Shown: piece by piece, positions 1 through 64,000 of the stretch
How the letters are laid out: every line of letters starts with the position of its first letter
Numbering within the stretch: the first letter of the stretch is position 1
Assembly: GCA_965227405.1 (NCBI GenBank)
Contig: OZ245758.1
Span: 2,387,153 to 2,451,152, forward strand
DNA: 64,000 bases
Origin: Polyangiales bacterium
Lineage (GTDB): Bacteria > Myxococcota_A > Polyangia > Polyangiales > Houyiibacteriaceae
Direction: 5' to 3'
Notes under the pieces: generated by a model
Seen by the model: the letters and a program-made list of their open reading frames with translations, nothing else
What the model was told of the DNA's origin: nothing
Database searches by the model: none
Translations under genes and position numbers: made by a program

Positions 1-196
1 TTTTCCCGTTGAGCAGGATCTGATCGTCCTCGCCCGTTTCGGCAAAACCGACCTGGGTCTCGGTGACCAACCCATCCAGGGTCAGACTGATGCTGGGAAC
101 CGCGGGAAGGTTGAGCTTGATGTCGCTCTTGCCCCAGTACTTCGCCAACGCAATGTTGGCGCGCGCGCGTGCAAACGCGACGTCGACGATGCTCAT
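1..196 (-). CDS. mvaD: diphosphomevalonate decarboxylase, N-terminal part (gene runs off left edge)
   Basis: Truncated, so absent from the ORF track. Reverse translation from ATG 196..194 gives MSIVDVAFARARANIALAKYWGKSDIKLNLPAVPSISLTLDGLVT, with the NIALxKYWGK motif of GHMP-family mevalonate-PP decarboxylases. Its start overlaps the mvk stop as ATGA (193..196). Confidence 0.7.
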   Translation of the reverse strand, partial: MSIVDVAFARARANIALAKYWGKSDIKLNLPAVPSISLTLDGLVTETQVGFAETGEDDQILLNGK

Positions 197-1089
197 CCTG
201 CCTCCGCGATCAAGGTCAGGCTGGCGTCAGGCTTCAGCGCTTCCTCGATCGTCTTTGCATGGTCCAGGTTCGGTGCGAGCGCGATTATGCACCCGCCCCC
301 GCCGGCTCCGGTCAGCTTGGCGCCAAGTGCTCCCGCTGCGCGAGCATTGCGGCACAAGGTCTCGAGTTTCTCGGTCGAGATCATCAGTGCGCTGAGCATG
401 GCTTGGTTCATGTCCATCAGCTGACCAAGGCCCTTCAGATCTCCAGCTTCGACCGCGAGTTTTGCGTTGCGCACCAACGCTTCGATCGCGTCGAACACTT
501 CGCCAATTCGTTCGGGCTCTTTGTCGTACTGGCGACGAACGTGGTCGACCACTTCCTTGGTGCTGCTGGACTCGCCGCTGTGCGCGATCACCAACGGAAG
601 TGGTGAGCGCGGTCGCACGCGTTCTAAAGGTTGTCCTTTGGTGAACACCGCAATGCCACCGCATGCCGCCATCGTGTTGTCGACACCGGAAGGATTGCCG
701 TGGAACACGCGTTCCCACGCGAGCGAGAACTCGGCACGTTCTTCGGGTGTGCGTTGCACTCCGTACGCGTCATCGAGTGCGTCAACAACCGCGACACCGA
801 GTGCTGCAGAACAACCCAACCCAGCACCACCGGGAAGCTCGATGTCGGCGTGCACATGCACGGGTGTGGGTGAATCGTAGCCTTCAAGGACGGCAGCAAA
901 TGCGCGACCGAGTTGCTCGTCGCTCGTCGGTTCGAGCCGAACATCCCAAGGTTGGCACTCGAGAAGGAACGCGGGTGAAGGGTCCGCGCTTGCCGTGACA
1001 CCTTTGGCGATTCCCGCGGCGAGCGCAGGCTTGCCGTAGACGACGCTGTGCTCGCCAAGGAGGATGACTTTTCCGCGACCACGACCCAT
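193..1089 (-). CDS. mvk: mevalonate kinase (GHMP kinase)
   Basis: 298 aa. N-terminus GKVILLGEHSVVYG and the GHMP ATP-binding motif PGGAGLGCSAA. Sits in a mevalonate-pathway context. Confidence 0.85.
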   Translation of the reverse strand: MGRGRGKVILLGEHSVVYGKPALAAGIAKGVTASADPSPAFLLECQPWDVRLEPTSDEQLGRAFAAVLEGYDSPTPVHVHADIELPGGAGLGCSAALGVAVVDALDDAYGVQRTPEERAEFSLAWERVFHGNPSGVDNTMAACGGIAVFTKGQPLERVRPRSPLPLVIAHSGESSSTKEVVDHVRRQYDKEPERIGEVFDAIEALVRNAKLAVEAGDLKGLGQLMDMNQAMLSALMISTEKLETLCRNARAAGALGAKLTGAGGGGCIIALAPNLDHAKTIEEALKPDASLTLIAEAG

Positions 1090-1107
1090 GGGCAGGCGCG
1101 ATGTACG

Positions 1108-2130
1108 TCAAACCTTGCGAATGGCCAAGCGCTCGGCGAGCCACCTGAGCGTTTCGACGCCTGGACCGTCGAAAGGCGCGGCCGAAAGGGCGTTGTTGGC
1201 TTGCTCCAAAAGCGTCGTGAGGCGCGTTTCGATGTTCTGTCGAGCACCTGAGGAGATGATCAATTCGGACGCCGCGGCGACTTGGGCATCGGTCGGAACG
1301 CTCGCCGCCATCAGGTCCTGGATCGGGCCGAGCTTGCTCTCGTCGAGGATGCGCTCGGTCTCGGCGACCAGGCATGTTCGCTTCTTGTGCCGAAGGTCAT
1401 CGCCGGGCTTGCCGGTGTCGCCACCGAACGTGCCGAGCAAGTCGTCGGCCAACTGGAATGCTTCACCGATCGGGTTGGCCCATTCGATGAGGCATTCGAG
1501 TTCTTGGTTCGACGCGTCGGCCAGTAGAGCGCCGAGGATGAGCGGACCGCGGACGGTGTAGCTACCGGTTTTGAGGTCGTGCATGCGCGACACGTCGGGG
1601 TTCGCGGTCAGATCCAAGTGCTGTCCGAAGAACACCTCTTTTTGGATCTTCACGAACTGCGCGTACGCCTCGGCACGACGCTTGTCGGGGAAGGGCGCTT
1701 CGAGAACCAGTTCCAACGCGTAGGCCGACGCGAGGTCGCCCGCGAGAATCGCCAGTGCATTGCTCAGGTGCGGACCGTGTCCGCGGTTCTCGTAGATCTT
1801 GTGAACCGCCGGACCGCCACGACGTTCGTCGTCCTGATCCATCCAGTCGTCGTGAATGAGCAAGTAGCTCTGCAGAACCTCGATCGACGCGCCGGCAGAT
1901 GTCGTCGCTTCTTGATCGCCATCGGGCTTCACGCATCGGAACGCGGCGTCGAGAACCACTGGACGCAGGCGCTTGCCGCCACGCATGGTCAGATCGGCGA
2001 TGCCTTCCACCAGTTCGATCGACTCAGGCGAAATGCTTTTCGCCTCGGCCAACTTGATCTGGAAGTAGCTCGCGAGCTTGCGGTTGATTCGCTCGCGAAC
2101 CGAAGCGATCCAGGCGTCGTGATTGCTCAT
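1108..2130 (-). CDS. polyprenyl diphosphate synthase (FPP/GGPP synthase family)
   Basis: 340 aa with both Asp-rich motifs: LLIHDDWMDQDDERRG and FQLADDLLG. Confidence 0.85.
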   Translation of the reverse strand: MSNHDAWIASVRERINRKLASYFQIKLAEAKSISPESIELVEGIADLTMRGGKRLRPVVLDAAFRCVKPDGDQEATTSAGASIEVLQSYLLIHDDWMDQDDERRGGPAVHKIYENRGHGPHLSNALAILAGDLASAYALELVLEAPFPDKRRAEAYAQFVKIQKEVFFGQHLDLTANPDVSRMHDLKTGSYTVRGPLILGALLADASNQELECLIEWANPIGEAFQLADDLLGTFGGDTGKPGDDLRHKKRTCLVAETERILDESKLGPIQDLMAASVPTDAQVAAASELIISSGARQNIETRLTTLLEQANNALSAAPFDGPGVETLRWLAERLAIRKV

Positions 2131-2175
2131 GTCCAGCGCTTAGGGCGTCCCATCGAGCGGGGCAAGCGCTAAGCG

Positions 2176-3057
2176 TTAGTAGGGTTCTTCGCCGGTAATC
2201 GCGTCGAGGTCCGTGGCGGTTCCACCATCGTGGGCTCGGAACACCAGGTCCGAGAGAAGACCTTCGAATCCTAAGTACGTTTCTTCTTCACCGGTTTCGT
2301 GCAGGACCACGATCGCTTTGCTTCCACGCATCAAGTAGTGGTCGCCAGCACCGGTCTTGCCGATGAAGATCTCTTTGCCCTGAAGCTCGGGGGTGTCCAT
2401 GTCCCAATCACCGCACTCCACGGCATAGAGCTTTCCGTGATGCGCGTACGCGTGAAGGTACGCGCGGAAGTTCGCGTCACCGGCTTTCGGAATCAACGCG
2501 AGGACGTCGGTCAGCACTTTCGAGCGAGCGGGTTTCTGCTTCAGGAGTGTGATCAGGGCCTGGCTGTAGGTGCCGTACGCCTGCGGTGGCGCGTTTTGAT
2601 CCGCTTTGAGCGCGTCGGCCAAACTGGGATCGACCTTGGCGAGATCCACCAACTCCGAGTCGGTGAAGTTGGAGTCGCCGTCCCACTTTCCCGGACCCAC
2701 TTCTTCGTGCTCCATCAAGTAGCTCAGCACTTCAAGCAAGCGCTCGGGCGTGACGCGCTCACGACCCGGAATCGGCATGTCGTATCCGTCGCAGGTCGCG
2801 GGTAGCTCCTCGGTTGCGGTCCCTTCGATCAAGTACGAGTACGGGCCATTCCCGTCTGCACTTGCGATCATCACACCGCCTGCTTCGCCATCGCCAAGCG
2901 CAAATCGAGCACTCCATGTGTCCGCGGAGAGATCCCAAAACGCGAGAGGCTTGTTCTCGTGCTGTTTGATCCAGCGTTTGAGCGCTGCGAGCGAATCCAA
3001 GGTTTCTTCTGGCCCGGCTTTCTTCTGGGTCACATCGCGAAGCGTGATGGGCGTCAT
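2176..3057 (-). CDS. hypothetical protein embedded in the mevalonate cluster
   Basis: 293-aa ORF, same strand as and tightly spaced with the isoprenoid genes. Acidic, no motif I recognise. Confidence 0.5.
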   Translation of the reverse strand: MTPITLRDVTQKKAGPEETLDSLAALKRWIKQHENKPLAFWDLSADTWSARFALGDGEAGGVMIASADGNGPYSYLIEGTATEELPATCDGYDMPIPGRERVTPERLLEVLSYLMEHEEVGPGKWDGDSNFTDSELVDLAKVDPSLADALKADQNAPPQAYGTYSQALITLLKQKPARSKVLTDVLALIPKAGDANFRAYLHAYAHHGKLYAVECGDWDMDTPELQGKEIFIGKTGAGDHYLMRGSKAIVVLHETGEEETYLGFEGLLSDLVFRAHDGGTATDLDAITGEEPY

Positions 3058-3189
3058 GGCTCGAGGAGACCACCCTGGTGGGGTGCCATCAAGGACGGTT
3101 CAAGGCTGGCTGAAGACGGTTCGCCGAGGGCTGTGCGGACGCTGACAGGCCGGCTGGAATCTCCTGCGCGGGCACCCTAAAGACTCGGT

Positions 3190-4233
3190 ATGGCGGACAT
3201 CAAACAGCGCAAAGCCGACCACCTGGACCTCTGTGCGACCGACGCAGTCGCATTCCAGAAGAAGACCACGTTGCTCGAGCACGTGCGCTTGGTGCACCAG
3301 TCGCTTCCTGACATCGATTTGGATGCGATCGATCTCTCGGTCGAGTTGCTGGGCAAGACGCTCAAAGCTCCGATCGTGATCGCGGGCATGACAGGTGGGC
3401 ATGAGCGTGCTGCAGAGGTGAACCACACCTTGGCCTCGATCGCGAACGAACGTGGCTATGGCTTTGGTCTGGGTAGCCAACGCGCAATGCAAAAGCGCCC
3501 GGACACGAAGTGGACCTTTCAGGTTCGCGAGCACGCTCCGGACGTGTTGTTGCTCGGCAACGTTGGTGTCGTTCAAGCGCGCGATATGGACGTCGAGCTG
3601 ATCATGCAGCTGATCGAAGATGTGCGCGCGGATGCGATCTGCATTCACATGAACCCCGCGATGGAACTGGTGCAGCCGGAAGGCGACCGCGACTTCCGTG
3701 ATGGCACCGCGACGATCGCGCGTTTGGTCAAGCAGCTTCCCGTTCCGGTTGTCGGCAAGGAGACCGGAAACGGCATCAGCATCGAAACCGCGCGCAAGCT
3801 CTACGCCGCAGGTGTGCGCACGTGTGACACCAGTGGTGCCGGTGGAACCAGCTGGGTGGGTGTCGAAACCCTTCGCGCAGAGGGCGACAAGAAGACCCTG
3901 GGCGAACTGCTGTGGGACTGGGGCGTGCCCACCGCAGCGAGCGTGCACAACGTCGTCAATGCGGGCATGAACGCGATTGCTACCGGTGGAATGAGCAACG
4001 GATACGACGTGGCCCGTGCGATTGCACTCGGTGCTTCGGCGGGTGGTTTCGCGCGCCAAGTGTTCATGGCGTTCCTCGAAGGTGGACGTCCGGCCGCGGA
4101 AGCGTTCCTTACGCGCGTGGAAAACGAGCTGCGTGCCGTGATGCTTCTCGTCGGTGCGTCGAACGTGGCCGAGCTGCGCCAGGCACCGCGCTACATCACG
4201 GGCGAACTGCGCGACTGGATGAAGCTGGTCTAG
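3190..4233 (+). CDS. fni: type 2 (FMN-dependent) isopentenyl-diphosphate delta-isomerase
   Basis: 347 aa. MADIKQRKADHLDLC N-terminus, plus the GMTGG, KETGNG and SGAGGTSW motifs characteristic of IDI-2. Confidence 0.9.
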   Translation: MADIKQRKADHLDLCATDAVAFQKKTTLLEHVRLVHQSLPDIDLDAIDLSVELLGKTLKAPIVIAGMTGGHERAAEVNHTLASIANERGYGFGLGSQRAMQKRPDTKWTFQVREHAPDVLLLGNVGVVQARDMDVELIMQLIEDVRADAICIHMNPAMELVQPEGDRDFRDGTATIARLVKQLPVPVVGKETGNGISIETARKLYAAGVRTCDTSGAGGTSWVGVETLRAEGDKKTLGELLWDWGVPTAASVHNVVNAGMNAIATGGMSNGYDVARAIALGASAGGFARQVFMAFLEGGRPAAEAFLTRVENELRAVMLLVGASNVAELRQAPRYITGELRDWMKLV

Positions 4234-5090
4234 GCTTCGGCTTCCGCGTGCGCGGGTGGGTCCACGGACTCCTCCACCTCGACGTCGTTGCTGGCCTCCA
4301 CGCGAACGCGTGGGCCAAGTTCGAACCTCTTTGCGACCTGTTCATCGATCGCGGATCCAATATCGCGCGCAAAGAGCTTCGGCGTAAGCCGATGGTTCAA
4401 CCACATCAGTACCGCAGCGATTGCCGGCACAGGTACGGCTCCGCGTTCACCCACCATCGTCAACGCCAGCAGCGGCAACATGATGAGCACGAGGTCCAAT
4501 CCGATCGTCAGGATGCCGTTGAGACAGCCAATGCCCACACCAAAGATGTCGGTTTCGCGCTCCAGCATCGGCACATCAAAGAGTTCCGCGATTTCGCGAC
4601 GCAGTTTGAGCGCACTCGACTTGTCACGAAGAACCGCCAGTTCGATGACCTGATCTTCCAGGACCAGGTACACCGGCCAGAAGTCGTGTCGCGCACCACC
4701 CCCTGTGGTGTTGAAGAAGTGTCCGAGAACAACTTCACGGATCTTGCTTTGGGGAATGCGATGACCATCGAACTCCAAGGTCTGTCCGGTCGGAGCGTCT
4801 CGGTAGCCTTGATCCACGGACGGCGAGACCAAGGTGAAGTGCTTGCGGATCTGGAGGAGGCGTCCGCCGGTGCTGACGCGTGCCGACATGTCCAACAGCC
4901 CGCCGGCAAGTGCGCCAACGCCCGCGCCGATCGATCCGATGATGCCGAAGAATGGTTCGAAGAACAGCATCGCCACGGAACACAAACCCATGGCGAGCAA
5001 GAAGAAGTAGTAGATGCCTTCGTGGAGTCCGGGCGTTTGCCCCGGACGCGTGAACACGACTCGACCCGGTTCACGCCGGAGCGAGCTCAC
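4230..5090 (-). CDS. hypothetical membrane protein
   Basis: 286 aa with several hydrophobic segments (YYFFLLAMGLCSVAMLFFEPFFGIIGSIGAG; LVLIMLPLLALTMV). GTG start overlaps the upstream stop as GTGA at 5087..5090. Confidence 0.5.
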   Translation of the reverse strand: MSSLRREPGRVVFTRPGQTPGLHEGIYYFFLLAMGLCSVAMLFFEPFFGIIGSIGAGVGALAGGLLDMSARVSTGGRLLQIRKHFTLVSPSVDQGYRDAPTGQTLEFDGHRIPQSKIREVVLGHFFNTTGGGARHDFWPVYLVLEDQVIELAVLRDKSSALKLRREIAELFDVPMLERETDIFGVGIGCLNGILTIGLDLVLIMLPLLALTMVGERGAVPVPAIAAVLMWLNHRLTPKLFARDIGSAIDEQVAKRFELGPRVRVEASNDVEVEESVDPPAHAEAEA

Positions 5091-5494
5091 GAATCGATCT
5101 CGTCGAGTACCTTGCGCTGCTCTTCGAGCAGGTTCGCGATCTTCTTGCCCTCGGCGACGACGCGAAGGACAGCACGCGCCTTGGCGTACTTCACGCGAAG
5201 CTCCGCGAGTTCGGCACGCGTCTCTTCCAACTCGCGGCGCAGTTGATGCACCTGCTCTTGGTTGGCCGAGAAATCGTCCCGATAGGGCACGCCCAAGTAT
5301 GCGCAGGGCTTGCCTTGTCGTCGAGCATCCACCGCGTCACAAAGAAGTATGCGTCTTTGCTTAGGTTTGGCACTTGCGCTCGCGTGCGGGGGCGGCGGAC
5401 CTGATGACCCGCCCGGATGGCCGCCTTTAGAGTCGCTGCGCGAAGTGAGCGAAACGTCGTTGCTTGCCGACATGGTGGATCCGGAGATCGTCAT
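5087..5494 (-). CDS. small coiled-coil protein (start uncertain)
   Basis: The C-terminal half is heptad-like (QEQVHQLRRELEETRAELAELRVKYAKARAVLR) and coupled to the downstream gene. The longest-ORF start would overlap the divergent gene at 5349, so the true start is probably internal (near 5300). Confidence 0.35.
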   Translation of the reverse strand: MTISGSTMSASNDVSLTSRSDSKGGHPGGSSGPPPPHASASAKPKQRRILLCDAVDARRQGKPCAYLGVPYRDDFSANQEQVHQLRRELEETRAELAELRVKYAKARAVLRVVAEGKKIANLLEEQRKVLDEIDS

Positions 5495-6941
5495 GCGCGC
5501 GCCAAACCCTCCCTACGTCGCGTTCATGGCCTCGAGTTTCGATCGTCGATCCGAAGGTGCATCGCCGGGATCGGACGCGTGGTTTGCCAACATCGACTCC
5601 GGACATTTTCTCGGTCAAGACGGAACCGAGTCGATCCTTTTCGACGAGACGGGGCCGGGCGCCATCACGCGTATTTGGTCGGCCAACCCGCGCGGAACGA
5701 TCCGAATCTATCTCGACGGGTCGGACACGCCTGCGATCGAACAAGACCTACGCGAACTCTTGCACGGCAACGTCGAGCCTTGGGTGACGCCCTACGGGTT
5801 TGTCGCGTCGTTTGGGTACAACTTTTACTACCCGATTCCCTACGCGAACGGATGTCGGGTGACGGTGGAAGTCCCCGACGGGCATCGGCTCTTCTATCAA
5901 ATCAATGCTCGTCGCTACGTCGATGAGCGAACTGTGGTGCAGAGTTTTGGCTCCAGCGATGTGAGTGCGCAGCGTGACGCCACGGCCCAGGTGTTGCGGG
6001 ATGGCTACGTTGCTTCGGGCACAACCGTGATGGGTGACCTTGCCGACGGGGTAAACCTCACTGGGCCTGGAGTGATTCGCGAGATTCGGCTGGGAGCGTC
6101 GCTGGACGAGGATGCACTGCGCCAAACGCTGCTTTCGATCACCTTTGATGGAAAGGAAACCGTGCGTGTTCCGCTCGGTGATTTCTTTGGGGTGGGGCCC
6201 GGTTTGGTCGATGCGGCTTCGCTGATGGCGACGCTTGCGGGCACCGAGCTTTCGATGCGTTGGCCCATGCCGTTTGCGTCGAGTGCGATGTTGAGCGCGT
6301 CCTCAAGCGTACCGATCGAGGTGGATTGGGAGTCGCGCGAGTTCACGGACGACACGTTGCTCTTTCACGCGCACTATCGGTCTCCCGAAGACATCGACAC
6401 CGTCGCATCCAACGGCGACCCCACGCCCAGTGACTGGAACATCGCGGACTTGGAAGGTCGCGGTTTGATGGTGGGCATGCTGCTGAACGTGGCCAACGAA
6501 AGCACCATTTGGTGGGGCGAAGGCGACGAAAAAGTCTTCGTCGACGAAGAACGCTTCCCCAGCTTTTTCGGGACGGGCACCGAAGACTTCTTTGGTTACG
6601 CGTGGTGCAGCACGCAGATTTTTGACGAAGCGTTCATTGGACAAACGCGTGCACGAAGCAGCGACAACGCCGGCAACGTGTCGCTCTATCGGTGGATGCT
6701 CAACGACGCGATTCCCTTTACGCGTTCGCTGCGTTTCGACCTGGAAACGCTGCATGGGCCCGATCCGGATGGCGCCCCGCATCAGACGACGTACGACGCG
6801 GTGTTCTACTACTACGGGACAGCCGAAACCGAAGAACGTGGACCGGCGATTGGCGAGCTGCGAGTCCCACGTCCTGCTGTGGGACCCGACGAAGGCGCAC
6901 CACGGATTTGTGGTGGAGGTTTCATCCCTCCAGATCCCTGA
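5349..6941 (+). CDS. DUF2961 / GH172-like secreted lipoprotein
   Basis: Start moved to MRLCLGLALALACGG (signal peptide plus lipobox). WGEGDEKVFVDEE and FGTGTEDFFGYAW motifs resemble the DUF2961 family. Confidence 0.65.
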   Translation: MRLCLGLALALACGGGGPDDPPGWPPLESLREVSETSLLADMVDPEIVMRAPNPPYVAFMASSFDRRSEGASPGSDAWFANIDSGHFLGQDGTESILFDETGPGAITRIWSANPRGTIRIYLDGSDTPAIEQDLRELLHGNVEPWVTPYGFVASFGYNFYYPIPYANGCRVTVEVPDGHRLFYQINARRYVDERTVVQSFGSSDVSAQRDATAQVLRDGYVASGTTVMGDLADGVNLTGPGVIREIRLGASLDEDALRQTLLSITFDGKETVRVPLGDFFGVGPGLVDAASLMATLAGTELSMRWPMPFASSAMLSASSSVPIEVDWESREFTDDTLLFHAHYRSPEDIDTVASNGDPTPSDWNIADLEGRGLMVGMLLNVANESTIWWGEGDEKVFVDEERFPSFFGTGTEDFFGYAWCSTQIFDEAFIGQTRARSSDNAGNVSLYRWMLNDAIPFTRSLRFDLETLHGPDPDGAPHQTTYDAVFYYYGTAETEERGPAIGELRVPRPAVGPDEGAPRICGGGFIPPDP

Positions 6942-7064
6942 GGTCCCTGTCGCTGACGTGGAATGTGGGCCTGGCAACCTTTGGCCCACCTACTCGTCCG
7001 ACTCGCCATCGGAAACCTCCAGGCACACGCGTTGCAAACAGCTCGTGGGTGTGGAGGAGGAGCT

Positions 7065-7514
7065 GTGAGAGGAAATTGGAAGATCTGGGTCGTCATCGGT
7101 GGTCTGGCCGGCTGCGTCGGTGGCGTTGATGGCGAGTACGTGGGCCTTGGCGGAGCTGTCGTCGGTGCCGAATCGGCACGCATGGAAAGTGGACCGATTC
7201 GTGGCGAAGGCTTGGGCCTCGACATGGAAGGCAACGCGGAGCGACTGACGATCGACTTTACGGTCGACGGCGAAGCGGGTGCACAAGATGTCCGGCTCGA
7301 GCTCGAAGGGTCGGTGTTGGGGATGCTGCACGGAACGAGCGACGGCACCGCACGCTTGTTCGTCGACGGATTGACCGGACCCGATGGAGCACCCGCACGC
7401 GTTCGGATCGAGCCACTGAGCGATGGTCGATACCGTGTCGTGTTTACGGCCGAACTCGAGAACGGACCTTCGCAAGGTAGCGTGGTCCTCGACTTCCTCG
7501 AAGGTCACTGCTGA
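7065..7514 (+). CDS. small lipoprotein, hypothetical
   Basis: GTG at 7065 is preceded by GGAGGAGGAG. N-terminus VRGNWKIWVVIGGLAGC has a lipobox. Its stop overlaps the next start (TGATG at 7512..7516). Confidence 0.45.
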   Translation: MRGNWKIWVVIGGLAGCVGGVDGEYVGLGGAVVGAESARMESGPIRGEGLGLDMEGNAERLTIDFTVDGEAGAQDVRLELEGSVLGMLHGTSDGTARLFVDGLTGPDGAPARVRIEPLSDGRYRVVFTAELENGPSQGSVVLDFLEGHC

Positions 7515-8461
7515 TGCGCGCCGCCCTCGTCCTCCTAGCTCTTGTGCCATCGCTTGCGATGGCGCAGGGCGGGGGCCCGCAACAACTCGCCGCCCCGCCC
7601 GAAGGCACGCGAGACGCTGAGGCTGCGCAAAGCACGCAGACCTCAACCCCGCCCGAACAGTCCAGCGCGAATGCACCGAGTGCGGAACAGGTTCCACCAG
7701 TGCCGCCTGCGCCAAGCGCGCCCGCGAATATTCCGCCTGCGCCGAGTGCTCAAGCCATTCCGATTCCGCCCGCGCCTGCTGCACCGAACACGCAGCCGGT
7801 TCAACGTTCGCGTCCTCTCTACATGAGTCCGCTTACGGCGCGTGAACGCGCGTACGTGGAGCGCTTGCAACGACGCATGCAGCGTCGTGAGATGGTGTTG
7901 CAGCAGCGCGAGCAACGTCGACAACAGATGCGCGTGCTTCGCGATCGTCGTTTGACGAATCCCTGGTCGTTTCGATTGGAAGCGTTCTGGACAGCGACGC
8001 CGCGTTCGATCAACGGCTTTGGTCCTTACGACGGCAACGATGGATACGCTGCGTACTTCGGGGGGGGCGCAGGCCTTACTGGATCGCGGTGGCTCACACG
8101 CGCAGTGCGTGCCGACCTCCGTGTTGCGCTGGGGTACATCGCAGGCGATGGGTTCCTCAATGGCGACCATGGTGCGGAGGGCTCGTTGGGACTCGCCGTC
8201 AGCATACACACGGCTGGAACGCGCCGGCTTGGGATCGGTCTTGGCGTCGATGCGGTGCTTGCACGTGAGTACGATGCCGCCACCGAAGGTCACTTTCGTT
8301 GGCTTGGACTTCGCGGAGTCCTCGTCGGAGAAATGGCTTTCGTGGGACGACACGGGAACGCGTTTGTGATGAAGGTTTCGCCGACACTCACGTGGGCGCC
8401 GTGGGCCGATCATCCCTTCCCGGGAATCATCAGCGGGATCGGCGTGGAATGGTCGCCATGA
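7514..8461 (+). CDS. secreted protein, Pro/Ala-rich linker plus Gly/aromatic-rich C-terminal region (possible outer-membrane protein)
   Basis: Signal peptide MRAALVLLALVPSLAMAQ. PPAPSAP repeats, an Arg/Gln-rich segment, and a C-terminus ending GVEWSP. Coupled on both sides. Confidence 0.5.
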   Translation: MRAALVLLALVPSLAMAQGGGPQQLAAPPEGTRDAEAAQSTQTSTPPEQSSANAPSAEQVPPVPPAPSAPANIPPAPSAQAIPIPPAPAAPNTQPVQRSRPLYMSPLTARERAYVERLQRRMQRREMVLQQREQRRQQMRVLRDRRLTNPWSFRLEAFWTATPRSINGFGPYDGNDGYAAYFGGGAGLTGSRWLTRAVRADLRVALGYIAGDGFLNGDHGAEGSLGLAVSIHTAGTRRLGIGLGVDAVLAREYDAATEGHFRWLGLRGVLVGEMAFVGRHGNAFVMKVSPTLTWAPWADHPFPGIISGIGVEWSP

Positions 8462-9396
8462 GGTCGGTGCTCGTGGTTGTGCTGATCATGGGATGCTCGG
8501 AGTCGCGCAGCTTGCACGATGCCGCATCAGGTCCGGATACGGGGCGTCGTGACAGCGGAAGAGATGAGCGTGATAGCGGCGCCTTTGGCGGTGGGGACTG
8601 CTTTGCTGCAGGCACTGCGATCACAACTCCACACGGTGACGTTCCGATTGAGCGCTTACGCGTTGGGGATCTGGTCTGGTCGTACGACGAGGCGCGCGCG
8701 CAACGCGTCGCTGCGCCGGTCACCCAAACGTTTCGACACGAAGACTCCGACGTACGGACTCTCTACCTGACGTCTGGCGACACCTTGATCGTGACGGACG
8801 AACATCCGTTCTACGACGCAGACAACGCACATTACGTGTTGGCGAGTGAACTTCGCGTTGGCGCGCAACTGCTCACAGAAACCGGCAGCGTGTCAGTGGA
8901 GTCGTGGGGCGCGCGCCAGCACATTGACGAAACGTTCAACATCGAAGTCGACGGGCACCACAACTACTTCGCGGCGGGTGTGCTTGTGCACAACAAGTCC
9001 GACATTCCGACACCGATCATTCCGTGCGGCGACACGCTCTGCACCACGAGCGAGATCTGCGTGATTCCGTGTTGCGAAACGGAGTTGCAGGCATGCGAGC
9101 CGCCCAACGAGGAAGGCGAGTGTCCGATCGGATGGCGCCGAACGCTTTGCGAGGACGAGTCCGAAGGTTGTGAACGACCCTGTGACCCGCCCGCGGAGGA
9201 CGGGACGTGTGGGCTTCGGCAAGTCCTCGGCACCTGCGCAGACGGAAGCGAAGGGTGCATCCCCGACTCGTGCGCGGAGCCCTACTGCGTGTGGGGAACG
9301 GATTGCAGGTTCCGCACGTGCGAGCCGCCGACCGAGTGCATCAGTGGTGAACTCGACGACCCGAACTACACCTGTACGTGTCGTGCGCCGGAGTAG
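8458..9396 (+). CDS. lipoprotein with Hint (intein-like, BIL-type) domain and Cys-rich C-terminal module
   Basis: Start ATG 8458 overlaps the upstream stop (ATGA). Lipobox MRSVLVVVLIMGC. The Hint-like block runs from CFAAGTAITTPHG (Cys codon 8599) to AAGVLVHN (ends 8994). It is followed by about 130 aa containing about 24 Cys. Confidence 0.7.
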   Translation: MRSVLVVVLIMGCSESRSLHDAASGPDTGRRDSGRDERDSGAFGGGDCFAAGTAITTPHGDVPIERLRVGDLVWSYDEARAQRVAAPVTQTFRHEDSDVRTLYLTSGDTLIVTDEHPFYDADNAHYVLASELRVGAQLLTETGSVSVESWGARQHIDETFNIEVDGHHNYFAAGVLVHNKSDIPTPIIPCGDTLCTTSEICVIPCCETELQACEPPNEEGECPIGWRRTLCEDESEGCERPCDPPAEDGTCGLRQVLGTCADGSEGCIPDSCAEPYCVWGTDCRFRTCEPPTECISGELDDPNYTCTCRAPE

Positions 9397-9401
9397 ATCG
9401 G

Positions 9402-10287
9402 TTAGCTCAATCGACTCAGACCAAATTCCGAGCAAACAAATTCTAGCGAAACAGTTCCTGACTCGGGAAGAACGCTCGCATCGACCGCGGCGAGTTCGTC
9501 CGGCAAGACCTGCGCAAGGTAGCGAAGCCGGTTCTCCAACTGCACTGGATTCGGGGCGCCCGAGTATCCACCCAGATCTCGTTTGCCGACAACGCTGAGC
9601 GCGACGACGAACACTCCTCCTGCATCACGTGTGTCACCCAAAGCGCTCCAGCCGACCAAGAGTCTTTTGAAGCTGGGCCTGCGCGCGAGCTTGCGGGACG
9701 GGGTCGGCTTCGACCGTTCCCGCAGCCAGCCAGGCTTCCTTGGTACCAAGCAACGCACGCACCGTTGCACGCAGTCGATCGAACGCGTCGCCTTCGATGT
9801 GGGCGAATACACTCCGGGCGTCATGACGCAGAGCGATCATGATCGTGCTGACGTCGACCATCCCACGGAGTTCCGCCCCGACCTCAGGAGTTGGAATCGT
9901 GGTCCCGTCACTCGCAACCATGCTGCGCTGCGATGTGAAGCGATACAGCACTCCCGCGATCCCGAGAGCAAGGACAACCAATCCACCAATCCAGTAGAAG
10001 AAATGATGCGCGGGTTCATCAAACTCATCCCAGTCGGGTCGAGCGTCCGGATCGATGGACTCGATGATCTCTTCGCGCGTTCGCTCGTCGGTGACGTTCT
10101 TCCCAAGCTCGCGCATGGTGAAGATTCGCTCTTGTCGGCGTCGGTGTTCCTGCGCTTCTTGCTTCTCGCGTTGATGCTTTTCGTGTTGCGCCTGCTGGAA
10201 CTCCCGCGTCGCTTCGGACACCGGTTGCGCCCGTGCAGTCCACACGCCCAACGAACAAACGACGACAACCGCAGCAGTGAAACGCAT
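9402..10287 (-). pseudogene. secreted/membrane protein apparently split by a 1-nt frameshift near 9634-9637
   Basis: ORF 9634..10287 (signal peptide MRFTAAVVVVCSLGVWTARA, one TM) stops at ...LERFG*. Skipping the single T of the TGA continues in the frame of ORF 9402..9824 with protein-like sequence DTRDAGGVFVVALSVVGKRDL...LAAVDASVLPES. The overall layout loosely resembles DUF1517-type proteins. Confidence 0.4.
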
Positions 10288-10395
10288 CGAACCCCTGAAC
10301 GCGAAGCTACCTGCTTGCTCTCTGATCGTGCCAACTCGACGACCGTGATCTTTGGAAAACTCTGTAATTATTGATTTATTTTCTGGTCATTAAAT

Positions 10396-10415
10396 TGAAC
10401 TTGACGTCAAGTTCA
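10396..10415. promoter_or_regulatory. perfect 20-bp palindrome, candidate TetR operator
   Basis: TGAACTTGACGTCAAGTTCA lies in an A/T-rich gap 20 nt upstream of the TetR start (10435). Confidence 0.5.
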
Positions 10416-10434
10416 CATTTGCTAGAAAGGGTTC

Positions 10435-11019
10435 GTGGCTGAGATTCGCGTCCCCCGACAAGTTCGTGCGCAGCGCACCCGAGAGAAGCTTCTCGGCGCC
10501 GCTCAGCGCGAGTTTTCGACCAAGGGGTATGCGAAGACGACTGCGCGTTCGGTCGCCACAGAAGCCGGCGTCGCGACGGGATCGTTCTACCAATACTTCG
10601 GCGACAAGGATGCGGTGCTGCGCGAGTTGGGCACGACGCGTCTCGCACGAATCTCGGAGTTCGCGCTCCAGTTTCTGAAGTCGGAAGCGGACCCGCGCGA
10701 GACCATGCGTCAGGTCGTCGTCGCGGTGATGGCATACCACCGCGAAGATCCAGGTCTACACGAAGTGCTCACCGAGCGACGTGCCTACGATCCGGAGCTC
10801 GACAAGCTGACCACCGATGGCGAGCGAGCGCTGATCGGTGCCGTGCAGTCGATGTTGGATCGCTGGAACCATCCTGGCGATCGCGAGGCTACAGCCTTCA
10901 TTCTTTTCAGCATGGTCGAGGGTGCGATTCACGCGCACTGCCTCGGTCACGCTCTGGTTTCGGACGAACGGTTCGTCGACACGTTGATCGACGCGCTCGT
11001 CCACATCGCACTTCCCTAA
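10435..11019 (+). CDS. TetR/AcrR family transcriptional regulator
   Basis: 194 aa. The N-terminal HTH region RTREKLLGAAQREFSTKGYAKTTARSVATEAGVATGSFYQYFGDKDAVL is a typical TetR signature. Confidence 0.85.
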   Translation: MAEIRVPRQVRAQRTREKLLGAAQREFSTKGYAKTTARSVATEAGVATGSFYQYFGDKDAVLRELGTTRLARISEFALQFLKSEADPRETMRQVVVAVMAYHREDPGLHEVLTERRAYDPELDKLTTDGERALIGAVQSMLDRWNHPGDREATAFILFSMVEGAIHAHCLGHALVSDERFVDTLIDALVHIALP

Positions 11020-11037
11020 AGCACTACCGAGGCACTC

Positions 11038-11388
11038 ATGTCCAAGTTCGAAGAGATGATCGAAAACTACAAGCGCGACCACCAGCACCCGGTCAACAAG
11101 GCCACGCACATGGTGGGCATTCCCATGATCGTGCTTTCGCTTCCGCTGATGTTCTTTGTGCCCCCCGTTGGGATCTTCATGTTTGTCGTCGGGTGGATCC
11201 TGCAGTTCATCGGTCACGCGTTTGAGGGCAAGCCGCCCAGCTTCTTGCGCGATCCCAAGTTCTTGATCGTCGGACCGACTTGGTACGCCAAGCGTCTGTG
11301 GTCGAAGTTGACCGGAACCCAGTTCGACGAGCCTGCACCCGCAACTTCGGCGGAATCCTCTGGGGTCGCGCAGCCCGCCCACGCCTGA
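11038..11388 (+). CDS. DUF962 (Mpo1-like) small membrane protein
   Basis: 116 aa. YKRDHQHPVNKATHMVGIPMIV followed by two TM segments, as in the DUF962 family. 18 nt after tetR. Confidence 0.7.
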   Translation: MSKFEEMIENYKRDHQHPVNKATHMVGIPMIVLSLPLMFFVPPVGIFMFVVGWILQFIGHAFEGKPPSFLRDPKFLIVGPTWYAKRLWSKLTGTQFDEPAPATSAESSGVAQPAHA

Positions 11389-11412
11389 CAAACCAGGCGA
11401 AACGCTTCGAGG

Positions 11413-11451
11413 CTCGGTAAACCTGTTTACCTGTCCCTAGGGTTTACCGAG
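11413..11451. promoter_or_regulatory. 11-bp inverted repeat with an internal third half-site (possible operator or stem-loop)
   Basis: CTCGGTAAACC (11413..11423) and GGTTTACCGAG (11441..11451), with GTTTACC again in between. Lies upstream of the Kazal-like lipoprotein gene. Confidence 0.3.
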
Positions 11452-11491
11452 TTCAGATGACGGATCCGGTGGTGCCTGCCACTCTTGTTGT

Positions 11492-12214
11492 ATGGATTGG
11501 GGATGGAAGGTGTGGGTTTGCGCCCTCAGTGTGGCGCTAGCCTGTAGTAGCAACGACCCGCCGACGATCGGAGACGACGCTGGCGAGTCCGACGTTGGAG
11601 TCGCCGACACAGGCGGTGCGGATGACGCGGGCGATGCGGATGACGCATCAACCGGTGACGACGGCGGCACCGACGATACGGGTCCCGGTGACGACGCCGG
11701 TCCGGATGACGATGCAGGCCCTGGTGCCGACGCAGGTCCGGACGATGACGCAGGTCCCGACGACGATGCTGGACCCAGCGGATGCTCGCCCGAACGTCCG
11801 TGCGCCGATGGTTCGTACTGCGTCTACGGAGGGTCGTGTGGTCGCGCGGGTCCGGGCACATGCATGCCGATCAGCGACTTCTGTACGGAGGATTGCCCTG
11901 GTGTGTGTGGCTGTGACGGCAGAACGTACTGCAACGCGTGCATCGCAGGTCGCAGTGGTGTGGATGTCGATCCAGACGGTGACTGCAGCGTGGTGCGCGG
12001 GTGTTCATCATCGGCAATGTGCGGACTTCGCGAATACTGCCTGCTTGAAAGCTGCGACGGCGACGGCACGTGCCGAATGCGTCCGGAATTTTGTCCGGAC
12101 ATCTTTGATCCTGTGTGCGCGTGCAACGGCATGACGTACGGCAATGGTTGTGAAGCCGCTGCTGCAGGCCAGACCGTCGCGCGTGACGGGGCCTGCGAGT
12201 CCGATCCGACGTGA
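11492..12214 (+). CDS. lipoprotein with acidic DDAGP repeats and two Kazal-type inhibitor-like domains
   Basis: Lipobox ALSVALACSS. CPGVCGCDGRTYCNACIAGRSG...GDC and CPDIFDPVCACNGMTYGNGCEAAAAGQTVARDGAC fit the Kazal Cys pattern. Confidence 0.65.
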   Translation: MDWGWKVWVCALSVALACSSNDPPTIGDDAGESDVGVADTGGADDAGDADDASTGDDGGTDDTGPGDDAGPDDDAGPGADAGPDDDAGPDDDAGPSGCSPERPCADGSYCVYGGSCGRAGPGTCMPISDFCTEDCPGVCGCDGRTYCNACIAGRSGVDVDPDGDCSVVRGCSSSAMCGLREYCLLESCDGDGTCRMRPEFCPDIFDPVCACNGMTYGNGCEAAAAGQTVARDGACESDPT

Positions 12215-13062
12215 ATGACTTCGGCGCGCTCGTCAGCGAGTTCGAGCGCGCCGGGCTCAAACATGCGACGCGCTCACGCGTACGTTGGTGGCTGAAACAA
12301 CGCGATGTTTCAGCCGCCTTCGCGGAGCTCTTCTTCAAACGCGTGTTGCGCTCAGGTGCGTGGGAACCCTTCCAAGGCGAAGAGCTTCCGGAAGAAACGC
12401 GTCGGGAGAGTGCGGGTTATCGCGAAGCTGCACGCTCGATTCGCACGATCACGTTGCGTCCACCGATACGCTCACTTCTGCTGACTGTTGGCTTCATATC
12501 GATCTTCCCGGCGTGGCTGCTCTTCATGGTCGAGTACGGTCGACTGGGAGACTGGTTCGCGTGGGTTCAGCTGTCGCTCGTATTGCCGCCCTTACTCTTT
12601 GGTGTACTTCGGCTCTTTCGGTTCATTCGACCAGACCGGATCGAGGTCCAATCCGAGCGTGCGAACTCCAAACGAGGCGACTTCGTACGTGCGGCGCTAC
12701 ATCGTGACGAGGTTGCATTCGTCGGCGTCGCACAACATTCCGATGCCGTCGTGCTTTCCGCTTTGTCGACGCGGGATCGGCGACTGGGGTTCTTGTTGGG
12801 CAGTTACCGAGACAATGCATGGACGGTGTTTGTGCAACGCCTCGACGGCACCGTCATCATTCTCGGAGATCACCTCCATGAGAAGACAGCGCGCGCAGCC
12901 GCACTTCGACTGGAACAAGCCCTCGAGCTGGAACAGCGCGCACGGGTTCAAGCGCGTGTTGAAACCGAGGAAGAAGAACTAGCTACGCAAGACGACGAGT
13001 CGGTCGCGGCCAGCGTGGAGGACCGTGCCGACAGCGACGTGAAGTCGACTGGAACGCGGTAG
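12211..13062 (+). CDS. hypothetical membrane protein
   Basis: 283 aa. GTGA overlap with the upstream gene. Two hydrophobic segments (LLLTVGFISIFPAWLLFMV; VQLSLVLPPLLFGVL) and an acidic tail. Confidence 0.45.
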   Translation: MNDFGALVSEFERAGLKHATRSRVRWWLKQRDVSAAFAELFFKRVLRSGAWEPFQGEELPEETRRESAGYREAARSIRTITLRPPIRSLLLTVGFISIFPAWLLFMVEYGRLGDWFAWVQLSLVLPPLLFGVLRLFRFIRPDRIEVQSERANSKRGDFVRAALHRDEVAFVGVAQHSDAVVLSALSTRDRRLGFLLGSYRDNAWTVFVQRLDGTVIILGDHLHEKTARAAALRLEQALELEQRARVQARVETEEEELATQDDESVAASVEDRADSDVKSTGTR

Positions 13063-13572
13063 CCACACGTTCACATCCAGCTCGCTTGCGTAGGGCGACT
13101 TCAACGCTTCCAAACCTGCGGGTGCTTCCCATTCGCGATCGCCCAACACCAACGCACCGGACGCCCAATGGATCGAACGGCGAACGACTTCGACGGGAAA
13201 GCGCGCACTGTGTCGTTCGAGAAACCCATGGCGACGACGATGGATCTCCGCGCGCGAGTCGCGTGGTTCCCACGTGGAAGGGTCGCTCCAGTCACGTTCA
13301 CCGCGCGCCAACTCAATGCGCTCAACAACGTTGAGATCTGCGGTGTCGCGAATCTCCATCGCGTGTGAACCGATCCCATCCGGAAAGCAGTCGTCACGCT
13401 CCACAACTTCGACCAACACTTGCGCGCCGTCCGTCGAGAATCGAAGTGGTGTTCGATCGACGTTTTGAGTGCACTGCGCAGCCGCTTCGCCGGCGACGAA
13501 CGCCGTGACAACTGCGACCAAGAGGGCGACTACGCTTCGCACGGTTGCAATGCTAGGCAGGAATCGAGCCAT
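12979..13572 (-). CDS. hypothetical secreted protein
   Basis: Start placed at MARFLPSIATVRSVVALLVAVVTAFVAGEAAAQ (signal peptide). Its 3' end overlaps the convergent gene by about 84 nt, so one of the two ends is uncertain. Confidence 0.4.
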   Translation of the reverse strand: MARFLPSIATVRSVVALLVAVVTAFVAGEAAAQCTQNVDRTPLRFSTDGAQVLVEVVERDDCFPDGIGSHAMEIRDTADLNVVERIELARGERDWSDPSTWEPRDSRAEIHRRRHGFLERHSARFPVEVVRRSIHWASGALVLGDREWEAPAGLEALKSPYASELDVNVWLPRSSRLHVAVGTVLHAGRDRLVVLRS

Positions 13573-14971
13573 GCCGCGAGAAACCGAGCGCACCACGCCT
13601 TGTACGAACCAACACGGCAATTATTCCTTCGCACAGTGTGTCCCGAGACTGCACACCTGGGGTTTGTTGTGTGCACTTGTGTTCTCACTGGGCGCATGTG
13701 GTGATGACGATGGTCCTGAGAGCGACTCAGGCGTGGACGCTGCACTCGATGCACCCAACGACATAGGCACGGACGCGTTTGACGCCGAACCGGACGCCTT
13801 CGACGCCGGACCGCCACCACCTCCGACTTCCGAACCCGGTCGGCACACCGTTGAGGTGATCGACACGCGCCTCATCGTTCCCGGAGACGGGCTTCCAGCC
13901 GAAACGCCCCCGATGACGTCGAACAACAACCTCGACGTCGTTCGTCACGACGGTCGGGTCTACCTCGCGTTTCGAACGGCACCCGATCACTTCGCGGGTC
14001 CTGAAGTGTTGATGCACGTCGTCTCCAGCGAAGACGAAGTCACGTGGCAACACGAAGCCACGTTCGACTTCGACACCGACTTGCGCGAACCGCGATTCCT
14101 CGTGCTCGACGGGCGACTGCTCTTCTACTTTTCGATCCTCGGAACCAACCGATTCACGTTCGAACCGATGGGCGTAAACATGAGTGAGCGCATGCCCGAT
14201 GGAACGTGGACCGATCCGGTCGACATTGGGATGACCGGCTACGTCGTGTGGCGAACCAAGATGGAACGAGGAACGCCGTACATGGCGGCGTACCTTGGCG
14301 GTGAACACATCTATCTCTTCGATGGAATGCCGCTTGATGTCGAGCTTCGAACCACCACGGACGGCATTAATTGGACGCCGCTTGAACCGACTCCGGGAAT
14401 GACATCGGTGTACGTCGGAGGAGGGAGCGAGATGGACTTCACACTCGACGACGACGGGAACCTGTTTTCGATCATTCGCAACGAAGCCGGCGACGAGACG
14501 GGTTGGGGTTCGCTGGTGTGTCGTGGCGACGCGTCCAACATCGCCGACTGGAACTGCGTGCACGATCCGAAGAAGTACGATTCGCCCTTGATGTTTTGGT
14601 ACGACGGCGAGGCGTACTTGGTCGGTCGTCGCAACGTCACCGAAAGCGGTCAGTACGATCTTGAAACCCCAGGTGCAACACCCACCATCACGACGGTTCG
14701 CTACCAAGTGGACTACTCAAACGCGCCCAAACGATGTGCGGTGTGGCGTTGGGTTCAGGACGAGGATCGCATCGCCTACATCACCGACCTGCCCAGTCGT
14801 GGCGACACCTGCTTTCCGGCTCGGATCGACGCCACGGAGCCCAACCAAGTGGTGCTCTACAACTACAGCTCAGACATCGATGGGCCCGATGTGGCCTGGA
14901 ACACCGGGCAGGAAGAACCGACTTTTATCTATCGCCATGTGCTCGAATTCACGTCGATTGCCGGCGACTAG
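13571..14971 (+). CDS. hypothetical lipoprotein (function unknown)
   Basis: Lipobox LLCALVFSLGACGDDDG, then a large beta-rich region. The exact start is uncertain (ATG 13550 or 13571, or a later GTG). Confidence 0.5.
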   Translation: MPRETERTTPCTNQHGNYSFAQCVPRLHTWGLLCALVFSLGACGDDDGPESDSGVDAALDAPNDIGTDAFDAEPDAFDAGPPPPPTSEPGRHTVEVIDTRLIVPGDGLPAETPPMTSNNNLDVVRHDGRVYLAFRTAPDHFAGPEVLMHVVSSEDEVTWQHEATFDFDTDLREPRFLVLDGRLLFYFSILGTNRFTFEPMGVNMSERMPDGTWTDPVDIGMTGYVVWRTKMERGTPYMAAYLGGEHIYLFDGMPLDVELRTTTDGINWTPLEPTPGMTSVYVGGGSEMDFTLDDDGNLFSIIRNEAGDETGWGSLVCRGDASNIADWNCVHDPKKYDSPLMFWYDGEAYLVGRRNVTESGQYDLETPGATPTITTVRYQVDYSNAPKRCAVWRWVQDEDRIAYITDLPSRGDTCFPARIDATEPNQVVLYNYSSDIDGPDVAWNTGQEEPTFIYRHVLEFTSIAGD

Positions 14972-15089
14972 TTGATTCAGCTCACATATCTCGCAGATCG
15001 GTGTGGAGATCTTCGGCTCTCCGATCGTATACCCCCATCGCTGTGGAGATTTACCCGCCCGAGCCGGCGGAGAAAAGAGCATAGGAAAC

Positions 15090-15377
15090 ATGGGTTACTA
15101 CAAAGAAATCGACGGCAAGAAGTACGACGCGGGCATCGTGGAAGCAGCTGAGAAGGCTGTTGCGGGTCGTGGAGACGGCCGGATTTCGCAGGCGGACGCC
15201 GAGATGCTCCTCAAGGAGGTCAAGGACGGCGACAAGTACACCGACATCGAGAAGTTCACGGTCAAGATGCTTCGCGAGAAGTTCAAGTGGACCGACGCCG
15301 CTGACGAGTGGTTCCGTGGTGAGATCCGCAAGTGGGCCGCCAGCAAGGGCGTGAAGGAAGACGACGCCAAGGCGTGA
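15090..15377 (+). CDS. small hypothetical protein
   Basis: ATG 15090 follows GGAGAAAAGAGCATAGGAAAC. 95 aa, MGYYKEIDGKKYDAGIVEAAEKAV..., Lys/Asp-rich with coding-like codon usage. Confidence 0.5.
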   Translation: MGYYKEIDGKKYDAGIVEAAEKAVAGRGDGRISQADAEMLLKEVKDGDKYTDIEKFTVKMLREKFKWTDAADEWFRGEIRKWAASKGVKEDDAKA

Positions 15378-15404
15378 ATTGCTTCACGCGTAAGCGTGCT
15401 TATT

Positions 15405-15443
15405 GAGAGGGGACGGCTTCACGGCCATCCCCTCTTCGTTTTT
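15405..15443 (+). terminator. rho-independent terminator candidate
   Basis: AGAGGGGA...TCCCCTCT stem followed by TCGTTTTT, directly after the small ORF and before the HSP90 gene. Confidence 0.5.
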
Positions 15444-15460
15444 AAGCTCTGGGGCACCAT

Positions 15461-17266
15461 ATGGCTGAGCACCGTTTCCAGATCCACCTCGGTGGAATCA
15501 TCGACCTACTCTCGAATCACCTCTATTCGAGTCCGAGTGTCTACCTGCGTGAACTGCTGCAGAACGCTACGGATGCGATCCGTGCACGCGGCGAGGGTGC
15601 AGAAGGTGTGCGCATCACAGTGGCGACAACGCCGCGTGTGCAGCTGACGATCGAAGACACTGGGATCGGTCTGACCGAAGAAGAAGTGCATCGCTTTCTG
15701 TCCACGATCGGCGCGTCGTCCAAACGTGAGGACCTCGATCGAACCGACTACATCGGACAGTTCGGAATCGGTTTGCTCAGTTGCTTTGTGGTGAGCGAGC
15801 AGATCTCGGTGCTCACGCGTTCGGCCAAGGGCGGACCGGCAATTAGCTGGCAAGGACGCGCCGATGGCACGTACGTCATCGAAGAGCGGGACCCTGAAAC
15901 CACGCCGATTGGAACCACGGTCCACCTGATTCCCAAGCCCGACATGGTCGAGTGGTTTGATGCAGACAAGGTTCGCGAACTCGCGGCCAAGTTTGGTGCG
16001 CTGCTGCCGTTTCCGATCGTGGTGAGCTCGGATGGTCGCGACGAAACGATCAACGAAGTGCCGCCCTGGCGTCGCAAGTTCGAGTCGCCTGCCGAAGCAC
16101 GCGAAGCAAGTTTGGAGTTTGGTCGACGTCTTCTGGACTCACCGATCGAGTTCTTCGATGTGCTGCCGCTGCATTGCGAAGCGGGTGAGGTTGAGGGGCT
16201 AGCGTTTGTGTTGCCGTACTCGCCAAGTCCCACAGCGCCTGCTGCACACCGCGTGTACCTGAAAGACATGCTGCTCAGCGAGAAGGCCGACAACCTGCTT
16301 CCGCGCTGGGCGTTCTTTGTGACGTGCGTGCTGAACACCAACAGTCTTCGGCCGACTGCATCGCGCGAGTCGTTTTATGAAGACGCGGCGTTGTCCGATG
16401 CCCGAGACGCGTTGGGTGTTGCACTGCGCAAGTACCTGATCGATCTCCAAGAAAACGATCCCGTTCGGCTCGAAGCACTGATCGCTTTGCACTACCGGGC
16501 AATCAAGGCGCTCGCGGCGCATGACGACGATCTCTTTGCGCTCTTCATCGACCTGCTTCCGTTTGAAACGTCGATGGGTCGCATGAAGTTCGGTGACATC
16601 CGCGCGCGCTACACGCAGGTTCGCTACGCACCCAGCGTGGATGTGTTTCGACAGATCGCGCAAGTGGCTTCCGCGCAGCGTATCCTCGTGATCAACGCAG
16701 GCTATAGCTACGACCCGGATTTGCTCGCACGCGTTCCCGAAGCGTTCCCTGAACTCGAAGTTCAGGCGGTCGACGCAACGGATCTGACCGAGGCACTTGC
16801 GGACGTGGGATCCGAGGGCGAGGTCTTCGTTGAACTCATCACGCAAGCCACCCGCGTGATCAGCCCCTACGACTGCGACGTGGATCTAAAGCGCTTTGCA
16901 CCGGCTGAACTTCCGGTCCTCTACGTGACCGGTGAGGACGCCACGTTCCAACGCGCGATCGAAGTCAGCCGTCGTGCCCAATCCGCCGAGAGCGTGTGGG
17001 GTGGGATGCTGGACAACATCGGCGCCGAAACCCAAGACGCTCGTGCTGTGCTGGTCTTCAACGCAGCCAATCCTCTGGTTGGCCGCTTGGCGCGTGTCAG
17101 CGACGACGAAGCCCTGCGTTTGAGCGTCCAGATGCTCTATGTACAAGCGTTGCTTCTGGGTCACCACGCACTGCGGCCGGAAGAGATGTCCTTGCTGAAC
17201 GTAGGACTACTGGACCTGATCGAGTGGGGTCTGAGTCAGTCGCGCGGCGGCTCAATGCTGCAGTAG
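15461..17266 (+). CDS. HSP90-family ATPase (HtpG-like)
   Basis: 601 aa. LLSNHLYSSPSVYLRELLQNATDA and EDTGIGLT...IGQFGIGLLS match the GHKL/HSP90 N-domain motifs. Confidence 0.8.
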   Translation: MAEHRFQIHLGGIIDLLSNHLYSSPSVYLRELLQNATDAIRARGEGAEGVRITVATTPRVQLTIEDTGIGLTEEEVHRFLSTIGASSKREDLDRTDYIGQFGIGLLSCFVVSEQISVLTRSAKGGPAISWQGRADGTYVIEERDPETTPIGTTVHLIPKPDMVEWFDADKVRELAAKFGALLPFPIVVSSDGRDETINEVPPWRRKFESPAEAREASLEFGRRLLDSPIEFFDVLPLHCEAGEVEGLAFVLPYSPSPTAPAAHRVYLKDMLLSEKADNLLPRWAFFVTCVLNTNSLRPTASRESFYEDAALSDARDALGVALRKYLIDLQENDPVRLEALIALHYRAIKALAAHDDDLFALFIDLLPFETSMGRMKFGDIRARYTQVRYAPSVDVFRQIAQVASAQRILVINAGYSYDPDLLARVPEAFPELEVQAVDATDLTEALADVGSEGEVFVELITQATRVISPYDCDVDLKRFAPAELPVLYVTGEDATFQRAIEVSRRAQSAESVWGGMLDNIGAETQDARAVLVFNAANPLVGRLARVSDDEALRLSVQMLYVQALLLGHHALRPEEMSLLNVGLLDLIEWGLSQSRGGSMLQ

Positions 17267-17272
17267 GAAGTC

Positions 17273-18316
17273 ATGAACGCAACTGAGGTCGACGAGCTCC
17301 TCGCAACTGCCGAGGACATGCCCTACGGACCGCCGCGCACGGAACGTTGCGAGGAAGCCGTTCGCATTGCCGACTCGCTCAACGACGACGGTTTGGCGTA
17401 CGACGCGCGCATCGCGTTGATCGAGGCGGCGGTGTTTGGTGGCGCGCCCCAGAAAGCGATCGTCGCGTTTGCGTGGTGCGTGGCCAAGAGCGACGCCAAC
17501 CCCGAACGCTTTCCAGAGCGTGGTGGTTGGGGAACCGACTTGCTGTGGATGCACAAGTGGGTTGCGGGACAGGTTCACGCGTATCCGCAGATCACGCGTG
17601 CACAGGTGACCTCCGCGCTCGACGACATGGAGACGCGCTACACGCGTCACGGACTCTCACTACGGCCGGTGCATCAGCTGCGTATGCACGCTGCGCTTGA
17701 GATGGACGAGGACACGGAAGTCGCGCACGGACACTTCCGCAAGTGGCAGTGGGCCAAGCGAGATTCGTACGCAGATTGTGCAGCGTGCGAAACCCACTCG
17801 GCCGTCGAGTTCCACATCAAGCGCGGTCAACATGAGCGTGCGTTCGACACTGCGCGTCCACTTCTCGAAGGTCGACAAGCGTGCGCCGAAGTTCCGCATC
17901 ACACCTACGCTGTGTTGTTGCGTCCGGGGCGCGTCTTAGGACGCGACGACCTTGATCATCTACATCGCGTTGGGTTGCCGATGGTGCGCTCAAACCCCGA
18001 CTTTCTCGAGCATCTTGCGCATCATGTCGACCACTTGGTGTTGACCAAACGGCTCGATGAAGCGGCCCCGCTCGTGACCACCGTGCTCGAGTGGACACGC
18101 ACCACGCAAGACTTCGACAGCCGTATGTGGGGTTTCGCCACAGCCAAGTTGTTCTTCAGCAAGGGTGGACAAACGCGTTTGCCAACCCATCTTGCCGCCG
18201 CTGAAGCCGAGCCTGTGGCGTACTTTGATCGTGAAGCGAAAGCGATCGCGGCGCAGTTCGATACGCGCAACGGCAACACGCTTATCTCCCAGCGACTGGC
18301 CACGCGTCATGACTGA
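17273..18316 (+). CDS. hypothetical helical protein, paralog 1
   Basis: 347 aa, 6 nt after the HSP90 gene. Clearly similar to the next ORF (AVRIADS...AYDARIALIEAAVFGG..AIVAFAWCVAKSDANPERF versus AVRLADA...AFDARLELVQSAVLGG..GFVAFGWCAAKSKAEPERF). Confidence 0.6.
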   Translation: MNATEVDELLATAEDMPYGPPRTERCEEAVRIADSLNDDGLAYDARIALIEAAVFGGAPQKAIVAFAWCVAKSDANPERFPERGGWGTDLLWMHKWVAGQVHAYPQITRAQVTSALDDMETRYTRHGLSLRPVHQLRMHAALEMDEDTEVAHGHFRKWQWAKRDSYADCAACETHSAVEFHIKRGQHERAFDTARPLLEGRQACAEVPHHTYAVLLRPGRVLGRDDLDHLHRVGLPMVRSNPDFLEHLAHHVDHLVLTKRLDEAAPLVTTVLEWTRTTQDFDSRMWGFATAKLFFSKGGQTRLPTHLAAAEAEPVAYFDREAKAIAAQFDTRNGNTLISQRLATRHD

Positions 18317-19424
18317 AGAAGAAGATCCTCGCAGCCCCGAAGAACGGCTGATCTACGACAAGCTCGACGAGCAGAAGAAGCTTGAGTACGGCGCAGAGCG
18401 AATTGCAGTTGCGGAAGAAGCTGTGCGTCTTGCCGATGCAGGCGGCTTTGAAGTTGCGGCATTCGATGCGCGCTTGGAGTTGGTTCAAAGCGCAGTGCTT
18501 GGTGGCTATCCCGAAAAGGGGTTTGTGGCGTTTGGTTGGTGTGCGGCCAAAAGCAAGGCAGAGCCGGAACGCTTCAAAGAAAGCAAGTCGCTCGCGGGCA
18601 TCTTCCTTCTCGGCGTGGATGTGCTTTGGACTTACAAGTGGATGACCTTGCAGGTGCCTTGGTACCCGCAAGTCACGCTTTCGCAGATGAGTGAAACGCT
18701 GCGCGACATGGAGGCGCGCTACCGAGCCCACAACCTTTCGTTGCGGCCGCTCTATATGGCGCACGTCCGGTGCATCCTCGAAACGGGTGGCGACCAAGAC
18801 GAAGCCAAAGACTACTTTCGCAAGTGGCAGTTCGCGCCTCGTGACCTTTACGCAGACTGTGAAGCCTGTGAGATCAGTTTTCAGTCCTACTACTTCGCTG
18901 AGCGGGGGGATCCCGAGCGTGCGATCCAAGAAGCCGCACGCCTGATCTCCGGAGAGAAGAGTTGCGCCGAAGTTCCGCACAATACCTACGCGCGTCTGCT
19001 CGACTGTGCGCTTGAACTCGATCGCAACAACGACGCCGCGCGGTGGCACGAGGTCGGCTATCCGATGGTGCAATCCAACCGCGACTTCGTGTGGAACGTG
19101 TCCCGCCACATCGCGTATTTGGTGAAGATCGGAAACCTCGACAAAGCCAAAACGCTGGCAGAGCGGCATCTGGATTGGGCGGTCGACAACCGCGTGATCG
19201 ATCGACGCATGTGGTACTTCGCTGCGCTCCGCGATCTCTTCGCCGCGCACGATGGAAGCGTGCAAGCCAAGCTCTCGCCGAAGCTTTCGATCTACGCCGA
19301 GGACGGGACGTACGACGCAGCCGGGTTGAGCGCGTTCTTCGCGGACGAGACGGCAGCGATGGCGAAGCGCTTCGACGAACGCAACGGCAATGCGTACGTT
19401 TCGGATCGTATTGGCCGTGCCTGA
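18309..19424 (+). CDS. hypothetical helical protein, paralog 2
   Basis: Start ATG 18309 (MTEEEDPRSPEE) overlaps the upstream stop by 8 nt. Shares DCxACE, AEVPHxTYA and HxVGxPMVxSNxDF blocks with paralog 1. Confidence 0.6.
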   Translation: MTEEEDPRSPEERLIYDKLDEQKKLEYGAERIAVAEEAVRLADAGGFEVAAFDARLELVQSAVLGGYPEKGFVAFGWCAAKSKAEPERFKESKSLAGIFLLGVDVLWTYKWMTLQVPWYPQVTLSQMSETLRDMEARYRAHNLSLRPLYMAHVRCILETGGDQDEAKDYFRKWQFAPRDLYADCEACEISFQSYYFAERGDPERAIQEAARLISGEKSCAEVPHNTYARLLDCALELDRNNDAARWHEVGYPMVQSNRDFVWNVSRHIAYLVKIGNLDKAKTLAERHLDWAVDNRVIDRRMWYFAALRDLFAAHDGSVQAKLSPKLSIYAEDGTYDAAGLSAFFADETAAMAKRFDERNGNAYVSDRIGRA

Positions 19425-19797
19425 GTGGAGTCCTGCCGAGCACGTCTTGTTCGCGCATATTGAGTCGCGCGACCCATTTGGTGCCGGCTACCTCGAACCT
19501 GACGATCCGATGATCCAGCAAATCGCGCGTGCCGATTGCTTTCGACGAGTGACGCTCGATCAGATCACCAACCCGGCATTGTCCACTGCGCTCGACGAGT
19601 TGCGTCGCAACATGGGCAAGCACGAAACACACGTCTTTGCGATCTCCGATCCAGGCGGAGAACGCGTAGGGTCGCTAGTCCTGCTTTGGACGAAGTGGTC
19701 GGATTGTGGGTTTGTTGTGTTGGATGAGACCGGACGCGTCAGGCACACCCACCTGGGTCCAACCTGCTTGTTCTTCGAAGACGTGCGTTCGCTCTAA
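19390..19797 (+). CDS. small hypothetical protein (start uncertain, 19390 or GTG 19417)
   Basis: 135-aa ORF that overlaps the end of paralog 2. No motif recognised. Confidence 0.4.
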   Translation: MRTFRIVLAVPEWSPAEHVLFAHIESRDPFGAGYLEPDDPMIQQIARADCFRRVTLDQITNPALSTALDELRRNMGKHETHVFAISDPGGERVGSLVLLWTKWSDCGFVVLDETGRVRHTHLGPTCLFFEDVRSL

Positions 19798-20162
19798 CGC
19801 GCGTCCGTTGGCGCAGGTTCGCGGTAGCCGCACCGCACGTACAAAATCATCCAGGGCAGTTCGACGAGTCGAGCGACGAGGATGGCGGTGTCCAACGACG
19901 AAACGGGATCTGCGTCGCCGACAAAAGGTTGCGGAAACGCGAGCATCCCAAAGAGCGCGACGTGCGCCGCCGAGCCCGATGCCATCGCAATACGCGCCCA
20001 TCGATCCAACCAATGCCGGCTCATCCAAAGCAGTGCGAGTGGAACCAGTGCACGCAATGCTTCGCTCGCCAATGCAGGGAGAATCCACCCGCTCACGATC
20101 ACGACAATCGGAAATAGCCAGCGAGGGCGCACACCTTCCGGCAGCTCGGTCTCGCGTTGCAT
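19794..20162 (-). CDS. hypothetical membrane protein
   Basis: 122 aa with 3 hydrophobic segments. Convergent with the previous gene (4-nt overlap). Confidence 0.4.
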   Translation of the reverse strand: MQRETELPEGVRPRWLFPIVVIVSGWILPALASEALRALVPLALLWMSRHWLDRWARIAMASGSAAHVALFGMLAFPQPFVGDADPVSSLDTAILVARLVELPWMILYVRCGYREPAPTDAR

Positions 20163-20194
20163 CGAAAAGATCCTAGCAGACCCGCTTTGCGGCT

Positions 20195-20929
20195 ATGGTC
20201 GCGCGCATGTCGGACGACGACTACACGCCCAAGCCCGGCTTCTTCAAGCCCAGTACCCTTGCACCTTTCTTTGCGCTGACAGCGGTGTTTCACGCAGCGT
20301 GTGTGGCGAGCCGGTTCGATGAAGTCGCCAAGATGCTTCCGACGGGTATCGCAGGTGGACTCCTGATCGCGACCTTCCCGCTGATCTTCATCGAGGGCTA
20401 TTTCGAAAGTCGACTCGACTACGGCAAGCAGATGGACTCGCTGCCCTTGTGGATGAAGATCGACTCCAAGCCCGTGAAGATGTCGTTCACGTTCGCGTTT
20501 ACCTACCTCGGCATCGTGATTCTGCAGACGTGGGATGTGGGCATCGGACCCATCGATCCGACTCCGCCGCCCGAGTGGCCGCTTGCACAACGCGCGCAGT
20601 TCTTTGGAACGATGACGTTGGCGATGTTCTTTCCCAACTATCTGGCAGCGACGAGCTTCTTTGTTCCTGGACTGCGCTTTCTTGGAAAGCTCTTTCACAA
20701 GCTACCCGCGTACGCCGGAATCGGGATCCTCGGCGTGGTGGGTATTGGTGTGGGTTACGGAGTCGGCATGTTGTTGTCGAGCGCAGGTGCAACCTCGACC
20801 GTGACCTCGGTGCAAGACACCTGGAGCTCGATCACCGAGAAACCCGCGATCGCGATCGGACTCGCGTTTGCAGGTGTGTTGGTGCCGATGATCTTCGGAG
20901 CGATCAAAGGCAAAGGCGAAGACGACTAG
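20195..20929 (+). CDS. hypothetical polytopic membrane protein
   Basis: 244 aa with at least 6 hydrophobic segments. Abuts the next gene. Confidence 0.5.
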   Translation: MVARMSDDDYTPKPGFFKPSTLAPFFALTAVFHAACVASRFDEVAKMLPTGIAGGLLIATFPLIFIEGYFESRLDYGKQMDSLPLWMKIDSKPVKMSFTFAFTYLGIVILQTWDVGIGPIDPTPPPEWPLAQRAQFFGTMTLAMFFPNYLAATSFFVPGLRFLGKLFHKLPAYAGIGILGVVGIGVGYGVGMLLSSAGATSTVTSVQDTWSSITEKPAIAIGLAFAGVLVPMIFGAIKGKGEDD

Positions 20930-22492
20930 GTGTACGTCAAGCGGCATGGGTTCTGGTTCTACGCGCCCAACCTTGAGTTCAGCGACTGGATCGAAACTGC
21001 CGACGTCTCGACGTTCCAGGTGTTGAGTGCGTCCCACGCTCTAGATGCCGAGCGTGTCTATTGGTTTGGAAAACCGATCAAGGATGCAGACCCTGCCAGT
21101 TTCGTGGCGCTGTCTTCACTGGTCGGAAAAGACAACGACCAGCTCTACCTACAAGACAGCGTCTATCCGATCGACGTTGTTGATGTCGCCACGTTTGAGT
21201 CATTGGGCGAGAGCTACTACCGCGACGCGAACAACGTCTACTGCATCTGGTACAGCTACGACGCGTACGACTGTCATGTGGTCGACTGCGACCGTGACTC
21301 ATTCCGCGTTATCGACGGGACGTTCGCAGTGGACGCCAACTCGGTCTTCAACCACGGGTCAAAAGCAAACTTCGATGTCGCCTCGTTTGAGCGGCTGGGG
21401 CCCTACTTTGTGCGCGACGTCAACGACGTGTACTTCCTGCGCTTTGGTGGAAAGAACAGCGACCACGTTGCGGTCGAACCGCTAAGCGCCGACCCCAAGA
21501 GCTTTCGACTGCTCAACGACCGTTACGCGTGTGACGCATCATCGGTTTTCTTCTTCTACAACTGCCACAGCGTTGCCCGCGAGAGGTACATGTGGATCGA
21601 ATGCTCGCGCGTGGACGTCGATGTCGACGCGTTTCGCGTCCTGGCACGTCGTGATGACAAACACGACTTGCCCGATGCGACGGACGGTCGTTCGTTGTTC
21701 GTCTACGGCAAGCGACTTCCCGTGGACGACTTTTGCGTCGAAGAACACAACGGCGAGCATATTCTTGTCGGCGCGGATCTCGACGCGGTGTACGCGCTCA
21801 TCGCCGGTGAGGACGACCCCACGAAGCTTGGACCCATCGATCACCCCACGCGGATCCAAGACGAGTACCGACGTTGGTGGTTGGCGGGTGACGAATGTCG
21901 CTTGAGTGACGAGGAGCGTGCATCTCCTCGCGGGCGTCTGCGTCGTCACCTGCAGAAAGCTTGGTTGAGTCTATCGACGGTCGCTGAGTTCGACGCGATG
22001 CGCGCGACCATCACCTCCCACGGGCTTGTGGCGATGGAGTGGGACCTTTTGATCCGAGAAGCACAGAAGCGCTCCGTGGAGACTCCGCCCAACATTGATG
22101 TGCACATGGCGCGATACGAGTTCCTGTTCACTCTGCCCGTTGCGGATCCCAAGCAGTCGTGGGTTTACACGATGAACAACGTCATCTGTCGCGCACTTGA
22201 GTTTGCCGAACCTCCCCTGAGTTCGTTGGAAAGATGGGCAGACGTGGCGCGTGACCACACGGCAACGAGCATCAACCTGCCGCACAATCTGGCGTGTGTG
22301 TTTGCGCTGGTCGGTCGTAAAGAAGAAGCGTTTGCGATGTGCGAACTCGCGATGTCGATGGGCTACAAACCGTGGAAGACGATGCGCGATGACGCGCAGT
22401 TGCAAGCGCTGCACGACGACTCTCGGTTTCATGCCCTGTTCGAGGGAGTCGAAGAGATCGTCGACGACGAGGACGCCGACATTCCGTTCTAG
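20930..22492 (+). CDS. DKNYY-repeat family protein with helical C-terminal domain
   Basis: 520 aa. Repeated units of the form D.. VY... ADP/D..SF (DAERVYWFGKPIKDADPASF; DANNVYCIWY; DVNDVYFLRFGG...ADPKSF), as in DKNYY-domain proteins. Confidence 0.55.
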   Translation: MYVKRHGFWFYAPNLEFSDWIETADVSTFQVLSASHALDAERVYWFGKPIKDADPASFVALSSLVGKDNDQLYLQDSVYPIDVVDVATFESLGESYYRDANNVYCIWYSYDAYDCHVVDCDRDSFRVIDGTFAVDANSVFNHGSKANFDVASFERLGPYFVRDVNDVYFLRFGGKNSDHVAVEPLSADPKSFRLLNDRYACDASSVFFFYNCHSVARERYMWIECSRVDVDVDAFRVLARRDDKHDLPDATDGRSLFVYGKRLPVDDFCVEEHNGEHILVGADLDAVYALIAGEDDPTKLGPIDHPTRIQDEYRRWWLAGDECRLSDEERASPRGRLRRHLQKAWLSLSTVAEFDAMRATITSHGLVAMEWDLLIREAQKRSVETPPNIDVHMARYEFLFTLPVADPKQSWVYTMNNVICRALEFAEPPLSSLERWADVARDHTATSINLPHNLACVFALVGRKEEAFAMCELAMSMGYKPWKTMRDDAQLQALHDDSRFHALFEGVEEIVDDEDADIPF

Positions 22493-22653
22493 AGCACATC
22501 TCAAAACTCCCGCCGGCCGCTACGCCGCCACAGCACGCAAACTGATGCCATCCCCTCACGCTCGAAAATACGACATATTTCCTCGGTTCGCGGACGCACC
22601 ATCTTACGCACTCTGACGGCGGATCGACGGGCGGGAGTTTTGAGATGTGCTCT
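22491..22653. mobile_element. MITE-like element, copy 1 (163 bp, perfect 24-bp terminal inverted repeats)
   Basis: AGAGCACATCTCAAAACTCCCGCC (22491..22514) is the exact reverse complement of 22630..22653. No ORF inside. A second copy, roughly 85 percent identical by eye, lies at 44009..44163. Confidence 0.6.
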
Positions 22654-22694
22654 GCGATGTGCTCGCGCGCTCAATCTTGGTCACACTTCCGACC

Positions 22695-23396
22695 ATGAGG
22701 TGGGCTTGGCTTTGGGTATGCGTGGGGTGTGGTACGTCGATTCAACACGGTCCACCGCCCCAGATGCCCCAGGATCCTGCGGAGCGGTGTGTCGCCGAAA
22801 ACAAACTCACGTTCGTCGCAGGACACGCGGAGCTTCAAGGACTCAATCGCAATCCTGGCACCGTCACGATGCATTACTCGGGTGGTTCGTTTACCCACTC
22901 GAGCTTTCGACCGAGCACCAACTCGTATGCGCCGCGAACGAGTTTGACCGGATACACGCCCTATCTCGGCAGCGAACGCATCTCACCGAGCCGAGCGCTG
23001 AGCCTCTTGGGTGACCCGGAACTCGAACGCCGCTACGAAGCGAGTGCACATCCGTATCGTCGCGGACGACTTCGTTGGTTGAAACGTTTCACGTGGGTGA
23101 CATTGCTGATCGGAGCAACAGCGATGTTGGGTGCGGGCATCATCGAATCGCTCGACAGCGGTTACGATCCGGAGACCGATACGACCGATTGGAACAACAC
23201 GTTCGTGTATCTCGGGAGTTCGATCGGTGGGTACTTGTTGATGATTCCGTTCTTGCTGCTCGACCTTCCGCAACACGACAACGCCAACCAGCTGCAGGTC
23301 CGGCGCTCGATGTTGGTTATGCGAGAGGACATCGCACGCGACATCGCAGCCGCAAACGTGGCTCGTGACGAACGCCTCGCCGCCGACTGCCGTTGA
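22695..23396 (+). CDS. hypothetical lipoprotein / membrane protein
   Basis: Start moved to MRWAWLWVCVGCGTS (lipobox). Two TM segments near the C-terminus. The longer ORF starts (22640, 22647) lie inside the MITE-like repeat. Confidence 0.45.
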   Translation: MRWAWLWVCVGCGTSIQHGPPPQMPQDPAERCVAENKLTFVAGHAELQGLNRNPGTVTMHYSGGSFTHSSFRPSTNSYAPRTSLTGYTPYLGSERISPSRALSLLGDPELERRYEASAHPYRRGRLRWLKRFTWVTLLIGATAMLGAGIIESLDSGYDPETDTTDWNNTFVYLGSSIGGYLLMIPFLLLDLPQHDNANQLQVRRSMLVMREDIARDIAAANVARDERLAADCR

Positions 23397-23480
23397 TCGA
23401 AAGGGAGGCTTTGCCGAGGCGGGGGGAGGTTTTGGCGAAAACCTCCCAAATAAAGAAGTGTGTTGTTGCTTCGCTGAAGC

Positions 23481-24728
23481 TTGCGAACGGCGGGTTTCAC
23501 CCCAGGATTGAGTACGGTGCGCTTCTTTCTCTTCTTCGCTGTGGTGTTTTTCCTTTCGCTCGCCTTGGGCGTGTACGTGCACCGCCGCAGCGCGAAGGTG
23601 TTTGCGCTGAAGCGTCGCGCTCGATGGATCCTCGGCGTGACCCTCACGTTAGGCGTCGTGCTGCTTTTCGGCTCGCGCATGTTTCCCGGCTTGTCCGACG
23701 ACACGCGCTTTGTGCTCGCGGTGGTGAGCACCTCGGTATCGCTCGGGATGGGTCTCGCCGCAGTCTTCTTGATGCACATCGACGTCGTGAGCGGTTTGTG
23801 GTGGGGCGTCGATCGCGCGCTTCGCAAGCCAAGCGAAGTACGTGAGGAGCACACCGACGAAGCGGAAGAACCCGCGCAGCCCATTGCAATCGAAAACCCA
23901 GGTCGCCGCCGCTTCGTCACGCAAGGAAGCGCAGCCGCCATCGTCACCGGCATGGGATCCGGAAGCTATGGGGCGCTCTTTGGACGCACCGACTACGAGA
24001 TCGAAACCGTGCCCATTCCGCTGCCGGGTCTGCCGCGTCAGCTGGATGGCTACACGATCGTGCAACTCTCCGACATTCACTTCGGGACGTTCATCCAAGA
24101 CACCGAAGTTCGTGTGGCCGAAGAACTCGTTCGCAGCGCGCGTCCGGACGCGATCGTTCTAACCGGCGACCTGGTCGATCACGAACCGGAGTACGCCCAC
24201 TACGTCGGACGTCTCGTGCGTCGGCTCGGACCGCTGGCGCGTGATGGTGTGTTCGCAATTCCCGGCAACCACGACCACTACAGCGGTGTCGAAGAAGTGC
24301 TCAGTGCGCTGCGACGTGGTGGTGCAACAGCGTTGGTGAACGACGCACGGGGGATCGCCGAGGGACACATTGCGTTGCTTGGTGTCGACGATTTGTGGGC
24401 GCGCCGTGCGGGCTGGGGACCCAATCTTCAGGCCGCGATCGAGGCTGCGCCGACGGGTGTTCCGCGGATCCTTTTGGCGCACCAACCGGTGTTCTTCGAG
24501 GAGAGTGCCGCACATGTGCAACTCCAGCTAAGCGGGCACACGCATGGCGGCCAAGTCACGTTCGGGTACAACCCTGCGGAGATGGTGTTGCCGCACGGTT
24601 GGGTTCGTGGGCTCTATGACGAGCTGGGAAGTTCGCTCTACGTTAATCGTGGTTTCGGTACAGCTGGTCCGCCAGTGCGCTTGGGGAGTGCGCCTGAGGT
24701 TACGAAGATCGTCTTGGTTGCAGCATAG
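23481..24728 (+). CDS. membrane-anchored metallophosphoesterase (calcineurin-like)
   Basis: N-terminal TM segments, then QLSDIHFG, LTGDLVDH, GNHDHY and GHTHGGQ metallophosphatase motifs. Confidence 0.8.
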   Translation: MRTAGFTPGLSTVRFFLFFAVVFFLSLALGVYVHRRSAKVFALKRRARWILGVTLTLGVVLLFGSRMFPGLSDDTRFVLAVVSTSVSLGMGLAAVFLMHIDVVSGLWWGVDRALRKPSEVREEHTDEAEEPAQPIAIENPGRRRFVTQGSAAAIVTGMGSGSYGALFGRTDYEIETVPIPLPGLPRQLDGYTIVQLSDIHFGTFIQDTEVRVAEELVRSARPDAIVLTGDLVDHEPEYAHYVGRLVRRLGPLARDGVFAIPGNHDHYSGVEEVLSALRRGGATALVNDARGIAEGHIALLGVDDLWARRAGWGPNLQAAIEAAPTGVPRILLAHQPVFFEESAAHVQLQLSGHTHGGQVTFGYNPAEMVLPHGWVRGLYDELGSSLYVNRGFGTAGPPVRLGSAPEVTKIVLVAA

Positions 24729-24750
24729 GACTCCCTCTTTCGCCAAGTCT

Positions 24751-25136
24751 GGTTGGGCGAGTATTTTTTACCGGAAGATCAGAAGACGGGAAGACGGGAA
24801 GGTCTGATTTTCTATTCCTGCGACCTTGCGGATGCTCCACCGGATCTCTCGTGCGCACCGATCTTCGAGGCGTTTTTCACAACTCATTCGTCGGTCAAAA
24901 CGCAGTCGACGTGACACCAACGGAAGTCGTCCGCGGACGCGTTTTGATCTCATGCGTGTTGCTCGGAGGAAGGAAACACGAGCAAGACATCCGAGGCACT
25001 GAGCTGCGCAAAACGCCCCGGAGCTCGGAGCGAACGAGCGTTCAAGAGGAGGGACGCTGGCCGGCAAGAGAAAGAAAAAACTCTTCCCGTCTTCCCGTCT
25101 TCGGATCTTCCGGTAAAAAAATATTCGCCCCAACCC
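24751..25136. repeat. about 51-bp imperfect inverted repeats flanking a 282-bp non-coding core
   Basis: GGTTGGGCGAGTATTTTTTACCGGAAGATCAGAAGACGGGAAGACGGGAAG (24751..24801) versus the reverse complement of 25084..25136 (GGTTGGGGCGAATATTTTTTTACCGGAAGATCCGAAGACGGGAAGACGGGAAG). Sits in a convergent intergenic gap. Confidence 0.6.
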
Positions 25137-25264
25137 ACGACTCGGCGTCTATGCAGATCGCTGACGACGTTCGCAGTTCGCGCGACGCCTGCACGCGTGA
25201 AAAAAAAAATGGATTCACAATTTGGTCTTTCAAGATTTTCCACTGAAAAGGCAGACCAAAGCCA

Positions 25265-25969
25265 TCAGACCCCCCGCCGATCCCCCCACAGCAAAACATG
25301 CAGCCGCGTCGTCAGGTTGTAGCCGCGCTCGATACACACCGGCGCAAGCTCTGCACCGTGACGCGCCAGCGTTTCCGCATCGGTGCCTTCCGGCATCAAC
25401 CACACCCGCGAAGGTTCCACGCCGAGCTTCGCGACCAACGCGTGCGCTTCATCGAGGTCACCCTCGCCAACCACCAGTTTCAAGACCGAACGCTCAAGCG
25501 ACATCAACTCGGCGAGAGCGTTCGGCACAAAGCGCTTGTCGAGTGGATTACCTGAACTCGAAAGCTTGGGCGACACGTTCCATTGGTCGACTCGCGAGGC
25601 GAGGACACCGGGTCCGAGCGTGCCCGCAGTTTCGATTTCGACCCGGCTTTCGACGCGTTGCAGCAACGCGTGAATCGCTTCGGCTTGAAGCATCGGCTCA
25701 CCGCCGGTGATCACCAGATTGGAGCAGTGCGAAACACGTTCGACGACCTGGTCGATCGACAGTTCTTCGAGCTCTTCCGACATGGAGAACTCGTCCCACT
25801 TCCACGTATAGGGGGTGTCGCACCAGGTGCATCGAAGGTTGCAGAACCCCAGCCGGAGGAACGTGCTGGGTCGTCCTGTACTCGGTCCCTCGCCTTGAAG
25901 ACTGTCGAAGATCTCGGACACCAGCAGGTGGTCGGCGCGGATCTTCATGTGGATAGTTTGCGCGCTCAC
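25265..25969 (-). CDS. queE: 7-carboxy-7-deazaguanine synthase (radical SAM)
   Basis: VSEIFDSLQGEGPSTGRPSTFLRLGFCNLRCTWCDTPYTW is the QueE signature (CxxxCxxC variant). The start may be the internal MKIRADH (25948). Confidence 0.85.
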   Translation of the reverse strand: MSAQTIHMKIRADHLLVSEIFDSLQGEGPSTGRPSTFLRLGFCNLRCTWCDTPYTWKWDEFSMSEELEELSIDQVVERVSHCSNLVITGGEPMLQAEAIHALLQRVESRVEIETAGTLGPGVLASRVDQWNVSPKLSSSGNPLDKRFVPNALAELMSLERSVLKLVVGEGDLDEAHALVAKLGVEPSRVWLMPEGTDAETLARHGAELAPVCIERGYNLTTRLHVLLWGDRRGV

Positions 25970-26001
25970 CCCACCGGTGCGCTACCGTTCGTGAGGGGAC
26001 C

Positions 26002-26361
26002 ATGCGACTTCTTGCACTTCTGACGTTTCTCGCGCTCGCTTGTGGTGGTTCAAATCAGAACGACCCGCCGCCGATCTACACGCCGCCCGAGGGCGAAGAA
26101 GAACAAGCGCAGACGCAGACCCAGCCCGAACCTGAGCCGGACCACAGCAACGAAGCCGAAGCGCTCAACGTCGCGTTGGCGCTGGCCGAAGCCGAAGGGC
26201 ACAACGTTGCCGATTACTCGGATATCGTCGTCCATAAGAACGAAGACGACGATTGGGTGGTCCAGCTCCGCCGACCGCGCTTGCATCGGTTCCTTGAAGT
26301 CATCGTGGATCACCGAAGCGGCGAAGGTGTTCTGAGCGTCCGCAGCAGCGGACACCACTAA
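26002..26361 (+). CDS. small lipoprotein, hypothetical
   Basis: MRLLALLTFLALACGG lipobox, 119 aa. Confidence 0.5.
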   Translation: MRLLALLTFLALACGGSNQNDPPPIYTPPEGEEEQAQTQTQPEPEPDHSNEAEALNVALALAEAEGHNVADYSDIVVHKNEDDDWVVQLRRPRLHRFLEVIVDHRSGEGVLSVRSSGHH

Positions 26362-26410
26362 GCCCCAACAACGCAGTTTGAAGCGGCCTGGATCGTGCAG
26401 CGCATCAAGC

Positions 26411-28252
26411 ATGCGTTGTGTCTGGCTGATTCTCGTCGCGTACCCCTTTAGCTCTGTTGCCGCACAGGGACTGATCGCTGGTGACGATGCCGAGCTCACC
26501 GCGCTTGCCGATGCCTACGACCGGCAGATCCACGGGCTGATGACCGTCGAACTTGGTTGGGGGCTGGAAGCGTACGTGAGCAACCCCGACGACCGAGCAG
26601 CTGTCGAAGCGTTCATGGCGTCGGGTCAGCGGGACTTTCAAGCCGCGACGGGGCGGCATCCCTACGAGGTTGTCGATCGTTTTGGTGAGTACGGAGACCT
26701 CGGCATGTTCGGTGGCGTGCAAGCTGCTGGTGACGCGTTCCGCTACGCAGTGCTGCGCGACGAAGGCGCACCCGCGGCACAGGTCGACCAAGCACGTGCA
26801 GACCTGATTCGCGCGCTTGATGGGATGCACTGGTACACGGCCGTGACGGGGGTGCCCGGAGTGATGGCGCGCGGCATTCGACGTCGGTTGCCTGCAGCGG
26901 GGGACCCCGCGCTGCCCGAACTGCCCGACACCGTTCCGCTTCGCGATGGTGCAGGAAACCCGCTTCCCGCCGTCAAGGAACCCACGTGGCGCGAAGACAA
27001 CTCGGGTGAGTTGCCCTTTCTGATCTGGTTGGATGACACGTCCAAGGACCAAGTCGACGGATACATCTTCGCACTGGGCGCCGCCTACGACGTGATCGCG
27101 AACGATCCCACCATTGACGCGTCGTACACCGATCGACTCGTCGATGATGCGCGCGCCATCGCTCAGCGCTTGATGACCGTTGTCGAAGTGTCGCCCGGCA
27201 ACCGAACCGACTTGGTGTTGCAAGATGCGGACGGGCGCATCACGACGTTTCACGATCTCGCTGCAGAGGAACTGGGAGGCGTCGTGATGCCGCGCGCGCT
27301 CAACGGGTTCAACGCCGTCATGAGCCTCGGCATGATGCGCACGCTCTATCACATCACCGGCGACACCGACGTGGGTGAGCACTACTACCGCCTGATCGAG
27401 GAACGCGGCTACCTCGACGCGGCTGAGCTGAACATCACGTTGGTCTACGTCGGCACGATCACGAACTACTCAAACGTGAACATGGCCATGGTCGCCACGT
27501 ATGGATTGCTTCGCTACGAGACCGAAATGCTCTACGCGCTGCGTGCGCGAGGGATCTTGGAGACACTCCTCTATGCACCCGGAGAGAACCGCGAAGCCGC
27601 GGGACTCGGACAATCATGGTTCGACTTTCTCTATGCAGGGTTTCGCGTGGGCGGAAACGGTTCGGACGGTGCGTCCGCGGTGACACGCGGGATCCAGACG
27701 CTGCGAGAGTTCGACATGCCCCCGTATTGGCAGACCGACGTGATCAACTGCGACGAAGCGGAACTCGCTGCGATGAGCTGCGTTGCCGTCGACGGTGTCA
27801 CTCCGATCACCATTGCCGAAACGCTTGGTCGCGGAGGGATTCCGGTCGCAACAGAGCCGCTTCCGAAACGACTTCGACCAGACGACAACTTTGAGTGGCG
27901 CTCGGATCCACACCGCGTGAACGGCACTGCGGGATCACGTCTCAATCCCGGTGGTGGATTTCACGGCGCGTACTGGATGGGACGCTACCTGCAGCAAGGA
28001 GACAGTGGCTTTCACAACGTCTCTCCTTTGGCGCGCGAACGCACGCCTGTGCCTCCAGCGACGGATGGTGGTGTGGTCGACGATGCGAGTGTGCCGCTCG
28101 ATGCAGGTGTCGATGTCGACGCAGCGGGTGTGGACGCAGGCGAGGTCACCGACGGAGGGGGAGGTTGCTCCGTCGGTTCGCTCGGCGTTACCGGTTGGTG
28201 GGTTCTGCTCTTCGTTGGCCGTCGAAGGAACGGTTGTGAACGCCGACCCTGA
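26411..28252 (+). CDS. secreted protein with MYXO-CTERM-like C-terminal sorting tail
   Basis: Start placed at MRCVWLILVAYPFSSVAAQG (signal peptide). The C-terminus GGGGCSVGSLGVTGWWVLLFVGRRRNG resembles the Gly-Cys / hydrophobic / Arg-rich MYXO-CTERM architecture. Confidence 0.55.
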   Translation: MRCVWLILVAYPFSSVAAQGLIAGDDAELTALADAYDRQIHGLMTVELGWGLEAYVSNPDDRAAVEAFMASGQRDFQAATGRHPYEVVDRFGEYGDLGMFGGVQAAGDAFRYAVLRDEGAPAAQVDQARADLIRALDGMHWYTAVTGVPGVMARGIRRRLPAAGDPALPELPDTVPLRDGAGNPLPAVKEPTWREDNSGELPFLIWLDDTSKDQVDGYIFALGAAYDVIANDPTIDASYTDRLVDDARAIAQRLMTVVEVSPGNRTDLVLQDADGRITTFHDLAAEELGGVVMPRALNGFNAVMSLGMMRTLYHITGDTDVGEHYYRLIEERGYLDAAELNITLVYVGTITNYSNVNMAMVATYGLLRYETEMLYALRARGILETLLYAPGENREAAGLGQSWFDFLYAGFRVGGNGSDGASAVTRGIQTLREFDMPPYWQTDVINCDEAELAAMSCVAVDGVTPITIAETLGRGGIPVATEPLPKRLRPDDNFEWRSDPHRVNGTAGSRLNPGGGFHGAYWMGRYLQQGDSGFHNVSPLARERTPVPPATDGGVVDDASVPLDAGVDVDAAGVDAGEVTDGGGGCSVGSLGVTGWWVLLFVGRRRNGCERRP

Positions 28253-29069
28253 GCCCCAGTGTTCCCTCGCGTTGAACGGGGTCGTATCCGGCAAACCCGC
28301 CGATGCTGAACATGGGTGACACGAAGCGATCGAACCCCACGCGTCCCTCGACTTTGAGATCGTAGCGGTGACGTGTGATGTGGTTGATGCAATCGACTTC
28401 GCGCGTTTCGATGTTGAAGATCAGTGCGCGAAACCCGGCGGCGACTTCGGTGTTGAACTGCCAGCGCTGTCCAACGGGAACGGTGACGCCAACAAACGCG
28501 CGAAGCCCGACACTGATCGTGGACTTGAGGCGAGCCTCCACAAGACCGCTCCGTGCTTCACCGGTTGGACGTATCGATGTGCCGAGGCTTCCCGCCGCAC
28601 CCATGTACACATTGCGGTGCAACAAGAACGAGAAGCGTGGTCGTAGTTCCATCACCGAGCGGTGTTCCAAATCACTAAGGGTGAGTTCGTAGTTGTTGTC
28701 GTTGTGGCTCGTTTGAAGCGGAAATGAGATGTCGCCGAGGTTGAGGGTTGTCAGGCCGACCTCGAGTTCGAGCCGGAATGGGCGGCGGTTTGCGTCCCAT
28801 TCTGCGTATCGGTAGCCCGGGCAGTCGCGTAGCCCGACCGCGCTACTTCTGTCGACACACGCAGGTCGAGCGGGTGTGCTGCTGCTACTGCTGCTGGAAC
28901 TCGACGACGAACTCCAACTGCAGCTCGACGAAGAACTTGAGCTACTGGACGAACTCGAACTCGAACTCGAACCCCCGCAGCCGGCGTACACGATGCGTGG
29001 GACCATGAGGATCGCGCTACTGACCGAGAGAACGAGCGCGACCTTCACGAACCACTCCATCGAAAGCAC
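28188..29069 (-). CDS. secreted protein with long poly-Ser tracts, beta-rich C-terminal region (possible outer-membrane protein)
   Basis: Signal peptide, then CGGSSSSSSSSSSSSSSSSCSWSSSSSSSSSSSS encoded with mixed Ser codons. The 3' end overlaps the convergent gene by 65 nt. Confidence 0.5.
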   Translation of the reverse strand: MLSMEWFVKVALVLSVSSAILMVPRIVYAGCGGSSSSSSSSSSSSSSSSCSWSSSSSSSSSSSSTPARPACVDRSSAVGLRDCPGYRYAEWDANRRPFRLELEVGLTTLNLGDISFPLQTSHNDNNYELTLSDLEHRSVMELRPRFSFLLHRNVYMGAAGSLGTSIRPTGEARSGLVEARLKSTISVGLRAFVGVTVPVGQRWQFNTEVAAGFRALIFNIETREVDCINHITRHRYDLKVEGRVGFDRFVSPMFSIGGFAGYDPVQREGTLGLRVGVHNRSFDGQRRAEPTNR

Positions 29070-29632
29070 ACCGGTTCGGCGGGTTGGTGAAGAACAGGTT
29101 CAACCTCGACGCAGACATCCAATGGTCCGAGACCGGGAGGAACGACGTACGCGATCACCTCATGAGCAGTGCGACGTCCATCCAAGAGCGCTGCACGAAT
29201 CTGTTCTTGCGGGTCCCACGCAGCAAGCAAGATCGGCGTATTGCCCACGTCCTCTGAATAGAACTCGGGAGCCGGCAGGTCCGTTCGAGTGCTTCGAGGT
29301 GCAGCCGCAGGGGTCGCGACAACCACTGCGTGGCTCAGGTCGACAGGCACAGCGCCGTCGCACGAGTTGCCCAGTTCGTATCGCACGCCGACCCAGCCGA
29401 GTTCACGCAAGCGCTCGTCACTGTGCGAGGTCGCGCGGACCTCAAGGCAGCCTGTGGCGACGGTCTCGGATGACTCACCGGCGACGGTCTCGGATGACTC
29501 ACCACTTGTCTCGTTGGCCGTCGTTTCGAGTGAGCCCGATTCGTATCCGTGTCCGCACGCCAGCAGCGTGAACAAAAGCCAAACACAAGACGCACCGGTG
29601 CACACCATCTTGGCAGATGGTCGTAAGCGCAT
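29045..29632 (-). CDS. hypothetical lipoprotein
   Basis: Start moved to MRLRPSAKMVCTGASCVWLLFTLLACG. Contains a duplicated GESSETVA unit. Confidence 0.4.
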   Translation of the reverse strand: MRLRPSAKMVCTGASCVWLLFTLLACGHGYESGSLETTANETSGESSETVAGESSETVATGCLEVRATSHSDERLRELGWVGVRYELGNSCDGAVPVDLSHAVVVATPAAAPRSTRTDLPAPEFYSEDVGNTPILLAAWDPQEQIRAALLDGRRTAHEVIAYVVPPGLGPLDVCVEVEPVLHQPAEPVCFRWSGS

Positions 29633-29969
29633 TTCGTAACCTCCCGCTGCAAGACACAGCACAACGCGTTCCAACGCGTTCGATGCCCTCGCACCCAACT
29701 CAACGACGCAAAGTTCGGAACTATTCGGCCACTCGGTCAGTTCACGAACGCCTGACGGGGGGATCCCCCTGAGACAAGCTTGTCCGAAGTGCGAAGGCAG
29801 CTTCGCGGACGAGGCGCAGATGAGCACCTGAATCTTAGTGGGAGACGTGAGGCTCGGAGCCTGCAGAGAACATTGCTTTCCGGTCTCCTACCCGAGCCAA
29901 CTCATTTTAGATTCAGTTTAAGTTTCGCAATGCGCATCTCTTGTTCGGCTGGGCAACAGCTTCGCGGAC

Positions 29970-30050
29970 GACGAGTCGAACGCAACTGGCAACTCGGACG
30001 AGTCGAACGCAACTAGCAACTCAGACGAGTCGAACGCAACTAGCAACTCA
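29970..30050. repeat. 3 x 27-bp tandem repeat
   Basis: ACGAGTCGAACGCAACT(G/A)GCAACTC(G/A)G repeated head-to-tail three times in a roughly 600-bp non-coding gap. Confidence 0.8.
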
Positions 30051-30330
30051 GAGCACGGAGCAGAGAACAAACAACCCGGACCGCCGGAGCGCGTGTGTCG
30101 GTCTTCGCGCGATCCGTGTTCCGAATTTTCTGTTCCGGTGTTCTCAGCTCCAGGTCCCACCTCCTGCGCTTTCGCGGGCCCTCTGGAATTGCTGGACGGG
30201 AAAGGGAAGGGGAATGGGAATGGAAACGAACGCGCTCCGCGGAGCAACTTCGCGGAAACGGACCAGCTACTTCTTCGAAGACTTGGTCACTTGACCGACT
30301 TCGCGAAAATGATCGGTTTTCCCCGCCGAG

Positions 30331-30384
30331 GCTTCCGTGCTCCCGAACTTCCATGCTTCCGGATCCGCGAAGCGGAATGCTGCC
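30331..30384 (+). repeat. 54-bp GGAAG-rich interspersed repeat, copy a
   Basis: GCTTCCGTGCTCCCGAACTTCCATGCTTCCGGATCCGCGAAGCGGAATGCTGCC. Differs at 2 positions from copy c (31447..31500). Confidence 0.8.
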
Positions 30385-30395
30385 CCCCCGCAATC

Positions 30396-30440
30396 GCTTC
30401 CGCCCGAACTTCCAACCTTCCAGATCCGCGAAGCGGAACC
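30396..30440 (+). repeat. degenerate copy b of the same repeat
   Basis: GCTTCCGCCCGAACTTCCAACCTTCCAGATCCGCGAAGCGGAACC, abutting the stop codon of the GT2 gene. Confidence 0.6.
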
Positions 30441-31348
30441 TACTGAGCGGCTGTGGTGCGTTGCTCGAGTTGACGTCGACAGAGCTCGATTACGAAGTCG
30501 ACGTCGTTCTCGTAGCCGTTCTTCACCCAGCGACCTTCGTCGTTCAGCACGTACCAGCGAATATCGCCCCGGATCCAATCGCGAAGTTGCTCGTCGTGGG
30601 GATACATATCCATGAACTGCACAGCGTTTTGCACGTATGTGTCGTACGTGGGTTCGATCTCGCGAACTTCGCACCGGAACGGATCCCGTGGTTTGGGATC
30701 CTCGACGTGAAGTACCCGTGCTTCAGGAGCCGCAAACACTTCGAACTGATTGTGGTGCAAGCGGTAACCGAGCTCGGTGTCTTCCATGCCCCAACCGTGG
30801 AAGCGTTCGTCGAAGCGTAGTTCCGGGTGACCGAGCGTGATCGAGAAGTTGCACGAGTACACGAAGATCCACGGAAGCTCGTGGCCTTCGATCGTGCCGC
30901 CATCCAGGTCAGCGACACGGTCATCGCGTTCGTGGCTGACGATGTCGTCCCACGATGGGATGTCGCCTTCGAAGTGTTCGGTTCGGTGTCGAAAGCCAAC
31001 GCAGATCGTCTTGTCACCGGGGTGCTTAGCGTGTGCATCGAGATGTGCTTTGACGAACTCGGGGCGAATGAGCACATCGTCGTCCACGAAGATGACGATG
31101 TCGCCGATCGCTTGTTCGATGCCCATGTTGCGCGCTTGTCCGGCACGAAATCCGAGGTCTTCTTGGAACGCGTACACCAAGGGAAGTCGGTCCTTGAAGC
31201 TCTCGGCAACCTCGCGCGTGTGGTCCCTGGAACCGTCATCGCAAACCACAACGCGGGCGAGTTCAGGACCTTGCGCTTCGACACAACGCAGCAAAGCGCG
31301 GAGCCGTTCCGCTCGGTTGTACGTGGGAATGACCAGCGTCGCGCGCAC
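30440..31348 (-). CDS. family 2 glycosyltransferase
   Basis: 302 aa. LVIPTYNRAERL...VVCDDGSRDHT...VDDDV is the typical GT2 (GT-A) pattern. Confidence 0.8.
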   Translation of the reverse strand: MRATLVIPTYNRAERLRALLRCVEAQGPELARVVVCDDGSRDHTREVAESFKDRLPLVYAFQEDLGFRAGQARNMGIEQAIGDIVIFVDDDVLIRPEFVKAHLDAHAKHPGDKTICVGFRHRTEHFEGDIPSWDDIVSHERDDRVADLDGGTIEGHELPWIFVYSCNFSITLGHPELRFDERFHGWGMEDTELGYRLHHNQFEVFAAPEARVLHVEDPKPRDPFRCEVREIEPTYDTYVQNAVQFMDMYPHDEQLRDWIRGDIRWYVLNDEGRWVKNGYENDVDFVIELCRRQLEQRTTAAQ

Positions 31349-31446
31349 GACCCCGAGCTAGCACAAAACAGGTCCGTCCGGGGACGTGGTCCGTGCGGAC
31401 CCGAACCTGCCCCAAAACGCCCCGCTTTTCCGGTATCCCAGCCTAA

Positions 31447-31500
31447 GCTTCCGTACTCCCGAGCTTCCATGCTTCCGGATCCGCGAAGCGGAATGCTGCC
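31447..31500 (+). repeat. 54-bp GGAAG-rich interspersed repeat, copy c
   Basis: GCTTCCGTACTCCCGAGCTTCCATGCTTCCGGATCCGCGAAGCGGAATGCTGCC, lying between the two glycosyltransferase genes. Confidence 0.8.
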
Positions 31501-31523
31501 CACCAGGTTCGGGTCCGTACGGA

Positions 31524-33503
31524 CTACGTCCCCACACGGACCATCGTTTCGTCGACGATGTCGAAGTCCTTCAGCGCTTCACGCAGCGCTTCGCGGTGGT
31601 GCTTGGTTTCCTCCGTCAGGACCAAGCGCACGTTGACCTCTAGCGAAGACTCCAGCAGCGCGTTCCATCCGCGCCAAAAAGCGTCCCACGTGCCTGGACC
31701 CGCCACAGCTTCGTGGGTTTCGCGGTCCATCCCGTACACGATAGCATCCACGCCCCCCAAACCACGCGCGTGCGCTTTCGCGGCGAGCCCGTCTTGCGCG
31801 AACGGGTACACCAAAGTCTGCATCGACACCCAGCTGACTTCGCCGCGCGCGTGCTCCACCAGCGTCCACACATCGGGATGCTCAGCCGGCGCGCCCCCCA
31901 ACAAGTAGATCCGCTGCGCCCCGATCTTCTGCGCGTACGCCACGCGATCCAACAACTCGTGCAACGGTTTGCCGCCGGGATGCACTTGATGGATTTGCGC
32001 ATGCACTGCGGAGCGTGACGACGCCATCCCACCCATCTCGATACCCACGGTCGTGGGCTGACCACAGGTCTCCGCGATGTCGGAGTGCGCACGCTCGACG
32101 AACGTTTGCATCGTCGGACTGGGATGTCGTGCACCCAGCCGCTCTAGATTCTGAACAAAGCCCGCAAAGTCATCGTGCGTCGGAGCGTGCTTGCGAAACG
32201 GATTGCGCGGCGCAGGCTCGCTGGGGTCCACGAGGTGAATCCCGAGCGCCCAACGCGATAAGATCCACTGCGCACCGGCGTTGTGCAGTCGCACACCAAG
32301 GTCGACATCTTCCAGCCCCCAACCGCGAAAGCCTTCGGCGAATCCACCCACTTCGGCGAGCAGTGCTTTGGGCAGCGAGAGGTTGCCGGTGTAGCAAAGC
32401 TCCCACGGTGTCTCGAGCCACTGCACGTTGTCGAGACACGATCGAAACGCGGGCTCGCGGGAGCGATCGGGAATCACGCTGAGCGCGTCGAGGTCTGCAC
32501 CACGAACGTGGTCGAGAGTGTGGATGAAGCCCAGGTCGTGCAGGTTGTAGCCGGACAGGTAGCCCAACACGACGCTGCGCGCGTTGCGGCGATGCACCCA
32601 GTCGAGGTGCCAGAGAAAGTCTGCGCCCACGGCCACGTCGGCATCCAAAAACGAGAGCACGTCGTAGCGCGCTTGTTCGGCGCCATACTGACGCGCCTGT
32701 CCTGCACGAAACGTGGCGTCGCGTCCTTTGGGTTGGAGCAGTCGTACATTGTCCGGCATCTCGGCAAAGATCGGACGCAAGTCGCTTTCGGATCCGTCGT
32801 CGACCACCAGAACTTCGTAGCGATCTTCGGGGTAGGTTTGCGATGCGAGGCGCGTGACCACTTCCGCGAGAATCTCAGCGCGTTCGTATGCGGGAACCAC
32901 AACGCTGATTCCGGTGGGCGTGTCGGTGTCCGGCAAGCTCTCCGGAACCTCAACGCGCGGCTTGGCGAGCCGATCACCATCCCAGTCCATGCTTGGTCGG
33001 ACGGTGAACGCTTCGGTGTAGCCCGCTTCGGCGACAGCGCGTCGCGCGAGCTCCGTGTCTTCGCCAAAGGGATACGCGAAGCGGGTCACATCAACGCCGA
33101 GTTCGCGCTCCAACGTGCGCTTGGATTCGACGCACTCGCGAACAAGCCGATCGAAATGACGCTTGTCATCTTCGTCGTAGAGACGCCATCGCATCCGAAG
33201 ATGGGAGATGGTGTGTGAACCGATGTGCCATCCGCGATCGCGCAGCTCTCGTACTTGGTCCCACGTCAGAAAATCCGGCGAAGTGTCGACGTAGCCCGTC
33301 GGTACAAAGAGGGTGGGCCGCACACCCAAGGGCTCGAGCACCTCGACGGCACGCATCATCGACACGTGTGCATCGTCGAAGCTCAACTCGAAGTCACCTT
33401 CGCGCTTCCACTGCTGCACGAGCGCGCGTAGCTCGCTTTCAGACAGGCTTAGACGCGGTGGCTCATCACCATCCGCGTGGACGTAGTGCGCGTAGTAGTG
33501 CAC
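31524..33503 (-). CDS. multidomain polysaccharide deacetylase (NodB-like) + GT2 glycosyltransferase protein
   Basis: 659 aa. N-terminal SFDDAHVS...TLFVPTG...GSHTISH (NodB-like), central SVVVPAYERAEIL...VVDDGSESD...LDADV (GT2), and an extra C-terminal domain of unknown type. Confidence 0.7.
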   Translation of the reverse strand: MHYYAHYVHADGDEPPRLSLSESELRALVQQWKREGDFELSFDDAHVSMMRAVEVLEPLGVRPTLFVPTGYVDTSPDFLTWDQVRELRDRGWHIGSHTISHLRMRWRLYDEDDKRHFDRLVRECVESKRTLERELGVDVTRFAYPFGEDTELARRAVAEAGYTEAFTVRPSMDWDGDRLAKPRVEVPESLPDTDTPTGISVVVPAYERAEILAEVVTRLASQTYPEDRYEVLVVDDGSESDLRPIFAEMPDNVRLLQPKGRDATFRAGQARQYGAEQARYDVLSFLDADVAVGADFLWHLDWVHRRNARSVVLGYLSGYNLHDLGFIHTLDHVRGADLDALSVIPDRSREPAFRSCLDNVQWLETPWELCYTGNLSLPKALLAEVGGFAEGFRGWGLEDVDLGVRLHNAGAQWILSRWALGIHLVDPSEPAPRNPFRKHAPTHDDFAGFVQNLERLGARHPSPTMQTFVERAHSDIAETCGQPTTVGIEMGGMASSRSAVHAQIHQVHPGGKPLHELLDRVAYAQKIGAQRIYLLGGAPAEHPDVWTLVEHARGEVSWVSMQTLVYPFAQDGLAAKAHARGLGGVDAIVYGMDRETHEAVAGPGTWDAFWRGWNALLESSLEVNVRLVLTEETKHHREALREALKDFDIVDETMVRVGT

Positions 33504-33521
33504 GCCGCGGCGACGATAGGT

Positions 33522-35216
33522 CTAGCGGCCGCTTTGCGCCAAGCGCGGCGAGACAAGCACGCGATAAAAGCCCGTTTCGTCGGCGCGCGCACGACCCAGT
33601 TCGACGAAGCGCGTGTCGCCCGCAGTACGACCCAGCACCGTGACCTCGGCATTCGGGATCTCCATGCCGTTGGCGTCGCGAATCGTGCCTTGCACAGGAA
33701 CCGGCGGTTCGATGTCGAAAGGGTTCGCCAAAGTGCGTAGTGATCCAACGGTGTAGTTGGGCATCACAAACCAGGCGTAGTTGGACTCGGACGGCGGTTT
33801 CACGAACACGTCGTACACACCGACGTCGAGTCGCAAATCGAACAGGCCGTCGATGTCGCCACTGAGCGTTTCGCTGGACCGGTTGTAGATCGCGGCTCGC
33901 GGCATCTCGTCGTCCGCTTGGATGCCCAGCGCAACGGCTTCCAACTGCACACCCGGGAACGCTTCGCCCATGGCGGTGCGAACTGTGCCGCCGAGCACGG
34001 CACGCTCGGGCGTGATGAAGAGCTGACCGCTCACGATGGGCTCACCGGTCATCGGAGGCGTGATGCGCAGTTCGTCCGCAACCGGAGCAAACGTTCCCGC
34101 AGACGGCGACACCACGATTTCGTAGGTACCGGCAAGCAGCTCAACCTCGAACGAACCATCGCTCTCTGTGCTTGCCGACGTGCGGAAGCTGCCACGTGCC
34201 ATGACCTCGGCGTCGAACACATCGTTGGACTCGAAGGTGAGGGTGGCATCCACGCCGGCTCCGTCCTCGGTTTGAACGCTGCCGCGATAGGTCACGACGT
34301 CTGCTTCGGGAACGCGGATGCGCAGTTCACCGGGCGGAAGCAACGCGGGATCCACCGAGACCGTCGGGAAGAGTTCACGCCCCTCGCCGCCGGTGACACG
34401 AAGCAAGAAGCCTTCGGTGTCGGGCGAGGTGGCGATCTCAAAATGCCCGTCGGCATCGGTCAACGCAGTGGACGAGACCACGCGACCGGACTCCGCTTCC
34501 ACCGCGCGAACCTGCAAGCCTTCTTGGGGCTCCGCGTCGCTGTTGATGACCGTGCCTTGCAGCTTGCACCCCGCAAACATGGACGTGCACATCGTGTCGA
34601 AGGGCGGGTAGGTGAGCTCCACCGGCCAGATCGCGCTTCCGTCCGGCGACGAGGGCGTCTCCAGCTGAAGGATGCGCATCGGCGGGAGTTCGCGCAGCCA
34701 CGGCACATCGCTGTCGGGCATGGTCTCGGCGCTGGGTGCGACCGTGACGGTGTACATCGAGCCCGCTTCGAGTCGTGCGCTGAAGTCTGCGTCGATGGTG
34801 CCGACGCGCTGCGGCTCGTTGAACGTGTTGACCGTCACGCGGTCCATCGGACGGCCGGGCAATCCCGGTCGCGTGAACGTGATCTCTGCGGGGATACGCG
34901 CTTCGCCTGACCAATCGAGTGTTCCGGCAACCTCGACGATGTGCGGCAAGGTCACGTCGCGCTCGGCAGTACGAATCAAGCGGAACGGCTGGTCGGTCCA
35001 AGCCGAAAGCGTGGGAACGTCTTCGGAGGGGATGACGCGGATGGCGATCTCGACATCCTCTGTGTCGGTGCTGATGCAGATCGAATCTTCACAGGCGTTC
35101 GTGCTGCAGTCCGATGGAGCCGTGCAACGGTTCTCGACCTCAAACTGCGGCTCGCCGAAGTCAGCGCAGGCTGCCACGAAGCAGAGGAACCAGACGTATC
35201 TCAAAAGGAGGGGCAT
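33522..35216 (-). CDS. lipoprotein with repeated carboxypeptidase-regulatory-like (Ig-like beta-sandwich) domains
   Basis: Lipobox FLCFVAACADF. Several G(T/S)V...G.P..G..V......T..DG.F motifs (for example LQGTVINSDAEPQEGLQVRAVE...TDADGHFEI). Confidence 0.55.
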   Translation of the reverse strand: MPLLLRYVWFLCFVAACADFGEPQFEVENRCTAPSDCSTNACEDSICISTDTEDVEIAIRVIPSEDVPTLSAWTDQPFRLIRTAERDVTLPHIVEVAGTLDWSGEARIPAEITFTRPGLPGRPMDRVTVNTFNEPQRVGTIDADFSARLEAGSMYTVTVAPSAETMPDSDVPWLRELPPMRILQLETPSSPDGSAIWPVELTYPPFDTMCTSMFAGCKLQGTVINSDAEPQEGLQVRAVEAESGRVVSSTALTDADGHFEIATSPDTEGFLLRVTGGEGRELFPTVSVDPALLPPGELRIRVPEADVVTYRGSVQTEDGAGVDATLTFESNDVFDAEVMARGSFRTSASTESDGSFEVELLAGTYEIVVSPSAGTFAPVADELRITPPMTGEPIVSGQLFITPERAVLGGTVRTAMGEAFPGVQLEAVALGIQADDEMPRAAIYNRSSETLSGDIDGLFDLRLDVGVYDVFVKPPSESNYAWFVMPNYTVGSLRTLANPFDIEPPVPVQGTIRDANGMEIPNAEVTVLGRTAGDTRFVELGRARADETGFYRVLVSPRLAQSGR

Positions 35217-35734
35217 CCGTCCATCGTCGTTGAGAGCACGCCTGCTTCAGTGTCGATTGTACTCACCCACCAGACCGCTCGAGCAATGTCGGTTGGATCT
35301 GCGCTTTGCCGAAACGCGTCCTGACGTAGGAACCGCGAACTGACCAGCAGCTCGATCTTGTGGCATTTCGGTTCGGTGAGTTCGGTGACGGGCACCTGAA
35401 GGACGAAGTCTCGCTCGAGACCTTCGTTGGCCGGAATCGTTCCTCCGGCCACAAGTGATCCGAGATCATCCTCAAACTCGAAATCAACGTACGCGTTGTA
35501 CTCCAGCGCTTGGTCAAAGTTGGGGTCGCGGACGATGACCGGGATCGAGAGCTCCGACCCCTCGAACGTCGCCACGTCGATTCGAATGATCTGACCCAGA
35601 CCCACACCCATCGTGTTGGCGGTCTCGCCCGTCACGATCGAGGGCGGCAGGTTGCCTTCCTCGGGAACTTGGGCGTTGTCGGTCACCAAACAGCTCATGA
35701 GCACCAACGGGATCATGAACAGAGCAAGCCGCAT
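35201..35734 (-). CDS. hypothetical lipoprotein
   Basis: Start moved to MRLALFMIPLVLMSCLV. Overlaps the downstream gene by 16 nt. Confidence 0.4.
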   Translation of the reverse strand: MRLALFMIPLVLMSCLVTDNAQVPEEGNLPPSIVTGETANTMGVGLGQIIRIDVATFEGSELSIPVIVRDPNFDQALEYNAYVDFEFEDDLGSLVAGGTIPANEGLERDFVLQVPVTELTEPKCHKIELLVSSRFLRQDAFRQSADPTDIARAVWWVSTIDTEAGVLSTTMDGCPSF

Positions 35735-35901
35735 GCCGATCATGCGCTCAGCCAACAAGCCCAGATAATCACTAAGGTTTCTACGCATCCAATCGAACTT
35801 GAGCGTGGGTTGCACCCAACGATCACGACACCCATGTCAGGGTAGCCTGAGAGTGGGCGAACCGGCACATCTTGGTGATCTCAGGCGCTTGGCCGGTTGA
35901 G

Positions 35902-37707
35902 TCAACTCCCCGACGGTCCCGGCGCGTCCGGTTCGCGTTCGAGGTAGCGGAAGATCGTGCGCGGATCCACCCCGAGATCGCGCGCCGTCTTGGTCCGGTT
36001 GCCGTTGTTCTGCTCCAACACCTCGAGGATGTAGCGGCGCGTGAACTCCTCGCGTGCTTGCGAGAGTGGGACGATCGCCGCGAGAGCTTCCGGAAAAAGA
36101 TCCATGTCCTCGGGACCGACCAACGTTTTGTCCGCGAGTACGACCGCCTTCTTGATGCGGTTTTCCAACTGCCGGATGTTGCCCGGCCAGCTGTACTTGC
36201 GCATCGCGGCCAACGCGCCCGGCGTAAAGCCCTTCACGCGCGCGCCGTACTCGCCCGAGTATCGTTTGAGGAAGTACTTGGCGATCACGATTACGTCGTC
36301 GCCGCGTTCGCGTAGCGCCGGCAGATGCAGGTTCACGACGTTGAGTCGGTAGAAAAGGTCTTCGCGGAAGTTCCCCTTCTTAATCTCCTCTTCGAGATCG
36401 CGGTTGGTCGCAGCCACGACGCGGATGTCCACCGCTTCGGTCTTGCTGTCGCCGACCTTCATGACGATCTTCTCTTGAAGTGCGCGCAGCAGTTTCACTT
36501 GCAGCGAGATCGGCATCTCACCGATCTCATCGAGGAAGAGCGTGCCCTTGTCGGCCTGCTGGAACTTGCCGTTACGCGTCGCCACGGCACCCGTGAACGC
36601 GCCACGCACGTGACCGAAGAGTTCCGACTCCATCAAGTTCTCAGGAATCGCGCCGCAGTTGACGACCACAAACGGGCCGTCGACACGAAGTGAACGACGA
36701 TGGATCGCGCGTGCGATCAACTCTTTACCGGTTCCGGTTTCGCCGGTGATCAACACGCTGATATCGGTGCCTGAAACCTTGTCGACCTTGTCGAACACAT
36801 CGAGCAAGGGCGGGCAGCTTCCGATGATTTCGCCAAAGCGCTTGGTGTCGAGCTCTTCGCTGAGCTGCGACTTCTCCAACGTGAGCTGGTCCAGGAGAAT
36901 CGCGTTTTGCAGAATCAACGACGCCTGGCCTGCGAAGATGGTCAACACGTCGAGCGACGATTGTTCGAAGAGGCTGACGACGTTGTCGTTTCCGACGTAG
37001 ATCAGTCCGAGTAGCTGACCCTGCGTCATCAAGGGTGCGCACATCACCGAGCAGAGCTTGAGGTTCATGACGCTCTCGCTCGACTTGAACTTGGTGTCGT
37101 GCAGCGCGTCGCTCACGATCAACGGCTTCTTGGTCTCAACGCACTGCTGAATGATCGAGTCACTGAGATGACGAACACCGTCAGGGATGTCGCGCTTCTC
37201 TAGGTTGCGCGCCGCAGCGATTTTCGCGTCGCCGTCCTGCAACAAGATCACAAAGCCCTTGGAGGCGTGCGTCACCTCGATCACGGCGTCGAGTAACGCG
37301 TCGATCTGATCGGGCACCGAACGGATCTCCAACAAGCGTTGGTTGAACTCACTTAGCTTCACCATGCCGGCGAGTTCAGCGCTGCGATCGTCGCCTTCGT
37401 CTGCTGCGGTGTCGACGATCTCGTCGTACACGCTGAACGTCAGCTCGATGTCGCCGAGTTGGATCCGATCGTTGTGATAGATCTTCGCGCGACGTTTCTT
37501 CTTCGAGTTGACGAGAATCGGTGACTTGTCGACGTCCGAAAGTTGGAAGTCGCGACCGTCGAACACGATCTGCGCGTGGTTCTCGTTGAGGCTCTTGTCG
37601 TCGATGCTGACGTCGTTGGCGCTGCCTCGACCGATCGTCGTGATCTTCTTGTAGATCGGGAAGACCTTCGGCCGGCCTTCTCCTGCGACCCATTTGAGAC
37701 TGGGCAT
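35902..37707 (-). CDS. sigma-54-dependent transcriptional activator, FHA-GAF-AAA+-HTH
   Basis: Start at MPSLKWVAGEG. FHA-like N-terminus (TIGRGSANDVSIDD...NHAQI), VLITGETGTGKE, GAFTGA and ESELFGH motifs, and a C-terminal Fis-type HTH (NRTKTARDLGVDPRTIFRYL). Confidence 0.85.
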   Translation of the reverse strand: MPSLKWVAGEGRPKVFPIYKKITTIGRGSANDVSIDDKSLNENHAQIVFDGRDFQLSDVDKSPILVNSKKKRRAKIYHNDRIQLGDIELTFSVYDEIVDTAADEGDDRSAELAGMVKLSEFNQRLLEIRSVPDQIDALLDAVIEVTHASKGFVILLQDGDAKIAAARNLEKRDIPDGVRHLSDSIIQQCVETKKPLIVSDALHDTKFKSSESVMNLKLCSVMCAPLMTQGQLLGLIYVGNDNVVSLFEQSSLDVLTIFAGQASLILQNAILLDQLTLEKSQLSEELDTKRFGEIIGSCPPLLDVFDKVDKVSGTDISVLITGETGTGKELIARAIHRRSLRVDGPFVVVNCGAIPENLMESELFGHVRGAFTGAVATRNGKFQQADKGTLFLDEIGEMPISLQVKLLRALQEKIVMKVGDSKTEAVDIRVVAATNRDLEEEIKKGNFREDLFYRLNVVNLHLPALRERGDDVIVIAKYFLKRYSGEYGARVKGFTPGALAAMRKYSWPGNIRQLENRIKKAVVLADKTLVGPEDMDLFPEALAAIVPLSQAREEFTRRYILEVLEQNNGNRTKTARDLGVDPRTIFRYLEREPDAPGPSGS

Positions 37708-37820
37708 ATTCCGGAGTCTACACGTGTTTTCGGGGAGTTTCGTACGTCGTGGAACGAAGTGTCGAAACACTGGTCCAAGGGGCTGCGCTGGGGCATGGTC
37801 CCAGCCACCTGGAGGTATCG

Positions 37821-38603
37821 ATGCGTTTGAAGCTCAGCATTCTCTTGATCGCGGGTCTCTACGTCACGGGTTGCGACGACCCCTCGGAGGACGTGCCCAA
37901 AGCGCAGGTCGAAGACCACGATCACGACGACCACGACGATCACGATGATCATGACGACCACGATGACGATGACGATGATGGTCACGACCACGGTCACGAC
38001 GAGCACATGTCGCGCATCACGCTCAACGCGGCCGAGAACAACACGATCGGCTTTGTGGGCTCCAAGGTGACCGGCTCGCACGAAGGCGGATTCCGCGAGT
38101 GGACCGGCTACATCGATCTCGATGCCGAGCACCTCGGCGAGAGCAGCATCAACATCACGATTCAGACCGCGTCGCTGTTTACCGACAGCGATGACCTGAC
38201 CGACCACCTCAAGACCGGCGACTTCTTCGAGACGGAGCGCTTTCCCACCGCGACGTTCGTGTCGTCACGCATTGCGGAAGGCGGCGAAGGCGAAGCTACG
38301 CACACGATCACTGGTGACCTGACCTTGCACGGCGTGACCAAGAGCATCTCGTTCCCCGCCACCGTGGCGATGACCGATGCGGCAGTGACCGCGAGTGCCG
38401 AGTTCTCGATCAACCGTCGCGACTTCAACATCAACTACGATGGCCGTGCGAACGACCTGATCCGTGATGGCGTGGTCATCAAGCTCAACATCAACGCTTC
38501 GCGCGCGGGTGCGACGCCGGTGGAAGAGACCGACCACGCGCACATGGACGAGGATCACGGCGACGATGATCACGAAGAGGATCACGACCACGACATGGAG
38601 TGA
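37821..38603 (+). CDS. YceI-like lipoprotein with His/Asp-rich N- and C-terminal tracts
   Basis: Lipobox LLIAGLYVTGC. EDHDHDDHDDHDDHDDHDDDDDDGHDHGHDEH tract, then a YceI-like core (GFVGSKVTGSHEGGF...LTLHGVTK), and a HMDEDHGDDDHEEDHDHDME tail. Confidence 0.7.
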   Translation: MRLKLSILLIAGLYVTGCDDPSEDVPKAQVEDHDHDDHDDHDDHDDHDDDDDDGHDHGHDEHMSRITLNAAENNTIGFVGSKVTGSHEGGFREWTGYIDLDAEHLGESSINITIQTASLFTDSDDLTDHLKTGDFFETERFPTATFVSSRIAEGGEGEATHTITGDLTLHGVTKSISFPATVAMTDAAVTASAEFSINRRDFNINYDGRANDLIRDGVVIKLNINASRAGATPVEETDHAHMDEDHGDDDHEEDHDHDME

Positions 38604-38610
38604 TTCGTGA

Positions 38611-39117
38611 CTAGAGGACGACGATGCTTGCGCTTCCTTCGGCGCGGTATTCGTTGTCCTCGGCGATGACCGTGAGTTCCACCGGACCCGAACCGGTCAT
38701 CGGGTCAAACACCGCGCCGGTTGACGTAAAGAACGCATCGCCTGCTTCGCGTTCGAAGAGCAGGTTGACGCGAACGGTCCGACTTCCGGTTTCGCGTCGT
38801 CGGTATTCGACTTCCATGCAACGCGTGGTGGCTTCCTCGCCCGGGAGCACCGGCAAGCGCAGCCGTGTCACGATCATGCTGTCGCCCTGAAACCCTTCAA
38901 CCTTGAACACTTCTTGCCCCGCAACGAAGGGTTCAAAGTCAGGCATCGCCATCGCGTCCGTGGGAAGCGGGACTCGACCGAGCTCGATGATGCGCGGTTC
39001 TGTGCCGCCGCCCACACCGGTGCAGCGGTCGGGGTTGTTGGCTTCTGTGCAGTAGCACGCACCCAACGCCGCAGCGACGGGGGTGATCAACCAAAGAGCG
39101 ATTCCTACGCGAAGCAT
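38611..39117 (-). CDS. hypothetical lipoprotein
   Basis: 168 aa. Signal peptide and lipobox-like AAALGAC. Confidence 0.45.
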   Translation of the reverse strand: MLRVGIALWLITPVAAALGACYCTEANNPDRCTGVGGGTEPRIIELGRVPLPTDAMAMPDFEPFVAGQEVFKVEGFQGDSMIVTRLRLPVLPGEEATTRCMEVEYRRRETGSRTVRVNLLFEREAGDAFFTSTGAVFDPMTGSGPVELTVIAEDNEYRAEGSASIVVL

Positions 39118-39181
39118 GACCCACAGGCTACCGCGAAAACTGGACGTGAAACCCTACCTTGTCTCGGTCATACCTAGAGTC

Positions 39182-39748
39182 ATGTGGATTGACGTGATCA
39201 CGCCGGAGCACGCAGAGGGAGACCTCGCCGACTTCTACGACGCGGTGGGCAAAGCGCGTGGCGGAGTTGCGCGTGTGCATCAGATCCAATCGCTCAACCT
39301 CAAAGCGATGAAGGCGCACCTTGAGCTGTACAAGGCTGTGCTCTTTCAGCGCTCATCGCTGTCGCGCATTCAACGCGAGCGCATCGCTGTGGTTGTGTCG
39401 CACGCCAACCAGTGCGCGTATTGCATCGCTCACCACGCGGAAGCGTTGCGAAACCTAAAGGACGATGAGCGGACTGTGAGTCAGCTTGCGGAAGGTGCGA
39501 TCGCGGACTCGTTGCCAACGAGCGACAAGCTGCTGCTCGCGTGGGTGCGCGCTCGAACGCTGGAGCCGGGAGCGGCCAGCGAACAAGACATCACATCGTT
39601 GAAGGATGCTGGTTTTGACGATCGCGCGATCCTCGATGCGACGTTGACGATGGGGTACTTCAACTTTGTGAACCGCCTGGTGTTGTCGTTGGGTGTGCAC
39701 CTCGAAGACGACTTTGAAGAGACGTGCGCACCCGATATGCGGGAGTAG
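39182..39748 (+). CDS. carboxymuconolactone decarboxylase / AhpD-like peroxidase-related protein
   Basis: Start at MWIDVITPEHAEGDL. The VVSHANQCAYCIAHH motif is typical of the CMD/AhpD-like family. Confidence 0.7.
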   Translation: MWIDVITPEHAEGDLADFYDAVGKARGGVARVHQIQSLNLKAMKAHLELYKAVLFQRSSLSRIQRERIAVVVSHANQCAYCIAHHAEALRNLKDDERTVSQLAEGAIADSLPTSDKLLLAWVRARTLEPGAASEQDITSLKDAGFDDRAILDATLTMGYFNFVNRLVLSLGVHLEDDFEETCAPDMRE

Positions 39749-39796
39749 CAACGGAGTACGCCGAGGCAGCGGACCGGACAGCGTCCGGTTCCAAAA

Positions 39797-41953
39797 GTGC
39801 CTGCGTCGTATGCCGTGGTACTTCCATACGTGCTTCGCCTCGCCATCGCCTGTGTTCTCGTTGCTTGTGGTGGCGGCGGACCTCGGCTTCTCGTTGACGT
39901 TCGTACCGACCTTGTTCCGGCGGTTGAGCTCGGTGAGGTAAGCGTCGATCTACTTGGCGACGGATTGGGCGATCCCGATCTCGGCCAGACGCGACTGGTG
40001 CTTCCCAGCGATGACTTCCTCGATGGGGTGCGCATCGCAGAGTTCGACGGGATCCGAAACGGAGAACGTCGACTGCGTGCCCAGCTGTTTGGTGTGGATG
40101 GGTCGTCGCTCGGTGATCGCGATGTCCAAGTCCAGGTTCGTGGCAACACTGCAGTGACGATCGTGTTCACACGCAGCTGCGTCGGAATCGAGTGCCCGGG
40201 CGACGGAAGTCCAACCGCTACGGAGTGCCTCAACGGAACATGCGTGCCGCCCGACTGCGTGGGTGGGATGTGTCCTGAAGCGTGTGTGGACGTGAGTGAT
40301 TGTCCGCGCGGTGCGGCCTGCTCGGAACCGATGTGCCTCGACGGCGCATGCTTCTTGGCGCCTACGGGTGAAGCCTGCGCGTCTGGGTTTGTGTGCATTC
40401 CGGAACGCGGTTGCGAGCCGACCGGTTCGATGGACGGCGGCACGGGCTGCATCGACGGCATGCCTTGCAACACGGGCAACGAGTGTGAACGGGGTCGAAC
40501 CGACTGCAGTTCAGGGTCGGCCGTATGTGTCGCCGATGGCGTGATGAATGCAGGCGTGAGCTGTCGCCCCGCCGACAATGAATGCGACATCGAAGAGTTC
40601 TGCGACGGTGTCGCGCCGACGTGTCCGACCGATGGCTTTGCGGATGTTGGAACGCCATGTACGGGCGGTTTCTGCAACGGCCCAGCGTGCGGAGCTTGTC
40701 AGCCCGGCGTCGCATGCGAGACCCCAAACGCGTGTGAGACGGGAACGATCGAATGTGCGGACGGTGTTCCGACCTGCGTTGCGTCGGGTGTGGTGGCTGC
40801 GGGAACCGAGTGTCGTGAGGCAGCAGGTCCATGCGACGTCGCAGAGTTGTGCGACGGAACCTCACCAGAGTGTCCCGGCGATGCGTTTCAGCCGATTGAC
40901 TTTGTGTGTCGCGCAGCTGCGGGTACCTGTGACCAAGTTGAAGTCTGCGATGGTGCGACGCCCGCATGCCCTGCCGACGCTTTCGATATGAGCACCGAGT
41001 GTCGACCGGCGGTCGGACCCTGCGACCTCGCGGAAGTGTGCTCAGGCGGTGCGTCGTGTCCGCCCGATGATCTGCGTGCAGCTGGCTCGACGTGTCGTGC
41101 CGCGGTGACCGAGTGCGATGCGGAAGAAACCTGCGACGGCGCAACTAGCGTCTGTCCTGACGACGAGTTTGAAAGCGCAGGCACCATGTGCTCGGGTGGA
41201 CGCGTCTGCGATGGTTCAGGCGCGTGTCTTGACCTCGGTTGCGGTGATCCGTGCAGCACCGGTGCGGCGTGCGAAATCGGAATCATCGATTGCAGCAGCG
41301 GTTCACCGGTATGCGTGCGCGATCGCTTGCGCGATATTGGCTTCGTCTGTCGACCGGTCGCAGGTGCGTGTGACGTGGCCGAAGAGTGCGACGGCGTGAG
41401 CGCAGCGTGCCCGGTCGATGGGTTCCTGAGCGGTGGCGAATGTCGTGCTGCGTCAGGAGCATGCGATCTGTCGGAGAGCTGCACTGGAACCAGTGCGTTC
41501 TGCCCAGCGGATCAAGTTCGTCCTGCGTCGTTTGAGTGTCGAGCAAGCGCGGGCATGTGCGATATCGCGGAGAACTGCGACGGAACCAACAAGGCGTGTC
41601 CCAGCGACGTGTTCGTTTCGAGTGCGACAGTGTGTCGAGGCAGCGAAGGTTTTTGTGATGTGATCGAGAACTGCCCTGGAAACGGTCCGGACTGTCCTGC
41701 CGATGGCTTTGTGAGTTCGGGAGTCGTGTGTCGTCCGGGAATTGGAATGTGCGATCGAACCGAGTCGTGCACTGGAACGGCAGCACGATGTCCGGCCGAC
41801 CAACTACAACCAGCGGGTTTTCCGTGTAGCGCCCGCGATGAGTTTCCATGTCACGTCAGCGAGTGCGATGGATCGGGCATGTGCGAGATCGTGGGCGACA
41901 ACTGTCCAGGAGGTCAGGCGTGTTGTGAACTCGGGTGCAATATCTGTCCGTGA
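39797..41953 (+). CDS. lipoprotein with about 15 Myxococcus-type cysteine-rich repeats
   Basis: Lipobox CVLVACGG. Repeating C(R)..(A)G.CD..E.CDG....CP.D.F units fill the C-terminal two-thirds. Confidence 0.75.
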   Translation: MPASYAVVLPYVLRLAIACVLVACGGGGPRLLVDVRTDLVPAVELGEVSVDLLGDGLGDPDLGQTRLVLPSDDFLDGVRIAEFDGIRNGERRLRAQLFGVDGSSLGDRDVQVQVRGNTAVTIVFTRSCVGIECPGDGSPTATECLNGTCVPPDCVGGMCPEACVDVSDCPRGAACSEPMCLDGACFLAPTGEACASGFVCIPERGCEPTGSMDGGTGCIDGMPCNTGNECERGRTDCSSGSAVCVADGVMNAGVSCRPADNECDIEEFCDGVAPTCPTDGFADVGTPCTGGFCNGPACGACQPGVACETPNACETGTIECADGVPTCVASGVVAAGTECREAAGPCDVAELCDGTSPECPGDAFQPIDFVCRAAAGTCDQVEVCDGATPACPADAFDMSTECRPAVGPCDLAEVCSGGASCPPDDLRAAGSTCRAAVTECDAEETCDGATSVCPDDEFESAGTMCSGGRVCDGSGACLDLGCGDPCSTGAACEIGIIDCSSGSPVCVRDRLRDIGFVCRPVAGACDVAEECDGVSAACPVDGFLSGGECRAASGACDLSESCTGTSAFCPADQVRPASFECRASAGMCDIAENCDGTNKACPSDVFVSSATVCRGSEGFCDVIENCPGNGPDCPADGFVSSGVVCRPGIGMCDRTESCTGTAARCPADQLQPAGFPCSARDEFPCHVSECDGSGMCEIVGDNCPGGQACCELGCNICP

Positions 41954-41958
41954 AGCGG

Positions 41959-42010
41959 GTGCATTCCGCTTCGCGGATCCGGAAGCCTGGAAGCTCGGGA
42001 GTCCGGAAGC
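41959..42010 (-). repeat. 54-bp GGAAG-rich interspersed repeat, copy d (inverted orientation)
   Basis: The reverse complement reads GCTTCCGGACTCCCGAGCTTCCAGGCTTCCGGATCCGCGAAGCGGAATGCACC. Starts 6 nt after the stop of the Cys-rich repeat gene. Confidence 0.75.
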
Positions 42011-42073
42011 TTAGGCGGAGATACCGATCATTTTTTGTTGGTCTCCCACGAAATCCAGAATGAGTTGCTGTCC

Positions 42074-42643
42074 TTAGCGCTCGAGCGTTAGCGAGAGCGA
42101 CCGCATCCGCGTTCGACACGCGTCCCGCCACGTATCCAACTCCGGTGTCTGCATGTGTTCGACACACACACCAAACGCGGCCGACGCGCGCTGACGGAGA
42201 TCAAACACCGGCGCACGCACCGCATTTGCGGCCTCGGGGGGTAGCGCGCCAAGGTTCGCGTCTTCGAGTTGGTTCGCAGTGCGCAGCAGAATGTGCCCGT
42301 GAATCGCCGCACCCAATCCGAGCTCGCTCTGCGGCCCGCCACGCAGCACGCGTCGTGCTTCATTGGCGTCCGCCAGCATCTGCGCGCGTCGTTCGATCCA
42401 CGGTTCGTGCGTTTCACGAACCCACAACACGTTCGTGGCTGGTGGTAGCGGATCGAGTTGGCGTGAGAGATCGAGCAGCGCCCTGAGTCCAATCCCTGCG
42501 GGATGAAAGGGCATCGCCGGCCATCCTTCAACCCGCGGCGTCGGTGTCGTCGGCGCTTCAACCGCGGGTTCGGATCCTCCGCACGCAAACGCGAAAGCGA
42601 TGAGCAGGGCAAGGCGCACGCGTGAAAGGTACTCTCGAGCCAT
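42074..42643 (-). CDS. hypothetical lipoprotein
   Basis: Start moved to MAREYLSRVRLALLIAFAFACGG. The longer ORF would run antisense through yciH. Confidence 0.45.
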   Translation of the reverse strand: MAREYLSRVRLALLIAFAFACGGSEPAVEAPTTPTPRVEGWPAMPFHPAGIGLRALLDLSRQLDPLPPATNVLWVRETHEPWIERRAQMLADANEARRVLRGGPQSELGLGAAIHGHILLRTANQLEDANLGALPPEAANAVRAPVFDLRQRASAAFGVCVEHMQTPELDTWRDACRTRMRSLSLTLER

Positions 42644-43013
42644 GGGTAAGAAAAAGCCGCCTGCCCCCAAAGAGGAAGTGCGCAACAACCCGTTTGCTGC
42701 GTTGGCACCGGCGAGCGCGCCACTACCCAAACAAGAGAAGAAGCCCGAGCCTGTTGCGTCCAGTGCTTCGAACCCGTTTGCGGGCAAGCTTGTGTTGCGT
42801 CGAGAGAAGAAGGGCCGTGGGGGCAAGACGGTAACGCGTCTTAGTGGCGTTGCGCCAAACGCCTTGGACGACACGGCCAAGCAAATGAAGAAGGGCTTGG
42901 GTTGTGGGTCGCTCGTGGAAGGCGACGACATCGTGTTGTTGGGTTCGTTGGTTGATCGCGCAGCGGACTGGCTTGAGAAGCAGGGTGCGAAGAAGGTGGT
43001 TCGCGGAAACTAA
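42642..43013 (+). CDS. yciH: SUI1/eIF1-family translation initiation factor-like protein
   Basis: Start at MGKKKPPAPKEE. KKGRGGKTVTRLSGV...LKKGLGCGSLVEGDDIVLLGS matches the YciH/SUI1 pattern. Confidence 0.8.
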   Translation: MGKKKPPAPKEEVRNNPFAALAPASAPLPKQEKKPEPVASSASNPFAGKLVLRREKKGRGGKTVTRLSGVAPNALDDTAKQMKKGLGCGSLVEGDDIVLLGSLVDRAADWLEKQGAKKVVRGN

Positions 43014-43070
43014 ACTCGGAAAAAGATCGATACGCGGGGTTGACCCGTCGAAGACGCCGACGCATTGTAG

Positions 43071-43439
<369 letters not shown>

Positions 43440-43479
43440 GCAAGAATCTCCTTTCAACAAAAGGGAAAACAAAGATTAC

Positions 43480-43851
43480 GGTTGTTGCCGCGCCCTTACG
43501 CGAGAAGCGTACACACGGTAAAAAACAAACCTCGCAAGTTTGCACTGTCGGTTCGAATCCGGCTCGGTCCACCGCGTCCTAGGACGCTGCAAACAGCTCG
43601 CGCTACAAAGCGAGAGCACTTCCCAAAGGTCGAACGAGCGCGAAGCGCTCGACGATCGGAGGGGGAACAAGCTCGGCGCTGAAAAGCGAGAGCACCTCCA
43701 AAGTTCGAACGAGCGCGCAAGCGCTCGACGATCGGAGGGGGGGACCCAGAGGGCTCTGCCCGATGGGGGGGGAGGACTTCAAGAAAGTCCTCCCAGAAAT
43801 CTGGGCCGAATAAACACATTCGTCGCTTTTACGACTTGTGCGGCAACAACC
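43480..43851 (+). ncRNA. helix-closed structured element (module 1) with a tRNA T-arm and two tandem ~75-nt hairpin-rich units
   Basis: GGTTGTTGCCGC (43480..43491) is the exact complement of GCGGCAACAACC (43840..43851). Inside are TACACAC (43510), the T-arm GTCGG-TTCGAAT-CCGGC (43547..43563) followed by TCGGTCC-ACC, a tandem repeat at 43595..43669 / 43670..43743, and a 9-bp hairpin GGAGGACTT/AAGTCCTCC. Confidence 0.35.
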
Positions 43852-43859
43852 TTATTTAC

Positions 43860-44004
43860 GCGCCTGTAGTTCAATTGGATAGAACGCCGTCGTCAAGACA
43901 GCTTCAGCAACTTACGCGGCTCCACTCGCGACTACTCTGCAAGCCTACACACGCATCGGGCTCATAACCCGGAGGTTACAGGTTCGAATCCTGTCGGGCG
44001 CTCC
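43860..44004 (+). tRNA. tRNA-Met(CAT)-like gene interrupted by a 69-nt insert in the 5' strand of the anticodon stem (module 2)
   Basis: GCGCCTG-TA-GTTC-AATTGGATA-GAAC-G-CC [insert 43889..43957] GGG-CTCATAA-CCCGG-AGGTT-ACAGG-TTCGAAT-CCTGT-CGGGCGC-T. The acceptor pairs over 7 bp (one T-G). The D, anticodon and T arms are canonical once the insert is removed. Confidence 0.45.
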
Positions 44005-44008
44005 TCTC

Positions 44009-44163
44009 GCACATCTCAAAACTATCGCCGGCCGCTACGCGGCCACAGCACACGACCTGCTGCCATCCTCTCGCCTCGGTAATGAGTACATTGCCTCGGT
44101 TCGCGGACGCACCATCTCGTGCACTCTGACGGCGTATCGACGGGCGCTAGTTTTGAGATGTGC
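44009..44163. mobile_element. MITE-like element, copy 2 (155 bp), inserted between tRNA-like modules 2 and 3
   Basis: GCACATCTCAAAACTATCGCC (44009..44029) pairs with 44143..44163 as a 21-bp TIR with one mismatch. Its interior is collinear with copy 1 at 22491..22653. Confidence 0.6.
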
Positions 44164-44179
44164 TTCGAATCGTGACCAC

Positions 44180-44290
44180 TTTTGAAGCGTACATACTTGG
44201 AGGTTCGAATCCTTCACTCCCCACCAGAGCTCTAAGCTCAATCACATTGGGGAGTTGGGCAAATGGCAAAGCCAACGCGTCGTAAAACGC
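44180..44290 (+). ncRNA. circularly permuted tRNA-like module (module 3)
   Basis: Order is T-arm GGAGG-TTCGAAT-CCTTC (44199..44215), ACTCCCC-ACCA (44216..44226), a 22-nt linker with hairpin GAGCT-CTA-AGCTC, then GGGGAGT (44249..44255, exact complement of ACTCCCC), TG, and D-arm GGCA-AATGGCA-AGCC. The closing helix is GCGT (44187..44190) with ACGC (44275..44278), extendable to TTTT/AAAA. Confidence 0.4.
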
Positions 44291-44336
44291 GTCTATCAAC
44301 GACCGCTTCACCAACTTACACGATTCAACAATTCAT

Positions 44337-44459
44337 CCCTCGCGATCACTGATCGGCTTACACACTGGCTAAACTGGGATAGGCAACAGACTCTTAATCT
44401 GTGATTTGTTGGTTCGAATCCAACGTGAACATCACCAGCCGATCGAACTTGCGTGAGGG
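44337..44459 (+). ncRNA. 123-nt YrlA-like tRNA mimic (module 4, anticodon-loop CTCTTAA)
   Basis: The leader pairs with the trailer: CCCTCGCG (44337..44344) with TGCGTGAGGG (44450..44459), and ATCGGC (44352..44357) with GCCGAT (44438..44443). The core has TACACAC, a D-arm-like segment with GG, ACAGA-CTCTTAA-TCTGT, and GTTGG-TTCGAAT-CCAAC. Confidence 0.5.
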
Positions 44460-44469
44460 TGCCAAATTT

Positions 44470-44576
44470 CGCGCGCGTCCTAACAACTGGGACTTACACA
44501 CTGGCCTTGAAAGCCAACGGATTGAAACTCCGTCCCCTGCAAAGGGAACACAACGTCCCGGAAACTCACGCGCGCT
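44470..44576 (+). ncRNA. 107-nt Y-RNA-like module (module 4.5) with D- and anticodon-arm look-alikes but no T-arm
   Basis: GCGCGCG (44471..44477) pairs with CGCGCGC (44569..44575), and GGGAC (44489..44493) with GTCCC (44555..44559). The core has TACACAC, GGC-CTTGAAA-GCC, ACGGA-TTGAAAC-TCCGT, and a CCCT-GCAA-AGGG hairpin. Confidence 0.4.
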
Positions 44577-44588
44577 ATTCAAATCACC

Positions 44589-44711
44589 CCCTCGCGATCA
44601 CCTGCGCGGCTTACACACTCGCCTAACGGTAAGGCAACAGACTTCAACTCTGTCGATGTTGGTTCGATTCCAACGTGAAACCAAACACAGCCGTTCGAAC
44701 TTGCGTGAGGG
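44589..44711 (+). ncRNA. 123-nt YrlA-like tRNA mimic (module 5, anticodon-loop CTTCAAC)
   Basis: Paralog of module 4. CCCTCGCG (44589..44596) pairs with TGCGTGAGGG (44702..44711). The core has TACACAC, TC, a perfect D-arm GCCT-AACGGTA-AGGC, A, ACAGA-CTTCAAC-TCTGT, CGAT, and GTTGG-TTCGATT-CCAAC. Confidence 0.5.
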
Positions 44712-44760
44712 AAGCTTCTGGTCGTCTTTCAGATGACCTTCGTCTCGGTCCCCGACTTCA

Positions 44761-44824
44761 TCGACGTACACACAATCGGATCCTGGGGGCGAAAGCCCTC
44801 TGCATCATTGCGTAGAACCGTCGA
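44761..44824 (+). ncRNA. small helix-closed module (module 6) with TACACAC and a GAAA-tetraloop hairpin
   Basis: TCGACG (44761..44766) pairs with CGTCGA (44819..44824). TACACAC is at 44767. Contains the hairpin GGGGC-GAAA-GCCCT. Confidence 0.3.
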
Positions 44825-44886
44825 CGTAACTTGACCGAGCGTTGATCTGCAGCGTTCGTCTAATGCCAGGATGCCGGCCCTGTTAG

Positions 44887-46524
<1,638 letters not shown>

Positions 46525-46646
46525 TCGCAACAACAAACAAGAAACAAGGAATGCGAGTGCGATCTCAGATGGGGTCGCTTCGCGTTCCCGGTTTCGAACG
46601 CGTGCGCGGCAATCGCACGTTTCCTTGGAGTTCATCCGTGACTGAC

Positions 46647-47534
46647 ATGAAGACTGCTTACCGACTTGCGGCTGCGGCCGTTCGTCGTCGTTACGCCGAG
46701 CAGCGTCCGCACACGCTGGCTCGACTCAACGCGCTGACCAAGAGTGACGTCGCGGTTTACCGTGGCGTGCACGACCACGTGCAGGAAGTGCTCAACATCT
46801 TGGGTGTTCCGCACAGCATGGATCCCAAAAAGCTGGAGCACCGCATCGCGTTCGTGAACTGCACGAGCAAGATTGCGCACGTCGACAAGCTCGAGCGCTT
46901 TGCGCGCGAGGGTGGTCTCGTCGTGAGTTCCGACTGGGCGCTGCGCACGATCCAAAAGACGTTTCCGGGCATGATCCGCAAGGGCGGTTCACGCGCGACG
47001 GGTGACGAGGTTGTGGGTGTCGAAGCAACGGCCGACAGCCTTTGGTCCGAAGTTGTCGTGCTCGGTACCAATCCTCAGTGGTGGCTGGAGGGTGGCAGCG
47101 ATCCGATCGTGATCGATTCACCGGACAAGGTCGTCATCGAGGCTGCAAGCCACGAGATGTTGCAGCGTTACGCCGCACCGGTTGTCGCTGCATCGTTCCC
47201 GTGGGGAGCGGGTCACGTATTCCACGTGGTCAGCCACTTCTGGTTGAAGCGCACCCGTACCGCTGCAGGTCGTCACGCAGGACCCGCAGCCGATTTCATG
47301 CGGGCCGGTCTGAAGTTGAGCGAAGAGGGCATCGACGCCGTATTCGCGAAGACCAAGATCGACCCGAAGGCCGTGAGCTTCGCTTCGCTTCAGAGCGCGG
47401 CGACCGCCACCGAGCTCGTCGCGCGTTTGTGCGCAGACGGACTCGGCGCTCAACCCGGCCTGCCGTTTGTCCCCGCCTCCTCCGAGGCGGGGACCAACCC
47501 TTTCCTCGCCGCTCTCAAGCGCGCGTTTTCGTAA
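46647..47534 (+). CDS. hypothetical protein (unknown function), operonic with rsr
   Basis: Start ATG 46647 (MKTAYRLAAAAV), or GTG 46638 after GGAG. 295 aa with coding-like composition. No motif I can name. Confidence 0.6.
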   Translation: MKTAYRLAAAAVRRRYAEQRPHTLARLNALTKSDVAVYRGVHDHVQEVLNILGVPHSMDPKKLEHRIAFVNCTSKIAHVDKLERFAREGGLVVSSDWALRTIQKTFPGMIRKGGSRATGDEVVGVEATADSLWSEVVVLGTNPQWWLEGGSDPIVIDSPDKVVIEAASHEMLQRYAAPVVAASFPWGAGHVFHVVSHFWLKRTRTAAGRHAGPAADFMRAGLKLSEEGIDAVFAKTKIDPKAVSFASLQSAATATELVARLCADGLGAQPGLPFVPASSEAGTNPFLAALKRAFS

Positions 47535-47538
47535 TCCA

Positions 47539-48396
47539 ATGACGCATGTTCTGGACCTGATCGATCGGCTCGCCCGCGCAGAGGACGAGCTTCGTTCGCG
47601 GCGTTTTCTTTCGCCGTGCGTTCCGGGCGTGCGTCTGCGGGTGCGCATCGACGGCTTGGTGCACGCGTTTGCGCCGAACCCACCGCGCTACGCAGGTTGG
47701 GGGTTGTTCCAGCCGATCGACTCGAAGCGCGCACAGCTGGTGAAGCGTCCAGACGACGCGCTGGTGAATCGCTACCTCGAGCACCTTCCGTCCGAACGCT
47801 TCTACGCGGTCAAGCAGGCCAAGGGGAAGGCGTGGTGGGCGATGCCGCTGTCCGCAGAAGCTTTCCGTGCGCGTCACGGTCGCGATGGTCCGATCGTGGT
47901 GCACCTGTGCAAGAACGTCGCGTCGTTCGAGACGATCGTCGTGCGTTGGGACGGTGCGAGCTTCTGGTTCGACCAGGTCGATCGTTTTGCCGATCCGGTT
48001 CTGCCGGAGAAGCTGCGCGTTGGTTTCACCGAAGGCAAGGAGCTCGAAGAGCTTCAGCTTGCGGGCATCACTCCGGAGCTCGTCGACGCGTACGTGTGGG
48101 CGTCGCTTTGGGATGTCGAGCAGCGCAAGAAGAGCCTTGAGGGTTCGCTCGCGCACGCGCTCAAGATCGGTGGCGGCAAGCTCGTCACCTTTCGCGACAC
48201 CGACACGCACCTCGTGGTGGAGTGGCGGGATCGCTTGGGTCGTCGACACAGTTCGGCGATTCAGAAGAACGCACTGCAGGTGCAAAGCGCCGGTGCGGTG
48301 TGTCTCCAGGGTCGCGATGCGGACTTCGATCTCACGTCGCTCGTCGGTGTGATGGACGAAGCCCCGCAATACCTCGTCGACATGCTCGACGATTAG
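47539..48396 (+). CDS. hypothetical protein (unknown function), operonic with rsr
   Basis: Start ATG 47539 (MTHVLDLIDRLARAEDEL), 4 nt after the previous stop. 285 aa, no motif recognised. Confidence 0.6.
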   Translation: MTHVLDLIDRLARAEDELRSRRFLSPCVPGVRLRVRIDGLVHAFAPNPPRYAGWGLFQPIDSKRAQLVKRPDDALVNRYLEHLPSERFYAVKQAKGKAWWAMPLSAEAFRARHGRDGPIVVHLCKNVASFETIVVRWDGASFWFDQVDRFADPVLPEKLRVGFTEGKELEELQLAGITPELVDAYVWASLWDVEQRKKSLEGSLAHALKIGGGKLVTFRDTDTHLVVEWRDRLGRRHSSAIQKNALQVQSAGAVCLQGRDADFDLTSLVGVMDEAPQYLVDMLDD

Positions 48397-48531
48397 CTCA
48401 CCCAAATCCGTACTCCTGCGTGTTTGTTGGGAATGCGCAGAGTGCGGGGGTTTGGGCTCGTTTTGGAGGGAGTTCGGGTCAGATCTGACCCTGTCCCCAA
48501 AATCCTCCCCCGATTGTGCGGAGAGAGTCTG

Positions 48532-49164
48532 ATGTCGTTTTTGTTTCACGAAAAGTTGTCTCGCTCGGGTGCTGTTATGGCGAAGCTTCGTGCTGCGCAT
48601 GTGACGGTGTGTGGGGCGGGTGCGCTTGGAAGCCACGTCGTCGAAGGGCTTGCTCGCTCGGGCGTGGGTGGGCTTCGCGTGATTGATCGCGACAAGGTCG
48701 AAGAGCGCAATCTCTCGACTCAGCCGTGGACGCGTGCAGACATCGGGCAGCCGAAGGCGCGCCTGCTAGCGCACTCTGTCTTTCGCGCGGTTGGCGTGCA
48801 GGTCGACGCACGTGCGAAGGAACTCAACAGCGACAACGCACGCGCGTTGGTTCGCGGTAGCTCCGTGGTTGTCGACGCGTTCGACAACAGCGTGGGTCGT
48901 GCAGCGGTCAAGGCTGCAGCCGCCAAGCTCGGGCTGCCGTGTGTGCACGCCGGGATGGCAGGTGAGTACTCCGAGGTCGTGTGGGATCCGCACTACGTGG
49001 TTCCGAGTGCGACCAACGACGACGTTTGCGACTACCCGCTAGCGCGCAACTTGGCGATCTTGACGTCCGCGATCGCGGCGGAAACGGTGATCCGTTTCCT
49101 CGCTACCGGAGTGATGGAGAACCGCGCCCTGACGTTCGGCGATCTAAAGCTGACGACCCACTGA
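48532..49164 (+). CDS. small ThiF/MoeB/E1-like adenylyltransferase
   Basis: Start ATG 48532 (MSFLFHEKLSRSG). Rossmann Gly loop VTVCGAGALGSHVVEGLARSGVG, then RVIDRDKVEERNLSTQ (the DxDxV..sNL.RQ pattern of E1-like enzymes). Only 210 aa, so it has no rhodanese or extra C-terminal domain. Confidence 0.75.
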   Translation: MSFLFHEKLSRSGAVMAKLRAAHVTVCGAGALGSHVVEGLARSGVGGLRVIDRDKVEERNLSTQPWTRADIGQPKARLLAHSVFRAVGVQVDARAKELNSDNARALVRGSSVVVDAFDNSVGRAAVKAAAAKLGLPCVHAGMAGEYSEVVWDPHYVVPSATNDDVCDYPLARNLAILTSAIAAETVIRFLATGVMENRALTFGDLKLTTH

Positions 49165-49305
49165 GGTTAGGCCGGGACCGGTTCCGGAGCCTCGTTTGCG
49201 CCAACGTGTTCGGCTCACGACACGACAAGGCACGAAGCGGCACAATCGCCCATATGAAATTACTGAGTTTTTAGATGGCACGTGCCGTGCTCTATGTGAC
49301 CCCAG

Positions 49306-50115
49306 ATGGCACAGGCACCCCGCTTCGAACCGCTTGGACAAGGCGCGTTCACCAAAACCCACGCTGAGTTCACCGACATCGACACGTTTGACTGGGTGGC
49401 ACTCGAGGCGTCCGCGAAGACGTTCGACGCGCACACGCGTGAACGCGGTCGTCGTGCGTTTGTGCTGCGCGCACTGGACGAACAACGCAGCGTTGTGGCG
49501 TTTAGTGAGCTGCTCACAGAACTCTGTCTGTCCGGAGCACCCATTGAAGTCATTGGTTCGCTGACCCGCGTTGTTCGCGACGAAGCGTTGCACGTCGACA
49601 TGTGCGACCGCGTAGTCAAAGCGCTCGGCGGGTGGGACGAGAAGTCCCCGCAGCCAACCTGGGTACGCAGCAATAAGAAGCTCCCGCTCAAACTTCGCGT
49701 GCTCCAAACGGTTCTGGGTTCGCTGTGCGTCGGGGAGACGATCAGCGTGCACATGATCAAGGGGGTTCGCGAGCATGCCAGCGAACCGGTGATCCACGCG
49801 TTGCTGACGCGACTGCTTGCCGACGAGTCGTACCACTCGCGCATTGGCTGGTGGTGGTTGCGCGAGATCGAAATGAGCGACGAAGAGCGCACGTTTGCGA
49901 AGCGTTACGTCGCGAAGATGTTGCCGCACATCATCAAGACGATGCGGCCGAAGCTCAACGGCAAGAAGCACACGTATTCGCCGTTTGGGTCCATGAGTGC
50001 AGAAGAACGGCTCGATGCGTTCGACGCAGCGATGCACAAGACGATCTTGCCGGGGTTTGATGCCGCTGGACTCGAGGCTTCAGCGATTTGGAATGAGCTT
50101 GGGAGGGCTGCTTAG
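49306..50115 (+). CDS. ferritin-like (di-iron carboxylate) superfamily protein
   Basis: 269 aa, helical. Two ExxH motifs (RDEALH, ADESYH) spaced as in ferritin-like four-helix bundles. Confidence 0.5.
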   Translation: MAQAPRFEPLGQGAFTKTHAEFTDIDTFDWVALEASAKTFDAHTRERGRRAFVLRALDEQRSVVAFSELLTELCLSGAPIEVIGSLTRVVRDEALHVDMCDRVVKALGGWDEKSPQPTWVRSNKKLPLKLRVLQTVLGSLCVGETISVHMIKGVREHASEPVIHALLTRLLADESYHSRIGWWWLREIEMSDEERTFAKRYVAKMLPHIIKTMRPKLNGKKHTYSPFGSMSAEERLDAFDAAMHKTILPGFDAAGLEASAIWNELGRAA

Positions 50116-50116
50116 G

Positions 50117-50950
50117 ATGAGATTGGACCGGAAAAACAACGCGCTTGAGACGATCTTGATGATCGCGCGTTCGGCGACTCGCACGATCACGATGTCGTCG
50201 GTCGGGACTGCGCTTGCTGTGTTGCTGAGTGTTGGAGGCTGTTCTCAGTCGCATACAAACCTGCCGGACTTGGACGGCGACGGCTACACGCAGGCGACGG
50301 ACTGCAATGACGAGGATCCATCGATTCATCCCGGTGCTCTGGATCCGGAGTGTCCGGATGGAATCGACCAGGATTGCGACGGACACGATGGTGACCCATT
50401 CATCGCCTGCAACTTCTTCCCGCTCGACCGGGACGGAGACGGCTACGAGGAAGGCCACGATTGCAACGACTCCGACCCCACGGTGTATCCCGGTGCACCT
50501 GAAGATTGCTGCACGACAGTCGACAACAACTGCGATGGGATCATCGGGCCTACGGAAGACATCATCTGCAACTGCTTCTTTGGGGAGGATGCGGACGGAG
50601 ACGGCTTCTTCACATTCTCAGACTTCGGCGCGCCTGCTGACTGTGACGACAGCGATCCCGCAATCCACCCTGAGGCCGAAGAGATCTGCGGCAACGATAT
50701 CGACGAGAACTGCGATGGCGTCGCGGAACCATGCGTTGTGGTCAATCCACTGCCTGATGCGGACGGGGACGGCTACACCGCCGATGTCGATTGTGACGAC
50801 TCGAATCCGTACACAAACCCCGGCGCCACCGAAGAGTGCTGGGACGGAATCGACAACAACTGCAACGGGCTCGTCGATGAAGAGCCTCCAGAAGGCTGCG
50901 TGATTCTCAACGGAATGCGCGACGTCGAACTCGACGCAGAACACGCCTAA
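50117..50950 (+). CDS. lipoprotein with repeated putative metal-binding (MopE-like) motifs
   Basis: ATG 50117 follows GGGAGGG. Lipobox LLSVGGC. Six or more units of DGDGY....DC(N/D)D.DP..(H/Y)PGA.E.C...D.(D/N)CDG. Confidence 0.65.
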   Translation: MRLDRKNNALETILMIARSATRTITMSSVGTALAVLLSVGGCSQSHTNLPDLDGDGYTQATDCNDEDPSIHPGALDPECPDGIDQDCDGHDGDPFIACNFFPLDRDGDGYEEGHDCNDSDPTVYPGAPEDCCTTVDNNCDGIIGPTEDIICNCFFGEDADGDGFFTFSDFGAPADCDDSDPAIHPEAEEICGNDIDENCDGVAEPCVVVNPLPDADGDGYTADVDCDDSNPYTNPGATEECWDGIDNNCNGLVDEEPPEGCVILNGMRDVELDAEHA

Positions 50951-51087
50951 ACGAGTACTCGCCACTCCACCGTGGCGATACGCAGAAGCACTCCACCAAC
51001 CGCTCTGCAACACCCCAGCGGTCGCGACTCCACCGTCGCGGCCGCACCTAATTCTGCGCCGCAATTGGGTTTTGTTAGCATCGCGGC

Positions 51088-52038
51088 ATGTGGCGCTGTG
51101 TGCTCGTACTCGCGTTGTTGTTGCCCACGATGGCAGCAGCCCAAACCGAAGACGATCTCTATCGAGGTACCTCGGACTGGAGCGGTGACGGCGAAGAGGA
51201 CGAAGCTCAGGACCAAGCCCCGGAACAAGCAGGGGCATACCCCACGCGCTACACGGCGCGCCCACTCACGCTCAATCGCTTTCAGCTTCGCGGCGACGGT
51301 GTCGTGTTGATCTATCGACGCCCCGACGTCTCCATCGCGGATGAAGACAACGTTGCCAGCTCGTTGGCCTTGGGTGGAGCCATCGGCATCACCGACGATT
51401 TTGAGATCGGCTTGAGTGGCGAGCGGCTAGGCAGTCCGCGGAACTTTCCACTTCTTTGGCCGGATCGTGGAGTCGGTGAAGGGTTGATCTCGCTACACTT
51501 TTCACCCGATTTCGACTTTGGAGACATCCCGCTCTACGCGCGCTTCCGTTTTCTCGACGAGTGGATTCAGATCGCTGCCGAAGTTGGTGTTCTGATTCCC
51601 GCCAACACCGACGCGCAAATTCGTTTTGGTGTTCCGGTGCGTTTGGGGTTCACGGACGCCTTTGCGATCGATACGGGAATTGCGTTTGGGTTGGTGTTCG
51701 CGGACTCACCCAGCGATCCCGGCGATGACTTCTTCGCGACCATGGACGTGCCGATTCGCATTTTGGTCAGTCCGATCGAGGCGCTCACACTTGGGCTCTA
51801 CACCGCGCTTCGTTTCGTGGAGTTCGACAAAGACTTCTTCGCAATTCCACTCGGGTTTGAAGGAATCGTCTCGATGGAGATGGGTTCGTTGCTGTTCGAC
51901 TTCTTCGCCGGGTTCGAGTGGCCGACGTTCTTGCTGCCAAGTGACGACAACGACAAAGCGCGTTTGGGAACGTGGATCATCAACGCCGGCGCACGCGTGC
52001 ACTTTCAGGTGGGCGGCTCCAACGACGAAGAGATCTGA
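51088..52038 (+). CDS. hypothetical secreted protein (possible beta-barrel)
   Basis: Signal peptide MWRCVLVLALLLPTMAAAQ. The body alternates Gly and aromatic-rich segments. Confidence 0.5.
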   Translation: MWRCVLVLALLLPTMAAAQTEDDLYRGTSDWSGDGEEDEAQDQAPEQAGAYPTRYTARPLTLNRFQLRGDGVVLIYRRPDVSIADEDNVASSLALGGAIGITDDFEIGLSGERLGSPRNFPLLWPDRGVGEGLISLHFSPDFDFGDIPLYARFRFLDEWIQIAAEVGVLIPANTDAQIRFGVPVRLGFTDAFAIDTGIAFGLVFADSPSDPGDDFFATMDVPIRILVSPIEALTLGLYTALRFVEFDKDFFAIPLGFEGIVSMEMGSLLFDFFAGFEWPTFLLPSDDNDKARLGTWIINAGARVHFQVGGSNDEEI

Positions 52039-52730
52039 GTCCGCGCCAACATCCGCGGCGCGTAGGTGAGCGCGACAAGTACGGCGGCGCCCACCACGAA
52101 TCCTGCCACCACGAGAGACTGGTCAAACACGCGTATGCCGGGCAGTGCGTCGGCGGCCACGCCGATCCACACGACCACAACGCCAAGGTTGAAACCCGTG
52201 AAGAGCGTTTCCGCAAAGCGCAACATCGCGACGTGACGCGGTTCATCGCTCAGCATGCGAAGCACGAGCTCAATGCATGCTGTGTTGAACGCCAGAAGTG
52301 CCAGAGCCCACCACAACGTGGAAGGCGACGCGTACCCGCTGTCGTGTACGCCGGTCCAATAGAGTCGGACGATGCCGGGTAGCTTTGGCAGCAACCACCA
52401 AAACGCGAGTGTGGCGAGCGCGATGGACCCGGCGTTGATGACCAGATGCGCGGTCGATCGACCCTCCGCAGGACCGGTGACGCGCGAAGCAACGCCCAAA
52501 ACAAGTGCGGGACACATCGCCCCAAATGCAGCGCACGCGAGAACTTCGTGCGGGAGCTCGCGCCAGTAGAGCCCCACGGCACCGAGGAGACCGAAGAGCA
52601 CCGTCGTTGTTCGAACAACGGCGAACACCGTGCGCTTGTCGCGGAGTCGACGCTCGGCATCGCGAAGGACCAACGCCATCGAGACGCCAACCACCAACAC
52701 GCACACCATTCGAAAGCCCGCGCCGAGCAC
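52005..52730 (-). CDS. hypothetical polytopic membrane protein
   Basis: 241 aa with at least 7 hydrophobic segments. Convergent 34-nt overlap with the previous gene. Confidence 0.5.
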   Translation of the reverse strand: MLGAGFRMVCVLVVGVSMALVLRDAERRLRDKRTVFAVVRTTTVLFGLLGAVGLYWRELPHEVLACAAFGAMCPALVLGVASRVTGPAEGRSTAHLVINAGSIALATLAFWWLLPKLPGIVRLYWTGVHDSGYASPSTLWWALALLAFNTACIELVLRMLSDEPRHVAMLRFAETLFTGFNLGVVVVWIGVAADALPGIRVFDQSLVVAGFVVGAAVLVALTYAPRMLARTQISSSLEPPT

Positions 52731-52832
52731 ACGCGAAGCCTAGTCGATCGTCGAGGCTTGGCGCGTCTAGTGCCAACACGAAAAAGGCGGAGACCCCGAA
52801 GAGCCCGCCAAACATGTGGCGTTTGTAGCAGG

Positions 52833-53489
52833 TTAGACGTCGACACCGACCGGACAGCTCACTCCGGTTCCACCGAGGCCGCAGTATCCGCTCGGGTTCT
52901 TCCCCAAGTACTGCTGGTGGTACGCCTCGGCGTAGTAGAAGGGCGGCACGTCCACGATCTCGGTCGTGATGTCTTTGTGGCCCGCCGCGTTGAGCTTCTC
53001 TTGGTAGAGCGCCTTGCTCTTCTCCGCCGCAGCACGCTGACCTTCGTACACGTAGATCCCACTTCGGTACTGCGTGCCTTTGTCCGCACCTTGGCGCATG
53101 CCTTGCGTCGGGTTGTGACTTTCCCAAAACGTCCGCAACAACTGGTCGTAGCTAACCTTGGTCGGATCAAACACCACGCGCACAACTTCGTTGTGACCGG
53201 TCAGTCCCGTGCAGACTTCTTCATAAGTCGGATTCGGTGTCAGCCCGGCGGCGTATCCAACCTGCGTCGAGTACACGCCCTCGAGCTGCCAGAACTTTCG
53301 TTCGGCTCCCCAGAAACAACCCAGGCCGAACATGGCGAGTTGCATTCCCTCCGGCCACGGCGCCACCAGCGAGTTGCCGTTGATGAAGTGCTTGTCGGGC
53401 ACGGGAATCGGGGCATCGCGCCCGGGCAAAGCCTGCTCGCGAGTGGGAAGTTGCAGCTTGGGAAAGAAAAGACCCATGCCCACAAGCAT
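52833..53489 (-). CDS. msrA: peptide-methionine (S)-S-oxide reductase
   Basis: GCFWGAE active-site motif, GYAGG-like [22 protein letters not shown], and a C-terminal YHQQYL. Confidence 0.9.
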
Positions 53490-53538
53490 GGCGCCAACAC
53501 TCGCGAGGTCAATCCGCTATAGTCGCCAGCGAGTTCGG

Positions 53539-54033
53539 ATGTTTCGTGGAGCGCGAATGTGGGGGACGTATCTCGCGACCCTCTGCGGCAGCTTGGTGGC
53601 GTTGATCGTCTATGGCGCCGCGAATCCAAGTGGCGCGGTGTACGCGTCGACACGAGTCGTGTTTAAGCCTGCATGTCACCAGATGGTGGAGCGCTCGTTT
53701 CTCTGGGGCGAGACACCGTTTGCGGTGTGCCACCGCTGCTTTGGCATCTACGTCGGTTTGATGATCGGCGGCACGATCGCAGCGATGGGATTTCGCGCAG
53801 ACGCGGGTAGCAGGAAGCTGTGGATCGCCGCAACGGCCCCCATGCTGGTACACGTCATCGCACTCAATATTTTTCCGGCTGTCGACTGGTGGTGGATGCG
53901 AGTCGGTACCGGCGCTCTATTTGGCGTCTGGGGAGCGTGGGCGCTTTCGCTCGCGCTCGGCCAGGCGTTTGAAACTCCGTTTCCTTCGTTGAGGTTTTCG
54001 CGAAAGCCTCTTGAAAGGTCCCAAGGCACGTGA
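53539..54033 (+). CDS. DUF2085-like membrane protein
   Basis: Start at MFRGARMWGTY. CHQMVERSF....FAVCHRCFGIY Cys pattern plus 4 TM segments. Confidence 0.6.
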   Translation: MFRGARMWGTYLATLCGSLVALIVYGAANPSGAVYASTRVVFKPACHQMVERSFLWGETPFAVCHRCFGIYVGLMIGGTIAAMGFRADAGSRKLWIAATAPMLVHVIALNIFPAVDWWWMRVGTGALFGVWGAWALSLALGQAFETPFPSLRFSRKPLERSQGT

Positions 54034-54737
54034 CGAACAAACAATTCTACATCCCGTGGGTGCTCATCTTCGGCGCAGGCGCCGGCGTGTTGAGCATCAT
54101 TCCCATCATCAACTTGCTGAACTGTTTGTTCTGCGGGTGGATGCTTCTCGGTGCGATGTTCGCAGTGAAGATGGTCAGCGATAAGGCCAACGCGAACATC
54201 GAACTCGGCGAGGGTGCGATCATCGGCGTGTTGACCGGCTTGGTCACCGGCGTCATCGCAGGCGGCTTCGGCGCGCTTCAAGCCGGTGCACAGATGGGCG
54301 CGATGCAGCAAGCCTTCTCGCAGTTCGGTGGGCGCAGCCCGCTTGGCGGAATGGGCACTGGCGGCATCGTGATGATGTCACTTTGCATCTCGATTCTGCT
54401 CTATCCGGTGTTTGGCGCGATCGGTGGTCTGATCGGTGCCGCTGTGTTCAAGAAGAACACGCCTTACGGTGGACCGCCTCCCGGCGGCGGCGGATTTGGT
54501 GGACCTCCTGGTGGACCGCCCGCGGGTGGACCGCCCCAAGGTGGACCGCCCCAAGGTGGGTTTGGCGGACCTCCTCAAGGTGGCGGTGGATTCGGTGGAC
54601 CTCCCCAGGGCGGCGGCGGATTTGGCGGACCTCCTCAGGGTGGCGGCGGATTCGGCGGACCTCCCCAGGGTGGCGGCGGATTTGGCGGACCGCCTCAGGG
54701 TGGTCAAGGCGGTGGCGGCATGGGTCCGCCCGTCTGA
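54030..54737 (+). CDS. membrane protein with C-terminal GGFGGPPQGG tandem repeats
   Basis: GTGA overlap with the upstream gene. Four TM segments, then five near-identical 30-nt units (about 54556..54700). Confidence 0.55.
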   Translation: MTNKQFYIPWVLIFGAGAGVLSIIPIINLLNCLFCGWMLLGAMFAVKMVSDKANANIELGEGAIIGVLTGLVTGVIAGGFGALQAGAQMGAMQQAFSQFGGRSPLGGMGTGGIVMMSLCISILLYPVFGAIGGLIGAAVFKKNTPYGGPPPGGGGFGGPPGGPPAGGPPQGGPPQGGFGGPPQGGGGFGGPPQGGGGFGGPPQGGGGFGGPPQGGGGFGGPPQGGQGGGGMGPPV

Positions 54738-54794
54738 TTCCGAACACTCGTTCGTGGAAGCCGCGGTTCGTTCATTCGAATCGCGGTTTTCTAA

Positions 54795-55409
54795 TTGGGG
54801 GCGCGACCTTATGTTGCCCTCGTGTTCCGCACGGGTCTTTGGACAGTCGGTCGTTGGCGAGGCGTTCCGATCCGACTGCATTGGTCGATCCCTTTAGGCG
54901 CACTCTTCTTTGGACACTTCGAGTTCGTTCCTGGGTTCTGGCTCGGGTTCATCTTGTTGGTGCTCTTCCACGAGCTGGGACACGCGTACCTTGCCCATCG
55001 TCGCCAACTGGGTGTGCTCGAAGTTCAAGTCCATGGACTGGGCGGCGTGTGCGTGCACGAACGCGGAGGCGCATATGACAACGCGATCGTCGCGTGGGGC
55101 GGCGTGCTCGCGCAGGCGCTCTTTCTGATTCCAGCGTTTGCGATCACCCGCTTTGTTGAGGTGACCAACGTGTACGCAGCACAACTCTTGTGGGCGTTCA
55201 CCACGACGAACTTGTGGCTGATCGGACTGAACCTGATTCCGATCGAACCTCTGGATGGCGCCAAGGCATGGCAGCTGCCTCGGTTGTGGCGTGAGCGTCG
55301 TCGGCGACGAAAGCCCAAGCCCAAACCTGTCCCTGCGGATGAAGATCCGATCGCCGCCGCAAAGCAACTCGCACAACAGGCCCTCGACGACGCGAAACGG
55401 AAGAACTAA
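54795..55409 (+). CDS. M50 (site-2 protease-like) family metallopeptidase, short form
   Basis: HELGH in a TM helix and NLIPIEPLDG downstream. Basic C-terminal tail. Confidence 0.6.
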   Translation: MGARPYVALVFRTGLWTVGRWRGVPIRLHWSIPLGALFFGHFEFVPGFWLGFILLVLFHELGHAYLAHRRQLGVLEVQVHGLGGVCVHERGGAYDNAIVAWGGVLAQALFLIPAFAITRFVEVTNVYAAQLLWAFTTTNLWLIGLNLIPIEPLDGAKAWQLPRLWRERRRRRKPKPKPVPADEDPIAAAKQLAQQALDDAKRKN

Positions 55410-55421
55410 CCGCGTTCGCGG

Positions 55422-56249
55422 ATGTACTCTAGGCGCGCCATGGGCGAGCGGATTGACGAGTACGAGCTGCTGCATCCGCTGGGTGAAGGTGCCAGCGCAA
55501 GTGTGTGGGCGGCGCGCGGTCCCAATGGAAACGTGGCGATCAAAAAGCTCCACGCGTCGACGAAACTCGGTGAGGAACAACGACGAAGACTGGAACGCGA
55601 AGCACGTGCACTAAACCGGATTGAGCACGCGTGCGTAGTCAACGTCTTGGACTTTGGTGTTCACAACGACACCGCGTACTTGGTGATGGAGTTGTTGGAA
55701 GGCGCAACGCTCGCCGCGGTACTCCACGAAGCAGTGCCGCCCAACGAAGGGCTCAACCTTGCTCGCAAAGTGATCGAAGGTCTTGCCGCCGTACACCGAA
55801 GTGGCGTGGTGCACCGCGACGTCAAACCCGAGAACGTGCTAGTCACGTTCGGCGGCGTGAAACTGATCGACTTCGGATTGGTGAAGTTTCTCGACGCGGC
55901 GCAGTGGGGGCAACACTCGGTGATCACGGCGGCGAACGTCCAGCTCGGAACACCGGCGTACATGGCACCTGAGGTGTGCTTTGGAGAACCGGCGGACTTT
56001 CCGAGCGACGTGTATTCCGCAGGCATTCTCTTGTACGAGTGCCTCACCGGGCACTTGCCCTTTGTGGGCGAGAGCCGCGTGTCGTGGGTACGCCATCACG
56101 CAACCACGCCACCACCGCCGCTTCACACCAAACGAGCCGAAGTCCAAAGCCCCGAACTCAACGATGTTGTGCAAAAGGCATTGGCGAAAGAAGCATCCGA
56201 TCGCTACGCCGATGCGACGGAACTCGCCGCGGCGCTAAGCGCTCTCTGA
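55422..56249 (+). CDS. Ser/Thr protein kinase (kinase domain only)
   Basis: GEGASASVW...VAIKKL, HRDVKPENVL, DFGL, APE. The start may be MGERIDEY (55440). Confidence 0.8.
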   Translation: MYSRRAMGERIDEYELLHPLGEGASASVWAARGPNGNVAIKKLHASTKLGEEQRRRLEREARALNRIEHACVVNVLDFGVHNDTAYLVMELLEGATLAAVLHEAVPPNEGLNLARKVIEGLAAVHRSGVVHRDVKPENVLVTFGGVKLIDFGLVKFLDAAQWGQHSVITAANVQLGTPAYMAPEVCFGEPADFPSDVYSAGILLYECLTGHLPFVGESRVSWVRHHATTPPPPLHTKRAEVQSPELNDVVQKALAKEASDRYADATELAAALSAL

Positions 56250-57665
56250 CTTCGCTTGGTCGATCGCAAACTGTTCTTCGGGTGATGCGACGAGCTGTTT
56301 CCGCGCGTAGAGCGCGAAGTACGCAAGTCCAGCGGCGTACCAAATCGCAGCTCCGATCACGACCTTTTGATAGACCGGGTCCACCACAAAGAGCGCGACC
56401 AAACACACCACGGCGATGACCAACGCGGCGATCGCGCCAAACATCCCAAGCGGACTTCGATACGGCCATTCGATGTTGGGCAGCTTCCGACGCAACAGGA
56501 TGTAACTCAGCATCTGCAGCGCGTACGCGATCACAGCACCGAACACCGCCATGTTGAGCAACACCGCGCCGACGGGATGGTCCGATCCCAGAAAATGGAT
56601 CAGACACGCGGCCGCGTAGCCCATGACTGCTCCCGCGATCAACGCGACATGCGGGGTCTTGCGCGTCGAATGCGTCAGCGAGAGCACGCGCGGGAAGTAG
56701 CCAGCTCGTGACAACGAGTAGATCTGGCGACCGTACGCGTAGATAATCGCGTGAAAGCTCGCGACCAAACCTGTCACCGCACACAGAGCCAAGAGCTTCG
56801 CGCCAAACCCTTCACCAAAAATCGTTTGGAACCCGAGAAACAAGGGTTCGTCACTCGTGCCGATCGTTTCCGCACCGGGCGGGATCCCTGCCGACAACAA
56901 GAGCGTCAGAAACGCAGCGACGATCAACGTCAGCAAGCCGTAGACAATCCCGCGCGGTAGATCGCGCGTTGGGTTGTGCGCTTCTTCCGCTGCAAGCGGC
57001 AGCTCTTCAATGGCCAAGAAGAACCAGATCGCAAAAGGCATAGCCGCAAACACACCGAGCACACCCTTCGGAAACCAGCCCTGATCGCCGAGCGCATGAC
57101 TGAGTTCGAAATGCGGCACGGCACCGACCCAGAACACGGCCAAGATCGCCAGCGCCAGAAACGTGATGAACACAGTGAAGCGAAACGACGTTTCTGCGCC
57201 CCATATGTTGAGCGCTACAAACACCACGTAACAGGCCAACCACCACACCGGTTCCATGGCTTCGGGCGTTCCAAAGATCGCGCCGAGGTAGCCGCCCACA
57301 CCCACGACGATCACCGCAGGTGTCAGGACGTACTCCATGTTCTCAGCGAGTCCGGTGACGTACGCACCCCACGGACCCATCGCCGATCGTGCAAACGAGT
57401 ACGCGCCACCGGTATGAGGCAACGCTGCGCTCATCTCTGCAATCGAGAAGCACAAGCCCAAGTACATCAACGTGACGATTCCGGTTGCGACGAGAAGTCC
57501 GCCGAAGCCACCGGCGCCGAGTCCAAAGTTCCAGCCGAAGAAGTCACCGGAGATCACGGCGCCCACGCCAAGCGCCCACAACGACCACACACCTGCGCTG
57601 CGCTTCAATCCGCGCTGCTCAAAGTACTCGTCGTCGACTTCGGTGTACTCGACGCTATCGCTCAT
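56235..57665 (-). CDS. APC-family amino-acid/ethanolamine permease
   Basis: Start at MSDSVEYTEVDDEYFEQRGLKR. GVGAVISGDFFGWNFG and 12 predicted TM segments, resembling ethanolamine permeases. ATGA overlap with the upstream kinase gene (57662..57665). Confidence 0.75.
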   Translation of the reverse strand: MSDSVEYTEVDDEYFEQRGLKRSAGVWSLWALGVGAVISGDFFGWNFGLGAGGFGGLLVATGIVTLMYLGLCFSIAEMSAALPHTGGAYSFARSAMGPWGAYVTGLAENMEYVLTPAVIVVGVGGYLGAIFGTPEAMEPVWWLACYVVFVALNIWGAETSFRFTVFITFLALAILAVFWVGAVPHFELSHALGDQGWFPKGVLGVFAAMPFAIWFFLAIEELPLAAEEAHNPTRDLPRGIVYGLLTLIVAAFLTLLLSAGIPPGAETIGTSDEPLFLGFQTIFGEGFGAKLLALCAVTGLVASFHAIIYAYGRQIYSLSRAGYFPRVLSLTHSTRKTPHVALIAGAVMGYAAACLIHFLGSDHPVGAVLLNMAVFGAVIAYALQMLSYILLRRKLPNIEWPYRSPLGMFGAIAALVIAVVCLVALFVVDPVYQKVVIGAAIWYAAGLAYFALYARKQLVASPEEQFAIDQAKSESA

Positions 57666-60600
57666 AGCGCGTCGAGCTTGGCACGAACTGCGTCCACGCG
57701 TGCACTCAGATCGACCTGCGTCCACTGGGTGAGCGCAAGTTCATACGCTCGCCGAGCGCGTTCGGCCATTCCGTGGTGCGCCGCAAGATCGCCCGCTTGC
57801 TCAAAACAGATCGCCAGATCGTTATCCACCAACTTGGTCGACTCGCTCAGTGCCTGGCACTCCACGTACGCCACGTCGTACTCGTCCCAATCAGGCAACC
57901 CAGCATAGGCCGCCATCAGTCCAGCCAACGCGTACGTCTTGAACCCTTCGCGTCCCACGGCTTCGAAACGCGGCAACACCTGACGCAACTGATCGCGCGC
58001 CGCCGCATAGCGCTCGCGAACCAACATGGTCAGCGCGAGGTTCATCTTCACGATTGCCGCTTCTTCACTACCCAACGACGAAAGCGCTTCCGCCGCTTCA
58101 CGGTAGTGCGCTTCCGCATCGGCGAGTCGACCTCGACCACGCGCGATATCGCCCAACGAATTCGCGGCCACACCTTGCGAGTAGCGGTTGCCCATGCGCT
58201 GCAACTCCCGCGCGCAATCCAGCAACATCTCTTCGGCCTCATCGAACGCACCACGACGCCGATGCACGTCGGCCAAACCAATTCGCGTTCGCGCAATGCC
58301 CAGTCGGTCATCGCACCGATCGAACAGAACCCCCGCATCCAAGTATCGCTGCGCGGACTCGTCGAGCTTACCGACCATCTTCAACACTTCGCCCTGGCCG
58401 TGGAACGCGAGTGCCTGGTGATGCAACGCGTCGACACTCTCGGCGATTTGACCTGCGCGCTCGAAGTGCTCCAGCGCCTCTTGGGCGTGCCCACGCTTGT
58501 GCGCGATCCCGCCCTGCAATCGCGACGCATGCGAACGAGTCTTCCCGCTGTGATCGTCACGCAACAAGTCCAGCGCCACCAACAACGCACGCTCTGCCTG
58601 CTCGACGCGTCCGCGCAGCGCCTCGGTCTCGGCCATCATCAGCCAGCCGCGAACCACGCGTTCGTCTTGGGGTTGCACCGCGATCGCTTCGAGCGCGTAG
58701 AAGTACCGACCACACAGCGCAGTCGCCGTGTCGTACTGACTTCGGCGCTGACTGGCGTGAGCCGCTTGCAGCAAAGGCTCCAGCGCGCGTTCGTGGGCTT
58801 CACCTGCGAGAAGTAAACGCGCGAGCCGCTCCGGTTGAGTCTCGGTGCGTTCGGCTAGCGCATTGGCGCAGGCGAGATTAACCGCAGCCCAACGAGTTTG
58901 TTCTCGGGAGCGTCGACGCAGACTCTCCAAGAGCAAACCGTGAACCGCTGTGAGACGACGTCGCCCCACATGCGCGAGACGTCGGTTGGCCAAGTGGTCG
59001 GTCAGACCGTCGGGGATCTCGGCGTCCAGGAGCTGCACCGCACGCGCCCAATCATCAAAGCGCACGCGTCGACCCAGCGCCGCCCACGCCTCGAGTGCTG
59101 TCTCGGCATGATCGCGCGGTGTTCCCTCAAACTCATCGAGCACGCGTTCGATACGCAACGACCACAACGCGTGCAGGTCGTCGGGAATCGTGGGTTCGGC
59201 TCCCGCGCGCAGTCGAAACCCTCGTCGACCGGGCTCCAAGATTCCGCGTTGCACCCAGTCGCCCACCAACTGAACCGCAAACAAGGGCGAGCCATCGGTC
59301 CGCTCGGCAACATCCTCGGCGAGCTGTGATTCCAACCCCAACAAGTCGCCGATCAACCGTGCATGCGCTTCGTGATCCAGCGGGCCCAGACCCAACGACT
59401 CGGCGCGATCGACACGCGTCAGCCGCGCCAACTCCGCCGCTTCGGCAGGATACGACTCGAGCGCTTCCTGCTGCGCGGTCAGTACGATCATCAGCGGAGC
59501 GTTCGCAGCTTCGACGAGGTTGCGCGCAAACGCGATCGACTCGTCGCTGTACTGCACATCGTCCAGAACCAAGAGCACGGGCCGACGCGACGCCATGTGC
59601 TCCAGAAAGCCACGCACCAACGCGAAACGTTCTTCACGTCGCATCGCGTGTTCGTCGTCGGGCTGCAGCCACGCTTCGAGCTGTTCGCGTTGCTCCGTCG
59701 CCAAGTCGTACCCGCCGATGGCGGTGCGCAGGCGCTCGGCCAACGCGTTTCCGCTCAGCCCTTCCGCGCGAAAATGCCGCAGGAGAAGCCCGCGCAACGC
59801 GTCTTCCGAACCCCCTTCGGCGTGACCCAACCACAACACGGTCGCGGCACCAAGCTCGAGCGCGCGTTCGACCATCCATTCGGCCAAACGCGTCTTGCCC
59901 ATTCCGGCACGACCCACCACGACCGCCGCGTGGGCATGCCCGGATCGATCGGCTTGTCGCAACAACGCCCAAAGCCGCTTCTTTTCCAACTCACGGCCAG
60001 CCATCGGGATCGGTCGAAGCCCGTACACCCCCAGTCCGATTCCCCATTGAGGTCGCGGGGCAGGTGGGGCTTCATCCAGCTCGTCAATCGGAGGCACCGC
60101 GATCAACTCGCGCTCACGTTGAGTCCACGAGGGCGCGCTTCGTCCCACGTGGCTGGCCAGATCCAAGCGCGTTTCTTCCCACGTCTCAGGTCCAAGCCCT
60201 TGCGTCGGTGCAGAGGTGAGCAAGGGCGGTGGCGGATTGCTCAGATGCTTGTCATCGATCGGCATCATCTCGTCTCCGAGCTGATCGAGCGCGCGTCGCG
60301 CATCCGCTGCACACTCGAATCGGTGCTCAGGGCGCTTGGCGAGCAGGATGCGGATCCACGACTCCAGATCACGCGGCACTTCGAACCGAGGTCGCAGTCG
60401 ACCGACCGAATCGAGGCACTGCGCACGCAACACCTCGTGCTTTTCACCACGAAACGGAACCAATCCGGTGACCAGATAAAACGCGAGACACCCCAGCGCA
60501 TAGAGATCGGTCGCGGGGCCTTCTTCGCTGTGCATGCCGAGGATCTGTTCGGGCGCCATGAACGCTGCCGTTCCTGCCTGAAGCGGATCGTCGCGTTCAC

Positions 60601-61099
60601 CTCCATACCCAAGCGCATGCGCGATTCCAAAATCGGTCAGCTTCATCGCACCGCTTGCCGCGCGAAGAATGTTCGAAGGCTTCAGATCGCGATGCACCAC
60701 ACCACGCGCATGTGCGTGACCCAAGGCGACCAAGAGATTGCGCAACGTCTCGTGCAACACCTCCCACGATTCGACGTCTTCGCGCCGCAGCGTGCCCGTG
60801 TCGGCGAGCTCCATGACCAGATAGGGACTGTCCGGCGTCAATGCATCATCACCGACGCTCGCAACCTCTTCGACGCGTCCGTAATCCAGCACCTGGATCA
60901 CGCCGGGATGGTCCAACCGGGCCATCGCACGCACTTCGTTGGCGAGCGCTTCACGACAACGTCGCTTTCGCGCCACTTCCGCAGTCACAAGCTTGATGGC
61001 GACTTCGACACCTTCGTCGACGTGACACCCTCGGTACACGCGCGACATGCCGCCGTGCCCGATCACATCGCGTAGCTCGAAGCTTCCAACAACGGCCAT
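57662..61099 (-). CDS. large Ser/Thr kinase - AAA/STAND-type ATPase - TPR protein
   Basis: 1145 aa. Kinase motifs (HRDLKPSNIL, DFGIA), P-loop GRAGMGKT, then long TPR-like repeats. Confidence 0.85.
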   Translation of the reverse strand: MAVVGSFELRDVIGHGGMSRVYRGCHVDEGVEVAIKLVTAEVARKRRCREALANEVRAMARLDHPGVIQVLDYGRVEEVASVGDDALTPDSPYLVMELADTGTLRREDVESWEVLHETLRNLLVALGHAHARGVVHRDLKPSNILRAASGAMKLTDFGIAHALGYGGERDDPLQAGTAAFMAPEQILGMHSEEGPATDLYALGCLAFYLVTGLVPFRGEKHEVLRAQCLDSVGRLRPRFEVPRDLESWIRILLAKRPEHRFECAADARRALDQLGDEMMPIDDKHLSNPPPPLLTSAPTQGLGPETWEETRLDLASHVGRSAPSWTQRERELIAVPPIDELDEAPPAPRPQWGIGLGVYGLRPIPMAGRELEKKRLWALLRQADRSGHAHAAVVVGRAGMGKTRLAEWMVERALELGAATVLWLGHAEGGSEDALRGLLLRHFRAEGLSGNALAERLRTAIGGYDLATEQREQLEAWLQPDDEHAMRREERFALVRGFLEHMASRRPVLLVLDDVQYSDESIAFARNLVEAANAPLMIVLTAQQEALESYPAEAAELARLTRVDRAESLGLGPLDHEAHARLIGDLLGLESQLAEDVAERTDGSPLFAVQLVGDWVQRGILEPGRRGFRLRAGAEPTIPDDLHALWSLRIERVLDEFEGTPRDHAETALEAWAALGRRVRFDDWARAVQLLDAEIPDGLTDHLANRRLAHVGRRRLTAVHGLLLESLRRRSREQTRWAAVNLACANALAERTETQPERLARLLLAGEAHERALEPLLQAAHASQRRSQYDTATALCGRYFYALEAIAVQPQDERVVRGWLMMAETEALRGRVEQAERALLVALDLLRDDHSGKTRSHASRLQGGIAHKRGHAQEALEHFERAGQIAESVDALHHQALAFHGQGEVLKMVGKLDESAQRYLDAGVLFDRCDDRLGIARTRIGLADVHRRRGAFDEAEEMLLDCARELQRMGNRYSQGVAANSLGDIARGRGRLADAEAHYREAAEALSSLGSEEAAIVKMNLALTMLVRERYAAARDQLRQVLPRFEAVGREGFKTYALAGLMAAYAGLPDWDEYDVAYVECQALSESTKLVDNDLAICFEQAGDLAAHHGMAERARRAYELALTQWTQVDLSARVDAVRAKLDAL

Positions 61100-61102
61100 G
61101 CG

Positions 61103-61951
61103 TTACGCAGACTCCAGTTGACCGGCGTACAGGTTGAATCGTCCTTCGCGCGCAAAGCCGGCGATCAACATCCCAAGCGATCGACCCACGTCGACCGCGA
61201 GCGACGTTGCACCCGACACGGCAACAACAGCTCCCACACCGGCCGCAGCTGCCTTCTGCACGATCTCAAAACTGATGCGACCGCTGACGATCAGGATCTC
61301 GGCTTGGGCAAGCATGTTTCCCCGCAAGAGTGCGCCTACAACTTTGTCGACGGCATTGTGCCGCCCGACGTCTTCTGCAGCCGTCAGGAAAGACCCTTCA
61401 CGATCTGTGGCCAACGCAGCGTGAACCGCGCCCGTACGCGCAAACTGAGGTTGCTGTGAATCCAGATGATTCAACGCACGCCGCAACGCACCCACTGGAT
61501 ACAGAGTTGTTTCACGAGGCTGGAGTCGACGAACCAGATCATCGATCTGCTCCCGCCCGCACAAACCGCAAGCCGCACTGCTGAGTGTTCCGCGACGGGA
61601 ACGTTCCGGCGCAAACACCACTCCCGGACCTGGGCGCACATCGAAGGTGTCCTCACCGCACGGCGCCAGCACCGACACATCATCCAGCGATTCGATCAGT
61701 CCTTCTGCCCACAAGAGGCCGAGGACCAGATCGCGGTCCTGACCCGGCGTTCGCATGGTCACAATGAAGGGCTCGCCCGCCAGTCGGATCTGTAGAGGTG
61801 CTTCGACGGCGAGGTCATCGGACGCCCACTTCGGCTCGCCTTCGGCGATCTTTCGAAGCTCTCGTCGAGCCACGCCTTGATCGCTTTTCTTCATGCTTTC
61901 GAGAGCATAGCGCTCCGGGAACAAACCTGCTCTCCGGATGTCGAACCCCAC
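61103..61951 (-). CDS. fdhD: formate dehydrogenase accessory sulfurtransferase FdhD
   Basis: SSAACGLCG and EDVGRHNAVDK motifs. The start may be the internal MKKSDQG (61894). Confidence 0.8.
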   Translation of the reverse strand: MGFDIRRAGLFPERYALESMKKSDQGVARRELRKIAEGEPKWASDDLAVEAPLQIRLAGEPFIVTMRTPGQDRDLVLGLLWAEGLIESLDDVSVLAPCGEDTFDVRPGPGVVFAPERSRRGTLSSAACGLCGREQIDDLVRRLQPRETTLYPVGALRRALNHLDSQQPQFARTGAVHAALATDREGSFLTAAEDVGRHNAVDKVVGALLRGNMLAQAEILIVSGRISFEIVQKAAAAGVGAVVAVSGATSLAVDVGRSLGMLIAGFAREGRFNLYAGQLESA

Positions 61952-62014
61952 CTAGGGGTTCGGCGCTAAGTTGTGGACGTAGGGTTCAGAGACGTGGAAG
62001 ACGAGGACACGAGC

Positions 62015-63523
62015 ATGCGTATTGCTGCACTTTGTCTCGAAGACGAAGGGCACGACGCGGCTCTCGTTCGCGTCCTCCAAGGCAACCGACGTCGCATCTT
62101 GGTTCGTCGTGCCGCGCTCTTCCTCGTTGGACTCACACTCTCGATGCTGGCGTACACCCAGAAGCGATACCTGGGTCGTTTGGTGCGCGGCGAGATCGCG
62201 CTCAACGGTGCAGCGCTCTACACCCCTCAGCACACTGCAAGCGACGCAGAGATTGACTGGGCGTCGGTGCACTCCCGTCTGCTGCCGGCGTGGATCATCG
62301 CGCGCAGTCGCGCACGCGGCACCGAAATCCAACGCGCCGATCGCGCACAGCGCGCGTACACCGAACTGCGCTACGCGTTTGCGCCCGATCGCAACTTGGT
62401 CGACCTCTTCGACGAACTCGAAACGCGACTCGACGACCCTCTCGCTTCTGCCGATCGCATCGACTACCTGCTCTGGGCCTACAACGACTACCTCTCGCAA
62501 CGCGAAGTACCGTGGCGGCTCGAAGCGGATCTGCATGTTCGTCGCGACGGAGATCCCACGCTGCTCACGCGCAGCTACGAAGTGCTCGAAGACTTGCGCT
62601 CACAACAAGGTCATCGGTTGCGACTGCTGCGTCGCGCCGATCTGACCAACATTGACGAGGGGTTTCTCGGTCACGTTTCAGCGCGTGATCAAGGCGCGTT
62701 GGTGATGTTGGACCAAGTTCTTCAGTTTGGAATTCGCCATGTGTGGCCGGTGCTTCACGGTGGTTTGGATCATCGTCTTCCGCGCGCAGCACGCGGCATC
62801 GCACCTCACGTTCGAACCGAAGCGTTGGGTGTGTTGACGGCGCCGCAGTACATGCTGCTGCACGAGACGGCCGTCGATCAGCAAGCGCTCATCGAAGTCG
62901 CGGCGTCTATTCACGGACGTCAGGAATGCGGCAACCGGTTTCGGATCTATGGCTTGCCGTGGAACGGTCTCGAGCCTCCCGATCAGCGCGCACTCGTCGA
63001 AGCGCTGGGTCGGTCCGACGGTGAAGACTGTCCCGAAGTCACTCTTGGTGAAGCCGCTCGTATGTTGGGTGCATCGGAGCGACTTGGATCCACGGCCGGG
63101 CTCGCCGAAGCCGTCGAGTCACTGACCACGTTCGTTTCGCGTGCGGTGAGCGTGCATGAACTGCGGCACGTCGGAGATGGGCGTGCGGCGAATTGCATCG
63201 CCTGTCCCGAAGGCATGAGCGTGGCTGCGCAAGACGAGCTCTCGGCGTACCTGGCGTCGTTCGCAGAGCCGGGAATCGGGTACGTGGCGCTCCTTCAAGC
63301 GTGCTCCATGGAACCCGCGGGCGAGGACGTGAGCACCGCGCCACATGCCCAAGCTCTGGCTGTCGCGTTCGATGCGGTTCTGCCCGAAGGGTGCCAAGGC
63401 GAGATCCCCTCCGACCTCTACACGCGTGCAGGTGACGCTCAGCGTCACTTCTTTGGCGAGCGAGGGGCAATCTCGGTTCCCGAGGGTTATCCTGCTCACA
63501 TCTTCCTGCTCGCCCGCGAATAG
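62015..63523 (+). CDS. hypothetical protein with an HExxH-like motif
   Basis: Start tentatively MRIAALCLEDEG. One N-terminal TM segment and VHELRHVGD late in the protein. Function unknown. Confidence 0.45.
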   Translation: MRIAALCLEDEGHDAALVRVLQGNRRRILVRRAALFLVGLTLSMLAYTQKRYLGRLVRGEIALNGAALYTPQHTASDAEIDWASVHSRLLPAWIIARSRARGTEIQRADRAQRAYTELRYAFAPDRNLVDLFDELETRLDDPLASADRIDYLLWAYNDYLSQREVPWRLEADLHVRRDGDPTLLTRSYEVLEDLRSQQGHRLRLLRRADLTNIDEGFLGHVSARDQGALVMLDQVLQFGIRHVWPVLHGGLDHRLPRAARGIAPHVRTEALGVLTAPQYMLLHETAVDQQALIEVAASIHGRQECGNRFRIYGLPWNGLEPPDQRALVEALGRSDGEDCPEVTLGEAARMLGASERLGSTAGLAEAVESLTTFVSRAVSVHELRHVGDGRAANCIACPEGMSVAAQDELSAYLASFAEPGIGYVALLQACSMEPAGEDVSTAPHAQALAVAFDAVLPEGCQGEIPSDLYTRAGDAQRHFFGERGAISVPEGYPAHIFLLARE

Positions 63524-63743
63524 CCTGTAAATCCAAGGTTCCAAGGCTGGTCAGAACCTTGTGGATCGAGGTCTGCGCACCCTACGATCTCCTTATTATG
63601 TGCAGGGCGATCGGAAATCTTTTCGTAGCTTTGCATCTCATGCGGGCCGTGGACGCGGCCGAGGATCGCATATGACTAATGATTTCCGGGCGTTAAGATC
63701 TTCGCGGCCCAGGGTACAGCCGTTGCATAGTTCTTCCATCGCA

Positions 63744-64000
63744 ATGGAGCGACCTGCGTCCAAAGCCATCTCAAAGCGTCCTCAGCGCCCCAAACAAGAG
63801 GGTTTCACCCTCATGGAGCTGATGGTCGTGGTGGGGATCGTCGCGGTGGTCGTCGGTCTCGCACTACCGAGCATGTCCCAGCAGCTCGCCGATCAGAAGA
63901 CCAACCAATGCGCTCTCGACATCGTCGCGGCCGCAAGACTCGGCCGCTCTGCATCGACAGCATACGGTCGCGCGCATCTCTTCCGTTGGGATCCGGCACT
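63744..64000 (+). CDS. prepilin-type N-terminal cleavage/methylation domain protein (pseudopilin/minor pilin-like), 5' part, runs off right edge
   Basis: Absent from the ORF track because it is open-ended. Translation gives ...KQEG-FTLMELMVVVGIVAVVVGLALPSM, the class III signal motif. An alternative in-frame ATG at 63672 has a good GAGGA RBS. Confidence 0.7.
   Translation, partial: MERPASKAISKRPQRPKQEGFTLMELMVVVGIVAVVVGLALPSMSQQLADQKTNQCALDIVAAARLGRSASTAYGRAHLFRWDPA

What the first reader, a model, noticed from the sequence alone, without database searches (positions are those of the whole stretch)
43860..44004. tRNA-Met(CAT)-like gene split by a 69-nt insert inside the anticodon stem
Removing 43889..43957 yields a textbook 76-nt tRNA. 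It has acceptor GCGCCTG/CGGGCGC (7 bp, one T-G), D-arm GTTC-AATTGGATA-GAAC and anticodon arm CCGGG-CTCATAA-CCCGG. The variable region is AGGTT and the T-arm is ACAGG-TTCGAAT-CCTGT. The interruption sits in the 5' strand of the anticodon stem (after position 28 or 29). That is not the anticodon-loop position used by bacterial group I introns. At 69 nt the insert is also far too short to be one. The insert is not random. It carries the same module seen upstream of the other tRNA-like cores: GCTTCAGCAACTTACGCGG ... GCCTACACAC here, versus GCTTCACCAACTTACACG ... GGCTTACACAC at 44305..44365. No CCA is encoded (TCC-T follows the acceptor).
Basis: seen in the sequence. Interest (0 to 1): 0.8.

Follow-up and report, generated by a model that had tools for sequence, protein, structure and literature searches.

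The report
tRNA-shaped Y RNA beside Ro60-like gene
The "split tRNA" is real and conserved, but its 69-nt insert is most likely a retained protein-docking arm, not an intron, which makes the element one of seven tRNA-mimicking Y-RNA-like genes upstream of an unannotated Ro60-like protein gene.

Summary
Deleting 43889-43957 gives a 76-nt cloverleaf that ARAGORN calls tRNA-Met(CAT). Six further elements from five other Myxococcota genomes keep both halves in register, with compensatory changes in 12 of 29 pairs.

The insert is not intron-like. It is a two-helix stem with a UACACAC tract. The same stem closes six neighbouring tRNA-like units at 43478-44839, and it recurs upstream of one gene family found in at least 565 genomes.

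That gene (45067-46524) is annotated only as vWA or hypothetical. Its predicted structure matches Ro60/Rsr (Foldseek E about 1e-10). It sits in a conserved operon: small Gly-terminated protein, RNA array, Ro60-like gene, two unknown genes, ThiF/E1-like gene.

Circularly permuted relatives score below threshold against Rfam YrlA. I therefore read the element as a YrlA-type tRNA mimic in un-permuted topology. Its acceptor end is open with an encoded N-CC, its anticodon arm is intact, and the presumed Ro60-docking stem is closed and grafted into the anticodon stem.

Protein binding, processing and function are inferred, not shown. I rate it a new variant of a known kind, with interest 0.7.

The parts
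43239..43439 (+). 66-aa ORF ending ...RPEAVYG; putative ubiquitin-like (Ubl) partner of the E1-like gene
   Evidence: The ORF is listed. A homologous ORF of about 66-69 aa lies upstream of the Ro60-like gene in 61 of 81 loci. Pfam and NCBIfam give no hit. The Ubl role is inferred from its size, its C-terminal Gly and the linked ThiF gene.
43478..43853 (+). U1: Y-like unit in permuted topology. It has a T arm, an acceptor 3' strand (TCGGTCC-A-CC), a large insertion of about 230 nt in the acceptor loop, and no clear D arm.
   Evidence: The basal helix 43477-91/43840-54 is 93% complementary (I2). The MFE fold recovers the stem, the T arm and the acceptor pairing.
43860..44004 (+). U2 (the finding): a tRNA-like RNA in normal tRNA topology with an open 7-bp acceptor stem followed by T-CC. 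It carries the Y-like stem as a closed arm inside the anticodon stem.
   Evidence: In alignment A2 (6 type-A elements), 99.4% of cells are paired, 12 of 29 pairs change on both sides, and 0 of 500 shuffles reach this. Covariance model R1 scores it at 142.6 bits.
43889..43957 (+). The 69-nt insert, read as the Y-like arm. Layout: linker 43889-900; proximal helix GCTT(CA)GC 43901-08 with GCAAGC 43939-44; internal loop AACTTA 43909-14 / ACTACTCT 43931-38; basal helix CGCG 43915-18 / 43927-30; apical loop 43919-26; TACACAC 43946-52.
   Evidence: Pairs were checked. The same motifs occur in units U1 and U3-U7. The helices in type-A elements are mostly invariant, so pairing rests on conservation and on analogy with alignment A4.
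44009..44163 (+). Long imperfect hairpin between U2 and U3. It is absent from the shortest orthologous array (L001).
   Evidence: I1: 55-nt arms, 78% complementary. MFE is -75.6 kcal/mol. Its function is unknown.
44168..44325 (+). U3: permuted unit. Order: stem 5' strand - TACATAC - T arm - acceptor hairpin (ACTCCCC-A-CCA in the loop) - D arm - anticodon-like hairpin - stem 3' strand.
   Evidence: The MFE fold recovers every element. L001 5620-5760 is the ortholog. Rfam's YrlA model gives no hit here.
44337..44459 (+). U4: a tRNA-like core (anticodon loop CTCTTAA) whose acceptor stem is extended by the Y-like stem.
   Evidence: ARAGORN and Rfam call a tRNA. Alignment A4: 95.4% paired, 25 of 35 pairs covary. 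MFE fold.
44471..44575 (+). U5: Y-like stem closing three short hairpins. It has no T-arm consensus.
   Evidence: The MFE fold recovers both helices. TACACAC is at 44495.
44589..44711 (+). U6: second unit of the U4 type (anticodon loop CTTCAAC).
   Evidence: Direct repeats D7, D8, D10 and D13 link it to U4.
44744..44839 (+). U7: Y-like stem with a small apical domain that is not tRNA-like.
   Evidence: MFE fold. Comparable minimal hairpins sit just upstream of the gene in L073 4850-4930 and L060 4850-4925.
44997..45026 (+). GC-rich hairpin flanked by A and T runs, 40 nt before the Ro60-like start codon. It may be the terminator of the RNA array.
   Evidence: I5: 13-nt arms, 92% complementary. 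The terminator scan did not list it, so this is tentative.
45067..46524 (+). Ro60-like protein (helical-repeat ring plus vWA domain). It is the presumed binding partner of the Y-like stems.
   Evidence: AF2 model pLDDT 71.9. The top 13 Foldseek PDB hits are all Ro60/Rsr/TROVE, with E from 4.6e-11 to 3.8e-08 and TM 0.51-0.59. phmmer hits a phage Ro60 (PDB 9l5y) at E 1.2e-4. phrog_850 'RNA-binding protein' matches at E 3.7e-8. Pfam finds only vWA.
46551..47534 (+). Conserved unknown protein (family F294).
   Evidence: Found in 18 loci. No family hits.
47539..48396 (+). Conserved unknown protein (family F277). Immediately upstream of the ThiF-like gene in every sampled locus that holds both genes.
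   Evidence: AF2 pLDDT 80, but no significant PDB fold match.
48424..49164 (+). ThiF/MoeB-type E1-like adenylyltransferase.
   Evidence: Pfam ThiF E 4.5e-31. Below every NCBIfam equivalog cut-off.

Best explanation
The element is not an interrupted tRNA gene that has to be spliced. It is a non-coding RNA of the Y-RNA / YrlA kind: a tRNA mimic joined to a protein-docking stem.

The RNA folds as a tRNA-like L. It has a 7-bp acceptor stem followed by N73-CC, a D arm, a T arm and a complete anticodon arm. From between positions 28 and 29 of the anticodon stem it projects an extra arm, which is the 69-nt 'insert'.

That arm is the module shared by all seven units of the 43478-44839 array. It has two helices, separated by an internal loop that carries ACUU(A/G) on one strand, and is followed by UACACAC.

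By analogy with Ro60 and Y RNA, the arm is the docking site for the Ro60-like ring protein encoded about 1 kb downstream. The tRNA-like body is the effector or decoy part, presented to tRNA-recognising factors. These would be RNase P, RNase Z and the CCA-adding enzyme at the acceptor end, and possibly operon proteins or translation factors.

Compared with classical YrlA, the RNA is circularly permuted back to tRNA order. The acceptor end is open and the docking stem is closed.

Shown here: the fold, its conservation and covariation, the shared module, the Ro60-like fold of the neighbouring protein, and the linkage across phyla.

Inferred: transcription as an array, end processing, binding by the Ro60-like protein, absence of splicing, and the cellular role, which is probably RNA quality control or a response to translation stress.
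For: 1. The split cloverleaf is under selection. In 6 elements from 5 genomes, 99.4% of cells pair. Five of 7 acceptor pairs and 3 of 5 T-stem pairs change on both sides, 0 of 500 shuffles reach this, and versions with the 3' partners slid by 1-3 columns pair at only 34-43%.

2. The insert is the common stem.
- Repeat families D5 and D6 link it to U1 and U3.
- In 24 acceptor-extended units from at least 5 phyla, the basal helix covaries at 6 of 9 pairs and the proximal helix at 6 of 8.
- MFE folds of U1 and U3-U7 each recover the stem.

3. In L001 the orthologous element is the first thing after the stop codon of the small ORF. No upstream 5' strand is available, so the arm has to be closed on itself.

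4. The neighbouring protein has a Ro60 fold.

5. Gene and RNA are linked. At least 565 genome stretches encode the protein. TACAYAC/T-arm units lie upstream in most of the 80 sampled loci.

6. Permuted relatives match Rfam YrlA over the T arm, the closed acceptor stem and the D arm: 36.5 bits, E 7e-7 in a search restricted to 181 nt (4.8e-6 over 1.26 kb), below the gathering score of 69.

7. The same tRNA-like classes occur in either topology in related genomes. Met(CAT) and Gly(TCC) are un-permuted in the window, L001, L004 and L007, and permuted in L003. Rotating the L003 units in silico makes ARAGORN call tRNAs.

8. N73-CC follows the acceptor 3' strand in 16 of 18 such myxobacterial units, even inside closed acceptor loops. 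[quoted passage not shown]
Against: - There are no expression, processing or binding data.
- The stem does not carry the GNCGAAN0-1G motif that defines the Ro60-binding strand of YrlA. Rfam's YrlA model finds nothing in the window.
- Within the seven split elements the arm's helices are almost invariant. Their pairing therefore rests on complementarity and on analogy with other unit types, not on covariation.
- Thermodynamic folding of U2 alone prefers a different pairing for the 5' half. MFE is -43.3 versus -29.8 kcal/mol for the comparative fold, with a z-score of only -1.08.
- Canonical 7-nt anticodon loops, a recurring small set of anticodons and the conserved CC hint at a more tRNA-like job than a passive scaffold.
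- Cyanobacterial loci often carry an RNA ligase and Tpt1, so cut-and-join processing cannot be excluded.
Confidence: 0.72

Rival explanations
1. It is a genuine tRNA (Met, Ile2 or initiator-like) whose 69-nt insert is an intron of a new kind. The insert is excised and the halves are ligated to give a 76-nt translating tRNA.
For: Removing the insert yields a textbook tRNA. The acceptor stem, the N73-CC and the anticodon loop are canonical. Cyanobacterial versions of the locus often encode an RNA ligase and Tpt1, which are enzymes of a tRNA-splicing-type pathway.
Against: - The insert is conserved in sequence and belongs to a stem that in six neighbouring units is not an insert at all.
- Related elements carry different anticodons.
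- The position is not the anticodon loop, and 69 nt is too short for a group I intron. Rfam finds no intron family.
- No bulge-helix-bulge is evident at the junctions (by inspection only).
- The ligase and Tpt1 genes are absent from the window and from the sampled stretches (about 5 kb each side of the gene) of all myxobacterial loci.
Confidence: 0.05
2. The RNA keeps its extra arm and works as a chargeable carrier. After RNase P/Z processing and CCA completion, it is aminoacylated, or receives the E1-activated small protein on its 3' end. It then hands that group on in a process outside the ribosome, organised by the Ro60-like protein.
For: The 7-bp acceptor stem and the N73-CC are conserved, with a full CCA in L020 and L007. 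The small Gly-terminated ORF, the RNA array, the Ro60-like gene and the ThiF-type adenylating enzyme are strictly linked. M. smegmatis YrlA gains CCA in vivo (PMC4201824).
Against: - There is no evidence for charging.
- No aminoacyl-tRNA synthetase or transferase is conserved in the core operon.
- The commonest unit type has its acceptor end buried in the stem and cannot be charged.
- Outside Myxococcota the CC is not conserved, at 19 of 187 units.
Confidence: 0.12
3. The shared stem is a processing stem, for RNase III or another nuclease, that merely helps cut a polycistronic precursor into tRNA-like pieces. It is not a protein-docking site, and the closed version in U2 is a leftover.
For: The stems flank the units like leader-trailer helices and the units are packed head to tail.
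Against: - Internal-loop and UACACAC sequences are conserved across phyla while the helices covary. That is typical of a specific recognition site.
- Linkage to a Ro60-fold protein is tight.
- Minimal stems with no cargo are retained next to the gene.
- A closed arm is conserved in 7 elements, which has no use as a leader-trailer stem.
Confidence: 0.08
4. It is a decaying by-product of rearrangement in a tandem array, in effect a pseudogene with no function of its own.
For: The linear order of motifs in the finding equals that at any junction between two permuted units. Arrays gain and lose units quickly: 3 units in L001 against 7 here.
Against: Compensatory changes keep all seven helices intact in 6 elements from 5 genomes. 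Junctions between ordinary permuted units do not have complementary acceptor halves.
Confidence: 0.03

Closest known systems
YrlA (Y RNA-like A; Rfam RF02553), the tRNA-mimicking Y RNAs encoded next to bacterial and phage Ro60/Rsr (Chen et al. 2014, PMC4201824; Wang et al. 2018, bioRxiv 10.1101/312249)
   Same: - It is encoded next to a Ro60-fold protein, often in several copies.
- It is modular: a stem plus a tRNA-like domain with T arm, D arm and acceptor stem.
- Permuted relatives in other genomes align to the YrlA model across those arms.
- A 7-bp acceptor stem plus CC(A) recalls M. smegmatis YrlA, which is cut by RNase P and gains CCA.
   Different: - Topology is reversed. The acceptor end is open and the stem is closed, whereas YrlA has a closed acceptor loop and open 5'/3' ends in the stem.
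- A full anticodon arm with a 7-nt loop is present in addition to the stem. YrlA lacks an anticodon loop.
- The stem lacks GNCGAAN0-1G and instead has ACUU(A/G) and UACACAC.
- It scores below Rfam's threshold or not at all.
- The partner protein is too divergent for Pfam's TROVE model.
- The operon carries a small Gly-ended protein and an E1-like enzyme instead of RtcB/RtcA.
Yrn1/Yrn2 of Deinococcus radiodurans and metazoan Y RNAs
   Same: A small RNA with a conserved bulged stem that docks Ro60, plus a second module that recruits another factor (PNPase for Yrn1).
   Different: Those RNAs keep the conserved Ro60-binding helix sequence and have at most a T-arm-like hairpin. None has a complete cloverleaf.
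Circularly permuted tRNA genes of Cyanidioschyzon merolae and a few other algae and archaea (reviewed in PMC3978253)
   Same: The same tRNA fold is encoded in different circular orders. Here both orders occur for the same tRNA-like class in related genomes.
   Different: Those genes are matured by the bulge-helix-bulge endonuclease and a ligase into ordinary translating tRNAs. Here the joining stem is conserved and probably retained, and the organisms are bacteria, which have no known splicing endonuclease.
Two-piece tmRNA from permuted ssrA genes (alpha-proteobacteria, some cyanobacteria)
   Same: A bacterial precedent for a tRNA-like domain whose gene order has been circularly permuted, and for a tRNA mimic fused to another functional RNA module.
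   Different: tmRNA is alanine-charged, works on the ribosome with SmpB and carries a tag reading frame. Nothing of that kind is present here. Only meaningless 12-13-bit matches were found.
tRNA introns: bacterial group I introns in anticodon loops, and archaeal bulge-helix-bulge introns at non-canonical positions
   Same: An extra segment interrupts a tRNA cloverleaf. Archaeal introns can lie in stems.
   Different: There is no group I core (69 nt; no Rfam hit) and no bulge-helix-bulge. The segment is a conserved structured arm shared with RNAs that are not interrupted.

Membership tests
Canonical tRNA (elongator Met / Ile2 / initiator) | Contiguous cloverleaf detected by tRNA finders on the native sequence | tested here: not met
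   ARAGORN calls nothing at 43860-44004. Rfam's tRNA model matches only 43942-43994, at 28.9 bits against a threshold of 29. The cloverleaf appears only after 69 nt are deleted.
Canonical tRNA (elongator Met / Ile2 / initiator) | Anticodon conserved among orthologs | tested here: not met
   Related elements read CAT (window, L004, L007b), TCC (L001) and GTT (L007a, L009, L020). The set is small and recurring, but it is not fixed.
Canonical tRNA (elongator Met / Ile2 / initiator) | 7-bp acceptor stem, discriminator base and 3' CCA (encoded or added) | tested here: inconclusive
   The 7-bp stem and N73-CC are present in 7 of 7 elements. A76 is encoded in only 2 of 7. CCA addition cannot be tested with these tools.
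Canonical tRNA (elongator Met / Ile2 / initiator) | Aminoacylation and use in translation | not testable with these tools
   Needs acid gels or tRNA-seq. A large arm on the anticodon stem would be expected to clash with the ribosome (inference).
YrlA / bacterial Y RNA | Encoded within a few kb of a Ro60 (TROVE + vWA) gene | tested here: met
   The element lies 1.06 kb upstream of a protein whose model matches Ro60/Rsr structures. Pfam's TROVE model itself does not hit.
YrlA / bacterial Y RNA | Long stem formed by the RNA's own 5' and 3' ends | tested here: not met
   In U2 the stem is closed by an 8-nt loop, and the ends lie in the acceptor stem. The feature is met by the neighbouring units U1 and U3-U7.
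YrlA / bacterial Y RNA | GNCGAAN0-1G motif in the 5' strand of the Ro60-binding helix (PMC4201824) | tested here: not met
   By inspection, the 5' strands read ...CGCG-(C/A)YYRAC...-GCN-UACAYAC. The conserved loop motif ACUU(A/G) lies on the 3' strand.
YrlA / bacterial Y RNA | tRNA-like T arm and D arm with a closed acceptor stem-loop and no anticodon loop | tested here: not met
   The T and D arms are present, but the acceptor stem is open and a 7-nt anticodon loop is present.
YrlA / bacterial Y RNA | Rfam RF02553 score at or above the gathering score of 69 bits | tested here: not met
   No YrlA match in the window at E up to 10. Permuted relatives in L060 reach 36.5 and 34.3 bits.
YrlA / bacterial Y RNA | Bound by Ro60/Rsr in vivo | not testable with these tools
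   Requires immunoprecipitation or CLIP of the 45067-46524 protein.
Group I intron in a bacterial tRNA | Insertion in the anticodon loop, a catalytic core of more than about 200 nt, and a match to the Rfam intron model | tested here: not met
   The insert is 69 nt and sits in the anticodon stem after position 28. No intron family appears at E up to 10.
Archaeal/eukaryal spliced or permuted tRNA genes | Bulge-helix-bulge motif at both junctions and a splicing endonuclease | tested here: inconclusive
   No 3-4-3 bulge-helix-bulge can be drawn at 43888/89 and 43957/58, but this was by inspection only and no dedicated search was run. No such endonuclease is known in bacteria (background knowledge).

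The most novel reading that the evidence does not exclude
The operon is a previously unrecognised Ro60-type ribonucleoprotein system that uses a family of true tRNA look-alikes as active substrates or baits.

These look-alikes have anticodon loops of a few recurring identities and CCA-type ends. They are attached to the docking stem at any of three positions, and they interconvert by circular permutation.

Two concrete possibilities:
- They act as decoys that report attack on tRNAs (anticodon nucleases, translation stress) to a ubiquitin-like/E1 module.
- They act as acceptors onto whose 3' end the E1-activated small protein is loaded.

The un-permuted form found here would be the direct evolutionary link between tRNAs and Y RNAs.
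Probability: 0.15. Interest if true: 0.9.

Novelty: new variant of a known kind. Interest (0 to 1): 0.7.

Why it matters
- **Origin of Y RNAs.** Y RNAs that mimic tRNA are known, but why Ro60 particles carry a tRNA mimic, and how such RNAs arose from tRNAs, remain open questions. This locus offers a natural series: the same tRNA-like body joined to the same stem in normal order, in permuted order, and through the acceptor end. That makes the 'dimeric tRNA / circular permutation' origin hypothesis directly testable.
- **An overlooked Ro60 family.** The locus exposes a large Ro60-like family, found in at least 565 genomes (most of the 80 loci inspected are cyanobacterial), that current annotation labels only as vWA or hypothetical.
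- **An unexpected operon.** The family sits with a ubiquitin-like/E1 pair. In cyanobacteria it is often accompanied by paralogs of L7/L12 and EF-Ts, an RNA ligase and Tpt1.
- **Annotation.** These elements are called as odd tRNAs (SeC, Pyl, unusual anticodons) or missed altogether.

Tried and rejected
- **Profile search of PDB sequences** with the 17-sequence alignment lost the weak TROVE hit that the single sequence gave. The Ro60 link therefore rests on the fold search, the single-sequence hit and phrog_850.
- **Generic duplex-energy search** for stem partners was too noisy in this GC-rich DNA. I replaced it with a motif-anchored search. That search is too strict: it misses U2, U5 and the L007 units.
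- **Model R1 of the split element** matches any tRNA by deleting the insert, giving 250 hits. Long hits in cyanobacteria turned out to span the junction of two permuted units, without complementary acceptor halves. True split elements were seen only in Myxococcota.
- **Family F277** (47539-48396): a good model (pLDDT 80) but no significant PDB match. There are only weak OB-fold-like similarities.
- **PADLOC** hits nothing except the generic E1 domain of the ThiF-like protein, and no operon protein reaches an NCBIfam family cut-off. The system is not a catalogued defence system.
- **Promoter and terminator scan** of 43000-45200: no sigma-70 match, and the hairpin at 44997-45026 was not listed.
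- **Rfam YrlA** on window unit U3: no hit.
- **Literature.** Eight full-text searches found no description of this protein family or of these RNAs. The Burroughs & Aravind 2016 survey of RNA-repair systems is not held in the library, so prior mention there cannot be excluded.
- **Initiator-tRNA idea.** I considered that the GGG/CCC pairs next to the CUCAUAA loop mark an initiator-tRNA mimic, as I recall for E. coli tRNA-fMet. I set this aside because the feature is not kept in the other CAT elements (L004, L003) and also occurs in GTT elements.
Full report
**1. The observation**

Positions 43860-44004 read exactly as described.
- On the native sequence ARAGORN finds no tRNA. Rfam's tRNA model matches only the 3' portion, 43942-43994, at 28.9 bits, just under its threshold of 29.
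- After deleting 43889-43957, ARAGORN calls a 76-nt tRNA-Met(CAT) with 7/4/5/5-bp stems.
- The surroundings are far from random. All five GGTTCGAWTCC T-arm motifs in the 64-kb window lie within 43550-44671, against 0.17 expected. Six of nine TACACAC motifs lie within 43510-44773, against 2.8 expected.

**2. The context**

The element lies in a 1.6-kb non-coding stretch (43440-45066). This stretch separates a 66-aa ORF ending in ...AVYG from a 485-aa ORF. After the 485-aa ORF come two unknown ORFs and a ThiF-type adenylyltransferase gene.

The gene order is: small ORF, non-coding array, 485-aa gene, (F294), F277, ThiF. This order is conserved in other Myxococcota. With added accessory genes it also holds in cyanobacteria, Acidobacteriota, Armatimonadota, Actinomycetota, a Clostridia MAG and a Rhodothermales MAG.

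The 485-aa protein is 60% or more identical across these phyla. It was found in at least 565 genome stretches.

**3. The shared stem**

Reading the array and folding each piece shows seven units, U1-U7. Each has the same two-stranded stem.
- The 5' strand is: basal helix, a loop of 6-10 nt, proximal helix ending GC(N), then UACAYAC.
- The 3' strand is: proximal helix, a loop containing ACU(U/C)(A/G), then basal helix.

In U4 and U6 the stem prolongs the acceptor stem of a tRNA-like core. An alignment of 24 such units from several phyla is 95.4% paired, with compensatory changes in 25 of 35 pairs. These include 6 of 9 basal and 6 of 8 proximal stem pairs. Versions with the 3' partners slid by 1-3 columns pair at only 30-49%. 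One caveat: the seed units were chosen with a complementarity filter on 12 of these positions.

In U3, and in many units elsewhere, the stem joins the RNA's ends while the acceptor stem is closed by a loop. This is the permuted order known from YrlA.

U5 and U7 carry apical domains that are only partly tRNA-like or not tRNA-like at all.

**4. The finding is the same stem, closed**

In U2 the strand order is reversed: 3'-type strand, 8-nt loop, 5'-type strand, UACACAC. The two strands are complementary to each other (GCTT/AAGC, GC/GC, CGCG/CGCG). The stem therefore forms a closed arm whose UACACAC end joins the tRNA body.

Those two strands are not complementary to each other.

In L001 the orthologous element directly follows the stop codon of the small ORF. 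No upstream 5' strand exists there, so the closed reading is the only one available.

**5. Conservation of the split cloverleaf**

Six elements of this type were aligned: the window, L001, L004, two in L007, and L020. A seventh, in L009, has a long variable region.
- For my structure, 99.4% of cells pair and 12 of 29 pairs change on both sides. None of 500 shuffles reaches this. Slid controls pair at 34-43%.
- Five of the 7 acceptor pairs, which span the insert, covary.
- Pair 27-43 of the anticodon stem also spans the insert, and it switches from C-G to G-C in L020.
- The arm's own helices are nearly invariant, so they add conservation evidence but not covariation.
- Thermodynamics alone does not single out the fold. 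MFE is -43.3 kcal/mol (z = -1.08), against -29.8 for the comparative structure.

**6. How tRNA-like it is**

After in-silico removal of the arm, ARAGORN calls:
- Met(CAT) for the window, L004 and L007b;
- Gly(TCC) for L001;
- Asn(GTT) for L007a, L009 and L020.

So the anticodon is not fixed, but it comes from a small recurring set.

All seven elements encode N73-CC after the acceptor stem, and two encode a full CCA. In Myxococcota, 16 of 18 units of the split or permuted types have this CC, even inside closed acceptor loops. In other phyla the figure is 19 of 187.

**7. Circular permutation**

Permuted units have the order: stem 5' strand, UACAYAC, anticodon hairpin, T arm, acceptor 3' strand, loop, acceptor 5' strand, D arm, CC, stem 3' strand. 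This is an exact rotation of the split form.

Rotating the permuted units of L003, L004, L060 and L030 in silico makes ARAGORN call tRNAs. For L003 these are Met(CAT) and Gly(TCC). The same classes occur un-permuted in related genomes. No shuffled control was run for this test.

In cyanobacterial arrays, the junction of two permuted units mimics the linear order of the split form. Its acceptor halves are not fully complementary, however. In this sample, true split elements are confined to Myxococcota.

Nostoc carries a nested variant: an outer tRNA-like RNA whose insert is a whole stem-plus-tRNA-like unit.

**8. The protein**

- Pfam sees only a vWA domain, below threshold. Public names are 'vWA domain-containing' or 'hypothetical'.
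- The AlphaFold model has pLDDT 71.9. Its top 13 PDB matches are all Ro60, Rsr or TROVE, over essentially the full length. E runs from 4.6e-11 to 3.8e-08 and TM from 0.51 to 0.59.
- A single-sequence search hits a phage Ro60 at E 1.2e-4. PHROG 850, 'RNA-binding protein', matches at 3.7e-8.
- I therefore treat it as a divergent Ro60 paralog.

**9. Relation to YrlA**

YrlA RNAs are encoded next to Ro60. They have a stem formed by the RNA ends plus a T arm, a closed acceptor stem-loop and a D arm. They lack an anticodon loop and a free CCA, and have been likened to circularly permuted tRNAs.

Rfam's YrlA model aligns to a permuted unit of L060 across exactly those arms, but at 36.5 bits against a threshold of 69. 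It finds nothing in the window. The defining GNCGAAN0-1G motif is absent.

So these RNAs work like YrlA, and are probably related to it, but they fail several membership tests. The split form is a topological variant that has not been described in the literature I could search.

**10. Mechanism proposed**

I propose the following sequence.
- The array is transcribed.
- RNase P and RNase Z define the acceptor end of U2, and the CCA enzyme completes it.
- The arm docks on the Ro60-like ring.
- The tRNA-shaped body is presented to tRNA-binding partners.

Every step after 'the fold exists and is conserved' is inference from the Ro60/Y RNA precedent and from gene linkage.

Accessory genes in cyanobacterial loci point to translation and RNA repair. 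They include paralogs of L7/L12 and EF-Ts, an Rnl-type RNA ligase, Tpt1, an AAA protein and a GNAT protein. Some loci also abut long tRNA arrays. In Anabaena such arrays respond to translational stress, and their neighbourhoods are enriched in RNA-processing genes (PMC8421152).

**11. Rivals**

- Splicing to a real tRNA is unlikely. The insert is conserved, it is shared with uninterrupted RNAs, and it is neither a group I nor a bulge-helix-bulge intron.
- A chargeable carrier role is not excluded, and it is the most interesting alternative.
- A pure processing-stem role does not explain the conserved loops, the cargo-less stems next to the gene, or a conserved closed arm.
- A pseudogene is contradicted by the covariation.

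**12. Limits**

- There are no expression or binding data.
- The true start and end of each RNA are unknown.
- The rest of the 9-Mb genome could not be searched for ordinary tRNA genes or for a canonical rsr locus.
- Counts of unit types come from heuristics with known false negatives.

Noticed in passing
L054 43-2376; L081 1611-4741; L015 78-2092: Long arrays of ordinary tRNA genes (18, 22 and 14 genes) lie directly upstream of the Ro60-like locus in an Oscillatoria, a Rhodothermales MAG and a Phormidium. Long cyanobacterial tRNA arrays are reported to respond to translational stress (PMC8421152).
   Followed up: partly
L060 4426-4812; L023 7590-8195; L072 4876-5433; L038 7485-8477; L022 1846-2805: Cyanobacterial versions of the operon carry extra genes: paralogs of ribosomal protein L7/L12 (29 loci) and EF-Ts (9), Tpt1/KptA RNA 2'-phosphotransferase (9), an Rnl-type RNA ligase with an OB domain (7), a GNAT-domain protein (16 loci) and an AAA ATPase (7). 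The window and the sampled myxobacterial loci have none of these.
   Followed up: partly
L073 3070-3290; L085 2725-2930: A 'tRNA within a tRNA' in Nostoc. An outer tRNA-like RNA (7-bp acceptor stem, D arm and T arm) carries, between its D arm and anticodon arm, a complete stem-plus-inner-tRNA-like unit. After about 131 nt are deleted, ARAGORN calls the outer part tRNA-Leu(TAA).
   Followed up: partly
window 44849-44923: A further cloverleaf-shaped element without the shared stem. It has acceptor GCAGCGT/ACGCTGC, three hairpins, then G-CCA. Its T-like loop reads TTGGATT, so 44897-44909 is the exact reverse complement of the T-arm/acceptor segment of U4 (and matches that of U6 at 92%). ARAGORN and Rfam do not call it.
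   Followed up: partly
window 43600-43741: Two tandem copies of about 76 nt (repeat families D1, D9 and D11) sit inside the acceptor loop of unit U1. They form GC-rich hairpins. This looks like a repeat insertion into the RNA gene.
   Followed up: no
window 44009-44163: A long imperfect hairpin (55-nt arms with a 16-bp perfect base) lies between U2 and U3. It has no counterpart in the compact array of L001.
   Followed up: no
window 43564-43574, 43995-44004, 44216-44226 and myxobacterial loci: N73-CC(A) follows the acceptor 3' strand in 16 of 18 split or permuted units in Myxococcota, including inside closed acceptor loops. In other phyla the figure is 19 of 187 units. This suggests lineage-specific opening of the loops at a tRNA-type 3' end.
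   Followed up: partly
window 42600-43013: A SUI1/YciH-family translation-initiation-factor-like gene lies immediately upstream of the small ORF. A SUI1 gene is also nearby in L001. Whether it belongs to the system was not tested.
   Followed up: no
window 44359-44433 and 44611-44682; L073 3127-3200: Gene finders label the stem-embedded tRNA-like cores as tRNA-Lys(CTT), tRNA-SeC(TCA), tRNA-Pyl(CTA) and the like. These calls are likely annotation artefacts in many genomes.
   Followed up: partly

What the first reader, a model, noticed from the sequence alone, without database searches (positions are those of the whole stretch)
44180..44290. Circularly permuted tRNA-like module: T-arm and 3' acceptor strand (with ACCA) lie upstream of the 5' acceptor strand and D-arm
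The order on the + strand starts with the T-arm GGAGG-TTCGAAT-CCTTC. ACTCCCC-ACCA follows, then a 22-nt linker with its own small hairpin. Next come GGGGAGT (an exact 7-bp complement of ACTCCCC), TG, and the D-arm GGCA-AATGGCA-AGCC. The outer ends pair (GCGT 44187..44190 with ACGC 44275..44278, extendable through TC/GA and TTTT/AAAA with bulges) where an anticodon stem would be. This is the topology of a tRNA opened at the anticodon and closed at the acceptor. Permuted tRNA genes are described in a few algae and archaea, processed via circular intermediates. I am not aware of any bacterial case. Alternatively this is a Y-RNA effector domain with no free CCA end.
Basis: seen in the sequence. 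Interest (0 to 1): 0.75.

Follow-up and report, generated by a model that had tools for sequence, protein, structure and literature searches.

The report
tRNA-mimic module of Y-like RNA array
The permuted tRNA-like element is real: it is one unit in a row of tRNA-mimicking RNA modules encoded next to a divergent Ro60-like protein, a widespread bacterial RNA-protein system I could not find described in this form.

Summary
On the + strand the order is T arm (44199-44215), 3' acceptor strand ACTCCCC plus ACCA, a 22-nt linker, 5' acceptor strand GGGGAGT, U8/G9, then the D arm.

A local anticodon-like hairpin (44275-44292) follows the D arm. The module is closed further out by a two-helix stalk: P2 44184-89/44304-09 and P1 44167-74/44319-26.

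The same stalk closes at least five perfect modules in the 43486-44840 gap. It has a conserved internal loop and a UACAYAC junction.

The gap lies between a 66-aa Gly-ended small protein gene and a 485-aa protein. The model of that protein matches only Ro60/Rsr structures over its full length.

In 80 related loci, T arm, closed 7-bp acceptor and D arm recur upstream of this protein with strong covariation. An RNA-only motif search leads back to the same gene.

It is therefore a YrlA-like Y-RNA tRNA mimic, not a tRNA gene matured through circular intermediates. It fails YrlA's sequence motif and matches no Rfam family. Its partner protein has no Pfam TROVE hit. Modules come in three tRNA permutations, and some relatives carry an rRNA GTPase-centre mimic.

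Verdict: new variant of a known kind.

The parts
44167..44174 (+). Module M3 (the finding): stalk helix P1, 5' strand GAATCGTG
   Evidence: Perfect 8-bp complement of 44319-44326. The MFE fold predicts it. L001 has the identical pair.
44175..44183 (+). M3 stalk internal loop, 5' side (ACCACUUUU)
   Evidence: It occupies the position of the family's conserved CCCUAAC loop.
44184..44189 (+). M3 stalk helix P2, 5' strand GAAGCG
   Evidence: Pairs with CGCTTC 44304-09.
44190..44198 (+). M3 junction motif UACAUAC plus UU
   Evidence: TACAYAC occurs 330 times on the + strand and 61 times on the - strand in 80 related loci, clustered upstream of the Ro-like gene.
44199..44215 (+). M3 T arm GGAGG-UUCGAAU-CCUUC
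   Evidence: Read directly. In the family alignment the T helix is 99.7% paired, and 4 of its 5 pairs show changes on both sides.
44216..44226 (+). M3 acceptor 3' strand ACUCCCC followed by ACCA
   Evidence: 7/7 pairs with 44249-55. ACC is kept in L001 (ACCC) and L002 (ACCG), but only 6 of 62 family loops begin with ACC.
44227..44248 (+). M3 acceptor-closing loop with the mini-hairpin GAGCU-CUA-AGCUC (44227-39)
   Evidence: Seen. The loop is not conserved: 7 nt in L001, 39 nt in L002, and 3-9 nt in most relatives.
44249..44257 (+). M3 acceptor 5' strand GGGGAGU plus U8 G9
   Evidence: Covariation of the acceptor helix: all 7 pairs change on both sides and 85.5% of cells are paired, against 36-53% in the slid controls (whole structure).
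44258..44273 (+). M3 D arm GGCA-AAUGGCAA-AGCC (A14, G18G19 and A21 present)
   Evidence: Read. GGCAAATGGNAAAGCC is conserved in L001 and L002.
44275..44292 (+). M3 anticodon-arm-like local hairpin ACGCG-UCGUAAAA-CGCGU
   Evidence: Predicted by MFE folding. Orthologs keep a hairpin with other sequences: L001 ACATC-CTGAAAA-GGTGT and L002 GGCCG-TTCG-CGGCC.
44304..44309 (+). M3 P2 3' strand CGCUUC
44310..44318 (+). M3 stalk internal loop, 3' side ACCAACUUA (family motif AACUUR)
   Evidence: The family consensus is AACUUG immediately before the P1 3' strand.
44319..44326 (+). M3 P1 3' strand CACGAUUC
43486..43845 (+). Module M1: stalk, UACACAC, T arm (43547), and acceptor TCGGTCC/GGGCCGA closed by a 232-nt insert that contains a 76-nt tandem repeat. 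It has no D arm.
43860..43998 (+). Module M2: normal-order tRNA-like (CAU loop) with an open 7-bp acceptor. The stalk is inserted as a capped hairpin between the D arm and the anticodon arm.
   Evidence: Rfam tRNA scores 28.9 bits on the 3' part only. The acceptor partner lies 118 nt upstream of the T arm. The same layout occurs in L001, L002, L003 and L016.
44005..44166 (+). Palindromic dispersed repeat inserted between M2 and M3; not part of the RNA family
   Evidence: An 85% identical copy lies at 22494-22651. It is absent at the same place in L001. It appears as inverted repeat I1.
44338..44458 (+). Module M4: the stalk sits at the acceptor end, with D, anticodon (CUU) and T arms. ARAGORN calls it tRNA-Lys, but the acceptor has only 3-4 pairs.
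   Evidence: z -3.66
44471..44575 (+). Module M5: stalk plus three small hairpins (D-like, anticodon-like, GNRA-capped)
   Evidence: z -5.66
44590..44710 (+). Module M6: a 252-nt tandem duplicate of M4 with a UCA loop. ARAGORN calls it tRNA-SeC.
44743..44840 (+). Module M7: stalk (11 of 12 pairs) with a small non-tRNA head
43239..43439 (+). 66-aa protein ending ...RPEAVYG*, a candidate ubiquitin-like partner of the E1-like enzyme
   Evidence: Translated. It is conserved upstream of the RNA array in L001, L002, L006, L016, L081 and phage locus L082, and in most of the motif-derived loci. The fold was not tested.
45067..46524 (+). 485-aa divergent Ro60-like protein (helical repeat ring plus vWA domain)
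   Evidence: The AF2 model's top 13 Foldseek hits are all Ro60/Rsr, with E from 3e-10 to 3.5e-8 over about 500 columns. phmmer gives E 1.2e-4 to the phage phiLo Ro60. Pfam reports only a weak VWA_2 match.
47539..48396 (+). 285-aa conserved core protein of unknown family
   Evidence: Conserved in 33 loci, in L081 and in the phage locus. The AF2 model has pLDDT 84. Foldseek gives only weak partial OB-fold-like matches.
48424..49164 (+). ThiF/E1-like adenylating enzyme
   Evidence: PF00899 at 4.5e-31. PADLOC E1-E2 models reach 1e-18. Conserved in 28 loci, in L081 and in L082.

Best explanation
Positions 44167-44326 encode one module of a tandem array of structured non-coding RNAs (43486-44840). 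The array lies between a small Gly-ended protein gene and a divergent Ro60-like gene.

Each module has two parts:
- A conserved stalk: helix P1, an internal loop (about CCCUAAC on the 5' side and AACUUG on the 3' side), helix P2, and a UACAYAC junction.
- A variable head.

In the module under study the head is a complete tRNA cloverleaf, circularly permuted. The acceptor stem is closed by a loop, and the RNA opens in the variable region, where the stalk emerges.

Inferred by analogy with Y RNAs:
- The stalk docks the Ro60-like ring.
- The tRNA-shaped head (T/D elbow plus a 7-bp acceptor stacked on the T arm) is presented to proteins that recognise tRNA shape.
- The array would then work as a scaffold, decoy or damage sensor for the translation machinery, rather than as a decoding tRNA.

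A sub-hypothesis applies to this lineage only. The window module has a 7-bp acceptor, an encoded ACCA and a long loop, so it could be cut by RNase P and trimmed to a CCA end, as shown for Mycobacterium smegmatis YrlA.

Shown here: the structure, its conservation and covariation, and its genetic linkage to the Ro60-like gene. Inferred: protein binding, processing and biological role.
For: Structure:
- The MFE fold of 44160-44335 gives P1, P2, the T arm, the acceptor and the hairpin, with z = -4.65.
- All helices are perfectly paired in the window, L001 and L002. The acceptor and the anticodon-like hairpin have different sequences in each.

Family-wide covariation:
- A model blind to acceptor pairing gives 164 hits, all on the + strand.
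- 61 of 76 short-loop hits have 7/7 acceptor pairs, and there are about 40 distinct acceptor stems.
- All 7 acceptor pairs change on both sides. The covariation score is 0.517 against 0.170 in shuffles, reached by 0 of 500 shuffles.

Stalk:
- 176 of 301 junction motifs have 12/12 P1+P2 pairs at fixed geometry, against 10 of 301 in a reversed-strand control. There are 41 distinct P1 sequences.
- Perfect stalks occur 188 times on the + strand and once on the - strand in 80 loci. In the whole 64-kb window they occur only in this gap.

Linkage:
- 72 of 80 loci that carry the protein have at least one perfect stalk upstream.
- An RNA-only motif scan returned 120 or more stretches. Of 119 examined, 92 hold the Ro-like gene on the same strand 98-2700 nt downstream.

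Protein: the only full-length Foldseek matches are Ro60/Rsr structures.

Precedent: YrlA Y RNAs combine a Ro60-binding stem with a permuted tRNA-like domain. The M. smegmatis YrlA is cut by RNase P and receives CCA (PMC4201824; bioRxiv 10.1101/312249).

Context:
- A relative (L081) has a 33-tRNA array, Tpt1/KptA, NADAR, RNase T-like and HNH genes in the same gene string.
- Some relatives have a module whose head copies the sarcin-ricin loop and the 23S GTPase-associated centre.
Against: - No expression, end-mapping or binding data exist here.
- The protein has no Pfam TROVE match. A profile of the family finds no PDB sequence at E <= 0.01. The Ro60 assignment therefore rests on a medium-confidence model (pLDDT 68) and one marginal sequence hit.
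- The YrlA motif GNCGAAN0-1G is not present as such.
- No Rfam family other than tRNA matches.
- Another operon protein, for example the 285-aa protein with OB-like parts, could be the stalk binder instead.
- ACCA is not a family feature: only 6 of 62 loops begin with ACC.
Confidence: 0.75

Rival explanations
1. A true circularly permuted tRNA gene. The transcript ends would be joined into a circle, the acceptor loop opened by RNase P and a 3' nuclease, and a functional decoding tRNA released, as in Cyanidioschyzon merolae.
For: - Un-permuted in silico, the module is a full cloverleaf. The L001 ortholog has a canonical CUGAAAA loop.
- The acceptor has 7 bp and is followed by ACCA.
Against: - The window's anticodon-like loop has 8 nt (or 6), and L002 has a tetraloop.
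- The junction is a 14-bp stalk with 9-nt internal loops, not a bulge-helix-bulge.
- The stalk is the most conserved part and is shared with non-tRNA heads.
- Most family members close the acceptor with 3-9 nt and no CCA.
- Bacteria are not known to have the splicing endonuclease (stated in bioRxiv 10.1101/312249).
Confidence: 0.03
2. Chance juxtaposition or decay products. On this reading the 3' end of one tRNA gene or pseudogene is followed by the 5' start of the next. This is the false positive that Chen et al. warned about for YrlA searches.
For: - The gap is full of tRNA-like pieces.
- Tandem tRNAs do score with the T-to-D model: the L077 array, for example, gives hits.
Against: - In real tandem tRNAs the flanking acceptor strands form only 1-5 of 7 pairs. 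In the short-loop modules 61 of 76 form 7/7.
- The two strands here have no other partner within 4 kb.
- Compensatory changes are seen in the orthologs.
Confidence: 0.01
3. A cis-acting leader of the downstream operon. The modules would be mRNA structures that bind an operon protein or a translation factor to control expression of the Ro-like, 285-aa and E1-like genes, rather than stable trans-acting RNAs.
For: - The array is on the same strand, between two genes of one conserved gene string.
- A GC-rich hairpin followed by U residues (44997-45026) sits just before the Ro-like start codon.
- A 13-nt stretch at 44897-44909 is perfectly antisense to the T arm of M4.
Against: - Up to seven modules with different heads is excessive for an attenuator.
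- Known Y RNAs are likewise co-transcribed with rsr and processed out (PMC4201824), so location does not discriminate.
- In relatives, modules also lie downstream of the Ro-like gene.
Confidence: 0.08
4. A two-piece tRNA mimic with a free CCA end. This is a variant of the best explanation, not exclusive of it. RNase P would cut 5' of G44249 and the loop would be trimmed back to ACCA. The two fragments would stay held together by the acceptor, P2 and P1 helices.
For: - The module has a 7-bp acceptor coaxial with a 5-bp T stem, an encoded ACCA and a 26-nt loop.
- ACC is retained in L001 and L002 although the stem and the loop diverged.
- M. smegmatis YrlA behaves this way (PMC4201824).
- An RNase T-family gene is in the L081 gene string.
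Against: - Most family members have 3-9-nt loops without CCA.
- The three ACC cases are close relatives, so shared ancestry may explain them.
- There are no experimental data.
Confidence: 0.25

Closest known systems
YrlA-type bacterial Y RNAs (Chen et al. 2014, PMC4201824; Wang et al. 2018, bioRxiv 10.1101/312249)
   Same: - Encoded just upstream of, and on the same strand as, a Ro60-fold protein gene.
- The 5' and 3' ends pair into a stem.
- The effector domain runs (V hairpin)-T arm-closed acceptor stem-loop-D arm, with the tRNA tertiary-contact nucleotides. In other words it resembles a circularly permuted tRNA.
- Several such RNAs can occur per locus.
   Different: - The partner protein is a separate, very conserved family. 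It shows 60-64% identity across phyla, has no Pfam TROVE hit, and is annotated only as vWA.
- The stalk carries other motifs (CUUCGCG-CCCUAAC...UACAYAC / AACUUG-CGCGAAG) instead of GNCGAAN0-1G.
- There is no Rfam match.
- Arrays hold up to 6-7 modules.
- The same stalk is attached to tRNA-like heads at three different points: the acceptor end, position 26/27, and the variable region.
- In relatives the stalk also carries a sarcin-ricin-loop and GTPase-centre mimic.
- The core gene set includes a Gly-ended 66-aa protein, an E1-like enzyme and a 285-aa protein.
Mycobacterium smegmatis YrlA (PMC4201824)
   Same: [quoted passage not shown] The window module likewise has 7 bp, plus ACCA and a 22-nt linker.
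   Different: [quoted passage not shown] In the window the CCA is already encoded.
Circularly permuted tRNA genes of Cyanidioschyzon merolae and some archaea (PMC3978253)
   Same: The 3' half (T arm and 3' acceptor strand) is encoded upstream of the 5' half (5' acceptor strand and D arm), joined by a linker.
   Different: - Those genes yield real tRNAs through bulge-helix-bulge processing and a circular intermediate.
- Here there is no such motif and no conserved anticodon loop.
- The would-be discarded stalk is the conserved part.
Two-piece tmRNA from permuted ssrA genes (own knowledge; ARAGORN searches for them)
   Same: A bacterial precedent for a circularly permuted tRNA-like domain whose halves are held together by pairing.
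   Different: ARAGORN found no tmRNA. There is no tag reading frame, and the gene context is different.
[quoted passage not shown]
   Same: Relatives of this locus sit directly downstream of L-arrays: 33 tRNAs in L081 and 22 in L077. They have HNH and RNA-processing genes nearby.
   Different: That paper does not mention the Ro60-like protein or the stalked tRNA-like modules. The window itself has no L-array.

Membership tests
YrlA-type Y RNA | Encoded within about 4 kb of, and on the same strand as, a Ro60 ortholog | tested here: met
   The module ends 741 nt upstream of the start of the 485-aa gene, on the same strand. The only full-length structural matches of that protein are Ro60/Rsr.
YrlA-type Y RNA | The partner protein is a recognisable TROVE-domain Ro60 | tested here: not met
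   Pfam at E <= 10 reports only VWA_2. The family profile finds no PDB sequence at E <= 0.01. One marginal phmmer hit (E 1.2e-4) matches the phage phiLo Ro60.
YrlA-type Y RNA | Effector domain ordered T arm, closed acceptor stem-loop, D arm, with tRNA-type conserved nucleotides | tested here: met
   Read directly. Covariation is shown. ARAGORN draws a cloverleaf after un-permutation.
YrlA-type Y RNA | The 5' and 3' ends pair to form the protein-binding stem | tested here: met
   P1 and P2 appear in the MFE fold. Family-wide, 176 of 301 junctions have a perfect stalk, against 10 of 301 in the control.
YrlA-type Y RNA | GNCGAAN0-1G motif near the 5' end | tested here: not met
   The window has UUCGAAUCG, which contains CGAA but lacks the flanking G residues. 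The other modules and the family consensus read CUUCGCGCCCUAAC.
YrlA-type Y RNA | Match to a curated covariance model | tested here: inconclusive
   No Rfam family other than tRNA matched at E <= 10 in 43000-46000, nor at gathering score in 15 related loci. I ran no positive control to confirm that a YrlA model is in the library. The models of Chen et al. were not available.
YrlA-type Y RNA | Bound by Ro60 in vivo; modified by TruB and DusA | not testable with these tools
   Needs immunoprecipitation and modification mapping.
Circularly permuted tRNA gene (functional tRNA) | The 3' half is encoded upstream of the 5' half, with complementary acceptor strands | tested here: met
Circularly permuted tRNA gene (functional tRNA) | Bulge-helix-bulge motif where the transcript ends are joined | tested here: not met
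   The ends form P1 (8 bp), a 9/9-nt internal loop and P2 (6 bp). There is no 3-nt bulge, 4-bp helix, 3-nt bulge arrangement.
Circularly permuted tRNA gene (functional tRNA) | Conserved 7-nt anticodon loop that specifies an amino acid | tested here: not met
   The window loop is UCGUAAAA, L001 has CUGAAAA, and L002 has the tetraloop UUCG.
Circularly permuted tRNA gene (functional tRNA) | Circular RNA intermediate and a mature aminoacylated tRNA | not testable with these tools
   Needs RNase R RNA-seq and acylation assays.
Canonical tRNA gene | Detected by ARAGORN or the Rfam tRNA model over positions 1-71 | tested here: not met
   Neither tool makes a call at 44167-44326. The neighbouring calls at 44359 and 44611 match only model positions 5-66.
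Two-piece (permuted) tmRNA | ARAGORN tmRNA call with a tag peptide | tested here: not met
   ARAGORN reports no tmRNA in the window.

The most novel reading that the evidence does not exclude
The array may be a set of mimics of translation-machinery RNAs displayed on one common stalk. In the window these are tRNAs in three circular permutations. In relatives there is also a copy of the sarcin-ricin loop plus the 23S GTPase-associated centre.

The stalk would serve a Ro60-like ring protein that works together with a Gly-ended small protein, an E1-like enzyme and an OB-like protein. Such a system would sense, absorb or repair attacks on tRNA and rRNA, or capture translation factors, during translational stress or phage conflict.

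It would be an undescribed and widespread RNA-protein system. It is found in cyanobacteria, Myxococcota, Acidobacteriota, Armatimonadota and a 595-kb phage, and is often joined to long tRNA arrays.
Probability: 0.35. Interest if true: 0.85.

Novelty: new variant of a known kind. Interest (0 to 1): 0.65.

Why it matters
- Bacterial Y RNAs that mimic tRNA are known, but what their tRNA-like domains do is still open. This family offers many natural variants of one design: the same stalk with the tRNA body attached at three different points, and in relatives an rRNA GTPase-centre copy. That argues the heads are presented as look-alikes of translation RNAs, and it makes the idea testable.
- The family extends the Ro60 family to a highly conserved branch that domain databases miss.
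- It links Ro60-type RNPs genetically to a ubiquitin-like/E1 pair and to long tRNA arrays.
- There is also a practical point. The module heads are mis-called as tRNA genes, including a spurious UCA 'selenocysteine/suppressor' tRNA and CUA 'pyrrolysine' tRNAs. This can mislead genetic-code and tRNA-set analyses.

Tried and rejected
The MFE fold prefers the local hairpin plus P2/P1, and L001 has no equivalent pairing.
- Rfam search for YrlA, Y RNA or any other family found only tRNA.
- The promoter and terminator scan of 43100-45200 was uninformative.
- PADLOC gave no defence-system match except generic E1 models for the ThiF gene.
- NCBIfam and Pfam gave nothing for the Ro-like, 327-aa, 285-aa and 66-aa proteins.
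- PDB sequence searches for the 327-aa and 285-aa proteins, and for the profiles A1 and A4, found no hits.
- Foldseek on the 285-aa model gave only weak OB-fold-like partial matches, so no function is assigned.
- The long hairpin 44005-44166 was first considered a Ro-binding stem. It is rejected because it is a dispersed repeat with a second copy at 22494-22651 and is absent in L001.
- My first D-arm regex test was badly designed and is discarded (second part).
- A search for a sarcin-ricin or GTPase-centre module in the window found none.
- Literature: ten searches found no description of this RNA family or of the Ro-like/E1 gene set. Three sources could not be read: Burroughs & Aravind 2016 (NAR 44:8525), Sim et al. 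2020 (Annu Rev Microbiol), and the supplement of Chen et al. 2014. Prior mention there cannot be excluded.
Full report
**Setting**

The finding lies in a 1.6-kb stretch with no convincing ORFs (43440-45066). Its G+C content is 0.54-0.56, against about 0.61 for the rest of the window. The window comes from a Myxococcota-like genome: the closest loci are Myxococcota MAGs, and a protein of the window sits on a 9.07-Mb contig.

**The observation**

- the T arm at 44199-44215;
- ACTCCCC at 44216-22, then ACCA;
- a 22-nt linker with a small hairpin;
- GGGGAGT at 44249-55;
- U8 and G9;
- a D arm at 44258-73 with A14, G18G19 and A21.

ARAGORN and the Rfam tRNA model do not call this stretch. They do call two neighbours, at 44359 and 44611, but only over model positions 5-66, because the acceptor stems there have 3-4 pairs.

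**The real closure**

Folding 44160-44335 gives the following (z = -4.65; 0 of 200 shuffles fold as well):
- a local hairpin directly after the D arm (44275-92);
- helix P2, GAAGCG 44184-89 with CGCTTC 44304-09;
- helix P1, GAATCGTG 44167-74 with CACGATTC 44319-26.

The module is therefore a complete cloverleaf opened in the variable region. When I re-joined it in normal tRNA order, ARAGORN at lowered threshold drew a cloverleaf for the window and for its two closest orthologs. The L001 version resembles tRNA-Phe(GAA). The window has an 8-nt loop and L002 a tetraloop.

**One stalk, many heads**

The same closing device recurs through the gap. Its layout is P1, an internal loop, P2, then the junction UACAYAC on the 5' side, and AACUUR immediately before the P1 3' strand.

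A script that asks for 7 + 5 perfect pairs at fixed geometry finds it five times in the 64-kb window, all on the + strand and all in this gap:
- M1, 43486-43845;
- M3, the finding;
- M4, 44338-44458;
- M5, 44471-44575;
- M6, 44590-44710.

M7 (44743-44840) has 11 of 12 pairs. M4 to M7 fold as stalk plus head, with z between -2.1 and -5.7.

The heads differ:
- M4 and M6 are tRNA-like bodies with the stalk at the acceptor end.
- M2 (43860-43998) is a normal-order tRNA-like with an open 7-bp acceptor, and the stalk is inserted as a capped hairpin between the D arm and the anticodon arm.
- M3 has the stalk in the variable region.
- M1 has only a T arm and an acceptor.
- M5 and M7 are not tRNA-like.

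The long hairpin at 44005-44166 between M2 and M3 is a dispersed palindromic repeat. A second copy lies at 22494-22651, and it is absent at this place in L001.

**The neighbouring protein**

The ORF at 45067-46524 belongs to a very conserved family of about 477 aa, with 60-64% identity between Myxococcota, Cyanobacteria, Armatimonadota and Acidobacteriota. It is annotated only as a vWA-domain protein.
- Pfam sees only a weak VWA_2 match.
- A single-sequence PDB search gives a marginal hit (E 1.2e-4) to the Ro60 of Thermus phage phiLo.
- A family profile finds nothing.
- An AlphaFold2 model (pLDDT 68) has as its 13 best Foldseek matches only Ro60/Rsr structures. These align over about 500 columns with E from 3e-10 to 3.5e-8, well ahead of isolated vWA domains.

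I read it as a divergent Ro60-like protein. The caveat is that this rests mainly on a model of medium confidence.

**Related loci**

I fetched 80 genome loci through the protein.
- Nearly all carry T-loop motifs and odd 'tRNA' calls only on the coding strand, within about 2.5 kb upstream.
- TACAYAC occurs 330 times on that strand and 61 times on the other.
- Perfect stalks occur 188 times against once, and 72 of 80 loci have at least one.
- Against a control with reversed 3' strands, perfect stalks number 176 of 301 versus 10 of 301. There are 41 distinct P1 sequences.

The consensus stalk is CUUCGCG-CCCUAAC-N4-AAAGCU-UACAYAC ... AACAGCUUU-NUU-AACUUG-CGCGAAG.

**Covariation of the permuted head**

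To avoid selecting for acceptor pairing, I built a covariance model in which only the T arm is paired. I then searched all loci with it.
- It gave 164 hits, all on the + strand.
- Among 76 hits with an acceptor loop of 12 nt or less, 61 have 7/7 pairs.
- About 40 different acceptor sequences occur.
- True tandem tRNAs picked up by the same model (for example the L077 array) give 1-5 pairs.

The formal count supports this:
- all seven acceptor pairs change on both sides;
- 85.5% of acceptor-helix cells are paired, against 36-53% for the whole structure when the partner is slid;
- the whole-structure covariation score is 0.517 against 0.170 in shuffles, reached by 0 of 500 shuffles.

In the three closest orthologs the T and D arms are almost identical. 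The acceptor reads ACTCCCC/GGGGAGT, TCGCTCC/GGAGCGA and CCGCCCG/CGGGCGG.

**Reverse check**

I scanned all species genomes with an RNA-only pattern taken from the stalk's 5' side.
- Of 119 examined, 92 hold the Ro-like gene on the same strand, 98-2700 nt downstream.
- Most of the others hold the small upstream gene and are cut short.

**Gene set**

Four proteins recur with the RNAs in Myxococcota, in a cyanobacterium (L081) and in a 595-kb uncultured phage (L082):
- a 66-aa protein ending RPEAVYG;
- the Ro-like protein;
- a 285-aa protein, whose confident model gives only weak OB-fold-like partial matches;
- a ThiF/E1-like enzyme.

In L081 the same string also carries a 33-tRNA array, HNH, Tpt1/KptA, NADAR and RNase T-family genes. 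L077 has 22 tRNAs upstream. Long tRNA arrays in cyanobacteria are induced by translational stress and have RNA-processing neighbours (PMC8421152). That paper does not mention these RNAs or this protein.

**An unexpected relative**

In many cyanobacterial and some other loci, one more stalk module lies downstream of the Ro-like gene, for example at L042 6782-6986. Its head contains two rRNA look-alikes:
- AGUACGAGAGGAA, the sarcin-ricin loop sequence;
- a 56-nt stretch that Rfam aligns to LSU rRNA at the GTPase-associated centre (49.5 bits, E 2e-13).

The loop 11-mer occurs in 44 of 201 fetched loci. The window has no such module. This suggests that the heads in this family are look-alikes of translation RNAs in general, not only of tRNA.

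**Interpretation**

The closest known kind is the YrlA class of bacterial Y RNAs. These have a stem that binds Ro60 and a domain that folds like tRNA. They are described as resembling circularly permuted tRNAs with closed acceptor stems. One member is cut by RNase P and given CCA (PMC4201824; bioRxiv 10.1101/312249).

The present module works like that class in topology and context. It does not pass all of its defining tests:
- no GNCGAAN0-1G motif;
- no curated model match;
- the partner has no Pfam TROVE match.

Binding of the stalk by the Ro-like protein, processing at the acceptor loop, and a role in tRNA/rRNA damage responses are inferences.

The permuted-tRNA-gene reading is very unlikely for the reasons listed under the rival explanations.

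**Limits**

There are no expression data. Three key sources could not be read, so prior description of this variant cannot be excluded.

Noticed in passing
L042 6782-6986, and 44 of 201 fetched loci: A stalk module downstream of the Ro-like gene has a head that copies the 23S sarcin-ricin loop (AGUACGAGAGGAA) and the GTPase-associated centre. Rfam aligns the latter to LSU rRNA positions 1179-1234 at 49.5 bits, E 2e-13. The window has no such module.
   Followed up: partly
window 44005-44166 and 22494-22651: A roughly 160-nt palindromic repeat is present twice in the window at 85% identity. One copy is inserted between two RNA modules. It looks like a small dispersed or mobile repeat.
   Followed up: partly
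window 43575-43802: The acceptor loop of module M1 carries a 232-nt insert. It contains a 76-nt tandem repeat (43607-43665 and 43683-43741, 93% identical) and G-rich runs. An ORF on the - strand (43496-43819) overlaps it and is probably spurious.
   Followed up: no
window 44897-44909 versus 44415-44427 (and 44665-44677): A 13-nt stretch between the last module and the Ro-like gene is perfectly antisense to the 3' half of the T arm of M4, and 92% antisense to that of M6. It could be a regulatory pairing or chance.
   Followed up: no
window 44997-45026: A GC-rich hairpin (GAAAACGCGTCTC / GAGGCGCGTTTTC) lies about 40 nt before the Ro-like start codon. L001 has a comparable hairpin at 3966-3986. 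It may be a terminator or attenuator that separates the RNA array from the gene.
   Followed up: no
window 44359-44433 and 44611-44682; many related loci: ARAGORN calls module heads as tRNA genes with odd anticodons. Examples are Lys-CTT and 'SeC' TCA in the window, and 'Pyl' CTA, Asn-ATT and Phe-AAA in relatives. These are stalked mimics with 3-4-bp acceptors and would pollute tRNA and genetic-code annotation.
   Followed up: partly
L081 4427-7860; L077 611-3741; L011 and L050 5' parts: Long arrays of canonical tRNA genes (33, 22 and 6 or more) lie directly upstream of the small-protein / RNA-module / Ro-like gene string in some relatives.
   Followed up: partly
L082 (uncultured phage LR756511.1, 595 kb), 4206-12547: A huge phage encodes the same four core proteins, with the Ro-like protein 46.5% identical. 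It has T-arm-containing RNAs between them, but the UACAYAC junction motif is absent on that strand.
   Followed up: partly
L041 2742-2824 and L044 2808-2890: These permuted modules have a roughly 30-nt insertion in place of most of the T loop. The acceptor and D arm are kept.
   Followed up: no
window 39797-41953, 49997-50950, 35902-37770: Neighbouring genes appear unrelated to the finding. They are a 718-aa protein with eight disintegrin repeats, a protein with four MopE-type metal-binding repeats, and an FHA-GAF sigma-54 activator on the - strand.
   Followed up: no

Follow-up and report, generated by a model that had tools for sequence, protein, structure and literature searches.

What do RNAs that carry the core of a tRNA within a different helical scaffold do beside a gene for a Ro60-like protein? 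The initial annotation had singled out positions 44337-44711 of the window, by which we mean the whole stretch of 64,000 nucleotides analyzed, as two paralogous tRNA mimics separated by a third module without a T arm. These positions hold three units of a larger tandem array of structured RNAs, comprising about seven modules at 43482-44839 between the ubl66 gene, encoding a 66-aa protein, and the gene for a 485-aa Ro60-like protein, which lies 350 nt downstream of the flagged modules. Ro60/Y-RNA particles are conserved from bacteria to humans, in whom they are a major lupus and Sjogren autoantigen, and to our knowledge the role of the variable module of a Y RNA is known in only one or two cases. 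We regard the modules as RNA partners of the Ro60-like protein, and hence as functional analogues of Y RNAs, with a probability of roughly 0.6. Together, the array and the Ro60-like gene appear to form an undescribed relative of the Ro60/Y-RNA particle.

Architecture of the array

Modules were delimited with a covariance model (R1), naive MFE-based delimitation being too noisy. R1 was built from a MAFFT alignment of 20 seed modules from five phyla, including modules 4 and 5 of the window and excluding the module between them (4b). All modules share a scaffold in which an outer helix of ~8 bp is separated from an inner helix of 6-9 bp by an internal loop, CCYNAC-like on its 5' side and RACUU on its 3' side, and which also includes the strand UUACAYAC. 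The array and the leader that follows it are made up as follows.

43482..43597, + strand: module 1, degenerate scaffold with TACACAC (43510) and a T-arm hairpin (43547-43563); 3' boundary approximate
43860..44001, + strand: module 2, tRNA-like, with its own 7-bp acceptor stem (GCGCCUG/CGGGCGC), D arm, CAU anticodon arm, and T arm
44167..44326, + strand: module 3, scaffold with circularly permuted tRNA-like cargo
44337..44459, + strand: module 4, scaffold with a native-order tRNA cloverleaf, 3-bp acceptor stem, loop CUCUUAA
44471..44575, + strand: module 4b, scaffold as in its neighbors (RNAfold structure)
44589..44711, + strand: module 5, paralogue of module 4, loop CUUCAAC (44642-44648; UCA at 44644-44646)
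44744..44839, + strand: module 6, scaffold with short cargo that is not tRNA-like (RNAfold and comparison with minimal modules)
44840..45066, + strand: structured leader preceding the Ro60-like gene (RNAfold, -93 kcal/mol for 44850-45066)

Re-reading the sequence bore out every checked detail of the coordinates, lengths, helices, arms, and loops originally assigned to modules 4 and 5. Both are 123 nt long and 83% identical, with the outer helix and the anticodon stem common to both, and each possesses a D arm, an anticodon arm, and a T arm. In module 4, the outer helix of 8 bp, including one G-U, pairs CCCUCGCG (44337-44344) with GCGUGAGG (44452-44459), the inner helix pairs GAUCGGC (44351-44357) with GCCGAUC (44438-44444), and the acceptor remnant pairs CAC (44363-44365) with GUG (44425-44427), with U8 at 44366. 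The anticodon arm has the stem ACAGA/UCUGU and the loop CUCUUAA (44391-44397; CUU at 44393-44395), the T arm reads GUUGG-UUCGAAU-CCAAC (44408-44424), and ACCA is found nine nt after the T stem (44434-44437). The nucleotides responsible for tRNA tertiary structure, namely U8, the D-loop GG, and GGUUCGAWUCC, are present in both modules in the Rfam tRNA alignments and are (nearly) invariant in module alignment A2. The Rfam tRNA model matched module 5 with 47.4 bits (44616-44677) and module 4 with 36.2 bits (44363-44427), and these were the only Rfam matches beyond the gathering score (29 for tRNA) in the 64-kb window. ARAGORN called Lys-CTT at module 4 and 'SeC'-TCA at module 5, and no tRNA elsewhere in the window. 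Both Rfam matches span model positions 5-66 only and include three acceptor pairs. Since the ends of this 3-bp acceptor stem continue on both sides into the conserved outer helices, the RNA is not chargeable as it stands.

Module 4b folds into two scaffold helices (44471-44478/44568-44575 and 44487-44493/44555-44561), a D-like hairpin (44503-44515), an anticodon-like hairpin with the loop UUGAAAC (44518-44532), and a hairpin with a GCAA tetraloop (44535-44546); a T arm is absent from the structure of 44471-44575. These elements stand as first described, but the view that the GCAA hairpin replaces the T arm probably does not. In cyanobacterial modules, CCCGCAAGGG occupies the variable-arm position ahead of the T arm and, by this comparison, the hairpin of module 4b is more likely a long variable arm that was retained when the T arm was lost.

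The remaining modules differ in how the tRNA-like cargo is joined to the scaffold. Module 2 carries the scaffold inserted between its D and anticodon arms as a capped hairpin (43915-43930); its acceptor stem covaries with that of a related locus, L001 (GCACUCG/CGAGUGC), and it scored 28.9 bits with the Rfam tRNA model, slightly under the gathering score, and 25.5 bits in a partial match to R1. Module 3 (26.0 bits with R1) is arranged as T arm (44199-44215), acceptor 3' strand and ACCA (44216-44226), acceptor 5' strand (44249-44255), D arm (44257-44273), and anticodon-like hairpin (44275-44292), and its 7-bp acceptor hairpin also covaries (UCGCUCC/GGAGCGA in L001, CCGCCCG/CGGGCGG in L002). Three grafts of tRNA and scaffold are therefore seen: native order, permuted, and scaffold-inserted. 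Module 1 scored 24.2 bits with R1 (E 3e-4). Module 6 was missed by this tRNA-type model; it has a CUCGGUC/GACCGAG outer helix, a CCCGAC... 5' loop, a UCGACG/CGUCGA inner helix, UACACAC, and UAACUU. It was compared with the minimal modules of 81-93 nt that adjoin the Ro60-like gene in cyanobacteria, in which the scaffold and UUACAUAC are kept and the tRNA body is absent. Within the leader, a G+C-rich hairpin and the UUUU after it (44998-45025) stop 41 nt short of the ATG of the Ro60-like gene; the hairpin scores under the consensus terminator threshold. Scanning 42900-45200 for consensus sigma-70 promoters and terminators gave nothing useful.

The RNA family and its Ro60-like neighbor

R1 recovered module 5 with 101.3 bits, module 4 with 99.5 bits, and module 4b with 41.2 bits (E 9e-9), and found no match in the window outside 43482-44716. 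Across 80 related loci plus the window, it returned 366 matches (E < 1e-3), every one among the matches listed lying on the strand of the Ro60-like gene, and 19 phage loci added a further 51, of which 50 are on that strand. In the 20-module seed alignment, 94.2% of cells pair, vs. 32-48% when the partner columns are slid, and compensatory changes occur in 23 of 36 pairs, values that none of 500 shuffles reached. Conservation of the scaffold, evident in its sequence and in covariation, extends from Myxococcota to Cyanobacteria and phages, and the acceptor-side strand UUACAYAC is the same whichever triplet a module carries. Arrays reach 5-9 modules over 2-3 kb, with some modules also upstream of ubl66, and cyanobacterial modules have an acceptor stem of 5-7 bp.

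Seven of the ten TACAYAC strings on the + strand of the window fall within the 1.3-kb array, as do all five GGTTCGAWTCC T-loops on either strand, a concentration far beyond chance. The core motif GC[CTG]TACAYAC was present in 73 of the 75 loci having enough upstream sequence, at a density of 0.81/kb in the 4 kb upstream, 0.065/kb elsewhere on the + strand, and 0.002/kb on the opposite strand. The modules very probably constitute a conserved structured RNA family linked to the Ro60-like gene. The family is unannotated and absent from Rfam 15, and full-text literature searches returned no description of it, an earlier computational mention being possible.

The initial annotation took the scaffold for one of the protein-tethering type, which agrees with the identity of the downstream gene. 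In the AlphaFold model of its product, helices occupy residues 3-289 and an alpha/beta domain residues 296-456, and the top 13 PDB matches in Foldseek are all Ro60 (E 1e-11 to 6e-9), the only proteins matched over the full length; they include D. radiodurans Rsr (TM 0.69, the highest), Xenopus, human, and Thermus phage phiLo Ro60. A phmmer search of the PDB likewise retrieved a phage Ro60 (E 1e-4). The MIDAS motif D301-x-S303-x-S305 is invariant in 18 sequences. Pfam yielded no TROVE match, only VWA_2 at 21.8 bits, below cut-off, and no NCBIfam model matched. As modeled, the neighboring protein has a Ro60 fold. Given an identity of 13-18% to Ro60 proteins and the lack of Pfam TROVE and NCBIfam matches, it probably belongs to a distant paralogous Ro60-like family and is probably not an ortholog of Ro60. 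More than 2400 homologs exist, 60-63% identical across phyla, and the lineage has been found in huge phages as well as in 574 or more species-level genomes, which represent at least five phyla.

Transcription of the array was found in a relative of Nostoc. In four RNA-seq runs, one contig at a depth of 75-372 begins ~45 nt upstream of ubl66 and continues through the array into the Ro60-like gene; these are assembler contigs, which report presence rather than mature RNA ends and may contain DNA. For the organism of the window, the sequence was present in DNA or unknown-type runs only.

The modules had been proposed to be Y RNAs of the YrlA/YrlB type. Bacterial Y RNAs are encoded beside rsr and possess tRNA-like effector domains; YrlA is permuted (T arm, closed acceptor hairpin, D arm), its Ro60-binding stem leaves at the anticodon position, and that stem carries GNCGAAN0-1G on its 5' strand (PMC4201824). 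As with YrlA/YrlB of Salmonella and Mycobacterium smegmatis, the modules have a Ro60-fold gene alongside, co-transcription, and several copies per locus, and their scaffold, a stem whose strands are far apart in the sequence, carries a tRNA-like domain with the D-loop/T-loop tertiary nucleotides. A YrlA-type RNA would be expected to lie within about 4 kb of the gene for a Ro60 (Rsr) ortholog and to have the tertiary nucleotides U8, A14, G18G19, U54U55C56, and A58; modules 4 and 5 agree with the expected nucleotides. The YrlA order itself is found in module 3 alone. Unlike YrlA, modules 4 and 5 follow the native order of D, anticodon, and T arms, retain an intact 7-nt anticodon loop, and have the scaffold leave at the acceptor end; unlike in YrlA/YrlB loci, the partner is a separate protein family with no Pfam TROVE match, arrays reach nine modules, and a Ubl/E1 pair with a further protein, p309, takes the place of RtcB/RtcA. 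A search of 42500-45200 with Rfam 15 (E <= 10) returned tRNA and chance microRNA-type matches only and no Y-RNA family, bacterial Y-RNA models being possibly missing from that release. The expression GNCGAAN0-1G matched the + strand of 43440-45066 twice (43629 and 44788), never on a scaffold strand, and in the absence of this canonical motif docking would need another recognition site. Hence, the Y-RNA reading has support in kind, as tRNA mimics with a Ro60-like neighbor, and membership in YrlA has none, given the native order, the missing motif, and the lack of an Rfam Y-RNA match.

Other Y RNAs resemble the modules in different respects. In Deinococcus radiodurans, Yrn1 tethers Rsr to PNPase. 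Yrn1 can be represented as D-like features followed by an "anticodon arm", whose stem has 5 bp, and then a T arm (PMC4201824). Modules 4 and 5 have the same 5'-to-3' order of arms and, similarly, the Ro60-binding stem of Yrn1 is formed by its two ends. In contrast, Yrn1 is a single RNA in which the loop has 6 nt, the D arm is incomplete, the variable region is missing, and the helix is that of a canonical Y RNA, whereas the modules are full cloverleaves with canonical 7-nt loops on a different conserved scaffold. Compared with vertebrate Y RNAs and Ro60, the locus has the same ring fold in its protein and, in its RNAs, a variable distal module on a stem with bulges or loops that the two ends form; unlike them, it gives no Rfam Y_RNA match and encodes its RNAs in operon arrays rather than as separate Pol III genes. 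Vertebrate Y RNAs are not known to contain a tRNA cloverleaf. Where the 3' strand of the modules enters the lower helix, its sequence is ...ACUUG..., which resembles human Y1.

Turnover of the anticodon loop

A 7-nt loop was found in 129 of 150 modules, and the loops preserve the framing of a tRNA anticodon (Y32 in 96%, U33 in 92%, R37 in 94%) around 35 different triplets. Position 36 is U in 28 of the 129. Among near-identical modules, the anticodon loop showed 9.0 changes per column, compared with 7.2 for the variable region, 4.1 for the D loop, 3.6 for the T loop, and 2.2 for the stems, with only three changes at U33, and orthologous modules in close strains swap triplets. The concentration of divergence in the anticodon loop, first noted between modules 4 and 5, therefore holds family-wide, this loop being the fastest part of the module. 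The anticodon loop is little above the variable region (9.0 vs. 7.2), and the turnover of triplets is explained by relaxed constraint as well as by diversifying selection.

Two apparent patterns among the triplets were rejected. A non-redundant panel of triplets in each array was not significant against shuffled arrays, identical pairs numbering 3 of 79 vs. 5.2 +/- 2.1 expected. Enrichment of stop-reading anticodons was suggested by CTA in 21 of 129 loops, but 20 of these are CTCTAAA loops from one closely related cluster, so that the frequency of CTA reflects one origin and no trend.

Cassette genes and competing readings

The cassette, in the order Ubl-like gene, RNA array, Ro60-like gene, OB-like protein, and E1-like enzyme, recurs in Cyanobacteria, Myxococcota, Acidobacteriota, Actinomycetota, and Armatimonadota and on 20 phage contigs, frequently with real tRNA clusters alongside. 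In the window, its protein-coding genes are these.

43239..43439, + strand: ubl66, 66-aa putative ubiquitin-like protein, C-terminus ...RPEAVYG-stop
45067..46524, + strand: Ro60-like protein, 485 aa, helical-repeat ring and vWA domain, very divergent family
46551..47534, + strand: p327, present in 15 of 80 loci; start codon tentative
47536..48396, + strand: p309, 285-aa core partner, predicted small beta-barrels (OB-like) and a conserved Cys-containing C-terminal tail
48529..49164, + strand: E1-like adenylating enzyme, ThiF family (Pfam ThiF, E 4.5e-31); start codon tentative

A tblastn search placed ubl66 on the upstream side of the array in 60 of the 80 related loci. Its copies are always 66 aa long, all 60 ending in [VLI]YG and the phage copy in ...AIFG, and its more than 1400 homologs are each listed as "hypothetical". 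Aligned by hhalign, ubl66 was in register with ubiquitin but weakly so (E 0.015), while hhalign against ThiS and searches of the PDB (profile) and NCBIfam gave nothing. No match to p327 was found in Pfam, NCBIfam, PADLOC, or the PDB. The p309 gene, present in 42 of 80 bacterial and all 20 phage loci, encodes a protein with invariant C256, D261, F264, and D265, whose AlphaFold model (pLDDT 82) gave only weak partial Foldseek matches to OB-fold proteins; it had no match in Pfam (18 alignment members), a PDB profile search, or NCBIfam. Adjoining p309 in 37 of 80 loci, the ThiF-family gene encodes a protein whose PDB relatives include UBA7 (2e-11), TcdA (1.6e-10), and ThiF (3e-9). Phage loci encode ubl66 in 13 of 20 cases and a JAB peptidase in 14 of 20.

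A Gly-terminated small protein and a ThiF-family adenylating enzyme are thus found together in one cassette. These two, with the phage JAMM/JAB peptidase, are reminiscent of Bil/Bub and CBASS Cap2/Cap3-type operons. Unlike those operons, the cassette contains no recognizable E2 domain, and PADLOC reported generic E1-E2 similarity only (ThiF-like protein), with nothing for the other cassette proteins. Full-text literature searches returned no Ro60-like/Ubl/E1 cassette and no case of a Ubl-E1 set linked with an RNA array and a Ro60-like protein, although an earlier computational mention is possible.

Flanked by ubl66 and the Ro60-like gene and sharing one RNA-seq contig with them, the array could also be a cis-acting leader of the operon mRNA, its modules being autoregulatory operators or processing and stability punctuation that recruits RNase P or RNase Z, and not trans-acting RNAs. 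This arrangement is in keeping with the minimal module and the U-tailed hairpin that directly precede the start codon, and with the 5-7 bp acceptor stem of cyanobacterial modules, which RNase P could use. However, 5-9 modules over 2-3 kb, some of them upstream of ubl66, are excessive for an operator, for which the diversity of cargo and the fast turnover of anticodons would also be unexpected. Modules 4 and 5 have only three acceptor pairs, and hence processing by RNase P is not a conserved feature. Known Y RNAs, moreover, are likewise co-transcribed with rsr (PMC4201824). We consider a cis-acting leader unlikely.

Alternatively, the modules could be substrates or carriers of the cassette enzymes, with the E1-like enzyme acting on the RNA (TcdA-like, at position 37), with a sulfur relay through a Ubl thiocarboxylate like that of tRNA thiolation, or with transfer of an adenylated Ubl C-terminus to RNA. 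The E1-like protein is as near to TcdA (1.6e-10) as to ThiF, Uba4, and UBA7, the Ubl-like protein ends in Gly in every copy, R37 is present in 94% of loops, and the strand UUACAYAC would offer one acceptor-side sequence irrespective of triplet. Against this, neither a PP-loop thiolase nor a rhodanese was found in the cassette; t6A/ct6A requires A37 together with U36, and U36 is present in only 28 of 129 loops; the C-terminus is YG and not the GG of known sulfur carriers; the ends of the RNA are not free; and the phage JAB peptidase points to protein conjugation. Such a role is improbable.

Taken at face value, the Rfam scores above threshold, the ARAGORN calls, and the NCCA-like strings 3' of the T arm would make modules 4 and 5 working genes for tRNA-Lys(CUU) and an opal-suppressor or selenocysteine tRNA(UCA) with unusual precursors. 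This is very improbable. The 3-bp acceptor stem has both ends locked in conserved helices, triplets are swapped between orthologous modules of close strains, and the acceptor-side sequence is identical across triplets, so that no aminoacyl-tRNA synthetase identity elements track the anticodon. Cyanobacterial and phage tRNA arrays that adjoin the cassette resemble the modules in being tandem units with tRNA sequence features. The tRNAs of such arrays, however, are free-standing genes of 72-90 nt that have 7-bp acceptor stems and a standard set of anticodons, whereas a scaffold surrounds each module and the acceptor-side sequence is common to all. A tRNA-Sec has an acceptor/T stack of 8+5 or 9+4, a 6-bp D stem, and a long variable arm. 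Module 5 was rejected as tRNA-Sec on account of its 4-nt variable region, 4-bp D stem, and 3-bp acceptor stem, the ARAGORN "SeC" label deriving from the UCA triplet only. A functionless set of decaying tRNA-derived repeats (pseudogenes, SINE/MITE-like) would accommodate the tandem, tRNA-derived units of variable completeness (modules 1, 4b, and 6) and the real tRNA arrays nearby in some genomes, but is already contradicted by the compensatory covariation of stems across phyla and by the strict way in which, in 73 of 75 loci, the units are oriented and placed with respect to one gene family, besides the retention of units in phage genomes and the sequence conservation of a scaffold that is not tRNA.

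On the preferred reading, as Y-RNA analogues, the modules would supply the RNA of a ribonucleoprotein whose core is the divergent Ro60-like protein of the adjoining downstream gene, and the scaffold would be the docking site for the Ro60-like ring. The anticodon loop would be displayed with its U-turn framing (Y32, U33, R37) kept and its triplet free and fast-changing; from this combination, the tRNA-shaped cargo would most likely be a bait or adaptor for factors recognizing tRNA shape and the anticodon loop, a bait role being possible though doubtful. Candidate recognizers would be anticodon nucleases, modification or repair enzymes, and the OB-like partner p309. The setting may be a tRNA-centered RNA surveillance or conflict system that includes the Gly-terminated Ubl-like protein and the E1-like enzyme, with the JAB peptidase in phages. 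As a long shot, the ring could show rapidly diversifying anticodon-loop mimics as baits or sensors of anticodon-directed attack by nucleases or modifying toxins, the status of the bait being coupled to Ubl/E1(/JAB) conjugation, or the E1-like enzyme could load the Gly-terminated Ubl onto RNA in a reaction resembling aminoacylation. If either were true, Ubl chemistry would for the first time be functionally linked to a Ro60/Y-RNA-type particle, and the occurrence of the cassette beside tRNA clusters in bacteria and huge phages would be accounted for.

The locus represents a second, very divergent Ro60-like lineage with its RNAs in arrays, and the three tRNA grafts on one scaffold offer a ready-made series with which to ask what is recruited by a tRNA-shaped Y-RNA module. 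It would also tie a Ro60-type protein to ubiquitin-like chemistry in a system that sits beside tRNA clusters. With culturable carriers available (Nostoc, Calothrix, Microseira, and Kovacikia), these questions are directly testable. tRNA clusters are already suspected of a part in phage-host conflicts over tRNA, and real tRNA clusters adjoin the cassette in Oscillatoriales (L008, L070, L076, and L080) and in huge phages (L082, L083, L092, and L099).

The module array and its scaffold

The entire 1.6-kb gap between the Ubl-like (ubl66) and Ro60-like genes was occupied by an array of RNA modules, M4, M4b and M5 among them; about seven were delimited by folding and model searches. Seven of the ten TACAYAC motifs on the forward strand of the window, and all five GGTTCGAWTCC T-loops (both strands searched), fell within 43510-44767.

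Features of the cassette in the window
43239-43439: Ubl-like ORF (ubl66), 66 aa, upstream of the array
43482-43597: array module M1
43860-44001: array module M2
44167-44326: array module M3
44337-44459: array module M4, 123 nt, 7-nt anticodon loop CUCUUAA
44471-44575: array module M4b; the two scaffold helices are present, along with D-like and anticodon-like hairpins (loop UUGAAAC in the latter) and a hairpin capped by GCAA; T arm absent
44589-44711: array module M5, 123 nt, 7-nt anticodon loop CUUCAAC
44744-44839: array module M6
45067-46524: Ro60-like ORF, 485 aa, its resemblance to Ro60 seen with phmmer and with AlphaFold plus Foldseek
47536-48396: p309, 285 aa, downstream of the Ro60-like gene

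All modules shared a scaffold composed of an outer helix, an internal loop (CCYNAC-like on the 5' side, RACUU on the 3' side) and an inner helix followed by UUACAYAC, and differed in the cargo that it carried. M4 and M5 (83% identity) both had the inner helix and an 8-bp outer helix, including one G-U, in which CCCUCGCG pairs with GCGUGAGG. The final three bases of their strand UUACACAC pair with GUG, forming a 3-bp acceptor remnant, and the tRNA core comprised U8, a D arm, the anticodon stem ACAGA/UCUGU and the T arm GGUUCGAWUCC. These two cores were the sole Rfam matches in the 64-kb window (tRNA model, 36.2 bits for M4 and 47.4 bits for M5; gathering score 29), and ARAGORN called tRNAs there and nowhere else in the window. 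Sequence, Rfam and ARAGORN thus bore out the initial annotation of 44337-44711 as two 123-nt paralogous tRNA mimics with these loops, and folding did the same for the module lacking a T arm between them, with its D- and anticodon-arm look-alikes and GCAA hairpin. M4b is probably a module of the long-variable-arm type from which the T arm has been lost; cyanobacterial modules have CCCGCAAGGG in the variable-arm position.

Three ways of grafting a tRNA onto the scaffold were found in this one array. In M4 and M5, the cargo is a tRNA in native order whose acceptor end continues into the scaffold. M3, built on the same scaffold as the native-order modules, holds a tRNA that is circularly permuted, ordered as T arm, acceptor 3' strand with ACCA, linker, acceptor 5' strand, U, D arm and anticodon-like hairpin, which is the YrlA arrangement; its 7-bp acceptor hairpin showed covariation in two relatives. 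M2 resembles tRNA-Met(CAU) and possesses a 7-bp acceptor stem of its own, which covaries with that of L001, one of the window's two closest relatives. A ~69-nt insert between its D arm and CAU anticodon arm forms the scaffold as a capped hairpin, in permuted order, with CGCGG-CUCCAC-UCGCG as the cap.

Other structured elements lay between the modules and in front of the Ro60-like gene. Two 76-nt tandem direct repeats (43600-43751; segments 85-100% identical) form strong hairpins, contain no TACAYAC and did not match the module model; a perfect hairpin lies 3' of them (~43771-43795). An imperfect hairpin of ~150 nt (44012-44160, -67 kcal/mol), without scaffold motifs, separates M2 from M3. The last of them, a G+C-rich hairpin with a UUUU tail (44998-45025), stops 41 nt short of the Ro60-like start codon and might act as an attenuator or mark the 3' terminus of the RNA array.

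Comparative support and the anticodon loop

At least 574 species-level genomes carry a relative of the Ro60-like protein, and 80 loci encoding one were fetched. Twenty tRNA-type modules from Myxococcota, Cyanobacteria, Armatimonadota and uncultured lineages were aligned with MAFFT, and RNAalifold predicted 31 pairs, 22 of them with compensatory changes. After manual addition of the acceptor pairs, 94.2% of cells paired, compared with 32-48% when partners were displaced by 1-3 columns; double changes occurred in 23 of 36 pairs, and none of 500 shuffles matched the observed values. The alignment therefore gives strong support to the predicted structure of the tRNA-type modules. Drift in place of conserved stems, which the initial annotation had named as evidence against its reading, was not seen: the stems were conserved, with compensatory changes in those 23 pairs.

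A covariance model made from this alignment (R1) recovered M5, M4, M4b, M3, M1 and part of M2 in the 64-kb window, and matched nothing there beyond the M1-M5 modules. Across the 80 loci and the window, it gave 366 matches at E < 1e-3; those listed were always on the strand of the Ro60-like gene. About 150 were full tRNA-type modules (76-141 bits), while the remainder combined the same scaffold with other cargo and included minimal modules of 81-93 nt beside the start codon. The core motif GC[CTG]TACAYAC was tightly linked to the Ro60-like gene: its density in the upstream 4 kb exceeded that on the rest of the strand 12-fold and that on the opposite strand ~400-fold, and 73 of the 75 loci with enough upstream sequence contained it. 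In a Nostoc locus (L038, 4649-5371), a candidate 240-aa ORF without a Pfam match lay between two array modules.

Among the 150 best modules, 129 had 7-nt anticodon loops, with a pyrimidine at position 32 in 96%, U at 33 in 92%, a purine at 37 in 94% and A at 38 in 73%, and positions 34-36 held 35 distinct triplets. Counted inside clusters of near-identical modules (>=88% identity), changes per column were highest in the anticodon loop (9.0), followed by the variable region (7.2), 3' linker (5.6), D loop (4.1), T loop (3.6) and paired columns (2.2), a ranking unaltered whichever loop was omitted from clustering. When clustering excluded the loop columns, positions 34, 35 and 36 underwent 18, 12 and 14 changes and U33 three. 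Tandem paralogues in Oscillatoria (L070, L076 and L080) were near-identical except in their loops (CUCAUAA, UUAUGGA, UUAUAGC, UUAGGAA, UUAUCCG and GUCUCCU).

The architecture of the loop is thus under constraint and the triplet free, since Y32, U33 and R37 are kept while positions 34-36 change most. The suggested survey of loop triplets among homologues accordingly found variation within a conserved frame. The proposed concentration of divergence in the anticodon loop held in that no region changed more, but the margin over the variable region was modest, so the turnover would fit diversifying selection and simple lack of constraint equally well. Triplets inside one array were no more distinct than expected by chance, and the frequent CUA triplet was essentially a single cluster-specific state.

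The Ro60-like protein and its gene neighborhood

The 485-aa ORF matched only VWA_2 in Pfam, weakly, and nothing in NCBIfam, while phmmer against PDB sequences retrieved Ro60 of Thermus phage phiLo (E 1e-4). In its AlphaFold model (pLDDT 74), helical repeats precede an alpha/beta domain, and the best 13 Foldseek matches in the PDB were all Ro60 over the full length (E 1e-11 to 6e-9; 13-18% identity), including Xenopus, human, D. radiodurans Rsr (TM 0.69) and phage phiLo proteins. The family is strikingly conserved, with >2400 homologs, an invariant MIDAS motif (DxSxS) and 60-63% identity between the window's protein and those of Cyanobacteria, Acidobacteria, Armatimonadota and actinomycetes; databases name them 'vWA domain-containing' or 'hypothetical', nothing more. 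A 528-aa ORF antisense to the entire gene (45049-46635, - strand) is most likely a G+C-rich shadow ORF and no gene.

The Ubl-like gene was found in 60 of the 80 loci, its product invariably 66 aa long and ending in [VLI]YG-stop. p309 received no family assignment and its model (pLDDT 82, small beta-barrels predicted) matched OB-fold proteins weakly; its most conserved part was the C-terminal tail (residues 249-272, GAVCLQGRDADFDLTSLVGV), modeled with low confidence, whose invariant Cys and acidic DxDFD motif could represent a thioester site or a MIDAS-binding peptide. The downstream E1-like enzyme belonged to the ThiF family (Pfam E 4.5e-31), with UBA7, TcdA, ThiF, Uba4, MccB and Cap2 as PDB relatives.

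The cassette also occurred on a 1.2-Mb Kovacikia plasmid, on the uncultured phage LR756511.1 (595 kb) and on 19 IMG/VR viral contigs, many of 130-570 kb. These contigs held 51 R1 matches upstream of the Ro60-like gene, 50 of them co-oriented with it, and LR756511.1 a further 10. All 20 phage loci encoded p309, 13 the Ubl-like protein and 14 a Prok-JAB peptidase, its JAMM motif intact, whose gene lies between those for p309 and the E1-like enzyme (e.g., L081, 11700-12176); a tblastn search of the 80 bacterial loci and the window gave no counterpart of this peptidase. In Oscillatoriales, the cassette was preceded at 1-5 kb by genuine tRNA clusters of up to ~25 genes (L008, L070, L076 and L080, 1-3500; in part also near the cassette in L031 and L067), as it was by large clusters in phage loci L082, L083, L092 and L099.

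Relation to Y RNAs and possible role

The evidence best supports reading the modules as RNA partners of the Ro60-like protein, analogous to Y RNAs. In this view the conserved scaffold would dock that protein and the tRNA-shaped cargo would be displayed towards effectors, an arrangement that matches the established design of bacterial Y RNAs, in which a Ro60-binding stem is joined to a tRNA-like effector module and encoded beside rsr (PMC4201824). The earlier suggestion of YrlA/YrlB-type Y RNAs survives as this analogy, but membership in YrlA was not supported: the arm order of M4 and M5 differs, the YrlA motif GNCGAAN0-1G is absent, the proposed comparison with Y-RNA models gave no match to any Rfam Y-RNA family, and the partner protein lacks a Pfam TROVE match. 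The nearest topology is that of D. radiodurans Yrn1, which is nevertheless far less tRNA-like.

For the cargo we favor, with low confidence, a role as bait or adaptor for factors that read tRNA shape and anticodon loop, which would operate in a tRNA-centered surveillance or conflict system. This is suggested by the canonical loop shape with a free triplet, the closeness of the cassette to tRNA clusters, its presence in both bacteria and huge phages, and its association with Ubl/E1(/JAB) genes. Less probably, the array is a cis-acting leader or processing signal. At the Nostoc locus L051, RNA-seq of two related organisms yielded one assembled contig each (word depth 75-372), which begins ~45 nt before the Ubl-like gene and extends across the array into the Ro60-like gene; such assembler contigs report presence and contiguity, not mature RNA ends, and possibly include DNA. 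Sequencing runs containing the window's own sequence were all of DNA or of unknown type. The modules could likewise, though improbably, be a substrate for the cassette's enzymes, the E1-like enzyme among them. That they are real tRNAs is very unlikely despite the tRNA-model scores, given the 3-bp acceptor remnant of M4 and M5. Decaying repeats are disfavored by the conserved stems.

We regard the system as a variant of the Ro60/Y-RNA particle whose unusual additions to that plan are the arrays, the three graft topologies, the rapid turnover of anticodon triplets and the Ubl/E1 partners. The literature searched yielded no account of the RNA family or cassette, although a prior computational mention is possible. 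A SUI1/YciH translation-factor homolog (42600-43013; Pfam 37.3 bits) adjoins the Ubl-like gene on its upstream side, a position it occupies elsewhere only in L001 and L002, the window's two closest relatives. Two proteins flank the cassette further out, one of 718 aa with eight disintegrin-like repeats (39797-41953) and one of 317 aa with MopE-type metal-binding repeats (49997-50950); both are probably secreted, unrelated to the cassette and typical of Myxococcota.
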